Shown here: positions 1 to 64,000 of the stretch, piece after piece | Numbering within the stretch: position 1 is the stretch's first letter | How the letters are laid out: each line of letters starts with the position of its first letter | NCBI GenBank assembly: GCA_002633005.1 | Contig: NMRA01000037.1 | Coordinates: 716,703-780,702 of the forward strand | Direction: 5' to 3' | Length of the DNA: 64,000 bases | Source of the DNA: Phoronis australis | Lineage: Eukaryota; Animalia; Phoronida | The notes under the pieces: model-generated | Told to the model about the DNA's origin: nothing | The model's database searches: none | The model's input: the letters and a program-made list of their open reading frames with translations, nothing else | Made by a program: the position numbers and the translations under genes

Positions 1-1992
1 AGTGTAAAGTCAACTACTGTGCCCTTCCTACAAACAACTAGAGGTATTTCAAACGAGAGCAATGTCTTTAGAATGTCCTTAAACTGAGAGTGGACTATTT
101 TAAATATTCTTATCCTTGTTTCTCCGATAATTTATTGTTCTCTTCTCCATGTATTTTTATAATAGACTGAGCTGGTGTTTTTTTATTTAACGACAAACAT
201 TCTTTTTGTCAAGTTATAGTTGATTGATCGAAATATTTTTTGTTAAATCATAAGAACACAATTAAAGGTTTAACGTATTAGACTGTCGTGTATGTTTGAA
301 TCTCGTTCTTGAGCACTCACTTACCCAATAGAATTCACATGAACAGTTTGAACGCCTTTCACATTTCTGAACAGTTTCTCGATTTCATTAACGACCAACG
401 ACTCGACCATTTTGTAAACGACGCTTAAGTTAAACGCCATCTCTGGTTTGTAAGGGATGTTCACTAACTTCAAAGACGAGCGAATAGTAGTCACTGGAAC
501 AGGAGTACTTATGTCAAACCGAAGCGGTAAATTTTACATGCTGAACCATGCACGCACCCAGCCTAAAATTGAGGGAGCTCGAAAATTCATGGGATACGTT
601 CAGAGCTATAAATTGTGCATTCGCCGAATTTTAGTAGTTCCTGCCTTTTTAGCGGACTCTTGTTTCGTTTTCTACTTTTTTCGGGGTCTTTATTTCTCTG
701 ATCAGGCGAATCTTTTTGTCCACTTCTCCAAACCGAGCCCCCCTGGGTGCGTGCATGTGAATTATTAGCACAGCAGATAATTCAACTTACAATCATTCAC
801 TGGATGAAACAAACACGAAATTTGGATGAGTAGCAGTTCGGGAAAGAGGTGCCAACCAGTCGAAATTCAAATGTGGTAACGAGTTTCTCAAATTATCAAG
901 ACAACAAAAATGCACTTAACATGACGTCTGTGCCGACGTTTTGGGGAAAATGACATTAGTCATTTCAGTTTGGGTGTGAAGACGTATTGTTTTTTTGACA
1001 AAAGCAGCAAAAATACTAACTTATGATTTCAACCTAAAACCCGTCTGTTACCTTGTAAATTCCTTATTCAGGCCGGAAGTGATTTTGGACTTGGAAGGAA
1101 CTGTCAGTTTGATTTTGGTTGATTGCATTCTAAGTACATAAAATGACCCGCCGGGTCACTCAAGTCAAATCATTGAGTTTGAATAAAGTAAGATACAAAT
1201 TGAGATCAATTTTATCAGGATAATTGGTGGTCGAGGCTTTTTCGGAGGTCTCCGATATTCAGACTCTTTCGAAAAGTCGTCGGTATTCAGGCACGTTTCA
1301 TAAAGGAAACAAAGGTTACGGTTTGGTGAAACTTGGAGGAGGCTTGTTTGGCCTCCGTTTGCTTAAGATTTTTCTCAGTAAAATACTTTTGTCAGCTACT
1401 TAGAAACGTTCCAACAAAGATTGGAGAAAATTTAGGTGTCTCCGTTATACATGGTTATACTTTTTTCTAAAATTTCTTCTAATTATCCGTTTTTTCAGTC
1501 GCAGAACGATAACCTTGGAGAGAGACAACTTCGAAAAAGTTAGAAATAGAGTCACAAATCAAGGTCTTGGAAAAAGGTCAACAAATAGCATGCGCGCACC
1601 CAGCCTTCAATATGGGGGGGCTCGAAATCTTGCCGTTGTGGACCTTTTGGTAACAAAAAGGCGGGCGGACTAAAAAAAAGAAAAGAAAACGGGGGCACAA
1701 CTGTGAATTGCGCGTTTGTGCTTGTTTAGGGGAGTTTTGTCTCATTTTCTCGGACCTTTTGTTTCTCGGAGGCGGACCTTTTTGCCCACTTTGCCAAATG
1801 GGGGGCTCGTTCGAACTCCTCGAACTGAAATAGTTTTGCCAAAGTTTGTGACTTAGTGAGAAGAGCCCTAATTCATTTTGGTTCATTATCAATTTTTTAT
1901 TACTTAGCAACCATTCAGTTCTCAACATTCAAATGAAATTATGTCTTTCAATCTTAACTTACCATTTTTCTCGGCGAGCAGCGTCTTGTTTT
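1..1992 (-). CDS. Partial multi-exon gene encoding a SEA-domain protein (runs off the left edge; 5' part not resolved)
   Basis: Minus-strand exon 493-325 (ctcctgttccag| ... |gtaagt) reads (V)TTIRSSLKLVNIPYKPEMAFNLSVVYKMVESLVVNEIEKLFRNVKGVQTVHVNSI(G). It splices in phase to exon 27-1 (ttgtttgtag|), which reads KGTVVDFTL. This fits the SEA pattern (N..Y..EL...S..F..L...V...I..LF...G...V.V...GSVVVDF). A phase-compatible 30-nt exon at 1992-1963 (ttgacag| NKTLLAEKN |gtaagt) probably precedes it. Domain call is by eye. Confidence 0.6.
547..757. mobile_element. MITE with 15-bp perfect TIR CATGCACGCACCCAG
   Basis: 547-561 catgcacgcacccag and 743-757 ctgggtgcgtgcatg are exact reverse complements. Flanks tgaac/tgaat form an imperfect 5-bp TSD. 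Related termini occur at ~1589, ~12679 and ~15232. Confidence 0.75.
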
Positions 1993-4900
1993 CTGTCAAA
2001 GTAACCGAAAGGAGACATGGATTATACGTGACAGGATAAACAAAGTGTATAAACGCCCTCAGTAACCATACACAGTGACCACATCAAAATTTTGGAAATG
2101 TAAACTTATACGTTTCTTCTAGTGGTGCTAAGAACATGCTTGTTTAACTAGTAGTTACAAACTAAAACGTATGCATTTTGTCGCATCTATTTGCACACCT
2201 CAGTTTGCACAAGAATGATACATTGTCTCTGCCTTGTATGACGTCACAATGCGAACACATTCACAACTGCTGAATTGGATGGTGCTACAACTAGTGATGC
2301 GCATTATTATTTTCAGGTGATAAGTTGGTTTCAAATATATATGTGGAATGCGTGATATCTCTCACATGTACCTGAATAACACTCAGTGCCTCACTGAACT
2401 TATTTTTACCGATTTCCTGTGGGCTTATTTTTGTTTTTAAGTTATCGCTCGTTGATGATCTCCACCAAGCTTTATGAAGACCTGTATACATCAGCGAACT
2501 TTCAGATTTCTGGTGAAATCGACACATTACAGGTTTTTCGTCACAATTTATGGAGAGCATGATATCTTACAGGATGTTAAAGATACTCCAAATATAGAGC
2601 ATGTTGATCACATCATAACTCTCTGACACGTCCATTGAGTGACCCCTGTAAAACTCTGTGTAATTGGTAGGCCTGCCTTCGGATTGACGTCTAATAAATT
2701 GCTATTTTTGTGAAGTTCGGGATAAGTGTTCGTATGGGTATTAGTATAGTGACGTCACACCACCGGGTGACGCATCGAGTAAAGCGTGAAATGTCTTCAT
2801 AAATTTGTTACAATGCTTGACATAGCAGGAAACCTGTGTATGGGCTGTTGGGACATTTTGGCCTAAATAAATAATTTATCGCCTTTAAACAGCCTTTTTA
2901 CATTCCTGATCGCTAACGAGTTTATTAAGGTGACCTGCGCGCCTTACGCGAATTGTGGTAATTGCGCCTCAGCCGGTAAATCGGTGAACTAAATCAGGAA
3001 GTGACGTCATTTTTTCATCGAGACTCAAGTGCGGAAGGCTTTTATTTGTTGCAGTGTACTGTTGTGTTCTAATTTATAAGCTTTATAAAGGATTGTATTG
3101 TGAGTGGACGGTATTTCACACTTTCCGGAAGGATCCGCTAGTTCATGGTCCAAGAATGGTAGGCAAATATCCGGCAAGCGCGAAATTTCTCTATTATCTC
3201 AACTTTTGACAAAATGAAAAACCCTCACTCCAAATCTTTTTATGAGCTAGACTTCTTCCCAACGTCGGCATTCCTGTTGGCTAGGAAATCTTTTCAGACT
3301 TATATTTAATAGGTCGCGTGATGTGAAATGTTTGCGGTCCACGTCAGTTTAATATCTATATACTTGTATTTTGCTGCCTTTGTGTTCAATTTATTTCAGT
3401 ACTAGCTAGCAGAGAGCATTTGGTTGACATGACCCATGAGATCAAGCCCGTGATGACTGATGTAATTTGTCAACAATAAAATACTATAGAACATTCCATA
3501 AGATTCCAGCATATTAACAATCAATGTAGAACCGTGGTCTGGAAGATTCTAGAGTCTGGTCTATGTGTGCATGTAGAATGATTGGGTAGATTCCGGAAAA
3601 TTTTAGATTGTGCTTGAATAGTTGAAAAATTGTGAGAGACTATAAATACCCAGGCACAGGTTCCTGTGAGCAGCGATCGAAATACCCGGTGGCTCGGGGC
3701 CAGTGGATTTGCAGCCGGGCCACTGAGTACACATGTAGGCCCCATGTGGATGTGGTCTCACTCAAGTAACTGGCCCGGCGGGTCAGCACATTTATTTGCT
3801 GAAGCTCGAGCACTGACTGTGAATCAGTTGAAGTTGAGCTAGAGCTGAAGTTGAGATAAAGTTACAATTGCGTTGCAGCTACAGCATCACTGGTTACAGT
3901 GTTAGCCAGTAGAGGCGGTGGATTGTTGAATCAACGAGTGTAGCTATTGCTGTAAGTCATTGTCTCAGAAGTTCAGATCAAGTCAAGGCTTCGCAGCAGT
4001 GGCTGGAGCATAGAACAAACATTACGCAGGCCGTTTTGGTGGAGTAGATTTGTGAACGTACGGTGGACATGGGTAAAGGGATTAACCCGAACCAACCAGC
4101 CATCAGTATGTCATTGCAACGATAGCGATTAGCACCAGTCAGTGACAGCCTGCTCCCGGCACCCACCAACGGGGTAAAACGTAACAAACAGATTAAGATA
4201 AAGGCTTTTTACAAAAGTGTGTTGCCACATTGATTATTATTCACCTCGAAATAAAAGCAGGTCTCGTGCATATCCTCTATAGCCTTGCCCGTCGAAATCC
4301 AGCATGAGGCATTGGCGGCGCGGCACCGACTAAGTGAGGGCTGTGGGTCCCCTAGTCCACTAATGGTACACTTGCATGGCTGCGTTCCGTATACCCCAAA
4401 CAATCACTAAAAACGTTAGACTTAAAATCACGAAACAGTGAATTGCATCTCGATATCAAGATCACAGACCAAACGCTTCAGTGACTGCCGTTTTGCATGA
4501 TTAGGCTAGTAATGTCTCAAACACACTTGCAAACACTAATGTGATTTTGTGTGGACTTGCGTGATCGCACTTTTCACGCACGAAACTTGGTCGGGAACGC
4601 TGCGCAAATGGCACCGTGGAATTGAGACACACTGAGTACACGTGCTATTTATCTCGCGACGATTGCCACGTTTCTTTTCCCATAACCTCCTCAAATGAAA
4701 TTGCTGTTCATTTTACATCCAGCATTGCTATTGTTTTTGTTTTCATCGCTGAAGAATTCACAGTAAACGGTCCCATTGTATTTAACCTGGTTTTATCTTC
4801 AAGCGAACGCACCTGTTTTGTCTGCAATCACAAGCAATGGTATTGCCGCCCTGAAAATAAAATATATGTAATACTTGCAGAGGTACAAATGTTGTCAGTG

Positions 4901-7900
4901 TGGTAAGTGAACATGTTCATGGTGATGACTGCATCCCATTGTTTCTAAGATCTAGCGAAGTAGATTGCTGTCAGTGGAATGGGGGAAACGAGTGGAATAA
5001 CAGTGGAGGTGGAGCTCTGAGACAGTTCAACCCAACCGTGGCATACACTTAAGAGGAACACATGAAAATGAGGATTCCCAGTCTCCTCCAGCCTCCCCAT
5101 CTCCAAAATTCAAGTTTGTGATTTAATGTCTATTTGTGCGTGCGTGTGTGCATATCTGTTGTCGGTTCTATTGGTTGTCTCGGTTACAGGAGCTTAACCA
5201 AGTGCCTGTTACATTGGCAGACAGATACGACAGCACAGTCCAATGTCAGTTCATTTAAGTAGAAAGAAGACCAGGCAAGCGTTTGTTTTAAGTCAATTGA
5301 ACTGAAACAAGAATTAGAGGGTTTATTATTAGGGTTTGACTAGTGGTCTAGTGCTAAACAAGCAACAGATTTACAATTAGAATACAAGTGGAACATAATT
5401 TGACCCACATTTTTTCAATTCAAACCGGAAAAATAGGGCGTGCTCCTTTCAAAACGAAATAGATCGATTCACGTATTCCGTTGGCAACATTTACCTAGCG
5501 ACAAGTGTGTATTTTCGACAACAAACCTGGCGTGGTTGCCCACCGTAAATTAGGTTGGCATCAGTACGGTTTGTGTGCTAGCGATTTGGTTGTTGGATCC
5601 TGCTCTATGCCTCAATGATTGTGACATTCGATTAGAACTAATTCGAATACGACATGGGGTCAAGGAGCATGCATAAACGCCATTTTAAAATGATCGCTTG
5701 TTGTGGATTTTTACGTGGCAGTATCAAACGTCATTGGGAATGTGAATGTTTGTGATAGTCGAATGAACAGGGCAGAGGTCGGTTACTTTACAGTCAGGAC
5801 ACGTTTTATTACATTGATTCTGAAACATTGCCGAAATGCCTTCGAAAACATTTGGTTGAAAAAAATTCTCAAGGACAGACACCAACTACAAGAACTGTTG
5901 GCTTCACTATGGTCGAGTGTCTCAGAAAATGTGAGTGGAATGTTCCAAACGTTCAAGTAGATTTTAGGCATCCCACATCTGTTAGATAAAGTTTAAGACA
6001 AATCCAAAGAAGTGGCATCTCTGTGTACTCACTTGACGTAATACACGGGTTTCCCTGGCACCTTGTTATCGATTTTTACCCATTCAATCCTGTGGGCTGC
6101 GACTCCTGTAACAGTCACAAGAACGCGTTCACGGCAACACGTACACTTGCACGACTGGATACGAAAATGTTGTATCGGCGGTTGTTGATGACAAGGACAG
6201 GCGTTTCAAAGCCCGCCCTATAGACTGAAACTCGAGCATTTATGTCACAACGCTTCTAGATAGTGTTGCTATTGAACTTACCGGTACAGTGCAACAAGAC
6301 GGGAGGTTTTTGGCGCATTCACCGTCCTGTTGTACAGTGGCTGGGGGAGGGGAGTGTTCAAGGTTCGATTATACGCTGAGGCTGATATCAGAAAATTACT
6401 TTTCTCGCCATTAGTACCCTTTAAAAGAGAAGATAACTAGCAGCACGCAGAAGTCCTACTTACCAACTTCGTGGTTGCAGTAACTCAACCAGATTATACA
6501 GATAACAGCGAAGTTCAACATTATACATTTAAAAAATCTTTTCAACAGCAATGATGTGGTGATGACATAAAATGAAACGCAAATGTAAAGAATCTGTCGT
6601 TTGTGACGTAACGCTCTCTTTTTTTGCATCCTCATACTTGAAAGTAAATAAAAATCTGTTTAAAATACATGTTAACTGGTATAACACAACATTGAAAATA
6701 AAGAAAACTGCATTAGTAAATGTCAGTATTGAATATGAAAAACATGCAACAATTAGTTTGAAATGACATGTTTCGAGACCTGATGAAGTTGACAATGCAG
6801 AAGATGGTAAAATATTTATTAAAAGACACAATCTTTCGACCCTAATTGGTGCGTCGCTTCATCAGGTATTGATAAAAAATGGCGCGAAAGGCTTTCTTGT
6901 ATCAAACTGTTCAAATCTACAAAGAGAGAAATTGAAAAATGGAAAGGAAGTGGGAATGGCTAGTGTGGCCCATGTCGCCGTTCTTGTTGGTGTTGAAGAA
7001 CAAAATCATTGAGATTTCTATAATTCTCCATGGTGTGTGTGTTGATAAGATCCTCAATAAACATAAAGCAAAAATCGAACATCTAACTACAACTTACTTG
7101 TGTAAGCAATCAGATTAGGTTCAGTAGCAAAACTTCATCAGGAGCAGTAACACCAGTAGCAGTTATGGCGATTTTGCATGCGTTTGTCGTGTCGGACAGT
7201 TTTGTTTGCGCCACACGGTCCTCAGCCATGCAGTGTACACTGTGACTGCTTTTGCGAACAGCACGGTCTAGATTTCCCAAAGTTTTTGCGCGTTGAAATT
7301 TCGCTTAAAACTTGTCCGCCAGACTGACTTTGTAATTTATTTTACTTTCATATTTTTCTACCGTTTATCGTCACACTTTATGAATTTACGTACATAGGTG
7401 TGGCTGTAGCAATACGGCCTTCCTTTGTTTTGGACAAACATTCTGCAGCGCAAGTGCGTCTCCTAAGTAAGGCTTTCGAATTGGTTGAAAATTCCGGTAA
7501 GGTGACTTCACGTGTATTTGTGTGTTCAGATTGGACGAGAAAGTGCACGTTGGCGCATTTTATGGGAACGTTGCCTTTTTGAAGGCCTTGACTTGTTTAT
7601 TTACTATAAAAGATATCATGAACATTTTCAGCCGATTTCTAAAAAAATGATGAATAAAAATATCGGTTCGTCAAACGGGGAAGTGGCGACACACTTTGAG
7701 AAAATTCGAAAACGTCAACCGGCTGGTACTATGCGTTCGGTAGCTACAAGGTGTACAATTGCGACAAAAGCTATCTTCTTCATTTTTATGACTTCCAGTG
7801 ATTCGCGAGACTTGGATGACTTGCATATTCGCGAGTTAATTGCGACCTCAGAACACAACTTGGTCCGCGTTAAGCAAAATTCCCTCGTGTTTACTTCCTC

Positions 7901-8333
7901 ACAGCGTCGCTTTTCCGCTTTTGATATTTCGTTGCACTTGCTGGACTTCGACGGTTTCGCAGGATCAACTACAATCTTTCACAGTGCTACGAAAGGTAGC
8001 ACTGTTGAATGTTGATTATCTTGGCTACTCATTGCTTAAAGTAATGAAATCGACGTCATAACATTCAGTCATTCCTATTAGTTGAAATCTGGGAAACCCT
8101 TTCTCTGTTTAGTGTTACGTATAGTATGGCGACCACATTTGACTTGAATAGTTGCAATTTATTAAAACGGGCAGTTATCAAAGTAAACAAAACCAAGAGA
8201 ACCCCGATCCCGTGGCTGAGTCCAAACAAGTACAGTACATAGAAGGCGTGTGCTAGTGGTAGTCATGTGATCGATAAACTTCAGACCAAGCATGCGCATA
8301 GATTCCCACACACGGAATTCCGTGTGTCGGTCA

Positions 8334-8991
8334 GGAGGCACGTCTGAACAGTTCTCATAGGGATTTGCCTATCAGAACACACGTCAATGTACTCTTCACC
8401 CTTTCTTTACTCTGTCAAAAACTGCATGCAAATAAAGAAAAGTTTTGAGTCATTTCACATCACAAGCCCTACAGATGAGCACAGAAACTTTGTACTCTCT
8501 TGTATTTTTTACCCTTTCACTCCCACTGGAAACCAAGCTGAGCTAAGAAAAATAAGGACAAAAAATGCAAAATCGGCTCTTTTCACCCTAAAATCACTAC
8601 TCTACCCTGCCGATGCTCGACTAAAGCCAACATTAGATTCCGAAAGCAAATTTCCTACCGATTCCAAAAATGTGGTACAAAAGTACTGTCAACCAACTAG
8701 TTTTTTTGCAAATCTGGCTTGTTTGAGGGCTACCGGAAATCGCGGCCAATTTCTCAGTTGCTACACAGCAATGCACAATTGCAACAGGGGGCCACCATCT
8801 TGAAGAAGAGTTCAGCTACAGCCGAGAAAGTGGCCTTTTTTCATTCTCACCAAATACAAACAAACCACATTCACTGAGCCTACGTGCAACGCCCACCTAC
8901 AAAATGCCCCCCGAAACTTGGCCTACCCCAAAATTTTAATATTTTGGAGTGCAAATTGGCCGCGGCCGCAGCCTAACTATTCAGTGCCACC
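8334..8991. mobile_element. 658-bp non-autonomous DNA transposon (PIF/Harbinger-like MITE), copy 1
   Basis: Highly similar to 40723-41380. Termini GGAGGCAC..TGAA / TTCAGTGCCACC; 3-bp TSD TCA at 8331-8333 and 8992-8994. Confidence 0.85.
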
Positions 8992-9906
8992 TCATCATGT
9001 TTCCACAAGAACACTTTTCATAGGTGGCGCTGTGTCAGAGGGTAAGGATTAATCGACATCTGGTTGTTTTTAAAGACGAAAGTCCTCACCAAGAACCAAT
9101 CTGATGTCTTAGCCCGTTCACGCGGCGGAACCAGCAACGTTAATCAAGTGTTACCATTGTGGATGGTGTGTATTTATGATTAGCTGCAAGACGGATTCGA
9201 GCCCACTACTTGTACCCGTTCACTGCCCAGAACTGAAAGCCAAGCGTATTTAACTGAACAAAGGTCACCGGCTTCGATGTCATTCAATTTCATATCGTGT
9301 GAATCCAACGTCGGTAATCGACGATTTCTAATCAAAAATCGCAAAAACAACAGATTGTGATGTTCTACACTAGAAACTCAGGTCATACTCAGCTTAATAA
9401 TTTCAAGAAGTCAATTCAACTATAATCCCCAAAAGTGTGATTTTTTGTCGTAAAACCGATTGAATTCCCTTTTCCATTGTTTGCCCAACAAAATGGACAT
9501 TTATCAGGGAGTGTCACAGAAGTTCCCGAACAAAAACCTAGCCCATTCGGAACATCTCAGATATTTTCGTAGCCTGAAATTAACCCTCGTAGATGTTCCA
9601 TATCTGCGCATGTGCAGACTTTCATCACAACAGCAAGTCGTGTGACTCTCAGTCGAATGCGTTGCGATTCCGCTGTCAAGAAAGGTTTAAACAGGATTTA
9701 ATGGTACATCAGGAAGTAAACTAAGAGTTCGGATTGCCCGTCGGGTGCGTTTTGAGACTTACTTGAAAAAAGCCATGATTTTAGCCGTCCCTGCACTAAA
9801 CCCATTTGCTTTAATGATGTTCGCACACGCGCAACTATGAAACACCTCCGAGGAATGATTTGAGTCAACGGAAATATCCGAGTTCTCGGTGTTCCGATGG
9901 CACGTA

Positions 9907-10327
9907 CACTCTTTCACAGTACTACGAGAGGTAGCACTGTGGGATTGTTGGTTAACATGACTTCTCATTGGTTAAAGTAATGAAACCGACGTCATAACAT
10001 TCAGTCGTTCCCATTGGTTGAAATCTGGCGAACCCCTTTCAGTTTACTGTTACGTCTTTGATTTGAATAGTTGCAATTTGTTAAAACGGCAGTGATTAAA
10101 GTAAACAAAATCAAGGGAACCCCGATCCAATGGTTTAAGTCCAAACAAGTACAGCGCATACACGAAAAGGCGTGTGTAAGTGGTGACGATGTGATCGGTA
10201 TACTTCCGACCAAGGCATGCGCACTGATGCCCGTGTGTCGTTCGTTATCATGTCTTTCCACATACCCTGAGAAGTCATGTTAAACAAAATTCCACAGTGC
10301 TACCTTTCGTACCACAGAAAAAGAGTG
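9907..10327. mobile_element. MITE with imperfect ~38-bp TIRs and TA flanks; truncated paralog at ~7975-8333
   Basis: Left end ta-cactctttcacagtactacgagaggtagcactgtgg; right end ccacagtgctacctttcgtaccacagaaaaagagtg-ta. The interior aligns with ~7975-8330. Confidence 0.65.
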
Positions 10328-10925
10328 TAGTTTCCACAAGGCCACATTTCAATATGCATGTTGGTGGCGCTGTGCCAGAGGGTAGGTTGCACGCGGCCAC
10401 CGCGCAGTTTCTCGGAAGTAACGTACGCATAAACATCAGATTAATGCTTCATTTTGAGGTATTTTAGCTCGACTCATGTACAAAAAGTGCCAAAACACAC
10501 GTATGCGCCCTTAGCTGTATTTACTTTAAAAATTCAAAATGAACTAAAGCCATTTCTTTTCAAAAACCTAGTGTTTCGTTTACATTAATTCGTTGTGAAA
10601 TCCTAACCTAGATTCGTCTTTTGATATCTCAGCAATTCAAAGGACACCCGTCTATCACGTAATTAGCCTGTGGCCACTTGAAGTCACGTGACGACAGAAC
10701 TTTTTAAATGCGTTGTTGAACAGTTTTGAATAAGATCTTAAAGAAAGTTATGAAAATTGAATATAGTTATGGCGATTTTTTGCGACAACGCTTGGGGACG
10801 ACAGATGGCATAAGAGTATGCCGCATTGAATCACCACTTCATTTCACGTGGAAAAAAGACGTAAGCAAACATACTTGGAACACATTATCATCGCTCAGTC
10901 TTTGATTAACGTAATTGGTGGCAGA

Positions 10926-12703
10926 ACTCAGTTTGATTATAAGTTGTGTACACTCTTTAGTATGGTGAATTCTATTTGATTAAATAATTGGCACGTTTTA
11001 AAAGCAAATGAGTGTTTAATTCTGCACGTAGACTTTCTGTTTACGATAGTTTCACAGTGGCTGTCACCATGGCCACTGTTTATTTCTTGTTTACTTAACT
11101 TTACAAGAAAGAAAGAAAAATCAAATTAAATGTGGAATCGTTTCAATCCAAATCGCCGGCTATGTTTACACTGCTAATGGTCTATAGTAGACAACATAAA
11201 CGTAAATAAAGAGTGTAAACTTGGTTCCATTTGATTGCGCGCACTCATTTTCCGAAAGTCGTCTTAGAAATGGAACCTTATCAACAAAAATCAATTACTT
11301 TTTCGGAAATTCGAATTTCAAAAAATGGTGCTACCATTCAACCTTCTGTAATATTTTACATTTGCGACAATGAACGAATTTTTTGTAAACAATATCGTGA
11401 CATTCCTATAAACTGTATTTTCCCATGTCTAGACCACTGATCTTTTCCTGAGCAGTTTTGCATATATGTGCCAGGAGAAATGGGGTCGCACGGGTTGTCT
11501 TTTCTTCAGAAGGTTCAGTTCCACTAGGAACAAGACAGAGTCAACTAAGCGTTGTTTCGCAGTATTTACTGAAAAACTGGGTTTGATGATATTTGCAATA
11601 CGGTTTTAAAAGATGAGGTTCTTGTTCTGTCTTTATAAAGTCGTTTGCTTTTCAATGAAAATTTTCGTACATGACGATACCTCAAAGAATTTAAAATGAC
11701 GCCAAATTACGCATTTCATATTAACAGTACATATGAATTGTAGATAACCCTAAACAGAATTTATTTTGCTGTGTAACTGCACAGCTTATTTCAATATTGG
11801 TCGCTTGTATGCATGCACACGCAAAGTGGGATCTTCCGCCATGATAGCGGGCTGTCAATCACACAGCTTATGATAAGAGAGAGCAGGTATTGGGGAATAT
11901 CGACGAAATTATTGGTTTCGTAACCGTTACGTAAGCTGTGTGCAGCTTTGTTTAGTGTGTCTCCTTATCAACATCAAGTCGTACCCGTTATGTCTCGTCG
12001 CCTGCACCCAGCGTTGCTATGACGTCATTATCAATGAGTCGACAAATTGTTCTGGATGATAAAAGTATTACAGGTGTTAAATGAATACACAAAATTTTGA
12101 TAACCAGTTTTTGATTAGCCTGTTTAAACCAATATGAAAATACGTGGCATTCCAATTTCTATAAATATACCTTGAGAAAGTGACAACTTTATGGTGCGAT
12201 AAGATACGTTTATCAATTTTACCGACTCGTTTAAGTGTTCAGTTGTCAAATGAAGACGACCTTCCGTTTCGTATCGCCAGTTCAATAGGTGCACTTTGAT
12301 CAGCTTTATACACCGCCTTTGTTCATATGTAACTGCTTTGTTGTTTTTGTTTTTATTGTTGATTTGTTGTTGTTGCTGTTGTTTCTGTTGTCGTTGTTCA
12401 AAAAGGTGACACAACACTGTGCGATGTTTTAGTGCACGCCCGTCGCTACAGCTGATTAGTATTCACGTTTTTATATGAGGCCGTCGTTACAATAGTTTTT
12501 TGCATTTCCTCGTCTTTTTCCCACAGGTAAAATATATTGATACGAGTAACATAAAAATCCATATGTTAACAAAACGGTTTGTCTTTTCAACTACAAATAA
12601 TAATCCTGGTCAGTTTGAAAAAAAGGTTATTCAGGACCTTGTTGACCATTCTGCGTTGTTAGCCAAATATCTACAAAGCATGCGCGCACCCGGGGGGGGG
12701 GGG
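10926..12703 (+). repeat. Copy 1 of ~1.8-kb direct near-duplicate flanking an assembly gap
   Basis: Starts actcagtttgattataagttgtgtacac and is collinear with 13469-15255, with scattered SNPs and indels. Ends in a poly-G run at the N gap. Confidence 0.95.
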
Positions 12704-13468
12704 NNNNNNNNNNNNNNNNNNNNNNNNNNNNNNNNNNNNNNNNNNNNNNNNNNNNNNNNNNNNNNNNNNNNNNNNNNNNNNNNNNNNNNNNNNNNNNNNN
12801 NNNNNNNNNNNNNNNNNNNNNNNNNNNNNNNNNNNNNNNNNNNNNNNNNNNNNNNNNNNNNNNNNNNNNNNNNNNNNNNNNNNNNNNNNNNNNNNNNNNN
12901 NNNNNNNNNNNNNNNNNNNNNNNNNNNNNNNNNNNNNNNNNNNNNNNNNNNNNNNNNNNNNNNNNNNNNNNNNNNNNNNNNNNNNNNNNNNNNNNNNNNN
13001 NNNNNNNNNNNNNNNNNNNNNNNNNNNNNNNNNNNNNNNNNNNNNNNNNNNNNNNNNNNNNNNNNNNNNNNNNNNNNNNNNNNNNNNNNNNNNNNNNNNN
13101 NNNNNNNNNNNNNNNNNNNNNNNNNNNNNNNNNNNNNNNNNNNNNNNNNNNNNNNNNNNNNNNNNNNNNNNNNNNNNNNNNNNNNNNNNNNNNNNNNNNN
13201 NNNNNNNNNNNNNNNNNNNNNNNNNNNNNNNNNNNNNNNNNNNNNNNNNNNNNNNNNNNNNNNNNNNNNNNNNNNNNNNNNNNNNNNNNNNNNNNNNNNN
13301 NNNNNNNNNNNNNNNNNNNNNNNNNNNNNNNNNNNNNNNNNNNNNNNNNNNNNNNNNNNNNNNNNNNNNNNNNNNNNNNNNNNNNNNNNNNNNNNNNNNN
13401 NNNNNNNNNNNNNNNNNNNNNNNNNNNNNNNNNNNNNNNNNNNNNNNNNNNNNNNNNNNNNNNNNNNN
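12704..13468. other. Assembly gap (N run)
   Basis: Continuous n characters. Confidence 1.
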
Positions 13469-15255
13469 ACTCAGTTTGATTATAAGTTGTGTACACTCTT
13501 TAGTATGGTGAATTCTATTTGATTAAATAATTGGCACGTTTTAAAAGCAAATGAGTGTTTAATTCTGCACGTAGACTTTCTGTTTACGATAGTTTCACAG
13601 TGGCTGTCACCATGGCCACTGTTTATTTCACCATGGCCACTGTTTACTTAACTTTACAAGAAAGAAAGAAAAATCAAATTAAATGTGGAATCGCTGCAAT
13701 CCAAATCTCCGGCTATGTTTACACTGCTAATGGTCTATAGTAGACAACATAAACGTAAATAAAGAGTGTAAACTTAGTTCCATTTGATTGCACGCACTCA
13801 TTTTCCGAAAGTCGTCTTAGAAATGGAACCTTATCAACCAAAAGCAATTACTTTTTGGGAAATTTGAATTTCAAAAAATGGTGCTGCCATTCAACCTTGT
13901 ATAATATTTTACATTTGCGACAATGAGCGAATTTTTTGTAAACAATATCGTGACATTCCTATGAACTGCATTTTCCCATGTCTAGACCACTGACCTTTTC
14001 CTGAGCAGTTTTACTATTAAATGTGCCAGGAGAAATGGGGTCGAAGGAGTTGTTTTTCTTTGAGAAGGTTCAGTTCCACTAGGAACAAGACAGAGTCGAC
14101 TAAGCGTTGTTTCGTAGTATTTACTGAAAAACTGGGTTTGATGATATTTGCAATACGGTTTTAAAAGATGAAATCCTTGTTCTGTCTTTATAAAATCGTT
14201 TGCTTTTCAATGAAAATTTTCGTGCATGACGGTACCTCAAAGAATTTAAATTTGACGCCAAATTACACATTTCATATTAACAGTACATATGAATTGTAGA
14301 TAACCCTAAACAGAATTTATTTTGCTGTGTAACTGCACAGCTTATTTCAATATTGGTCGCTTGTAAGCATGCACACGCAAAGTGGGATCTTCCGCCATGA
14401 TAGCGGGCCGTCAATCACACAGCTTATGATAAGACAGAAAACAGGTATTGGGGAATATCGACGAAATTATTGGTTTCGTAACCGTTACGTAAGCTGTGGG
14501 CCTTTTTGTTTAGTGTGTCTCCTTATCAACATCAAGCCGTACCTGTCTCGTCGCCTGCACCCAGCGTTGCTATGACGTCATTATCAATGAGTCGACAAAT
14601 TGTTCTGGATGATAAAAGTATTACAGGTGTTAAATGAATACACAAAATTTTGATAACCAGTTTTTGATTAGCCTTATTAAACCAATATGAAAATACGTGG
14701 CATTCCAATTTCTATAAATATACCTTGAGAAAGTGACAACTTTATGGAGCGATAAGATACGTTTATCAATTTTACCGACTCGTTTAAGTGTTCAGTTGTC
14801 AAATGAAGACGACCTTCCGTTTTGTATCGCCATTTCAATAGGTGCACTTTGATCAGCTTTATATACCGCTTTTGTTCACAAGCAACTGCTTTTTGTTTTT
14901 GTTTTTATTGTTGATTTGTTGTTATTGTTGTTGTTGCTTCTGTTGTCGTTGTTCAAAAAGGTGACACAACACTGTGCGATGTTTTAGTGCACGCCCGTCG
15001 CTACAACTGATTATTATTCACGTTTCTAGAGAAGGCCGTCGTTACAATGATTTTTTGGATTTCCTCGTCTTTTCCCACTGGTAAAGTATATTGATACGAG
15101 TAACATAAAAAGCCATATTTTAGGAAAACGTTTGTCTTTTCAACTACAAATAATAATCCTGGTCAGTTTGAAAGAAGGGTTATTCAGCACCTTGTTGACC
15201 ATTCTGCGTTATTAGCCAAATATCTACAAAGCATGCACGCACCCAGGGGGGGGGG
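13469..15255 (+). repeat. Copy 2 of ~1.8-kb direct near-duplicate
   Basis: Collinear with 10926-12703 and begins exactly at the gap edge. Confidence 0.95.
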
Positions 15256-18200
15256 CGGCTCGGGGAGCTCGAATGAGCCCCCCCCCCCCTNTTTCAACTC
15301 GGTAATCATGATATGTTTTCTGAAAGTAGAAAGCCTGGAAGACGTGACCACGTAGTTGAGTACCAAACAGAAATCTACAATGATATGGAAACAACAGTGC
15401 ATATTAAAGCAACGGTTATGTCTGAAAGTTTCATAAGAACCCAATCAGCGATTTCCGTGATATAATGATCCGAAGGTAGCCAACTTTGGACATTTTTAGG
15501 GTCCTTCATAACTGTAAAATAACATATGTTCATTGGCACAGTGAAACCACAAGGGGTCGCGCCAAAACAAGCTGAAGTTTATTGTTGACCTGAGTGACTT
15601 TTGGGTTAGTCTTTTCAGTAATCGTTGCATGCACAGTAATTTGTGCTGTTCTGTTGCGAAAAGGAAGATCTAGCAATACGCCAGCGCCAACGTTTTTGTT
15701 TTCTTATTTTTGTTGTCGTTGCCTCTACTAGATAATCAAACCAATAAAGCAAAATACAATAAGCTACTTTGAATATCCATTGAACTTGCTCCTTATTTGA
15801 TTGGAATACTAATAATTTCATGAATTTAATACCATCCGCTAACGTCATGTGATCATTTTATATCATTTGGAATTTGTACGCTTTTCTTATCTTAGTGACG
15901 ACAGTGACTTGGCACTTTTTATGATGAAACTATGACGAAAATAATTTGGACAGAACAAATTTGATAGCATAGATGTTAAGTGCATATTAGCAGTTGGTAA
16001 ACACGAGAAAACTTTTTCAATGAAGTTTTGGTCCCTTTCTTAATAGTGAACTATTTTTTCAATGTAAGCTGAGAAAAAAAGAAGAAAACGTTTCAATGTG
16101 CGTGTACCAACATGATTCTGTGTGAAAATTTCCCAAATCCGGTGAATTTGATTTTGCCAGAAAACAACGTTTTCAGTGCTCTTTCAAAGGTATGAATCGC
16201 AAACGGAGTTCGTGAAGAGAACCTAAAACAAAGGTGTGGTGTTTTGAAACCTTTTGATGGAAAATACTTCCGAGGACATCGGGTAGTGAATGACATACCA
16301 CTCCGTATATTTATAGGTATTGACAGCACGTAAAATAAATGTAATGAACAGTCTGGGTCAATAGACTTGCGGTCGTTTGCCCGGAACACCGAGTCTTGTT
16401 TTGACTACTACGCAAGAAGTATTAAACTTGCAAAACACTTGAGTACCATATAAGTATTGCATGTTCAGTGGCTGTTACGTAAGCTTGGCGTTTCTGTTCA
16501 ATGATCACATGGTGAACACGTGAAAGCACCGCAGACAGGTAAACGTGCACTTAAAACACACAGCAAAATGCACTTCCGGTCACGTATACTGCGTCGTGGG
16601 GGACGACTTTTTATGTTCAACACATATCCAGAAATATTTAACAAATGAATTTCTCATGGAGTATGTTTATGGTAAATAGTATAATGCGAATTTCATTAAC
16701 ATTTAAATCATCTTGTGTACTTTTATTGTATATAATAACAGTTTTGGTGCTACATCTTCTCGTTCCATTGTTTTGCCGTTTTTTTTTTGAATGTGATATC
16801 AGCGGTAACTGCCGTGGTATAGAGCGAGTTGTTGCAAGTTTAGCGAAATCACGCAAGAAAAAGTAAAATCACACGACAAAGTTCGAGACCTTACAAATGT
16901 AGACTAGCAAAGTACTGATGTGATAAGAATTCGAGGGTGGAATGTTAAATTGTGAGAGCAAGTTCATGGTTTCTGTTCCATGAGCCAAGGTTTTTTTTTC
17001 ACTGCAGGTGTCTCGCAAATTGTCTCGCGGATCGTCCACGTGACTGCGTCCGGTATTCGGTGAAGTTTACTCATATACTGTAGATGAGATGGCCTTCATA
17101 GCAACTCTTCAAGACTTTATATATTAGTGTCTAGGCAACTTTACACTCCAAACAAAAAGCCCAATACAAACAACCGAAGCCATCAAAGTGAGTCTATTCC
17201 GAACAATCAGTTCATTTTCTGTTAGCCAGTTTGGGACTCGCGTCGTGCCTGCAATCCTAATTTGCCTGTTACCTTGCGTTACATTGCTTCAGAGACTTAA
17301 AGCTGACGTAATCATTGTGAAGGCGTTTCTTGTCAATTTCGAGTATTAAACTTATTACAAGAGATATCTTGAAACTCTCCGTCAATTTTTGTTAAAATGG
17401 AATCGATAAAAACAACGATTCATCAAACCGGAAGTTTGGTGCAGTAAGGAAGCAGCGAAAATTGTCAGCATGTCCGAATTTGCTGTGTTTTCTCGCTTTT
17501 ATGATGTGATAACTGTACAGTGGAAGAGACCCCAATAGATTTTCAGCCTCGGCATCTTTACATAATAATTTCCGTTTGACTGAAACAATGGTGTAAGAAA
17601 TACGTAGGTAACAAAATCTATTTACAGACTGAGATTCAGCAGGCCAGGGCACGGTTGTAGATGTGTTTAGTCTAGAAAATAGCAGTGACATCGCATAATC
17701 GCCGCCAGGTTGCACGTCACACGTCCGGTTCGAAGAAATGGCATGTTTATACTTTCTTTTCTAGAAAATGCGACTAAAAGATTCAAGTCAATCGTTATGA
17801 CGAATAAAAAGTCATGTATCACCCAATGCAGTCAGTGTACTTAGGCGTTCTTTCGAAAATTTCGGAATGACATTGCTTGGTAATCACATTTCATCAATTT
17901 ATTTATTTGGTTTAAAAGAATGAATTTGTAGTCAATAAAAGTCTTTTTGTATGTTTGTGGCAATTAGTCATTTTTAACGCTGTCATCGTTCCCGGGGTTA
18001 ATGATTATTTGACACTGCCCAGTTTTTGTCTTATAAGACTATATCTTTGACTAAGAAATGTATGACTTTATAAGCTAGCGTCTTAGTCGCAAGACTAATG
18101 TGCACATATCCTGCAGAAAATTTTTATGAACTTGCCTTTTAAATGTTAGTCAAACGGTTAGCTATGCATGCGGTGTTAGTGAAATGACGTAGTTGGAGTT

Positions 18201-19593
18201 GCCCCTTGTTTTTGCTCCCCATTTCACTTGGTAAACACATTAAGGTCCATTGAACTCGGGACTGTGATTGGCTCGCTGTGAAATGGTCCACAAAGGTAAG
18301 ATACATATAGGTCTACTTAACTTTGCAAACTACGTCATTTCACACATTTTACGTGCATAGTTAATAAGGTCCAACCCACGGAAGCACTAATGAAGCTTGA
18401 AATATATGTAAACTCAGTCAGTGATTAGATTTTCGTGATACAACCCCGAAAACGTCTGTCGCGTTAATGTCACTTGAATTATTAATAGTTATAAATTGAA
18501 AGTTCTCAAAGACCTGAAACCTCCAAAGTATCGTAACTTTCCCTTAACATGATACTAAATCTCGTTTCGGTCTTCTCCACTGGACCAATTTAATTTTTGA
18601 TACCTAAAATGCTTTGTACGCTCGCGCTACTGGGGAGACAAAAAGTTTCATTTACGTTTGACATATGTCAAGAGATGAAAAGGGCCGTAAAGTGACAAAC
18701 GTCACTATCGTCATTGATTATTGCAAAAAATGGTACAAAGTAAGCCGTGGCAAAATATGAATCTAACAGACAATTGTTGAAAAAATTATTTCTGGAAAGA
18801 TTGATTAAAAGTGCAAATCAGAAGAAAGGTAAACTGTGCCAATATGGGGAACTGTGTAGGTGAAAATGAAGTGAAAATTGAAATGATTTTCATTTTCCGA
18901 ATGAACGCTATGGGCTAACTTTAAAATATTCTCATTCACAGATTTCTGTTCTTAAAAGGATCTGAAACGTCTACTAAACCAGGCAGTGACTGTAAAACTC
19001 TAGAAACAAACTGGTAATGGTCCCAATATACGTAGCATCTCTGTTTGCATCACTATAGCTGATACGAAAAGTTTTTTCATTCGTCCTGATTTATCAGATA
19101 CATACCTTTTTGTAAACAATGGATGTTATATCGCAATATAACATTTATATGTAATTCTTAAACTGGCGTGGACATGTACATAGCAAACATTTTTAAAGAT
19201 GTATTTGTATGCTTCTAACAACGCTAATGTCTAGAAGGAATTAAACGACAATGCTTATTTGAACATCATATACCCTAAACAAAGTGAAGTTATATTGATT
19301 GAAAACTTTTAAATGTGAAAACAAAAATGTACAAAACAGATGACCTTCGCACAAATGTAGTACTTCGAGGGCTCACATAACCCCCATCACCCCAACAACA
19401 CGTCACGATACTTACTGGACACGGTTCACTGGTTTGCGGCGGATCATTTTCGCCACAAAACTCGTTCTAAAAAAACAGTTGGCAATTTTCAACCTACTTC
19501 ATATTCACATCGCTGCTATATGCTGTGTTTCTAGCTAATTTGGTCAACTAATCACAGATATCAGATATAAGGAATTAGCCTGCAAGTTCCAGA

Positions 19594-19740
19594 TTAAGTC
19601 TGGTCAGATGCTCACTTGTGGCCACGTCACAGTTAGCAGAAGGACCCCGGTTCGAGTCCCGGTTGGCACAGAAATCTTTTCAACCTTACATTCATTGGGT
19701 CACGTGATGTGGCCACAGGTGGTGTGCAGACCAGACTTAA
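19594..19740. mobile_element. Small TTAA-flanked inverted-repeat element containing a tRNA-like 3' half (B-box)
   Basis: Arms ttaagtctggtc..cacttgtggccacgtcac and gtgatgtggccacaggtg..gaccagacttaa. Internal ccccggttcgagtcccggttggca has the B-box GGTTCGAGTCC at 19649-19659. Confidence 0.6.
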
Positions 19741-20259
19741 AAGTATTTGCAATATAATTTTTTGGATGACAGCTTCTCAGTGTTATCTACCTAGATCGTA
19801 AATCCAATCGTCGTGGGGGTCGCGGGCATTAGAAAGCAATTTAGCAGCAACTCTCGAAATATTCGACGTAATTTTTATGTCTCGTGCAAATATAGACATT
19901 CCAGTAAATAAACACGAGAGGCTGTTTCGGGCAAGTATATAAAGTCATCTTCAGTAAGTTGTAATTCTACTTCCTCCCTTCCGTTCCAACAATAGGTCAC
20001 AATAACTCAAAAGTTGGTAATTTTTGGCTTCATAACACCATCTGTTTATGGCCATTTCGCCACTGAGGGTCTGGTGGTTGTGATGATGTCCCAAAAACCT
20101 CTTCATCTAGTTTTGTTGATAGAAGGGATACATTTTTCGAATTGGTTATCTTGGTTTTTACACTAACGACTGTGGAAATTGAAATGTTCACATTATTGCT
20201 GAAGTCTTTTTACTCGCAAGCGTATGCTATTAATGAAACTTCGTGAATTATGCTCCCAT

Positions 20260-20424
20260 CAGTAGCGGATTTAAGGGGAGCCAAGGGGGGTCATGCCCCC
20301 TACCCCTACAATTTTCCAAGATTCCGTTTGACAGTGCGAGGGTGCGAATGTCTGACGGGCAAAATCCTGGCAAATACTCTGCCCTGCCCCCCCACCCCAA
20401 CTCAAAATCCTAGATCTGCCCCTG
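20260..20424. mobile_element. ~165-bp MITE (CAGTGGCGGAT/CAGGGGCGGAT-type termini), copy 1
   Basis: Termini cagtagcggattta / tagatctgcccctg; flanks cccat/ctcat. Inverted homolog at 32509-32663. Confidence 0.8.
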
Positions 20425-20961
20425 CTCATGGTGTCGATATGGCCAATCCAACACGACTGTTACGGCCAGTAAGACTTCGAGTGACGATTCTTAATTTATG
20501 AGATATAAATCCGCTGTGGGTATTGTTTATGCGGGATGAGTGGTATAATTTGTCATCATAAACTTAGTTTCGCAGTAAGATAAAAAAGCGTGAAATCATA
20601 AAGAAATCTGTTTACTTTCTGCACCGTTTCCTACGTTCCACGAAAACCTAATTGGTGGTGATCCAGTTGGTTACAATAACATACCACTGCATCATTCAAT
20701 CGACAGTAATCACTCAATCCCTAGATTTACCTACTTAAGACTGGATTATAGCATTATTTGCATTTTCTTTGTTCCTTATTTAATTAGCCGGGGTAAGTCG
20801 CTCTCCTCGACGAAGACGGAGTAGGTAGTGCGGGGTTCCGACTGATATCGAGATTTCGTAGTCTAGTTTCACAAATAAACACTCCACTCTGAAAGCAGGG
20901 TTGGGCGGTTGTCGGCGCGTGTCATTTGTTTGCCAAAGTGATCACAAGAGATGACGACAGG

Positions 20962-21053
20962 TATAAATATAGGGACTCAGCTGATCAGCGTTAGTTTGAT
21001 TACAGGTAGAGTTTAGCTCGGTTCCACGTGTGCTTGGACAGAAGACCGCTAAA
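20962..21053 (+). promoter_or_regulatory. Candidate distal TATA promoter and non-coding first exon of the PTH-like precursor gene
   Basis: TATAAAT at 20962, Inr-like TTAGTT with its A at 20993 (31 nt downstream), and donor aaa|gtaagc at 21054. No ATG in the exon. Confidence 0.5.
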
Positions 21054-23662
21054 GTAAGCTATTGTATGTTCTTTCATTTTTTTGTAATTTAGTCAATGAT
21101 GTGACAATGCCAAAATTGAACATTTTGGACATAAGAACTGGTACTGTTCAGCTAATCATCTTACAGAAATTTCTTGTGTTTAAGAAGTGATTATTTGCAG
21201 TCTAATTACGAAAAATGTGAATTGGAAAAATTAAGTCATGTTTTGCTTTTATTGGGTTTAGCATAGTTCAATGAAATACACGTTACGTGTGGCTCCGTGT
21301 ATTGACGTCAAGGTTCAAGGCTATCATCCTTCAGATTGTATCATTTGTCAATACAATTGATTCGTGACAGCGTGCGCTTAGATCTGGAAATTCTAAGAGA
21401 ACACGCGTCCATTGTTTGTAAAGGCGTGTTTGCAACTTCAGGTATTAGCGATGCTGTCACTGCCGATTCATTGTAGCTATCAAGTTGATGGGGTTTTTCA
21501 CTTTAAAATAGACATTTGACTGTAACCTTTTGAAGAGACAAATGTGATTTAGGAATTAGTGAATTAAGTAATGTGGCTCTAATTTGCTTTCATTGTCTAT
21601 TTCTCGTTCCATGGTTAAATGGACATTATCGATGCGAAAAGCCCTAACGTGGAACTAACTCACAGCGCCGCGTCGTTGGTGGAGCTAAATATCTCTCGAT
21701 AAATGTCAGAGTATTTTAAGAGTACTAAACTGGTAAAGTCACCGATCTTGATTTCAGCGAATGGCTGGAGGACAGACACTGCGGTATTTATTGTTTAACA
21801 GCTCTGGTCGAAGCATATAACTTCAAGACGTCGGCCCCATCCGACGATGATTCCCAAAATCCGTCTGTTTTATATTTAACACAATTTGTGTGATTAAAGG
21901 ATATATTAATATCTTGATATGAATTCGATATCCATAGGTATTCGATTATTTAAAAAAATTCTTCAGTTCGGTAGATTTTCTAAAAACGCTGAAGAAAATG
22001 ATAAAATGATAATCAGATGATAGCACAACATATTGTTGCACTGATTTTTCGTCATGAAGAGATTTGTTGCGTAGCAACACAATAGTAAGCGACCTGAAAG
22101 TGCCATTGTTCTGAATATCATTTTGGTTGTTTTGTATTTGTTCCTGTTATCAGATAGAACTTTGTAATACCAATAATTTCTACTATCGAACTCAATTTGG
22201 ACCAAATTGTTAGTTGGAAACCCATGATCCTCAGTTTGCGAGTCACGAGATTGATGCGTGGGAGAAGTTAAAACAAAGATGCTGACGTCACTGTATTTTG
22301 TTGGTCAATATTTAGCTAAGATAGGGATACGAAGTTCGTGTGAAATCAATTTGTCAGGAAACAATAAATATGTCCACTTAACAGTAGAAAAACGCGATCA
22401 TCTCCTATTATTCTCGTTAAATAAACGTTGGATTGAACATTCATTAATGAAATTAAGACCTGGTCGATATTTTACCAACGTGCCTATTTGCTTAACGCAA
22501 TTGTAGGGTGAATACGTCTTATTGTTGAAATGTCATTTTGTCAGTTGATGGTTGCCGTGAATTGGCACACAATTATACTAGTCGAGTGAACCGTTTATGC
22601 AACTTCAATTAAATCAAATTACTTAATCAAATTATCTAGTCATTCGAGCTAAAATTAAGCACAGTTATATGAATGAACATTACTCAACATTCGAAGTAAA
22701 GGAAAGTAAAATATTTATTGAATTGGTTTTCTTATTTGCAAGAGAATGATTTGAAATGCAACCAATATTTGCAAGCATATAGTCGCGCATAGATGATCAC
22801 AGCCCATTTTAGATACGAGTTAGCTTTTTTGTCTCTTGGTAACGTTTTTCCTAAAGAAATGTGTTTATAATTTTCAACTCATAATAAGCTTGTGTTCGGG
22901 TTTCGTATCAGTTTTATTTACTTTCGAACGACTGATTGGCAATTTTGATCCTGAAATAAATTACCAGAGCACGTTTCCATTCTCTTCCATTGTTTTGTCT
23001 CTCGGTTCTTATGTTACGCATTTCTAATGACCAATTAGAGCTCGCGTACCTTATTTTACTATTTTGACTTACTTGAACAATTAATTGTCGAAAAGAGTGT
23101 ACCGTGGTTCTATAGCAAAGCGTTAGTGAGATACGCAGACGGATTTAACGATTAGTGAGAGAAGAGGGGTATACTGTTTTAAGTTTATCGCAGGTATGGC
23201 ACAGTGAATATTTATAGGTACAAAAACATTCTCGACAACACATCGATTTCATGGAAATAAACCACAGCGTAAGAAACCGACGACGTCGCTCTGACAAAGG
23301 ACACGATTACACAAGAGATACGCAAACAACAGCTTTTTGAACGAGAAAAAACGTCTATTTTCTAAACACGTTCTTTTCTTAAAATACAAACATTCAATCC
23401 AGCTCTGTGGAAAAGGTTTTGTAGTTTTCGATTTGCAAAAGATAAAAAATGTCCCTGTTTCGTTATCGTAAAGTGAACACGAAACACAAAAAGGTACTGA
23501 ACAGTTACTTTTTAGGAATGTCCATCATAGCTTTTCATCAATTATTTATTTACGGCATGAATTGTGTTCAAATGTTCCGGATGTTTTTTTCGTATGATCG
23601 GATGTAGGAATACTCAAATCTCTTAGTTTTTCATGCACTTAGGTTGACTTTGTGACATGAAA

Positions 23663-23676
23663 CCACCAGATGGCGC
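23663..23676 (+). promoter_or_regulatory. CTCF-like binding motif
   Basis: CCACCAGATGGCGC matches the CTCF core CCASYAGRKGGCRS. Motif only, no functional evidence. Confidence 0.4.
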
Positions 23677-24773
23677 ATTGAAAAAGCATCAGTGGTACCT
23701 CCGGTAACCATGGTAGACAATTTCCGTTGAAAGAATTATTGTCATCCATCAGTTCAAGTTGCGGTGAAATTCATTTGGCATATAAGAGAAAATGATTACT
23801 AACTCCTCCGCAAGAGGCTGTACTTAACATAAACTGCATCAGACACTCCCCCACATCTCGGAGTGCGATGGAATTCGAGATTTTCAGTCAATATTGCACT
23901 GGCATTTTTGAAATTAGTGTATGGGTAGCCCCTGTGGGCAGTGTCTTTAACTGTAACCACGGAACTGATTTTCAAATTTATTTTGTTTTTTTCTTACTAA
24001 AACGGTTATACCATACCGCTGCAAAGGGTATAGTAAGGTCACGTGTTAGGCAGGTCGATGAGCAGAAACAACGGGCAGGTACGCGTTTGTGATTAGAAGC
24101 CGGGCACTCGTGCCTGTGAGCACTGCCAACCTTAGCGACTTGACGCCCCAGCGATACATCCAAACATCACATCATAATCATGTGTTCTCCACAATACCAA
24201 TTCTAAACTCGACGCAAATTTTTAGAGTTCAATATCATTCGTCAACACTATCTTTTCTTTAGTCTATAGCCTTCACGTCTCCACTGGAGGTATTTATGTA
24301 TAGGTATTTATGTATGTTTAAAAATGTACACTGAACTTGGTCAGGTGTGACCTACTTTTTGACACTTTGTAGGGCCTACGCGTGAAAACTGCGAATTGTG
24401 CTCGAAGTGCCCATTCAGCTGACGACGGTCTCATGAATAAAAAAGTTGTTGCAAAAGCGCGTGGCCAGAAAGCGCGCGCTACATACGTGTCACTTGTCAT
24501 CACAGACATTAGTTTTCGGATAGCACGTCGGCCAGAAATATAGATTCGCACTTATTTCAGAAAGTTTCTAATGCCGTAAAAACTGTTGCGTTATTTTTAA
24601 GAGATATTGCTTTATTAATCCATTTTAATGTATTCATAATAAGTGTTTTTAAAGTCAAGTATCTAATAAAATGCCCCACTCATAGTGGACACCTTCACCC
24701 CCGAATCTCCCGGAAAATAACTCAGACTTTCACGCATCCAGTCACCCGGCTACTCAATGACTTTCGGCCTTAA

Positions 24774-25736
24774 AGTGTACACAACATGACTCTAGTACCT
24801 CAAAATAAATTTTATTATTATATCTTACTTGATTTCAGTGCCTTTAGTGCACAGCTCATAAAGAAACACGCAAAAATTGAAAAAAATTATTATTATGTAC
24901 AACGTCATGGGTTGAACCCAAGTCGTTCGCCATACCGTTCGGATCGGAGACAAAGTGTATAGAGTGAAGAGAAAGCAAAGTACATTTAGCGTCGAGAAGG
25001 TTCGTAGAGGGATCAAAAGATGTTTCCGGAGGCTGCAGCAACAGCAGCCAGGCAGAAAACGTCCCGGTGTTCCGAAGGACACCAAAGTTGCGCAGAAGTG
25101 GCATGGCTTCGTGCGCCGAACGAGAGTGTGGGACGTCATCGTGGACCAAGCGATTCGGTCCGGGGCCACTCTGTGTTCTGCCCACTTTGAGGACTCGTGT
25201 TTCGACTCCAGTCACAGGAGACGTTACGATGAAGGCCTGGTTCAATAAAGGACAATATTTATCATTCAGAAACATCAGCTCTTAATTCAGGATCGTCTGT
25301 TGGATGACTGGGTTGACTCGCCGAGCCCGCGAGGCCGCTTCTCTCGCGGGAGGATCCAGTTCATAAGGCTCAAAGTAGAAAAGTACGCAGCCGGAAGCAC
25401 ATTAAACTTGTTCTCGCTTTCGTGCAACCCCATTTCCTCATCCTGGCCACCATTCCCATACGTTTGTTCATAGTATTCGTTCAGTTCTTGCTCATAATCG
25501 TCGTCACTTTCAAATTCCCTGGTCTCCGCCATTGTTCAATGCTAGTCACTGATCTCTTGTGTTCAACCCATGACGTCACATGGCGGGAAATGTGAAAATT
25601 GGCAAAATTGAAGGAAAAATCAAAATTTCGAGCTAATTACACAAAATAAACATGGGTTTAGATAAATTTTACGTCATACATTTAGTCTGTGGCCACCGGT
25701 AATTCAAAATGTGCAAAAATCCATGGTGTGTACTGT
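24774..25736. mobile_element. Non-autonomous Kolobok-like DNA transposon with decayed THAP ORF (+) and convergent acidic ORF (-)
   Basis: TTAA at 24770-24773 and 25737-25740. TIRs agtgtacacaacatg / catggtgtgtactgt. Subterminal perfect inverted repeat acgtcatgggttgaac (24902-24917) / gttcaacccatgacgt (25561-25576). THAP motifs inside. Confidence 0.75.
25015..25248 (+). pseudogene. Frameshifted THAP zinc-finger domain remnant (transposase N-terminus)
   Basis: Across frames: KRCF / GGCSNSSQAENVPVFR / PKDTKVAQKWHGFVRRTRVWD...ATLCSAHFEDSCF. This gives the C2CH THAP signature (C..C, P, W, CSxHF). Stop follows shortly after. Confidence 0.75.
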
Positions 25737-26723
25737 TTAAGCCCTACCGAGACAATTCTCCACGTTTTAATGTGATCAGCAAGTGCTGAATAAAACGCGT
25801 TCTCGTGATACTGCTTGTGTTATTTCTTTAGTTACAATGCACGCCTATGTCGTTATATTGCGTTTACTCCGGCAAACGAACGCTGATGACACGCGCGCGC
25901 TCGCTCTCTCACACACGCAGACGATCTTCAAAACGTGACTACGACATGTGAGTTCGTCCAGAGATTTTTCTCATGTTGCTGGGTACGATCTTGCGCATAT
26001 TTAAACGGATCTTGTTCTAATACCGACTCCACAGGAACTTAAAATCTTAGGGACGCTACTTGGAAAACTTAAGTGAGGATTTCAGGTAATTTGTTGAGTC
26101 GAAACTATATTTTATTCAAGCTCAGTGCCCTGTCGACGATCACTAGGCAGGGGCGCATCGACGAGTTTTCGCCCAGGGATTTCAGCACAATTTTCTGTAA
26201 AATTATCGTAATTTATGAACGAAGTTTGATAGCAATGCGCCACATTTTTTGACGTAAATTCGGTGAATCCTAGCTTCTGATTTCATCCGTTTCGGAGACC
26301 ACTGTTTTAACCGCCTTGGGTTAAAATAAGCGCCTCCCCCCGAAACGAATTTTACTAAGGGCCCCGGGCGCTTTATTACGGCCGTACTGTTAACTGCGTC
26401 CTGGTAAAGTGAACTATGTGTTTAGTGTTGGTAAACTCAGGCTCACATTAGATGATGAGGGCTGAAGTACCACGCCAACCAAGGTTTGAAACCTGGCGCG
26501 GCAATTTTTAAACTTTACCGAAACTCGACGCGGCAAAATACAAACCTGTTACCGTGTCGAGTCAAAACAGGTCGTGGAGAACACTGTTAATCAAATGACT
26601 GACGAAACATCTCATTCAGTTTCATTTTTTTTCTGTTATGCATGTGTGCGTTTGGGAACATGTAAGGTACACCACTTCATGTATCTTTTACAAAACCTTT
26701 TCGACTTCATAGACTTCCGTCAG

Positions 26724-26862
26724 GGCTGCGTTCCGTAGGCGCAAGAAACTCGCGAAAACGAAAGTTTGCGAAAACTTCTCGAAATATTGTCATGCATTAT
26801 ACGCGAAGCATATGGTCACACTAGCTTTACTCGCGAGTGTCTTGCGTCTACGTAACGCAATC
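26724..26862. mobile_element. Short hairpin MITE
   Basis: tgcgttccgtaggcgcaagaaactcgcga and tcgcgagtgtcttgcgtctacgtaacgca form a ~29-bp imperfect inverted repeat. A similar terminus lies at ~4378. Confidence 0.65.
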
Positions 26863-27903
26863 GTTTGTTCTGAATGGGTGAGGTCTGCACGTCATCCTCA
26901 TCGCTTAAAATAGATTGGATGGCGATAGTCTCAGTTTATGACCTGACGGTGGCTGGTGACAAGTATCACCGAGAACTTGTCTAGGTCTGTAAAACACGTG
27001 TAGCATCAGTTTATGGCGACAAACTATGCGTATAACACAGATGTTCAGAAACAAATCCGTGACTGCTATAATCACTTCTTGATTTATGACCGTATTTGCG
27101 CATTCCTTGCGCCCACGCATATGCGTACAGAGTCATCCCCCCTCGATGGTTTCCAAACAAGGAAATTTATAGTAATCGGTGGAAATCTTGATATTGGTCA
27201 TGGCGGACCAGGTACGACATATCACTATCAAGATAGCTCATCCTAAAAGTAAAGATTTGGGATTTTTACAAGTTCCAATAATTAATGTAAAATGATCCAA
27301 TGCTAAATATTTACACCATTTTTGAAAATAAGTTCGGACTAAACTGTGCAAGGTCTGTGTAATTATGTGTGAATGAGGGCTTTGAGTTTTCCGAAACTTA
27401 AATCAATTTAAGACGTCAAATTCTATAAATTCAAGCTCTGCTCCACTACAATAGAATCTAATTTCTAAGCTGAAAGCGAGGGAACATTACATCTGAACTT
27501 TCGTTAAAAAAGACTGAAATTAAAATATCACTAAAAAAAACTAAGTCGCAGTTAACAAAAATAGGAATTAAAATTGATATTTTATATTTGAAACCGTCAA
27601 AATGTGCTTCTCTTACGTTAATAGTCGCATACGCATAAACATTTAATACGCCTTCTGTAAACAGGCTAACATCTGCAGGTTGACCATTTAAGATAACTTT
27701 TTCACGGGCCTTTCATGCGAGAGACTTCTTAATCTTGTGATCGTCACCGGTATGTGTGGAGTTGTGAATTAATTAGATAGTTTCTATAACTTGTTTGCAC
27801 TAATTCACCGCGTATCAGTTTGTATTAGGGTGTGTAGTTTCGCTAATATTTGTCAGTAGACGCCTGGAAATTTAAAGTGGGCGTTGTATGGCTGTCCAAA
27901 GTC

Positions 27904-27991
27904 TATAAATCCAACTGAACTCCACGCGACTTCGTCGTTAATTTGGAAACGTCGTCACCAGGGAAGCAACGAAAAATCACGTAGAGTTCAA
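27904..27991 (+). promoter_or_regulatory. Candidate proximal TATA promoter and alternative non-coding first exon of the PTH-like precursor gene
   Basis: TATAAAT at 27904-27910 and strong donor caa|gtaagt at 27992. No ATG between them; the donor could splice to the acceptor ttttcag|gaatcATG at 29176. Confidence 0.5.
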
Positions 27992-29180
27992 GTAAGTCAG
28001 AAATGTTCGGGGTTTATGATGCTAACAAGCACTGCATTTTGAAAATACGCCAGATTTCTTAATAAATCATTTTGCATTGAAAAATAACGTTTTCAACCAT
28101 TTAGACAATTATAAATGTGGTTACTAATGATTTCACCAATGCTAATTTAAGTAAAATTTGAAATAACGCTCTTACCTAAAGCAAAAAGAAATGATTTTTT
28201 TTTCTAATAAAATGGTCTAACAAACGTTTCGCGACGTCAAGCGCTTAGGCTACTTTTTGAGGAATAAATCGAGAAAAATTAAAAGATTTTACTCAATCAG
28301 AAGAAAACGCGTATAGCTGAAAACGTGTCTTTAAACAGAACGTCTTCTTTAGTATTTCGACAGTGCGATGACATTCGCTACAGTGTAAACGCGAAGGTAC
28401 ACTTGAGTGTATGAAATGCCAATCAAATTACTGCACCGGTATAATTAACGGGTAACTAGTTGAGAAGCCCACTAATCATACGAACGATAAATTAACATTT
28501 CCATTAAAATATTGAGACGAACATAGATTATACATTATCCACTTTATCGTCGCCAGATGTCGGTGTTGACAAAGGAGTATTGCTCACATAATTGCCTAGC
28601 CATTTTATCGGGTTAAAAACTTTCAATGCTATGCGGCAGTTCTCATGTTGTAAATATGAATTACGGCGCACTTATGTCACTTCCGTTATATGCTAATGCT
28701 TCTTCGGTTAATTATACATTGTTGAGTCATAGTTCGTGTATAAAGTCTTTGATGATCGCCCGATTGCATTTAGCAACGTTCAGCAGTTGTTAATGGTAGT
28801 CACCTTTTGTATCTCATTGCCAGACAACCAATCATTTCAAAGTAGTTTTGATGCTGCATTATGAGGATAACTCCACAAGATTGTCCATGCGTGGAAACGC
28901 AACCAAGAAGCATACTGATAGCAATTTACAAGAGTAAATTAAATTTTTAGTAACTAAAAAGATGGGGACGTTTTCGCTTACATGTTACCTTCTCAGAATG
29001 GTAAAGCGTCTTCACATTAGGACAATCCATGATATGCGTCGTGAATTCAAATGTCCTTGTTGTGAATTCAGGCACCCTGGGGACGGGTAGCAATGAAGCC
29101 GCAATGGTGAATGTATGATGTCGCTGCTAAAATATTTTCATTGTGAATTGCATGATAAAATAACTTATTTTTCAGGAATC

Positions 29181-32100
29181 ATGCGTTCCCGCGATTTCGT
29201 CGTCTTCGCAGTCCTCTTTGTTATTGTCGTTGTATTCTCATCAGCCAAAAGTTTACCGCTCAGGTGAGTTTTAAATTTGCATAAGCGAAACGAGTTACAG
29301 ATCGACAGAAGTCCAGATTATGTGCAACCGGATAATTAATTTAAACTTTTTGTTTTATGCGAAGAACTTGCAAATAATTCTGTGGTCGCCACATCTTTCG
29401 TCAGACGGGTTTAGTCGGGTTATTCTCGCACATCTATTCTGTGTTTGTTTTAAATCTGCGCTGGTGAAACCAAGGTATCCACAATAGCTTGCATTCAAGT
29501 CTCGCTTGAATGGTTTTGAATTGTTTGGAATTGAAACTATACAGAACTTACGAGCCTTCACAAAGTTTTGAAATTTTTCAACACACTCGTCCCAAATAAA
29601 CTTTTGCAAAAATGTGCCGTGTTACCTGAGTGGCCAGGAGACGGAAACTGAAATGTTGCTGTCGGACGTCGATGATCGATCGTAAGTGTCAATGACTCCC
29701 TGTTTTTAATTGGTGACCTTATCAATTCAAGGAAACCTTGGCAAGCTCGCTGGTCGAATTCACGTGCAGCTTCTCTCCCAGAGCGGATTCCATCTTCCGA
29801 TTTGAGATCTCATGGACTCAGCGGAGTTCAATTTGAGGTCACTGACAGCAGCTTAAAATCTAGAGAATACAAGGACACGCGGTCTTGGGGATTTTTGCCA
29901 CCCGAATCGAAGATCGTGATGCGTTTACAAATTTCCGTTCATTTTAGCCGTGTTATTTGTCAAATTCGGTCCAGCAAATTTAATTTTCGGGTGTGGACGC
30001 TTCTGAGTGGTCAACTCGAGAGACATGAAGAAAAAAATGAGCTACATTTCTTAAGGCCAAAATCAAACCGAAAGTTAGCCAGTTACTGAGAAGACTTAAG
30101 ATTGCATTTTTGGTCTATATAACCAAAATGAAGGCCTGTCATCACTGTAAAGTGTCTTTTCTGAATTTTCGCCTTCGGTCTTAGCTTAGTTTTCAGTCTT
30201 AAGTCGGAACGGGCCCTTGAAGTTCTTGCGCCAGTAAATTTCATTCCTCGTGTGAGTAAATAATTTTATTCGTGAGGGAAGGACGCTCCTTGACCGTAGT
30301 AATTTTATAGAAATGATTGTTGTCATTATGTTACATTAAACTAACGTGTTTCTCGGGATATATTAGTTTTTGCTTACGTTCTTACTTTATCTGTTTTCTT
30401 TTTGCAGTTTTTGCAATCTCAGTCTAAAAATTTTCAGATTTTAATTTTCAGTATAATTCTTCTTTATGATTTACTAGTAGATTGATTCACTTACTATTTC
30501 TTTAATTCTTTCGTCATTTCTCGTTTCCTCCGCATGTTTCGTTTTTGCCTTTTGTTAGTTTGCGACGTCTCCAACGGCGGCAGGCCGATGTTCGCCTTGC
30601 CGATATGCTTGCCTCCATTAATCAACAAGGAGCTTCGCCGACAGGGTGCGCTGAAGTTGGTTGTGGTTTAAATTTAGATGAAGTGTAAGTGGAATTTTTT
30701 TGTAACTTTCAAAGTTGAAACAAGAGTTGGAAATTGGATTTTTTAGGAAAAGGACAATTTCTCTGAAATTTACCTAAACTTTGTTGTTGCCAGACTAGAA
30801 GTCCAATTTCAGACGCTTGTTTTTTGTGCACTTGTGCATATTGTTGAGTTATCCCAGATTGGTCACCTATTCATCGAAAGCGAAAAATCTTTCGAAACGA
30901 AAAAATTACCAAAATCTAAACATCTTTCAAAATCTGGTATTTCTCATGAGTGACTTTACAGATAATTCTTCCTCTGTGATTCGAGCATGCGCCTTACGCT
31001 GCTTATGCAATTGATATATTACTTCTATATACCAGGTCTAAGCGCTCTAACGCGGACCAACGTCTGGCAGAAATGCAAGCTTTTCTAAGCCTGTACGGCC
31101 ATGGGTCGACTATGCCAGATCCTTTGCGGGCGTAGGTATTCCCTGTTGTGTGGACTACTCACTAACAACTATTTGTTGTCGCCTGCGTAACTAACAATAT
31201 ATTCTCTGATGTTTCGCCATTATTTTTGTTTCTGTTTAAGTTTGCATGTGTCATGTTTCAAAAGCATGTTTCAACGATGATTTGTTAATTTTTTCCCGAC
31301 AAACTGTCGATGAAACAGTGACACCTCACTGTCATCATTATCAATAAAATATCAGGCAAGAATTTTTTTATTAATGAAATACTTGTAGCCTAACTATTCT
31401 TTAAGGCGCCATAAACCCACATTCTGTCAAAAATGAATCTAGTTCATACAAAAATGAATTTTTGGGAAGAATTAAGAAGCTGTCTCGCGGCGAGAAAAAT
31501 CTAGTCAAACTCACGTGCTCTCATTTAAATTACACAGCAATGTCTAGCATAATCTCGCGAAGTCTTTCTTTTTAGCGAGGTACTAGCGAGTTTCAACTGT
31601 TACTGAACTCTACCTGGGTTTCAGACTCATTCATGACTTGTGGCGTTTGGAAAGAAGAGACGATTCGTTATTTTAGGTCATCCTTGGTGCATATAAGACT
31701 CGAGGTGATAAGCTAAATCGTTGGTGTGCGTTCAGTAACGCTGGTACCTACGCTAGGACCCAGCTAAAATTTAGCCAAAGTCATGTGATCTCATTTAAAA
31801 TGCACGCAATATCTCGCGTAATCTCGCGAAGTCTTGCTTTTTAGCGAGGTCCTAACGTTACTGAAAGAGACGCTGGTGTCAAACAATGAGAATGGTCTCT
31901 TCTTCCAAAGCCCAGAAATCCTTTTCAATCTTTGTAAGGAAAAATCGTAGATCAATTTTATAACGGACGTCGAATTAAATCAAAAATTGCTTGACATTAA
32001 AAACAGGCTTATAGCATCTTTAACTTATTTGTAGAAGTGTTAGCAACTAAAATTCACATTATCAATCTTTCTCCGAGAAACTGAAACAATTTTCTATCAT

Positions 32101-34567
32101 TAAGCGGATCCAGAGTATCAAAAGGTTTGCTCAAATTTAACTTGTTCATGATTGGGTCATCTGTACGAGTCCATGATGCGGGTAGTTAAGGCGAGTCCAT
32201 GAACACACAGTAGATACAACCTGGGTCCGCTTGCAGCGAAGCTTTGCCTGTAAACATGAGGCGTGCACGACTTTATGCTAAACACTAGAGTAAAGCTTAG
32301 CAGTTAGTCTTTAGGCCTATGGCGTGTTGTGAGTTCAGGGTAACTAACCCGCTAAACATGTTAGATGTTGTTCAGTGTTTTTAATCCATGGCAATGTACT
32401 GAAGTGGACAAACGACGGGGGTAAATGTCTAATTTAAGACATGTATTTTGCGACATGAGTTTTGTCGCGATGCGCCTATAAATGAAACTCAGGTACAAAC
32501 ACCCATGTCAGGGCGGATCCAGGATTTTTATTTAGGGAGGGCCAGGGCAGAGTATTAGCCAGGATTTTGCCCGTCAGACGGCGCACCCCCGAACTGCCAA
32601 ATGTAATCTGGGAGAGTTTTGGGGGGCCATGGCCCCCTTGGTCCCCCTCTAAATCCGCCATTGCATGTGCTGAACATTTGGGCAAAAAACGAATTGTGGT
32701 ATACGTGAATGTAACACGGTACATTGGCAACGCCGAATGATAACAAGTATTTATCTCAACATGTTAATGTTGAAGTTAACACTAGTTGGAAACATTCAGG
32801 AAGTAATGGGGGGCTGATCACGTGGACGTCTCCTGTCGCCTCCTGGTTGTACAAGGAGGTACTTCTTCTTCACAACGAGTGGCAGAGGGGCATGTGATTA
32901 GGCGTGATGCGTTTAACCAAAAGTGAAATTGCCTCCTCGTTTTCTAGAAGCCATTAGCATCGGGTTCCACGTGATCATTGATCGCCATGTTGTTACTTGA
33001 AAGTTTCCCATTGTTCAGGTAAACAGACGCATGTAGAGAGGTCTGACATGTACTTCATGTACGTAGATTTAGCACGTCAGCATGAATTTCAGTTGTCGGT
33101 CCTTTAATTCCACCCACGGTATGCAGTACGCGCTGCCAGACTGAGATGATCGTGGTTGGGAGAGTTGCTTTTGTAGATAATACATCATTTCGCTTCATTT
33201 TTTTTCAAGAGCAGCTAAACAGTAAGCAATTGTCGTTAATACATCCAACTCTCTTCTCCATTTTGTCTTATTAATATTCAACCTCAAAAAGTATATGTAT
33301 AGCTGTACGGAGCTTTTTGTTTTTTCGATGATTCTAAAGCCGAGTTCTTCTGTTGTTCCTTTTCGAAAAAGAGTTTACGAATTGTGTGCATGTAAGTTCT
33401 GTGCGTGTGCGCGTGTAGAAATATGTAACTTTGGATGTAGTAAACGAAACAAGATAACACGATGACAGCTCTTTGGCATGCGCCAGACTTCCGTTTCCGT
33501 TGTGATGTGTACACAGTTTACTGAGGGGATGCAGTTTCGTGTACTAATGTCTACCTCAATAATGAGTGTACAGGTAAAGACAAAGCTAACTACTCATTTT
33601 TTTCATGCCACTGACGAAGGAGAATTCCAAAACGTTAACATGCAAGGAATATTCTCTTTTATCCAGTTTTATTAACTACGTCCAATGAACCTGCTCCTGG
33701 TAACGATCGAATTGTGTTTTTACGTTTAATTGTGACGTTGATGACTCTTGGGGACCACTGAAGACGTGATATCTCAAACTGAGATTGTTTCAAAGAGTGA
33801 AAGGCAATTTATTGCTCTATACCAACAGCATCTAATTTAAATATGCTAATCTTGTTTTGGCCTATTAACAAAATATTGATTGCTACTGTATCATTTGAAG
33901 CTTTAAAACCAAATAATTCGTCAGGTTTAAAAATTTCGAGCAAGTTTGAAAACACCTTATGCTAAACCATCAAGCGTTACTAACCCTCTGAGTGACTGAC
34001 TAACAAAGAAACCACTTTGTGACGCAATAAGGAAGTGTCTCATTTTTCGCATAGGTGAGATTTTAACTGTGCAAATTCAGGTGGCAAGACGCAAGGTTGT
34101 GTATCTCTTAAAGGTTCGATGACAGGTCTTATGTTTTGCTACTCAGAAAATCCTATTAATCCTCTAGGACCTGAAGTGTGAAGTGTAATCATGCGAGGCC
34201 TTGTTGCCTATTACGAGGAACATCTCTAACTTCGGACACTTAAAATGGTGTTCAATATCATGAAATTGCAGTGACAAGAAAGAAAGCTGTTGTGTAAAGT
34301 CACGAAAACTCGAAATGTTCAATTTTGGCCACCTCGTTGTGGTGCCTAGCTTGTGTGGGGAAGTGCGTTCGTAATATTTGACGTCTTCTCTTTGCAGAAA
34401 TGAAGTATTTTCTTTGTAATTCAAGCGATATGACTTATTTCAGCGGAAAAAGAAGTGTAGAAAAACAACGTTCGCCCATGATCTACCCAGATGAACGTGA
34501 CAGAGAGACAGAAATTGTCTATCGGTTACTAAGGAGATTGGCGCACGAAATGGACGAACGGTTATAA
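29181..34567 (+). CDS. Neuropeptide precursor, invertebrate parathyroid-hormone-like (iPTH / PXXXamide) family, 159 aa, 5 coding exons
   Basis: Exons 29181-29263, 29631-29681, 30559-30684, 31036-31131 and 34444-34567, all GT-AG with phase-2 introns. Protein: MRSRDFVVFAVLFVIVVVFSSAKSLPLSGQETETEMLLSDVDDRSLRRLQRR-QADVRLADMLASINQQGASPTGCAEVGCGLNLDEVS-KR-SNADQRLAEMQAFLSLYGHGSTMPDPLRA-GKR-SVEKQRSPMIYPDERDRETEIVYRLLRRLAHEMDERL*. It has a signal peptide, dibasic sites, an amidation GKR, and DQRLAE plus DPxxxG motifs typical of iPTH/PXXXamide. Confidence 0.88.
31484..31873. repeat. Two adjacent copies of a short interspersed MITE-like repeat; third inverted copy at ~34775-34910
   Basis: Shared core tctcatttaaa..taatctcgcgaagtctt.ctttttagcgaggt at ~31520-31585 and ~31790-31855. 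Reverse complement (gctagaaaagcaagacttcgcgagatta) at ~34797-34824. Confidence 0.65.
32509..32663. mobile_element. ~155-bp MITE, copy 2 (intronic), perfect 5-bp TSD CATGT
   Basis: catgt|cagggcggatcc ... aaatccgccattg|catgt. Reverse-complement homolog of 20260-20424. Confidence 0.8.
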
Positions 34568-37100
34568 CACCAGGTAATGAATTTTGTTCGTACTCACTTG
34601 GCTGTGTCTAGTGAATGTCCGTTAATGTTAGAAGATATCCGTTCCCCTGAAAAATACGGACCTTTTTTGGTCTCTCAGAAATGAGAGTGCGTTTTGCTGC
34701 TAAGGTGGATAGCCAGGCGAGATATCCTGGGTTTTACACTGGAACTAGTGGAATTTTTTGATAGTTCTGGGTAGAGTTCAATACCGCTAGGATCTTGCTA
34801 GAAAAGCAAGACTTCGCGAGATTAATGTGAGATATTGCAGTGTATCTTAAGTGAGAAAGCACTTGATTTCGGTTAGATTTTTCTCGCCGCGAGACGCTAC
34901 TGATCTCTACCCTGGTTTTGACCATATGGGAAGGTTCGTTTTCGCAAATCGTAGGTAACAGTAATGAAATTGGTCTACTTTTTGATTAACCCATTCATTG
35001 CTTTCAATCTCAAACGTACACCTGTGACAATAAACGACCCAATTTCTGTAAACAATACTCTCACAAACCAATAATTTGGTAAATGTCAGTTGTTGTCTAA
35101 CAGACCTGTTTTTGAAATATAGGTATATTTCTCTTCTAGAGATTCAGAAAATTCTCAGCATTTTCAACGTGCGATACTGGAATCGTCAAGGCTTCGAATC
35201 TCATCGCTACCACAAAGTTTTCTTACTCGCTCTTAACCCAGCTCTACGCTACATTCCCACTATTGGTGCTTTGCGCGTCATGTGATTATTAGTGTCGTCT
35301 GCTTGTCGCCACCGTTTGCTGTCAATCATTGTTAAACGAAAGCCACGTCATTTGTTTTCTGAACGGTTAATGCAGATTGCATCGTGAGTAATTAGGGTAA
35401 TTTAAAGGTAATTCGCGTAATTACCGGCATACGAATACGACCCGATCCCGAGGACACTGTCAGGTCATATCTGAACTGAAGGATAGCGACGCTGCTCTCC
35501 CGAGGTCCATATGACCTGATACGCCCGAGAGATCGGTCTATATTTGTTTTATACGACCACTGATGATTCTTTTCATGTTTTGATGTACTAAGTCATGTAA
35601 TCGCTAACTTTGTTTCCACAATCAAGGCTTTATTGTTTCTGCACTCTGGTATCCACGGTAGATTGTGATCTCCTCCGGAAAGGTGTAGACTTCTGACAAT
35701 TCTGATTGGCGGATTTCGACTAGGCCGACTTCGGCAAAGTAGGTGCCTCGCGATTGGAAAGTGTATTTTTTGTAGAATCAGACTGTTCGTTCTGTTCCGA
35801 AGCAAAAATACTTCTTTGATCTCCTCCAAAAGAGGTTTGAGTAAGCTTTTTGAAAGACATAAAAGTCATGGTTCGAAAGATGCCAGAGACTATTTCCCTT
35901 GTAGTAATCTCTTACTCTTACACGCAGTCTGAGCTGGGTTACATGATTATACAGGAGGAAGGTCGCCTCAAGTCATGAAACCGGAGATTGTGAATTTAAA
36001 AACGACGATGTCAGTTTCTTTTAGTTTGAGACTATAAATTCGTCACCGATAAAGTTCGCTCATTTAGACGTTGCAAACGGAATTGTTTGTACAGTTTGTG
36101 ATAAGTCAGATCACGAACAGCAACATCTGTAGTCCTAGCAGCTTGAAATGAGAAGTGAGATTTTATGGCTAGCCGGGCAACACCACGTCATAAGGAAAGT
36201 CACCTGTCTGCGTTTTAGCCAATCAGAGGACAGAAGCATCAGCTGTCGTGTAGCATTTAATGTTACACTTGTCGAAAAAAGTGTAGGTTTTCATTTAAAA
36301 AATACCCCATGTATACCTTTTAATTTATTAGAAATGTACCATCCGATGCATAGGCCTACATTTCCTACCTGTAAAGACAATCATTCATCATATAGAGTAT
36401 CTAAGTGTTCTTCGAAGTTCAAAGTTCAAAGGTAACCACAAGGTCATTCTTACCAATTACATGGTTGATTTAGGTCAGAAATGCAACATCTGATATATCT
36501 TGACGTGTTATTTATTTTAGGTTATTTATTTATTTGTTTCTCTCACTAGTCATGGAGTGCATTGTTTACATTGGAAATATAACAAATTTCTCAAAAAGTA
36601 AATAATTTTCTTGTTTATTTTTCTTTTTACTCACTCAAAGTAGATGTGCCCAAGAACAAGTGATTGAAATACGTCGGTCAAGATTTGCATGCTCAAAATT
36701 CAGCCTGGTTGGACAATAGACAAACGGAAGCACTTTAGATTCTTACATTAGAGCACTGCAGATTGGATGGATGTAAAAAGCCTTTAGATGAACCTAAAAT
36801 GATTTCATTGCTTCTCAATACTGTGCAGGCCGCATTTCACAGCTTGTATAATTGATGTGTAGTAATGGAATCACTCAATCAAAAGAGGAAGCAGGAGGTC
36901 CAACGTGTTCTGATCCCCTCCTCGCCTACTTATACACCATTGCAATGGACAGGCCCCCTCTGACTATGACTCATGATCCGCGTCATACAATGCGACATCA
37001 TGCAATCTCAAACACTTAACACATGTTAAAAAATATATTATATAAAAACATAGACAATTGCACATAACTTATTATTTGGAAAAGAATTGTCAGAAACTGG

Positions 37101-40100
37101 TTATTCCCTGTCGATAACGTTAAATCTCTCTTGCATAGACGGCGCTAGTGTTTTCTCACGTGCCCTTGAACGAGCCATGCTGTCTGGTGAACTTTGAATT
37201 AATAGCGACGACGAACGAGCGCTGTCTTGTGACGTAGAACTCAATTCATGGACACTGGCATTAGTTGGGAAGATTCTACTTTGCACCTTATAGTCGTCCA
37301 AGCACAGCTCCTGAAAATTGAATACATGTATTGAAGTAAAAAACGAGACTCCATGATAGTAATTCAACCTTGGAACTATTTTTAAATGATTTGACCAGCC
37401 AACAAATTTACTCATAAAGCGTTTGCTGTGTTAAAACGGCAATAAACCCGTGTTCCGTCGAAAAAAACAAAATTTGATTTAAATCACCGGTGTAAAATTG
37501 ACCTCAATGTGATCCTTACTCGGGTGAGAAATGATTGACCATGCTCGGTGAATAAAATGACATGCTGTGACAAATCAACTTGTAGAGCCTAGTATTAAGG
37601 AGCTGGTAGTTCTGTACAGTTCCTTAAATCGCACCTGCTTTGAATAAGGAACAATTTGGGACAACTTTCATAAGGGTAAGTGATATAAACCAACAGTTGT
37701 TTTCGGGACGAGGACGCCGCTTTAAGCTAAAGGCGCTTTTTCGGTAACGTCGACGCGTCAGTGCTTTGGGGAGTTGCGGTTATATTTGGTCCTGGATAGA
37801 AATTAACAGCACCAGTTGACTTCGCAGTAAACCGGTGGATTAACAGCGTAGAGTCGACGCTGCGGTGCGATATGAGCGGTCAACTTCGGTCTCATCGAAG
37901 TTATTGCCAGGGGTCACTGCTATCGTCAACAATTAAAGGTCAGCGTGGACGCTAATAGTTGCTTGTATTTTGCTGGAATAATCACCAACCGATTTAGAAA
38001 TAAGTCAATTAGCACAGGTAAATGTTCTCAAATTTTCACATCAAAAATCTTAGGGTGCATGGGATGCATCAGCGCTACCTTGCGATTACTTCGATAGCGA
38101 CGGCGTCACCTCCCGTTTACTCGATGCCGTTACCGCAGCTGGTATGAATGATACAATTAACTTCGCAGTTTACGTCGACGCTCCGCTCATACGAAATGGC
38201 CTTCAGGATGAAATGCAAACGAAATATTGTATTGCTTCCGTGCACACAGATACAAACTGTCTAAACTTGCACCCTAATTGTATCAGCTTTTCCATGATAA
38301 ACAACAATGTCAAAGTAACACTTTTCACACTTTAAATTTTTTAAAAGGCAAACCTTAATTACAGAACTGCTCTGGCCGCCATCTTGTCCGTTCACTTTGC
38401 CCGGCCATCTTGCCCATCCACTTGAACCTTTCTTTGTTGCTGGGATCGAAGCCAGCAACGCCCCCTTTCGCTCACTTCGAACAAGGTCGACAACCTGTGC
38501 CCGATACTCGGACCAAACGAGTTCGGAAATGTATTTTTGAAGCAGTTCATCCTTGGAAGGAATTCTAAAACATGACGTATTGTATTAAATAAGCATAGTC
38601 ATCGTGTAACCGTTGAATCTTGCTCTGTAGTAAACGCGGTTGAAGGTAATTTTGCAAAATCTGTTTTTCTCACCATATTTGAAGTTAACTGAGGACGATG
38701 AAGATTAGGTATTTTCCTAGACACAGGTGGAATATTACAAAAACTGTCCATTTTGTAAACGAGGCCTGATTTTTCCTCAATTTATAGCAAGGGTAGTCCT
38801 ATAAAGGTCATATTACCGCTTGGGAGTGTAGTATCTGCGCATGAACTGGTCTATGCTAAATGGTGGCGCTAGCTCCTCCATCAATAATTTTGACACGCGC
38901 AGAAGTGTCGAACCTTTGCTGATCATGATAAGTGGCTCTGTCCGACTGCCAGGTAGCAGTATGCCAAAGTCCTGCAAGGATAAGACGTATTTCATTATGA
39001 TCATTTCTTCGTTGCCAAAAAATGGTGAATCAGACAGGTAGAGTCCCGCAGATACGTATAAGCACTGCACTAACAACATGTTCTACATGCAAAGTGTATA
39101 AACTCCTGCCCAACACCCACCCCCACCCATCTAACTAAAGAAAACCTCCCTACGCTTGTGCCGAGTGCCCGTTAGCGTCTGCAGGAGCCCCCTACAGTTT
39201 TGCAAGCGTGGCCTTGCGAGCCTGGACGCTACTGAAAGTGAGCGGAGGAGGCAGCGCAGGTAAATCTGCGGGAATAAAACGTTTGTAAATATCACTGAAG
39301 CACTTCCAATTTCCGTTGGAGAGGCCAAAGTCAAGATTATTCCCCATAAGTGTCTCAAGAATAGCAAACGCTATATTGATCGCACCCACGCACTTTCGAG
39401 GAGGCAAAGTGGTATTGGCAGCGCTTAAATAGCACGTGCGCCTCACAGGCATAGATTTTGTGTCATATTCCATATCCTCCGTAACACAGTCTCTCTGGTA
39501 TTTTCCTATAATCTCAAACAATAGCATTAGGAACACCACATGTAAGTGTACCCTCAAATTTCTCATATGAGGTGTTTTTAGCTGTGCATGTTCTACTCTC
39601 AGTGATATGGCGGATAATCAGGTGGTTTCAAAATGGCCGGAAATTTTCAAGATGGTTTGACTGACTCATATTTTATCTTCTCTTGACCAACACCCTGAGC
39701 TGAAACCTGGACAAAAATTATTCAGTTCGCTTTACTCACATAAATGAATGCCTCACAAATGAAGTCATTTTCCATTTTGAATGTCGAGTGACTGTCTACA
39801 ACTCGGGTAAATTTCGTAGCTTCAAATTAAACCTCGGAAATAATTCAAATGGAGATCGATTGTCTGTATGACTGAAATTCGCACATGCGCAGATGTGAAA
39901 CACGAGGAGAAATTCAAGGCTACGAAAATACCCGGAGTGTTCCACTGAGAATCTACAATTCGACCTTGTGCAATGCCCGGCTCTGATTTTGCAAACACAT
40001 GAACGTATTTGGTCCAGTTTCCAATTAAAAGACGATCCTGCACTTACGCTATGGTCGCCTTCTCGTAATTCCTCCACCTTGGAAAAACATTCTTTTTGGT

Positions 40101-43100
40101 GAGCTCCCTCTCCCGGTATTTGCAGTAAGCGGCCGGAATATTTTGCGTACGATTTATTCTTGATTTGTTCCATAGCGCCAAGGACATTGAACTGCTTTAC
40201 TAGGATTACTCCGCCCTAAAATGCAGACGTAAAGTAACTGCAGTTGTTAATCGTAAAGCGTCGCTGTAAGCTGTAATGTGCAAACAAGTGCGCAATTTGC
40301 GTTTGTCATAGCTAACACTGGTAGCCGATAGAGGGCAGCGCGATTTGAGACTTCATAATGTAGAAAATTCAGTTTACTGCAGATGCGCTCAAATCACAGT
40401 TAGATGATTTTTGCTCTATAAAGTAAACTTGCAGACGACGATGCTCAGGAGTGTTTCTTACCTTAGCAACAAAATAAATATGTTTTGCCGTGGACCAGTC
40501 CTTTTCTATGACTTTGCCATGGGGGATACACTGAAGCTGGGACTCAAAACAAAGTTTAGTTAGCTTGTCCTCGGGCCAGTTGTGAAACATGCTGTGTCTC
40601 CTGCAACAATGTTTTAAAGTTCCATTTAAATATTCATTTCACATATTTATTTGGTGATCAATACATGTAAAAGACTCTCGTATCCAGCGCCACATGTGCT
40701 CATTGGATAACAGTCAAGATGAGGAGGCACTGAACATTTCTCATGGGGGGTTGCCTATCAGAACACACGTCAATGCACTCGTCACCCTTTCTTCACTCTG
40801 TCAAAAACTGCATGTAAATAAAGAAATGTTTTGAGTCATTTCACATCACAAGCCCTACAGATGAGCACAGAAACTTTATTCTCTCTTGTATTTTTGACCC
40901 TTTCACTCCCAGTGGAAACCAAGCTGAACTAAGAAAAATAAGAGCAAAAAATACAAAATCGGCACTTTTCACCCCAATATCACCACTTCCCTGCCGATGC
41001 TCGACTAAAGCCAACATTAGATTCCGAAAGCAAATTTCCTACCGATTCCAAAAATGTGGTAAAAACGTACTGTCAACCAACTAGATTTTTTGCAAATCTG
41101 GCTTGTTTGAGGGCTACCGGAAATCGCGGCCAATTTCTCAGTTGCTATACAGCAATGCACAATTTCAACAGGGGGGCCACCATCTTGAAGAAGAGAGCAG
41201 CTACAGCCGAGAAAGTGGCCTTTTTTCATTCTCAGCATGTTCACACTGACAAAAAACACATTCACTTGGTATACATACAATACCTAACTAAAAAATGCCC
41301 CCAAGCCTGGCCTACCCCTAGATTTTAATATTTTGGAGTGCAAATTGGCCGCGGCCGCAGCCTAACTATTCAGTGCCACCTGACGACACGAGTGTATATG
41401 CATAAAGTTAAGTAGAGCTTATACCTTAACGGGTAATTGCAAAACTATCAAACAGCGGAGGATTTCGAAATTTTGCGGTCCGGTACGCTGCATGCTCGCG
41501 TAGCCAGTTGCAGGTAAACAAAAAAAAGTTATCGACATTTTCGAGAAATTAGCAGTAGCCTGGAATCATCGAAGTCACAAACTCTGAAATGGCAGCCGAA
41601 CGCCCATCGTTGACCCAAGTTCAACACGTTAGGTAGCCGAGCATCTCAAGCGCACCAAATGGTAGACATCACGGGCAAAGATATTTGCCCCGGGTCTTGA
41701 TTTCAGCGAATGTCTATGGACAACGCCGAGAACAGACGATTTGAAATAAAATCACGAAAACAAAACGGATTTGTATTTTATTTCTCTTGTCAAGGCTAAT
41801 AACTTCAAGAAGTATGTGCTTTTCAACAATAACTCCAATTTGTGTTTCTGGGACGTAAAAAAACGATAATGTCCCAATAAGCTCTGTCTACTCACTTCGA
41901 TTTTTCGTGTACGACTTTGTATCGACAATCGGACTGATAAAAGACTCTTGACCAAAAGTAGAATACGACTTTTCTTGAATAGATCAAAAATCGGAGTAAA
42001 ACCGGATATTTTTTATTTCAATCGCCAAGTCGTATACGACATTCTTGCTCGAAGAGCCGCTATGGAATACCTGTTTATACACTCCGCATAAGTTATATAC
42101 GACTGTCGACTTCAGAGTCGTATGCGACTAAACTGAGTGTATGACTTTGTTCACTGCTCTGTCATTTGGTATATTGTTTTTGATTAAATGGTATGCGTTC
42201 AAACTCGTTTTAAGTTTTGAAACGGAAATGTGTCCTCGATGTTCTATTCAGGAAATAAGTTAGCAGTTGCCCTTTAAAAATGGTTTGTTCCCTGAAGTCG
42301 TCATCTTCGAAGTAATGTGTTGTTGAAATCTTCCAACCCTTTCTGCAAAGGAGAGTTTTGTCTTACTCACTTGGCAATTCTTATTTTTTCTTCAAGTTCT
42401 CTGCTAAATATATCGGGACACAACTCCATGAACGTGGGCTTGTCGATTTGGAATAATTCTGTAGATTCCCGGCAAATAATTGATGCAGTGCGCGTGCCGT
42501 CGCTTAGAAACGCCAACTCCTGAAATTGAAAAAGATTTATTTAAATCGAAAATTCGTCCGAATCAAAAATAAATCGTTTATAACCCTTTACATTTTAGAT
42601 ACCGCATTACGAAAATGAGAAAGTTTTTAAGTCCGTGAAAAGCAAAGACGGTGTTGTGCATGCTTGCCTGTGTTACCTGCTTCATTCTGAAACCCGTCAC
42701 AGTGAATACAAGACGTACTTTACAACTGTTATTGTTATATTCCTGAGGGGGTGATTTTTAACAATAAAATATTCAGATTGAAACGAAAAATCTCCTACCA
42801 CAGAACTAATATTAAACTAAAATTGATGAAGATAGATTTAATGATTTAATTAATTGTATTTTTACTTGTTTACTTGTTTACAAGATGGAAAATTTCGTCA
42901 GGAGACGACAACTAAGATTTTTGGGAGCCGTGTTCTTACGAAACTGTTCTACTTGAACATATGTGCATTAAAAACTATTTTTATGGAAGCTGTCGCTGTC
43001 AATTACATCAGTCTTGAGACTTCAAACCAATGGTGTTAGAACAAAAGCTAACTTTGAGTACGCATGAACATGAAAACATGTTCAATCGATGAACTAATTA

Positions 43101-46100
43101 GTTGCGTTAAACCGTGATTTATTTTCAGCATTCCGTCCATCTGAAATGGTCCACTAAGATTTTTTAAAGAGAAAAATGTCAAAACAAATATTTCTTTGTA
43201 AAAAAATAATTTAGTCTTGACATGTCTCGACGTGTCCAACAACACCCTCAGAAATAAAATGAAGCCATCTAACGGCGTGGATTGTAATGAGGGTGTGTAT
43301 AGCTCACGCTCACAATGTTCTAGCTTTGTTAGATGGCCTTTTCCTGTTCCCGAGGATGATGTTGGACACATCGAAACAAGTCAAGACTTAAACACCTCGT
43401 TGTTGTTTAACATTATAATTTACTTTTCTTCCCCCACAAATATTTCTTTGTTGTAAAAGACGCAATTTACAAACAATAAAAATGTGCTACAGCAAGAGTA
43501 AACGTGGTGTTTCTATTCAAATGAATTTAATTAATTTCTCGCTGTGCTCAGGCGTCGACTATTGTTGTTTATCTGCTATGTGAATCGACTTTGGCAATAG
43601 TTTTTAACAATATTTTCACTCACTCCAAAACTTTGCCCTTGTCCAATAACTGCCTCGGTCCTCGTTATGTTGCAGCCAGCTTCATCGTCAAACGACTCCA
43701 ACTGTACAAATACGGACCCTGAGTAGATAAAGTAGAAATTGGCCGCCGGGTGCCCTTGGCGTAGTACCACTCGACCTTTTTCACAACTGAAATTTGATTT
43801 TACTTTAACTAGTGCATGCAGTAACCACGACATTAAGAGAAGTAGAGTTATTGCAGAGATTGGCGATTTTAAAATTGTGATAATGTGTACTTTGGAAGCA
43901 CGGAATAAAAAGTGACAAACCATTCTGCCCTGTTTAGCTGGCTAAAAACGGAAATCGAACATCGAATTAGTCCTTTTGTTCTCATAAAATCCGAATCGTG
44001 ATATTCTTAACCGTGATAGAATTCTATTTCCTCTACAGACAAGAACACCAAAGCCAGCAGCGATCCTAAAAACGCTTCAAGGTTTATTGGGGTTGCCCAA
44101 CCCTGAAATTACGTGTTCGAAAATGGCGCGCGTATGCAATGTTTATGGCTTCAGTTGCCAGCTCATTCGGCAACAATTCAAGATCACCTGATGTTTTGAA
44201 ATCCTAAAGCACTTCCGTTAATGATTCAACATTTACGATTAAACAGCGACGAAATGCAGCCCTTTATTTAATAGGTAAAACTAAAATATGCATCCACCAT
44301 CTTTAAATAGAGTAATAAAATATTCATAATGAATTGTTACATTCTAGCTGAAACGTGTGTATTGTATCAAATGTGCAACAGAAGAATTGGTAGACATGGA
44401 TTAATTATGTAACATCTAGCAACTGTCATACCTGTGCAATCTATCTAATTAAATATGTAACGGTCGATGGCGTACGAATATCACAGTAACACCAGCGATT
44501 ACAAAATTAAGACGCTTTCATTGGTTTACTTACTACGTATACGACGCCACGTGACATATATGTTTCTGCATATTTTCAGTGAATTTTTCTTGAAAACTCT
44601 TCATAGTTTTCATGATGGCGTGCAGTTTGCGTAGATCCTCTTCCGTTCTGTCGTTCGGCTTCTTACCTGCTGTCACCTGTGCCCACGTAGGGAGGCGAAG
44701 CTGGGGAGAACAGCAGAGCTATACATATAGTTATAAATGTCTTGTGATAGCACCAATTTGCAAAATCCAGAATGATGCGTTTTTAATAAAAATGCACAAA
44801 ACACATTCACACTATCCATAAACACAAATTCAAAATTCAAATTAAGACTTTTTCCTTGAATTCTGTTTGTCTTTAAAAAAGTGAGGTCCTGTTTGAAAGA
44901 TAGTTATTTGGACAGGTTTTTGTTAAACGTGGAAAACATATAAGGCAAGAAAATAAGCGTGTCTAAGTACGCAGGTTTGCGACATTATAATATTAAGCAA
45001 TTGCATTTGTTTATCTAGTTGTTTTATTCAAGAGGGAAATCAACAATTGGTCGGACTTCAAAACCCCTTGCCCGGACGTCAAAACGAGCTGGCTGGAATG
45101 CAAAACCTAATGGCCGGGGATCTAACTTGGTGGTCGGATCTCAAAACGCAATGTCCGGTACCTCAAAACCAGATGGCCGCACACAAAAAATGGTAGGCCG
45201 AACATAAAACGGGTTGGCCGGCGCTTTAACACAATGGCCGGACAAATCCCAGACCAACGCACCGGCCATCGTGTTTTAGGTCCAGCCAATTAGTTATTTG
45301 GGTGAGGCCATCGCGTTTTGAAATCCGGGCCACAGGTTTGATCATCAGCCACTTGATTTACAGTCCTGGCCACGGGTTTTGAAGTCTGAGCAAGTTGTTT
45401 TGAAGACCGAGCAAGTTGTTTTGAAGTCCGAGCAAGTTGTTTTGAAGTCCGAGCAATTGTTGATTATCCCCTTGTTATTGCTTTGGTGCACTCATACTGT
45501 CTCTCTCTCACACTGCGCAAGAAATCACGCAAAATCGTGTTCACCGACCAATCCGCGGTATTCCCATCCAAAACTAGGCCACACTTTGCCCTATGACATG
45601 AATCCACAGGTGGGCGCGCGTGTTCGCCTCGCATTTGAATTCCCCTTGAAGAAAGTCGTGTTTACTTTTCGAAAACTGCGAAAAACTCTTATTTTTAAAG
45701 CTGTATTTATTAAACCTTCTTATTTTGATAGCGTATCGTGCATGGGGCTTCCTAGAGAGTCACTAATGCAAAACACATCGCTGCTCTAGTCGGCTTTGGC
45801 TCGACGGACGTTATTAAAAACAGGTTGCCGGGCGTTGTTGCAAATTTTCTCATTACACCCGAAGTGACCGTGTTATGAGGGATCCGCTGACAGGTAGCGA
45901 TGTCCTCGCACGTCCGCACATCACCTTAACGGGCATTGACGTACATGCTAAATCGCGTAGAACTCTTCCAACGACGAATGTAAACAAAAACCTTGTCGCC
46001 GTGTCTTAAGTTTTTTGAGGAGCTAACCATGCTTGAGCTGTGTTCACAGGAATTCAAAACCGACATTCTGGTAGACAGATAGGACCCATTAACGTAAGCA

Positions 46101-49100
46101 TTTAATTTTTTTAAAAATTGGGTCGCATGCAGCTTTGTTTGGAACCGTTTACAGTTTTCAACGTTTCAATTATATACAAACCTTACATCACGAAAATAAC
46201 TATACTAATAATTACTGTATCATAGTAAATATAATTATAAATGTTATTGACAATAATTATATTGACAGTGATAATCATAATAATAGTTACCTAAATAACG
46301 ATGACGGTGACGGTGATGGCAATAATAATGATAATAATGATAACGATGACTGCACTTACAACAACTTAGTAGTTTACATTAGATGAACTATAATGAAAGT
46401 GATTGTGTAAATTCCAGTTTTTATCGAACGGTTATTTAACCAAACCCTTAATAACATGTCAATTTCAGCATTCTCGTTTTTTTAAACGACAATTATGCTA
46501 TAACGAAACCTACTCGGTAACGAACCAAAAGTGAAAATTTCATAGAAATCCGCACTTATCACGATCTGGAGCCAGGTAATCCTCCGCCATTTTGGAACTA
46601 TCGTCAGTTCTCGCCGAGCCCAGAAATAAACTTCTAATCTTAGCTACGAACTACTTGAGCTCATTTATTTTTTGACAAAGGGAGGGTTCACAGCAGGTTC
46701 AATTTCATGCTGTGCGAATTCAAACAGTCATATCACAGCAAGACTACGTTACAATTTTAATCTTTTCGAGGAAGAAAACACCATGTAGCTATTGTAACGT
46801 GCATCGTTTGAAAAGTGGCAATTAAAATGAAAATAAATCACTTCGTAAGACTTGAAGTTCTTAACATTTTCACATCAACAACCGAATCAACGAATGATTT
46901 GTAACCTGGTAAACAAACTAAATGTTGTAAAGAAGTTCTAGGCCCAGTTGTATAAAAGTTATACGCCGTATAGGAACAATGACGTCGCATTATCACGCGC
47001 CACGTTCTTATTGTTAAACAATGCACCTGGCGTCATGCAACAACCAATCATATCCAACGGATAATTTTGAAGTTTTGTGCAATCCAGCCCTGGTGTATAC
47101 GTGCATGAAAAGTAATTACTAATGTACGGGAATGAAAAAAATTAATTAATTATCTACCATGCATCTCCTAGAGAATTGCCTCTTGTCGAATGACAGCGTC
47201 TTGCTCGACAATCCTGGGTTAGCGGCGTAAAAATACAACTCGGAATCCTGGGACGTTTCAGTGGAGTCCATTGTTGCCTTCTTCAGGCGATAGAATATTG
47301 AAGATATGGCGCGTACAAGTTGTAAGGTTCGCCAGAGTAAACGGCGCAACTGAAAATTAGAGTCACGACAAGATTATACATTTCTTTGATAACTCTGTAA
47401 AAGAAAGAAAATCGTGTCTTTACATTTGAAATCGCGTTTTACAGTACAAAAAACATAGAGGTTTTCGTTTTTCATCCTGCCATGGTCGAGGACGAAGATA
47501 AGAATTTAGAAAGCTTACAGTCTTAGCGTTCGCCAAGCTAGCCTCTCTTTTTCGAAAACTTATCGACTTGGTGCATTAAGATGTTCATGGTTGTTGTACT
47601 TAGATTCCAAATCGAAAGGAAAACGAAATCGAAATCGAACCTACATCTCTTGAAATAATCTTTTAATTTTCCTGCCCACATGAGAATATTGATGTTTGTC
47701 TCTTGTGGCCTTGTACTATAAATATTGAACCAAAAATCTAGAGTGGAATTGATACCGCTTTTCGGAACATTGAGTGTAGGGTCAAAGTCTATTAATAAAA
47801 AATGTGGTGTAGTCGTTTTCTCCAGTGACTCCTTGTCACGGTTGCAAAAAAGTTATATTGTTCCAGTCGACTCTTGTGTACAAGTGAGTGATCTTCGGCT
47901 GAGAGTAACTTGGGTATAGCGTACTATTCACGGGAATCGAAAGACTCAGCCCCGCAATCTCCAAAACAGGCAGAGCCAACCAGCATGAAGTGATTTTCAG
48001 AAGTTTAGTGTCAACTGTGGCGGACAACTTTGGAAATTTTCAGTTTGAAACTAGCTGATAAATTTTTCAGCTTATATTTCAAGATTTCTTATTCAGGTCC
48101 AATTAAAGAAGAGGGGGAAATGGCTTAAAATTCTAAATTTCTTCTCATTTAAAGCAGCAATAACCCCACGTTCGAAAAAAATTAAATTTTGATTTTGGCC
48201 ATTTTCCGCTATAATGTTGTTTCTCAACTTGTTTCCTACTCGGATGATAAGTGACTTTGGTCTTATAAAGAACTGACAGTCCGTTGCTTTTTGAGACCAT
48301 GACACGCCGTGACAAGCAATAAGGAATTTCAAATTCCTTAGGAGCCCAGAATTGAATTACGTAACAGTAGGGGTATAAATCAAAAACGTGTTTTTGTGAC
48401 GGCAAGCCGGTTAATAGTCGTTTTATTTTATTTGACATCTGGCATCACTTGAGGAACAGTTTAGATTAAACCGGTGTCTGTTGAAATTCGTTTTACGTAA
48501 TTTAAGTTAAAACGAAATAGGAAGGGTATCTTTGATTATTGTTTGTTACGTACACGAATCCGCCTCTCTTCGGGACTTTCAAACACTTCATTATCCTCAA
48601 CAGATGTCAGTATTGTACTCCTGCGGCTCTGTCTTCGAGATTTCCTTCTCGACGTATCATATTCCGGCATTTCGTTCTCCATACTGTTAAAAGACTGTCG
48701 ACTTCTCAAAACACCCCTGCATTGCCCGTCCCCGTCCCACGCTGCTGAGGACGAGTCTGATGTGCTTGACTTTTTAGTTTCTAAAGCTCCTTCGTGAAAT
48801 TCCGTTGAATTCCGCACATCACTTCGGAAGTTTTTTGGAGTGGGACAGTCTGGACCTCTTGAACTCTGTTCGGACCTGATTCTTTCCCGGGGGTAATACA
48901 ATGACGCCTTGATACTGTTGTTGCGGTTGTCACTGCGAGGATATATTGATTTTGACGCTTGAAATTTATCCTCATTGGTGATTGGGAATATTGATGAATA
49001 TCGTACACAGCTAGGTTTACGCCTTGTATTGGGTACATTGCTTTCTTTCGCAATCACCGACTCCGTTCGATCACAAGAAGTCATACCTGTATTGGGTCGT

Positions 49101-50552
49101 TTATCTGTACTACATACTAGATATCGCACTTTTGATTCAGTTCTAATGTTTGCGTCACCGGAAGTGGCTCTGTGTTTAAGCGTGTTTGAAGTTCTCTTGA
49201 GGATCGGGGAGGTTAAAGGTCGCGCGCACGAATCTGTAAAAGAAGAAATTGAAACACTTGACTGAAATCAAGCTGTCACCGAGATAGTAGCAATAGATAA
49301 ATTGTCATCGGAAAGACATATTGAAAATACTGTCGAGTGGAAATCACTTGTTATGTACACCCTCTGTCAACACAATCTTGCACTTCGTGTTGATACAACA
49401 ACGGTCCCAAGAACTCCTCTTCAGATTTATCTAACTTAGCATTCCTTCGTGAAGCATTCAATAAGAAATTCTTAGTTGCCCACATTTTGTTTTCAAATCT
49501 CAGTCTTTCAGCTTCTGCCATTTCAGGTTGAAGACTGCTTACTTATTACGACAATGTGCCTAATAGACCTTCATTCACAATCAAAAAAACAATCATATTA
49601 ATCAAAAATCTTAAGCTTATTTTCCAATTTGGAGTCCATTAACATCTTCCAATCATTGCTTTAAATTGCTAATAATGTTTCCGAAAGTTACCTATAAGTT
49701 TTCTCCAATTGATACAGTAACAGCTCGGTACGTAGTTCAGTGGAACAAACTCACCACCCAGTGATAAAAATGAAAAATCATAACCATTAAGTGTTATATC
49801 AAAAACGCAAAAGTGTTCATATCTCCTGCCGTTAAATCCCTCTATTTGTTCAATTAAAAGTGAGCGAAGTAATTGCATCCGTTTAAACTTTACCTTGAAC
49901 ATTTTATGATTCTGTAAGTGTCTCACATAATGCTGTTTATTCGACGGTGCATTGTCTATATAAATCCCATTCATTAAACAATTCAAATCTAATGGGATTT
50001 GAGTGCGATACGTACATACTTAGTCTGTGCAAATTTATGCCAATCGTGTATTCCCGATTTTGGCACGCGCGCAGGTTCTCAAGAAAACGGTACTGTGTGA
50101 GTATTCCTCACGTGAAGAGACTAAGTGATCAACTTGAAACGTCGATTGTGTTTCAATATTTTATATGCGCAATTAGCAAACCACTTACGATAATTCCCGT
50201 GTGCTTCTGCTGTGGTATTATCGGAAACCTGTGGCCATGAAACCATGTAGTTGTATTGCACTTAAATTTGCAGAACTTCTGAACCACAGCGGCTTGGAAG
50301 CTTGTGAATCAAGTAATTAAAACACCCAACTCACTGTGTTTGAATTAGGTCTATATTGAGTTCTGTTTTTACTACAACTCAAAATACAGTTTTCATCTGA
50401 TTTTTATTATTTATGTACGTTTATTGTAAAAATTATAATTCACTATGAATAGCGTGTGCCCAGATAGTGTCAAAGCATGATATCCGGTTGTATTACCTTT
50501 ACGCAAAAACATTAGGATTGAATTCACCAATCTTGATACCTTGTTTCCACAT
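37101..50552 (-). CDS. CNBD2: Cyclic nucleotide-binding domain protein (CNBD2-like), ~748 aa, 11 coding exons
   Basis: Phase-consistent GT-AG exons: 50552-50540 (MWKQ, least certain), 49233-48554, 47349-47158, 44700-44534, 43786-43624, 42519-42371, 40600-40462, 40215-40048, 38971-38817, 38564-38354 and 37310-37101 (2247 nt). Motifs: KKPNDRTEEDL; GRVVLRQGHPAANFYFIYSGSVFV...GQSFGELAFLSDGTRTASIICRESTELFQIDK (CNBD 1); MFHNWPEDKL...KHIYFVAKGGV (CNBD 2). Exact orthology (CNBD2 vs CNBD1 or a lineage-specific paralog) is unverified. Confidence 0.85.
40723..41380. mobile_element. 658-bp PIF/Harbinger-like MITE, copy 2 (intron of CNBD2-like gene)
   Basis: tga|GGAGGCACTGAA ... TTCAGTGCCACC|tga: a 12-bp TIR with 1 mismatch and 3-bp TSD TGA. 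Homologous to 8334-8991. Confidence 0.88.
45029..45474. mobile_element. Foldback-type element built from ~21-bp subrepeats, 5-bp TSD TTATT
   Basis: ttatt|caagagggaaatcaacaattggtcggacttcaaaac ... gttttgaagtccgagcaattgttgattatccccttg|ttatt. The unit gttttgaagtccgagcaagtt is tandem at 45376-45460 and decays inward on both arms. Confidence 0.8.
46193..46350. repeat. Degenerate (AAT/GAT)n microsatellite
   Basis: Runs of aat/gat/gac triplets. Confidence 0.7.
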
Positions 50553-50671
50553 TGTTGTGTTACACGTAGCTGTGCCTCTTGTGTGGTGTTATCGATCGCG
50601 ATTATTTATATATGTCACTTCGTATTTTCGATATGAAGTGATCTCTCCACGTGCTTCAGAATATCTCCGCC

Positions 50672-50685
50672 GTTGCTATGGAAGC
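50672..50685. promoter_or_regulatory. RFX X-box-like motif upstream of the CNBD2-like gene
   Basis: GTTGCTATGGAAGC is one mismatch from GTTGCYATGGAAAC, ~120 nt upstream of the predicted ATG at 50552. A second half-site, atggcaac, lies at 51104-51111. Confidence 0.5.
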
Positions 50686-51210
50686 CATCTGTATTTCTCA
50701 AAGGTTTTTAGATTCATTACTATCGTAAACGGCGTGTTGATTTAACTCCAGAACGACAAAGCAATCTCCGCCATCAAATCATCCATTCAACATATTGTTA
50801 AAGTGTTACAACTTAAAGCGACGTTATCGGCAAGAAAGGTATTTTTTCTGAGATCTTAAAATCTTAAAATAGCAAGGGAGTTTGTTATTTTATAGCTCTT
50901 TTCAAAGTTAATAAATTCAAGAAGTCCACTACATTCAACAATAATCCGAAAATGAGTTTTTTGGCCGTAAAACTGACAATGTCCCTTTAAAGTAATTCCC
51001 AGTGAAACTGAATCGTGAGATTTTGAGTCGTAGAACTGCTACCGGAAAGTTGCGATACGTGTAGCATTTGACTGGTCGCGCGACTGACGTGCCGACCACT
51101 GTTATGGCAACGTAAGACCGGCGAGGAGCAAACAGGTATACTAGATTTCCCTAGGAAGGACTGCTCGTGAACTAAACTAGGACTAGATGTGCTAATCATT
51201 AGATAGCAGC

Positions 51211-51305
51211 GGTGGGTGGTATTGGTGGTGGTGGTGGTGGTGGTGGGGTGGTAGTATTGGTTTGTGTTGGTGGTGGTGATGAAGGTGATGGTGGTGGCGG
51301 TAGTA
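51211..51305. repeat. (GGT)n microsatellite, imperfect
   Basis: Direct inspection. Confidence 0.85.
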
Positions 51306-54300
51306 ATTTATTACCAAAATACCTGCAGATTAAATTTGTCTAGACCAGTCAAATTTTGCATGTCGTAGTTTTCGTTGTACTAGGTATCTCTAAGGAGGTA
51401 ATACGATCAAATTCTAAACAAGATTTCGAAATCCACACAAAGGTAATTCGTGTATTTATAAGGTGTGATGCTCAGTAACTCTTCCGTGTCAAAAGATAAC
51501 TCAATACTTACCCTAGGGACGCTTAATACACATCTTCATGTGACGAACTTCTATAAAATTTAAAACAACAAGTAATTCTGGGCTGGTTTTCTCGTGAATT
51601 TACATTGAACCCGTATCCAAGGCATCAAACTTCCTTATGTTCTGTATCAAGTCTTCAAGCCTTGCTAATTTTATAGTTTGAACATTATCTATAATCACCA
51701 TCTTCCCGTGACAAATTCAATGCATCTAGTTATCGCTGCGGGAGAGGAGCGAGTCCGGTGTGCTGTGTTGGATCTTAGCTGTCTTTTGTTGACACTGTGT
51801 AGTTTATAATAGAACAAGTGCGACCGGTTTCATTCCAGTGTATTGAGTTGTTTAAAGATATTCATTTGCTATTGGCTACAAATTGAACTGCGCACGCAAA
51901 ACTGGAATGTGCCTCGAATTTCACTAACTAGATTTTAGAAACTCACTAGACCATTTCATCTGTCCACAAAAGTAACTTTTTGAAACTTACATTGGAATTT
52001 TCCTAAATACGTTGTGCTTTAAATAAGTCCCGATCTCCTTTTGCAAAAAATATGTGCCTTGTTTGATAATTATCAACTTCACCTTTAACAAATATCACGT
52101 ATTTTCATCAGGAGCATAGGTTAGGTCCAATTCTTTTATATTATGTTTTGAGTCGTTTACATGTATAATACCTTTTACGCTTCAGAGGTGACCGGTTAAA
52201 AGCTTTCAAAAATACTATGTACCAGTGTATTCCTGATTATACGTTGCTGCTTATTTGAATGCTAGAATGACGTCGTAATATCGGACGACAAAAAGCATAG
52301 GTCTGGGGACTTGAACGGAAAGGGTGAAGTTTCTCCCATAATTCAACATCCCAACCTCACCGACCAATCACTTTAGTGGTGGCCACCATTGTTTGTCTAC
52401 AGTATTAATATCTCGAACTTACTGAAGTAGATTTATTATCCCATTTATGTGTGGAATGTGTCATTGAATACAGGAAAGTAAGACCAATTCGAATCCAATG
52501 GTTGAGACCGTATTCCACGCTTGGTGTACCGTCTCCTGGCCTGGCGGAGTAATTTCGAGTATACGACGACAAATTTGATCATAGTTCGGTCGCACGGTGA
52601 TCAGGCATCGTTATTTTTAACTCGGGTCATCAGAAATAGGTCAATTGCCTACACAACGTCATCAACAAAGTCGGGTAAAATCCAATTCTAATCAGACGAA
52701 AAGGTTTTGTTATGAATGCATACAGTTAAATTGCATAAATAAGTAAGATATCCGATCTACAGGAGATTGCGACCTTATGCCGAGTATGTGTTTTTTACTG
52801 ACGCAATCGTCTGCTCGCACCGTTCCTCGACTCTGTGTCTAGCTGTTTGTGGAAAAATTTTCTGGTTTGCGAGATACAGTCCTCAGCTCAAGTTCTCAGA
52901 ATCAGCACAGTTTCCATCGTTATTTTCCGGTGCTGTGATCAACGAGGGGAATATGTTTATTATCATTTCCTTTTCAGAAGCTAAGAAACGCAAAAATACT
53001 GCTAAAATCAACGAAATTTATCGAACCTATAACGACTCACCGCTGTACAACTGTTCAGTTAAACTTTCAAATTTGTATATATGACGTCATATAACAACAA
53101 GCCAAAGAACATGGCAACAAGATATCGCCGCGACGCAAATAACTTCATAATGTATATGATATGGGATGAATAGGTTTATTCTACATAGAATTTCCTATCC
53201 GCGGTAAAAAGTTAGTAGACGTAGAACACGGGTTTTAAATTATTTTTGTTGAATTTTTGATTAATTGGAACAAATACCATAAACATAAGATTTATCAGTT
53301 GCTGGGAGAAAATATAGCGTTGGGTTTTAGGCAGTCTTGAGGGAAGAGCAAACACAATTAGTTATGCAACGTAAAAATGTATCAAAACACGTTTGTATAT
53401 TGGCTTGTATTACTAAATACAGATCTTTCGATACTCTACTTTTTCGGATTATTTTTGAAATATAAGGATTGTCAAACTTCAAGACGAATGGTACTTTATA
53501 TCTCTTTGTTTGCTTCGCGGTGTTTGAAATATATGTATTATTGAGACTGATGTATCCTGCATTGTTGGCGTTATAACTACAGTGAGGTGTCTGATAATTG
53601 TTTGCAAGTTGTATGCTTTTTCAACTGTGATGTTATTTTTGATGACCAAATGACTCTGAATATTGCTATTCATGAAATCCCTACCTTAACTGATTATTGA
53701 GGGATGTACATAAGACCATAACTCATATTTGCGAATAACGACCATATAATGGATTAAAAGTTCGTCGATTCTATGCGTAGTTTCAATAACCCGTGCGTCT
53801 ATGCCTATCCATCCAAAACACAGCACACTGTAAGGAAAAAATTAATTCATGGTTCTAAAGTTTTTAGGGACTTTTCCAAGCATTAGACACGTGACCAAGC
53901 CCCCATGTTACTTACTCGATTACTGCGGCCTTCTAAGGGTATTGTTGAAAATCAGGGATGTTGGTATGGAATGTATTATAGATTATTAATTATGGCGGCC
54001 ATTCCATGACTATTCTAATATCATTACTAATCCAGAATAGAGTGACTGCCAAACTACGTGGACTATAAAAACGGACATTCCCATGAAAAGTTATGACTAA
54101 TGCCAAACTTTTCACTAAGTATTTGAAACTAAAACTAGAAATTTGCTGTGAATTCGAACTCGCCGAAATCAAGATATTTGGCTGATTGCTCTGCAGCCTA
54201 CGACAACACTTGCAAAAGAAATCTAGTTTGACATTCATTTCGCCTTAGAAACGACATTGATTGTTTTGAAAAAACAATCGTTTCGCCGTGGCAATAGTGG

Positions 54301-54471
54301 CTACAACCATTGTTACCGATATAGAGGCTCGTGCGAGTATAGACATTCAGAGCTAATTTGAATAGGTAGTGTCCTCACCTTTACCTAACAACTGCCGATG
54401 TACTATATGCACTGCGAGGGGACTTCTCTTTCCGTGAATCATGTTTGGTGCCGTGGATGTTCGCGACCAAT

Positions 54472-57400
54472 TCACGCGGCTTCAGTAGCAATACTCAGTA
54501 CATGTCCTTCTGACAACCGACGTGCCAGTTCGCGGTTATCTAACATATCCATAATAGATTTCCAAGTCTCCACTCGATCCATCTGCCTGCGTTATTCAAT
54601 CTAATTGAAGTTGTCGCGCTCAGCGCTCCTGTTTAGCTATTCCTGAGGGGTTTATCCGTGCAGATCTATTAGAAATTTCTATACAATGGCCGAGGTTTAA
54701 TGTGACAAATGTTATAACTCCAAATCAAAATAATGAGCTCTAACTTAAGTGGATAGGTGCAGTGAGTGCTACGTAAAGAAATCACGACCACTGCGTGGAC
54801 GCAGAGAAATGACAAATCGCTATTGTGCATATTAATATAAGCAATTTGCTAGGATTAATATGAGGAAATAGGGCACGAGTACTTCTACCTTTAAAATCCT
54901 TGGGTTGTTACAGACAGGCCTAGTGATGTTGTGCCCATCTAACCTCAATGATTTATAAATTACTATTTACAAAGATGAGCACAACAAAAGCGATCTGAAT
55001 TTTAAAGAGCGATTAAATTTTAAGTTTCAACCGTCCGTTAAAGAGAACTGGAACGCGAAAAACAGACTAAATTGCATAAATGAAAGTGGTTTTCTACCAC
55101 TGAAATATAATCCAACGTGTTCACCAGATATTTTCACGGTTTGATCGTAAAGATTTTGAATTTCTTTTGATGTCAGAGCATTTTTCTTTTAGTTTCAAAT
55201 TTCGAAAAACGATCTGTCAACTGCTCGTCTGCCGTTAATATCCTTCTTGTCAGTCAGGTGTTTGTCGAATGAGTGTGAGCGCATACCCGCATTCATCGTA
55301 AGTGTGAGGAAAATTTGAAACTTTGTGGTGACTACAGAGATAATCCTCAGCGTGTATTTCAAAACTCGTGAATCTTGCGATTTTTAGAGGAGATTCCTTC
55401 TCGGGAAATTCGCGTTCCGTCTTACTTTAAGTCGCCATTAAAGCGGCTATAAATGTCAATTTTTAAGATTACCAATCTCTGAAAATTAATCTCAACTTGT
55501 TCCTTCCTCGCATGAGAAGTGGTGTCTGGGTTTGCAAAGACTTGGCAGTTCGTTATTCTAGGAGATCGTGCTTGGTGCATCAAAGGACGCGCCGCGACAG
55601 ACGAAAGTGAAGAGTCTGGGTCCCGTTCAAAGAAACCAACTTAAATTCATTTTTGACTTAAGTCTAAGATTTGTCTCAACTTCCCAATTTTGAAACTTCC
55701 ACGTCCCGTAAGTTACGACAAATGTAAGGCAAATTTTATGTCAAAGATTTAAATCAAACTTAAGTCAAACTTAAGATCATTTTCTTGGAACGGACAAATT
55801 TAGGTTTTGTCTTAAAGTTGACGTCAGCTTAAGATTGATCTTAGCTAAGTCAGTTTTCTTGCAAGGGGCCCCTGGTATCAAGCAGCAGTAACGAACTGCC
55901 GGTTCATTCGAAAGCCTGAAATCAAATCCAGATTCACTGAGCTACAATTTGACCCCAATTTCATAAAGGTAAATAGTATAAATCAAAACTTACTTTTGTA
56001 AATTGAAACGTGTGATTATAGACGCTTAATCTTTTTTATTCTTGGCGAAAATGTTTGATAGAAGTTGAAGCCTCAGTTGTGCGGTTGCACGGTAGATTTT
56101 TAGATTTATAATCTATTTGTTTTTTTGAGTGATACATTAAAACAGAAACAGGTGCTCGGCGATAAACTGCCTATTGAAACTTCACATCAACGACCAAGAG
56201 ATTATTTGGTGTCAACATCGTAGAATCTGTCGCTTAATATTGTAAACAACGCATTGATGAGGAGCGGACTCTCAAATGTAAACTTTGATGAAACTTGTAG
56301 CTTTTTTCTATTTAGTATACGTAAATTTGCAGCACTTCAGAAATCGCACTGCATCTGTTGTATTCTCATAGCAGATTGTAAATAAAGAGAATTTATAAAC
56401 ATAGAGACTGGGAATAGTTTGGCCATTGGCTACAAAGAAAGCTGGTCACAACTGCGAAGAGTCTTCAAACAGACAAGTGTCGAGATGAAATTGTTTTTCT
56501 TACTTTGCGTCTGTTCCATTCTTCTTCTGCAAGGTAGGTAGATACCGACTTGACCCAATTGAAAAGAGCTGAATAACACAATTCTGATGTAGGGCAGCTG
56601 GTATTCCTGTCTCACGAACCGCTTGACGATTGCATAAGCAGCATTATCTTTTTCATGAGATGTAGATTTTTCATTCAACACGTCTCTTTTCTAACGAACA
56701 TTTTCCGGTTTTACAAAATGTATGTTTTGCCGTTCTTTGAGGTTAACCTGGTTTGGAAATATTGTAAAGCAACGTTGTATTCAACTTGACAATCTTTTTC
56801 CCGTGGTGATGTCTAAAAGTGAACTCGTTTTAGCTTTTGTCGAGAAAATGATGTCCTAAGATACGGTAAAGCCGCGTCATTTTCGGCCACTCAAAATTAA
56901 TTCAAGTAGATCCACGCAGATAGTTGATTTAAATCTAACTCAGTATTGCATACGGGTGACTGCTATGGTGACGTCAGGCCTAATCGTTGATAACGTGGTA
57001 TGAAATCAGTTCATCACCTACCAACTTTTTCATTCTTGTTTTTGTATCATGAAATCCATGTAGTGTTCGCGTTACATTAACGACGCTCTTGACTTCGTGT
57101 CCATCAGTCAGAATGAGCCACATCAACAGAACGCTGAAAATTATAGCCCTGTTTGTATTTCGTATTTCATTGTCCAAATTGTTTAACTTGAGAATTTCAA
57201 AGTTACTTAACTGTGTTAAAAAATATTTACAATTTTGATTATTTTTACAATTGTTATGTTATTCTTAAATCGCATAATTCAGGGCAGTTTTGAATAAATT
57301 AGCGCTGAAATTTGTGGAGTGGTTTCTATTACAATTAACTCCTTTTCCTGTTTGTATATGAAAGACATTTAAGAACCTCTGAGTCACAAATATTCGTTTT

Positions 57401-60400
57401 CATCAAGATCGATGCCTGTCCGTCCCTATTATTCCTTGAAATTCACTACTTTCTGATTTCTGCTTACGAGTATAGTTCTGATTTTACAAATTTCTCTGTA
57501 AGGAACCAAGGTAGTTTTCCTGTCCTGGCGTTGATTCTTTTTCACGAGCTGTTACGTCAGTTATATTTTCAATGCTTTCTTGTAACTAGGAAGCAATACT
57601 TGCTTCCATCTTGTAAGCGCATTGTGTTGCATGAGTATTTATCAAAAGTAGGACTTTTATGATTCTTAAGGAAAATTTGAAAACTAAACGATAAGTTAGA
57701 AAACTGTAGCATTTTTTGCGATTTCATCTTGAATATTTGTATCAAATAAAATTTGCTTATGTTACTAATACCGTTGTTTTCCTATGACTGTACCCTTCCG
57801 TTTTCCTAAATTTTACTTTAAATACATGGTCACGTGACCCAGTTAACGGTACGTTGATACAAAGTTAACAATCAAAGGTCGCAGGCTTTCAGAGAATATA
57901 AAATAAAAAAAATAAATAAATACTGTAGTTTTGTTAATATTTGACTGGGTGCCAATAATATCTATAAGGTCCATAAACCGCACAGTCCCTACTGTACGCA
58001 AACGTCTCTTTACCAGGTGCCGTGGTACATGGCGGTTTTGGCTGCCCAAATGACGTGCTCTGTCACAACCACTGTACAAGCATCGGATACAGAGGCGGAT
58101 ACTGTAAATGGCAGCTCCGTTGTACCTGCTACGGGAATTCAGGGTTTGTTACGAGCTTTTGAGTAACAGGCGGACGCACTGGACACAGAATGGCCGAAGA
58201 CACTAAGAAATTTGAAATGTATTTGAAATGTTGTGATTAACACGAACTACATTTGATCACTCAATAATAAATGTTGTAATCGAATGACATGGAAACAAAG
58301 GAATGATAATCCACGAGAGTTCATTAAATTCAGGAAACATCAAAATTGTGCTGATTTTCATAAAACGGTGAAAAATGTACAGGTCAATTTTTCAATCCAT
58401 ATTTTAGACAACAAGATTAAGTACATTGCTGCACTTTGTTGACGTCAATCTCTTTACCTTTTCACAATGTCATCTGCTGACCAATTTGCAAATGAAGAGA
58501 TATTGCTTAGTTGGTTTTGGGGGGTCACCAGTTAAAAAGACGAGTTTTTTATCTTTGAAATTACGTATAAAAGTATTTTTAAAATTATTCCTCGCAGAAG
58601 AAGATTTATATCATGAATTCGTACGCTTTCACAAAGATTGATTTGGTTTTGCTACACTTATCGTAACAAGGGAAACGCGTTTTATTTGGCAAAGTCTTAC
58701 AATTAGAACGTACTAGAAAAACGTTTAGCAAGTTTTAATGTAAAACATGCCGCAGAATGGAGTGCTCAGTTATTGAGATCTTAATTAAAATAAATACAAT
58801 AGTTAATACCTTTTCCGCAACACAAATATCACTTATGAGCTAAACGGTGTCGGCAACTTGTTGTGTTAATCAGATTTGTGGCTAACATTTAATAGAAAAA
58901 ACATTTCACAGTTTCTAACCGTCTCCACAGATGGTAGCAAACGTTGAATCTGTCGTATTATAATGCGGATAATTCACAAAATTAACATCAGATTCGCTCG
59001 CAGCGTGATTCGCCACCGACACTGTTAATAACGCACTTTCACACATTGTTTCTCGAGCCGCACACGTAAAAAACGTTCCGGACCGCTGCCGAAACATTCC
59101 GTATTAATTTACGTCGGTTTAGGTTACCAACTTCAAATGCTACCATAAACTTTGAGACTTTTTAAATGCCAAAAATAAATAGAAGGTAAACCCATTAAGA
59201 GGCGTGAAGGCGCGTGCGGACCTGGCCGCTTAGAGCTTTGAAACTAGCAACAGTTGTTAGGCAGAAACCCCGTGGCGAAGAGGTTCTAATAGTACCATGA
59301 CGTGTTGGAACGCCTAAACTTCAACTTTTTATGTACTTCATACGTTAAATTATGCATAAATGTGTGGAGCGATGGCTAAAGTTTTGCGTTAAGATTAAAA
59401 CGCTGACGATATGGATACTTTTCATCGCGTGGTTGGCTTTTTTTCCTCTTAGTTAACAGAGGCGAACACATTTTCTCAAGTTGAATCAGACGAAAAAAGA
59501 GAGGGGTTAGAAAATTCTGAGACAAAAAATTCTAAATACAACAACATTTTGAAAACGGTCATGAAATGTAACGTGTTTTTTAAAACTGTTTGCTAAATTG
59601 TTGATAGCTACTCGTAATTAATTACAAATCCTTTTTCAATGTCATCTCACGAGAAAAAATGTAATGCAAAGCCGTATTTAGGTACATTTGTTTTACGAAT
59701 ACATTTACATTATAATATATCTAATATTTACGATATTATCATTTCTTGTAGTACTAGTGGTGTAGTATTTATTTATTGTTGTGAAATCACACTAATTCGG
59801 GTACAATAATGAAAAAATAAGGAACACTCTGCCCGACATTGTAAGATGGACTTACAAGTCACGTTAAAGACCCACGCAAGCCAAAATCACAAACTTCAAA
59901 GTGGAATAAATCCAAGTAGTTGTGGCGAATCTTCCCATTAAAATACTGGTGAACTCCACTCGGTGCCGGCCTTATCATGTATAATGAGGAATGGTGATTC
60001 GACTGATTAAACAAGGAAAAAGTTTCACCACAGATATGAACCAAAACAATAATTTTCAAAAATGATGCTGTATGGGTTATTAAACGAAAAGTTAAAATCA
60101 TCAAAGCAAACATTGTCATCCACAGGGATCATTTCAGAAAATACGTAGTTATGGGTGAGTTGACCCGCACGGTCTCACGTCTGTGGACCAGTTTGCAGGA
60201 CGTATGGGCCACGTTAGTATTTTATCCTTTTTCAATTCCAGTTTAAATGGGCCCGATGACTTGAGTTAAGAACTCATAGTGCGTCAATGAAATTATTTTG
60301 TGCTAATGATGCTGGCGCGCTCTTAAAATTATCCCTGTATATCCACTAAAATTACCCCTGTATAGTCACTAAGGCAAAAATAAAATACATTCGTGAATCT

Positions 60401-63054
60401 TGTGAACGTAAAATCATATTTTTTCATGACGATTTTCAACTTTTATTGGTGATTTTCAAAAATAGGTTTTAATCAAACTTTTAGCATAAAAATCGTCGCT
60501 AATATTAGAAAGAAGGGTTCACTCAAGTAAATATGACTACACATTTCAAGTTGTTGACATACATGTAACATATAAAATCCATTATCAGCATCGATTGATC
60601 TAAGTCTTCCTGTCTTATTTGCCAACTATAAGGATACTGGCCGCAAAAGTGAACGTTACAGACCAGGCAATACAAATGATCCAACTCCAAAAATGTCCAT
60701 AACTATTAGATTATTACTGTTGTAACTGGGTTTGTCATTGTTATTGTTAAAAAATTGTGCTCAGATTTCTTGCTCAAAATATTCTTCAAAATATGACACC
60801 GGTATAGTTTTTTCGTGATCTATCAGGTTAGGTCAGTGTTCTGATGTTCGTCCAAACACGGAGACGTTTGTGTGTCTATGGACTAAACTTGTGCAGTAAT
60901 ATTCGTCCATCGAATTTTGTGAAGTTATTCCTTCATAAACTCTGATTTATTCCCTGATCAAGAATTAAGAAATATACAGGAAATAATATCAGGGCTGTTC
61001 CTGGGTTAAAACTTATAAAACTGTCCCTGCTTTAGTAAATAGTTGACGTTACCATTTCAAAAATAACAATACAAGCAAAATGTTAAGACACCAATTTACC
61101 AGCCTTGTCACGTTTCGTTTTATTTTTAAAATGCTTGTTAAATACGGGAATGTTTAAATGAATGGTATTAATCCAGAAATAACGTTGGTAAAACATTCAG
61201 AAACTTGGAGATAGAAATCAAGCTTTTTGAACAGGATCAATTTTGGTAATACCATTGACAATGTCAACCTAAAGGCGAATGTAGGGCCGTGGCCAGAGGA
61301 ATTCTACCAACGAACGGACATAAAGAGACATTTCTGTATTACACCGAAACAGAACTGGCCAAAAGTTGTAAGGAAGTCAGGACAACCCTGAGTTTTTGCC
61401 TTCAGCCATAAACAGTTCTTGGTATGCAGTTCAGGAAAATGATATCACCTGTTACTCGGAAAGCAGTGGATCGCTGGTAACCATGGAAACGGCTGAATAT
61501 TCAGTAGGTACTTTTATGGATGCATGTAACTGGTTTCGTTGTGATTTGGAGTTTGACAATGGTCGGCGTGAACGTACAACTGTTTCTGTTGAGTTATAAG
61601 ATGTGCACGGGGTCAGCGGATTAGACATCGAATATTCCTAATAAAGCTCGCGTGGCATCAACGGAACAAGTAAGTTACACTTCCAATATGTAAACGGTTT
61701 TCGATGGTTGTTTCGAGCAAAAATCGAGCATACCATTAATGGTGATACTCTAAACACAAAGACGGCAATAATTATAATCAAGAACATTTGAGTAGCTTTG
61801 AAACATACAGTTTATTTAACTTCATTGAAATTATTTGTGTTACAACCTCGAACCCTGTGCCCGTATGATCCCTTACTACGATCCTAGGTTGGCGATTGAA
61901 TACTTCACGTAATAGCAAACTTTTCACGTCGTTCAATGCGAGTACAGTCGTTAGCGCCCCGTTGCGGATTGTATCTAAAACAACTTTTCATGTTCTGAAT
62001 GCGAAGTGATACCGCGGATTCCTTACGCAAGAAGAGCGATCCTCTCCCTGTTCCTGTATAGTTTACTGTTTCCTCCTTTCCAAACGTTCAACCATTTTCT
62101 CTTGATAAATTCAAATAAAATACGGAAAAAACTTACGTGATATACAGAAACAGGAACAATAGGCGAAATATTGGCTATAATACATTGCAGTGGATTCCTC
62201 CTATACGAAAAGTCGCTGATTCTATTACAGTTGGAAAAGTGAATGCATCTCAAATATTGAGAATCTAAGCCAAAGAGTTCGTTTAAGTATTTGTTCGTTT
62301 AAGTATTTCACGTTGTCACTGCTAATCATTCGCCACCGAAAACAAGCATTGATTTACCATAACATTCATCAGCTTGTCGTAAACGAAATACGAATACCCT
62401 TTGTGCACTACAAAATTCCCAATGAGCACCATTTCATGTTGTTACGTGTTACAACCATCATTTGTTAAAAGGACATTGTCGGCGAGATTTTCCGATACCA
62501 GCCTCAACGAGGAATTGACCTTGCAACCTATGAAGCGCGTAGAAATATGCTTAGTCTATGTGCACTTTTGCTTAATCTACCATACGCGTACTTTTGCTTA
62601 ATCTACGCGTACTTTTGCTTAATCTACGAGTACTTTTAGTTCTTTAAAGATCATCGTTCTGCTCTCTGCTGGAGACGCTAAAGTCAACTCCATAAATGGT
62701 TGTGTATTTTGAGCATATTGAACACAGGCCTGAACTTCAGCGAATGACTGACAGGCAACGATGAGAACTGGCTATTTGTGAGTCACAAATGAACACAACG
62801 GATTTTGATCTGGTCAAAACTAAAAACTTCACTAAGTCTGTCCCATCCAACTATAATCCGAACAACCGTGAAACCGGCAATCATCCTTTAACAATACACC
62901 AATGAGTTTTAAAATGTAATGTAAAAACGATGTCACGGAAATTTAATTCACAATAAAAATCATCACATTTATTCTTTTCTAAAACTGTACATGTTGGGTA
63001 ACAGGAACTACGTGTTTGGACATACAGTTTCGCTGTATACCCAGTGACCATCAT
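54472..63054 (-). CDS. Tentative small secreted prohormone-like protein (~121 aa, micro-exon gene)
   Basis: Phase-consistent exons 63054-63041 (uncertain), 62053-62027, 57133-57022, 56690-56616, 56526-56504 and 54586-54472 (weak acceptor). Protein: [121 protein letters not shown]. The middle four exons have good GT-AG signals; the first and last are weaker. Confidence 0.42.
55619..55871. mobile_element. PIF/Harbinger-like MITE with internal CTTAAG subrepeats
   Basis: ctg|ggtcccgttcaaagaaac ... gttttcttgcaaggggccc|ctg: imperfect TIR with CTG flanks. Confidence 0.6.
62564..62637. repeat. Short tandem repeat, ~21-bp unit x3.5
   Basis: Unit tacttttgcttaatctacgcg. Confidence 0.85.
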
Positions 63055-64000
63055 TTCCGACCAATAAAAGCTCGTTCGTTGAAGGAAAACTATTTCCTTG
63101 AATGTCAATAGCTTCAAGTGCTTATGAAGGTGTGAATCGAGCGCGTAGCTTGTGTTCCCACTGGAATGTAATCGGAGGGTTTCTATTTTCGGACATTCCA
63201 CTGTGTAAATGTTAGTAGGTCACTTCCTCTATATGGCCATTGACGAGTGCGCACCTGGCGGTGAGGACATAAATTACACATGTTATCTTAGCCCCGCCGT
63301 GACACAGCGCACGTGGTGTACGGAGTGGACAGAGACGGAATGTTTACGTTAGATACAGAAGGACAAGTTGATGAACTGCACTCTAGGTTAAATAAAGCTT
63401 ATTACACATGAAAGAGGCACTGCTTGGAGAGGAAATCGGGCCTTGCTGAAATACATAGAGACTGACATTTATCAGCGTATTTACTCTTTCGTCTAATAAA
63501 AATCTCAACGCAGCTATGATATGTTTATATTTTGTTGTGATTGAGATAATTATGAGATAGATAAAATATTGATAAGAAGTTATCAAAATTTAGGGTGAAA
63601 ATAGATTGATACTTTCCGTGTAAGACACGTGTACTGTTGCCGATGAGAAAACCTGTTACGCGTTGTAGCTGAAACAGTTTCACTCCAATGATTTATATTG
63701 AAACGTCTAAGTGACGTTATCGGCTTTCGCCCCGAAAAGAGATTTTTGGGGGTTACTTTTGGATTTCATAGACTTCTTGGAAGTTATTGAAAAAACAAAA
63801 TCCTTTGTGTTTTGTGATTTTATTAAAATACAAGTCGCCAATTCTAAAGATTGTCGACTAAAGAATTTGTTGAAATCGTGCCGAACGTACCATTTAAATA
63901 CGTCATTTATAGTGTGGGAAATGGCGTAGCGATAGCGCATCATTCGCTGCTACTGCGAATCCGCGTTCCTGCAAATTTCTATGAAATAATTTTCTCGCCG

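Follow-up and report, generated by a model that had tools for sequence, protein, structure and literature searches.

Gene structure

We conclude with high confidence that the locus under study in the window (the whole 64,000-nt stretch of Phoronis australis DNA analyzed here) is the P. australis iPTH/QSGamide neuropeptide gene, in which splicing links a shared exon 1 to one or other of two peptide exons, followed by a common exon 5, and whose products, for which secretion, cleavage at basic sites and amidation are predicted, are likely agonists of class B GPCRs of the PTH/glucagon/PACAP group. The gene is real and spliced, yet already known, its proteins having been in print since 2020. The following features were mapped, with positions given in the window.

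29181..29263, + strand: exon 1, coding part, with the start codon, the predicted signal peptide and the first pro-region residues, ending in a phase-2 donor; supported by the joints from 29263 to exons 3 and 4, by hydropathy and by an N-terminus equal to that of the published precursors
29631..29681, + strand: exon 2 of the original prediction, an acidic spacer of 17 codons; unsupported and at most a rare cassette, as judged from joints, published isoforms and acceptor
30559..30684, + strand: exon 3 (cassette A), with a basic cleavage site and P1, a cysteine-ring peptide of QSamide type; supported by read joints to exons 1 and 5 and by likeness to the gastropod protein P0009
30581, + strand: start of P1, 35 residues when exon 3 is joined to exon 5
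30685..30688, + strand: in-frame stop TAA (30686-30688) just beyond the exon-3 donor; a transcript read through this donor would encode a 70-aa precursor whose P1 is not amidated
31036..31131, + strand: exon 4 (cassette B), with a Lys-Arg site and P2, of PXXXamide/iPTH type; supported by read joints to exons 1 and 5 and by likeness to P0009
31046, + strand: start of P2, 29 residues
34444..34573, + strand: exon 5, shared, with the Gly-Lys-Arg amidation and cleavage signal for the preceding cassette, a C-terminal pro-peptide and the stop codon (34565-34567)
35140..36555, + strand: exon 6, a 3' UTR of ~1.4 kb with an approximate end, missed in the original prediction; supported by the joint from 34573 to 35140 in reads and in a contig of X1, and by depth bins and contig pieces to 36555

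The coding stretches of P1 and P2 thus lie on the strand and at the positions originally assigned to them. All introns of the predicted five-segment model (29181-29263, 29631-29681, 30559-30684, 31036-31131 and 34444-34567) are in phase 2 and bounded by GT-AG, and since both cassettes are also multiples of three, the reading frame is kept by either cassette or by the two in tandem. A C/T difference in the reads at 34444 is silent in both isoforms. By the position rule for nonsense-mediated decay, degradation of the transcript is not expected, since the stop codon lies 6 nt upstream of the last observed junction (exon 5 to exon 6).

Splicing and isoforms

Splice joints were counted in three raw-read RNA runs (X3, X4 and X5), 18-19% of each of which was read, together with the contig set X1, and all statements on joints rest on the 15 of 41 joints listed. 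Exons 1, 3, 4 and 5 as well as the 3' UTR exon 6 are backed by RNA reads. Exon 1 was joined to exon 3 in 6, 0 and 6 reads (X3, X4 and X5, respectively) and to exon 4 in 3, 4 and 64 reads, while the joints into exon 5 came from exon 3 in 11, 1 and 2 reads and from exon 4 in 12, 10 and 70 reads. The joint between exons 5 and 6 was seen in 36, 22 and 80 reads, and a single 220-nt contig of X1 spans both joints of exon 3. In the reads, exon 1 thus continues into either exon 3 or exon 4, and both of these continue into exon 5, so that every supported transcript encodes a single amidated peptide, P1 or P2. If the libraries were prepared by the standard stranded method, the + strand is the one transcribed.

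Together with the published transcripts, four isoforms can be described.

Exons 1-3-5: 110 aa, P1-amide; joints in reads, published
Exons 1-4-5: 100 aa, P2-amide; joints in reads, published
Exons 1-3-4-5: 142 aa, free-acid P1 and P2-amide; published, with the joint from exon 3 to exon 4 absent among the 15 of 41 joints listed
Exon-3 read-through: 70 aa, non-amidated P1; published only (g2_i1)

Given the published tandem isoform (PMC8557429), exons 3 and 4 are not read here as strictly mutually exclusive. The originally predicted combination of two peptides in one precursor holds as a published third isoform, but is not obligate. Only in the tandem isoform does P1 end as a free acid (...DEVS); joining of exon 3 to exon 5 adds Gly-Lys-Arg, and P1 is therefore predicted to end in Val-amide. 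Exon 5 would in this way lend its Gly-Lys-Arg to whichever cassette stands last. A truncated form resembling the read-through product is also found in Lingula (seq4) (PMC8557429).

Exon choice varies by RNA run, the P1 exon being present in 11 of 23 joints in X3 vs 2 of 72 in X5, a thirty-fold shift in the P1:P2 ratio from 11:12 to 2:70. In X5, the 70 joints leading out of exon 1 to exon 3 or 4 compare with 72 leading into exon 5, whereas in X3 and X4 the joints out of exon 1 (9 and 4) are fewer than those into exon 5 (23 and 11). A 3' bias could explain this deficit, which leaves room for further forms among joints beyond those listed.

Predicted peptides

The precursor has the hydrophobic N-terminus that was claimed for it, with an 11-residue hydropathy peak of 3.7 at residues 7-17 following a basic N-terminus, and by hydropathy a signal peptide, one of the traits of the iPTH family, is thus predicted. 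Dibasic sites precede both mature peptides (Arg-Arg before P1, Lys-Arg before P2), and the C-terminal Gly followed by basic residues, strictly conserved in iPTH according to Xie et al. (PMC7224569), is supplied by exon 5, joined in reads to exon 3 or exon 4. Judged by the family and by general knowledge, signal cleavage, convertase cuts, amidation, a pyroglutamate in P1 and a disulfide between its two cysteines would all be expected.

P2 has the mildly conserved Pro at position -4 and would end in P-L-R-A-amide. At the highly, although not strictly, conserved N-terminal Ser-Asp position, Asp is present and Ala replaces Ser, as it does in P. ijimai, Lottia and one Paranemertes entry (PMC8557429, PMC7224569); this P2 sequence is itself listed in PMC7224569. 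P1 shows the N-terminal Gln and, in its C-terminal half, the C-x4-C-G of QSamides and QSGamides, with a putative disulfide. The Ser before the amidation Gly that marks QSamides in the narrow sense is replaced in P1, which ends Val-Gly, and is likewise missing in Lingula and P. psammophila (PMC8557429) and in oyster QSamide2 (PMC8398477). P1 is for this reason named QSamide-type here and filed under the wider family only. It had been proposed as a possible uncharacterised ligand, but it is no new kind of peptide, since cysteine-ring peptides of this QSamide type are known from annelids, molluscs and brachiopods.

The predicted relatedness of P1 and P2 was borne out by a local BLOSUM62 score of 36, matched by 4 of 20,000 shuffles. 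BLASTP gave no alignment between them, and the likeness of exons 3 and 4 at the DNA level was not significant (349 of 5,000 shuffles). What the peptides have in common is the N-terminal A-D-x-R-L-A-[DE]-M, while their C-terminal halves differ. The cassettes probably arose by exon duplication, with the N-terminal motif kept and the C-terminal half diverged. In the two-site model of class B receptors, one end of the ligand activates the receptor and the other sets affinity or selectivity; under this model, the cassettes would keep the activating end and alter the affinity or selectivity end.

Family assignment and earlier publication

The assignment to iPTH/PXXXamide neuropeptide precursors was right, as the protein itself appears in Table S1 of the paper naming iPTH (Xie et al., PMC7224569) and is grouped by Thiel et al. 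2021 (PMC8557429) as 'QSGamide/iPTH'. Compared by eye, two isoforms derived from the window equal 'transcript 1' and 'transcript 2' of that Table S1. In the same kind of comparison, the four isoforms derived without exon 2 showed no visible difference from their P. australis counterparts in the PMC8557429 supplement (TRINITY_DN313826_c2_g1 i1-i3 and g2_i1, equal to 1-3-4-5, 1-3-5, 1-4-5 and the exon-3 read-through). The word stem 'splic' occurs 0 times in the main text of Xie et al. (PMC7224569) and once, in the methods, in that of Thiel et al. (PMC8557429). As a discovery the locus is therefore of little weight, the family being named and the splicing pattern already described for oyster; the present analysis contributes the exon positions in the genome, RNA reads that back both single-peptide isoforms, and a hint that the isoform ratio varies by sample.

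Family membership is further supported by pairwise E-values of 2e-7 and 1e-8 against P0009, a precursor from the gastropod Batillaria attramentaria. An HMMER search with exon 3 over 1.84 billion proteins gave 4 matches at E<=0.001, among which P0009 (E 4.4e-4) is the sole relative; the other three (P0007, P0008 and P0010) are repetitive and appear to be unrelated. P0009 contains two P1-like segments and one P2-like segment, with 49% identity to exon 3 over 35 aa and 47% identity to exon 4 over 34 aa. Word-seeded protein searches gave 0 matches at E<=10 among 5 candidates for exon 3 and 0 among 20 candidates for exon 4 with its flank, which for such short queries is weak evidence. In the ESM Atlas, exon 4 had no usable match, and the three bacterial hypothetical clusters found at 0.80 with exon 3 were rejected as chance level.

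One gene with alternative peptides is also found in P. ijimai, P. psammophila and Lingula (PMC8557429), and a similar layout in Sepia, Octopus, Lottia, Crassostrea, Capitella and Pomatoceros (PMC7224569). In oyster, all mature QSamide/PXXXamide peptides except one were detected by mass spectrometry (PMC8398477). The available part of Thiel et al. (PMC8557429) contains no report of phoronid peptides by mass spectrometry, its own such data being nemertean.

Possible receptors and signalling

P1 and P2 likely activate class B GPCRs of the PTH/glucagon/PACAP group, as suggested by the beetle and tick peptides. Beetle iPTH, of PXXXamide type, activates PTH-type receptors with EC50 values of 63 and 413 nM (PMC7224569), and tick iPTH, of the same type, with EC50 values of 63 and 52 nM (bioRxiv 10.64898/2026.06.22.733765); these published receptor assays recorded calcium by aequorin readout, not cAMP. 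For Lophotrochozoa, the pairing of iPTH with its receptor was stated as unproven in 2021 (PMC8557429). No receptor assay of a cysteine-ring QSamide-type peptide, or of the family in lophotrochozoans, was present among the literature matches listed, subscription papers being mostly outside the search, and the supplement of Thiel et al. (PMC8557429) held nothing usable as a labelled phoronid PTH receptor. To judge by oyster and beetle, a physiological role in gut, gonad or nervous-system signalling is likely.

A further idea, which we regard as tentative and on balance unlikely, is that a regulated switch of ancient origin, common to phoronids, brachiopods, molluscs and annelids and perhaps older still, decides whether the cysteine-ring or the PXXXamide exon is used, so that one gene would provide two ligands of different receptor selectivity. 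The calcitonin/CGRP gene is a known case of one gene sending two ligands, and in the iPTH table, an alternative peptide with two cysteines is present for a termite as well (PMC7224569). If there is such a switch, the 11:12 vs 2:70 ratio of P1 to P2 joints would be the first sign of its regulation in a phoronid.

It appears somewhat more doubtful still that P1 is not a ligand of PTH-type receptors at all, but acts through a receptor of its own or as a modulator or antagonist, so that splicing toggles two signalling routes. The restriction of the shared motif to the N-terminus and the varying exon usage between RNA runs are consistent with this, as is the retention of the ring form in phoronids, brachiopods, molluscs and annelids, with separate genes encoding the cysteine-ring peptide in some molluscs; moreover, the receptor assays used single beetle and tick iPTH peptides. 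However, the common N-terminal motif and the common gene suggest a single receptor group, and Thiel et al. favour an action of QSGamides on PTH-type receptors, which they consider likely (PMC8557429). We prefer PTH-type class B receptors for both peptides, and the compact two-cassette gene offers a clean pair for asking which receptor cysteine-ring peptides use.

The 159-aa model and the phoronid host

The five segments of the original prediction do join in frame, with GT-AG borders, into an open 159-aa precursor that would release both peptides, but exon 2 is unsupported by reads or published transcripts, and it is very improbable that this precursor is the main product. Between 29300 and 30520, no open AG..GTRAG segment other than exon 2 keeps the frame; the exon-2 donor fits the consensus well, and the depth bin of the exon (0.52-2.75) is slightly higher than the next intronic bin (0.07-1.42). 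A tandem two-peptide isoform is also published for P. australis and P. ijimai, though without exon 2 (PMC8557429). Against the model, the joints from exon 1 to exons 3 and 4 bypass exon 2, with the joints out of exon 1 nearly equalling those into exon 5 in X5, and no joint touching exon 2 is found among the 15 of 41 listed. The exon-2 acceptor reads GAG and follows a weak T tract (T fraction 0.32 vs 0.37-0.68 for the other acceptors), and the exon gave no alignment with the gastropod P0009. None of the four published isoforms contains it, nor do the orthologues of two other Phoronis species, and a search for three exon-2 motifs gave 0 occurrences in the supplement with the isoforms of the gene, a text of 3.87 million characters (PMC8557429). 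With neither a listed joint nor a published isoform containing it, the acidic spacer, and thereby the 159-aa protein, is unsupported, and exon 2 is at most a rare cassette.

The suggestion of an ambulacrarian deuterostome as host, with the gene as a bridge between iPTH/PXXXamide and chordate PTH ligands, has a practically negligible chance of being true: the best three of 6 matches of a neighbouring CNBD2-like exon are hemichordate (63-65% identity), followed by brittle star and chiton at 59%, but this search scored 9 candidates and 65% vs 59% over 54 aa places no host, whereas the precursor equals that of P. australis throughout, signal peptide and pro-regions included, where congeners already differ. 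By this match, the host is a lophotrochozoan protostome, namely P. australis or a species very close to it, and the proposed link to deuterostomes falls. No PTH-family likeness was detectable, as the two peptide exons gave 0 Pfam families at E<=1 (0 also for the four coding exons tested) and 0 PDB sequences at E<=10, with the limited sensitivity of short queries. The gene can on these grounds not be placed with chordate PTH, PTHrP and TIP39, either by sequence or profile match or by a deuterostome host, and it is silent on the origin of chordate PTH ligands. Xie et al. report <12% identity between iPTH and PTH, PTHrP or TIP39 (PMC7224569), and a deuterostome iPTH-like ligand was not present among the literature matches listed, again with subscription papers mostly outside the search.

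Comparison with known systems

Vertebrate PTH, PTHrP and TIP39 resemble the present system at the receptor level only, where their receptors group with iPTH receptors (PMC7224569, PMC8557429), while similarity between the ligand sequences is undetectable. The published P. australis QSGamide/iPTH precursors represent the same gene as that in the window, with no protein-level difference visible by eye; in their available parts, PMC8557429 and PMC7224569 list the proteins but give neither joint counts nor exon positions in the genome. With the iPTH of Tribolium and Ixodes (PMC7224569; bioRxiv 10.64898/2026.06.22.733765), P2 shares the N-terminal motif D-Q-R-L-A-E, the Pro at -4 and the Gly-basic amidation signal, but it has Ala before Asp where insects mostly have Ser. 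For beetle and tick, single-peptide precursors have been described and receptor activation demonstrated, whereas the receptor step in the phoronid is inferred. A counterpart in layout is the QSamide3/PXXXamide gene of Crassostrea gigas (PMC8398477), in which one gene likewise yields a cysteine-ring QSamide, a PXXXamide or tandem forms, all with the signal-peptide part and the amidation exon in common, and whose PTGC-x4-CGL core is the same in P1. The oyster gene differs in having one QS and two PXXX peptides, next to two separate QSamide genes, where one cassette of each kind was found here, and P1 would end in Val-amide instead of the Ser-amide of most QSamides.

Gene model and splicing

The stretches coding for P1, the cysteine-ring peptide, and P2, the PXXXamide-type peptide, were confirmed on the plus strand at the positions originally predicted. 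The predicted gene was an in-frame join of five segments.

29181-29263, plus strand, exon 1 (signal part)
29631-29681, plus strand, exon 2 (acidic spacer)
30559-30684, plus strand, exon 3 (cassette A, P1)
31036-31131, plus strand, exon 4 (cassette B, P2)
34444-34567, plus strand, exon 5 (shared)

At the DNA level the resulting 159-aa model holds, being in frame with all introns in phase 2, and the spliced precursor shows an N-terminal hydropathy peak of 3.7. Because of the phase-2 boundaries and the cassette lengths of 126 nt (A) and 96 nt (B), the frame is kept in every exon combination. The N-terminal motif that P1 and P2 were predicted to share is common to them beyond chance, its score being reached by 4 of 20,000 shuffles; BLASTP gave no alignment between the two peptides, and the likeness of exons 3 and 4 as DNA was not significant (349 of 5,000 shuffles).

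A search for RNA runs returned five, four of which, all from one organism, were compared with positions 24000-40000: the contig set X1 as a whole, and 18-19% of each of the raw-read runs X3, X4 and X5. Among the joints listed (15 of 41), several connect exons 1, 3, 4 and 5, but none touches exon 2 and none is the tandem joint from exon 3 to exon 4; joints of either kind may be among the other 26.

Reads across splice joints in X3, X4 and X5
Exon 1 to exon 3: 6, 0, 6
Exon 1 to exon 4: 3, 4, 64
Exon 3 to exon 5: 11, 1, 2
Exon 4 to exon 5: 12, 10, 70
Exon 5 to 3' UTR exon at 35140: 36, 22, 80

From these joints, a shared signal exon is followed by cassette A or B and then by a shared exon supplying Gly-Lys-Arg. 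The joints flanking exon 3 occur together in one 220-nt contig of X1. The first mate lies on the minus strand in all reads of the gene's joints, and the RNA is therefore plus-strand if the usual stranded protocol was followed.

In X5, 70 joints lead from exon 1 directly to exon 3 or 4 and 72 enter exon 5, so few transcripts would be expected to carry exon 2; the balance is looser in X3 (9 versus 23) and X4 (4 versus 11). The donor of exon 2 is good, but its acceptor is GAG with a weak T tract; no other candidate within the same intron keeps the frame. A word search of the supplement of Thiel et al. (2021; PMC8557429) for three exon-2 motifs gave 0 occurrences.

Among joints entering exon 5, those from exon 3 number 11 of 23 in X3 and 2 of 72 in X5 (Fisher p 1e-6), or 6 of 16 versus 2 of 48 by distinct starts (p 0.002). 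Differences in exon 3 use between X3 and X4, and between X4 and X5, were not significant. The remaining lead is that exon choice may be a regulated switch between ligands differing in receptor selectivity.

High-depth repeat copies at 31482-31857 and 34770-34895 flank exon 5 in inverted orientation; with arms of 23-41 nt that are 75-100% complementary, they could base-pair within the pre-mRNA and influence splicing. At the 5' end, within 29150-29180, a T-rich acceptor-like sequence whose CAG ends at 29175, five bases 5' of the start codon, suggests a 5' UTR intron upstream of the start codon. None of the 15 of 41 joints listed for 24000-40000 leads to an exon upstream of exon 1; a more distant or very short first exon, or trans-splicing, could account for this. 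An X1 contig carries a silent G>A at 30637, and a silent C>T at 34444 is seen in X1, X3, X4 and part of X5. The 3' UTR, by contrast, diverges strongly in places (33 letters within a 445-nt contig). Such a pattern would reflect either strong polymorphism or a closely related sister lineage.

Match to published precursors

Four Phoronis australis proteins appear under QSGamide/iPTH in the supplementary data of Thiel et al. (2021; PMC8557429), and by eye we saw no difference between these entries and the isoforms computed from the window.

Computed isoforms and their P. australis counterparts
Exons 1-3-4-5: 142 aa; entry in PMC8557429
Exons 1-3-5: 110 aa; entry in PMC8557429; transcript 1 or 2 in Table S1, PMC7224569
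Exons 1-4-5: 100 aa; entry in PMC8557429; transcript 1 or 2 in Table S1, PMC7224569
Exon-3 read-through form: 70 aa; entry in PMC8557429

Forms 1-3-5 and 1-4-5 are the P. australis transcripts 1 and 2 in Table S1 of Xie et al. (2020; PMC7224569), the paper naming iPTH. With the same proteins listed in both sources, the iPTH/PXXXamide family call is right. Precursors of other Phoronis species in PMC8557429 differ in sequence from the P. australis entries, and the host, for which an ambulacrarian was considered, is P. australis or a very close relative, a lophotrochozoan protostome. This is a real neuropeptide gene, already published from P. australis, with its peptide type and splicing pattern known.

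Neighbouring features

38384-47349, minus strand, CNBD2-like (cyclic-nucleotide-binding domain) gene, tail to tail with the peptide gene; approximate tblastn exons 47349-47164, 44700-44536, 43785-43624, 42525-42370, 40605-40462, 38989-38816 and 38563-38384
48536-49267, open frame of 243 aa, no Pfam match, which may be an upstream exon of the CNBD2-like gene
24916-25245, plus strand, THAP-domain open frame (Pfam E 5e-5)

The best CNBD2-like matches among nine candidates were hemichordates (63-65%), followed by a brittle star and a chiton (59%). A hemichordate affinity of the host was rejected, as these matches are too distant to place it and are outweighed by the P. australis precursor match. 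Reads cover the THAP stretch on both strands and differ from it at many sites; it is likely a multicopy transposon relic.

Predicted processing, probable receptor and relation to PTH

By analogy with prohormones in general, the precursors would be secreted, cut at basic sites and amidated, with a pyroglutamate and a disulfide predicted for P1. The tandem form would yield P1 as a free acid and P2 as the sole amidated peptide. Class B receptors couple to cAMP and are described by a two-site binding model. Judging from relatives, the peptides probably act on a class B receptor of the PTH/glucagon/PACAP group: such receptors are activated by beetle iPTH (EC50 63 and 413 nM, aequorin assay; PMC7224569) and tick iPTH (63 and 52 nM; bioRxiv 10.64898/2026.06.22.733765). 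The receptor pairing was called unproven in Lophotrochozoa in 2021 (PMC8557429), and our literature search, of incomplete coverage, found no receptor test of the family in lophotrochozoans in print.

The proposed bridge to chordate PTH ligands falls with the protostome host and with the Pfam and PDB searches, in which the peptide exons, as short queries, showed no detectable PTH-ligand likeness. Xie et al. (PMC7224569) give <12% identity between iPTH and PTH, PTHrP or TIP39; the iPTH-PTH link is one of receptors, drawn already in 2020.

Comparison with known QSamide and PXXXamide genes

A HMMER search with exon 3 recovered a family relative as one of four matches, the unannotated protein P0009 of the gastropod Batillaria attramentaria, in which two segments resemble P1 and one resembles P2; it may be a gene model fusing alternative cassettes. 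Such peptides were reportedly first described from an annelid and a cuttlefish. The alignment in PMC8398477 covers QSamides of oyster, scallop, limpet, Aplysia and Platynereis, characterized by a Gln following a dibasic site, an N-terminal motif resembling A-D and, close to the end, C-x4-C-G. P1 fits this pattern, with Val instead of Ser before the Gly, and is thus a known QSamide type rather than the uncharacterised ligand first proposed. In oyster, one gene is spliced into QSamide, PXXXamide or tandem forms, and all mature peptides but QSamide2 were detected by mass spectrometry, with function given as unknown (PMC8398477). Table S1 of PMC7224569 also has alternative transcripts in Lingula, Sepia, Octopus, Lottia, Crassostrea, Capitella and Pomatoceros. 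In transcript 2 of the termite Zootermopsis in the same table, the iPTH peptide is replaced by a Gln-initial two-cysteine peptide, which hints at a cassette switch predating the lophotrochozoans.
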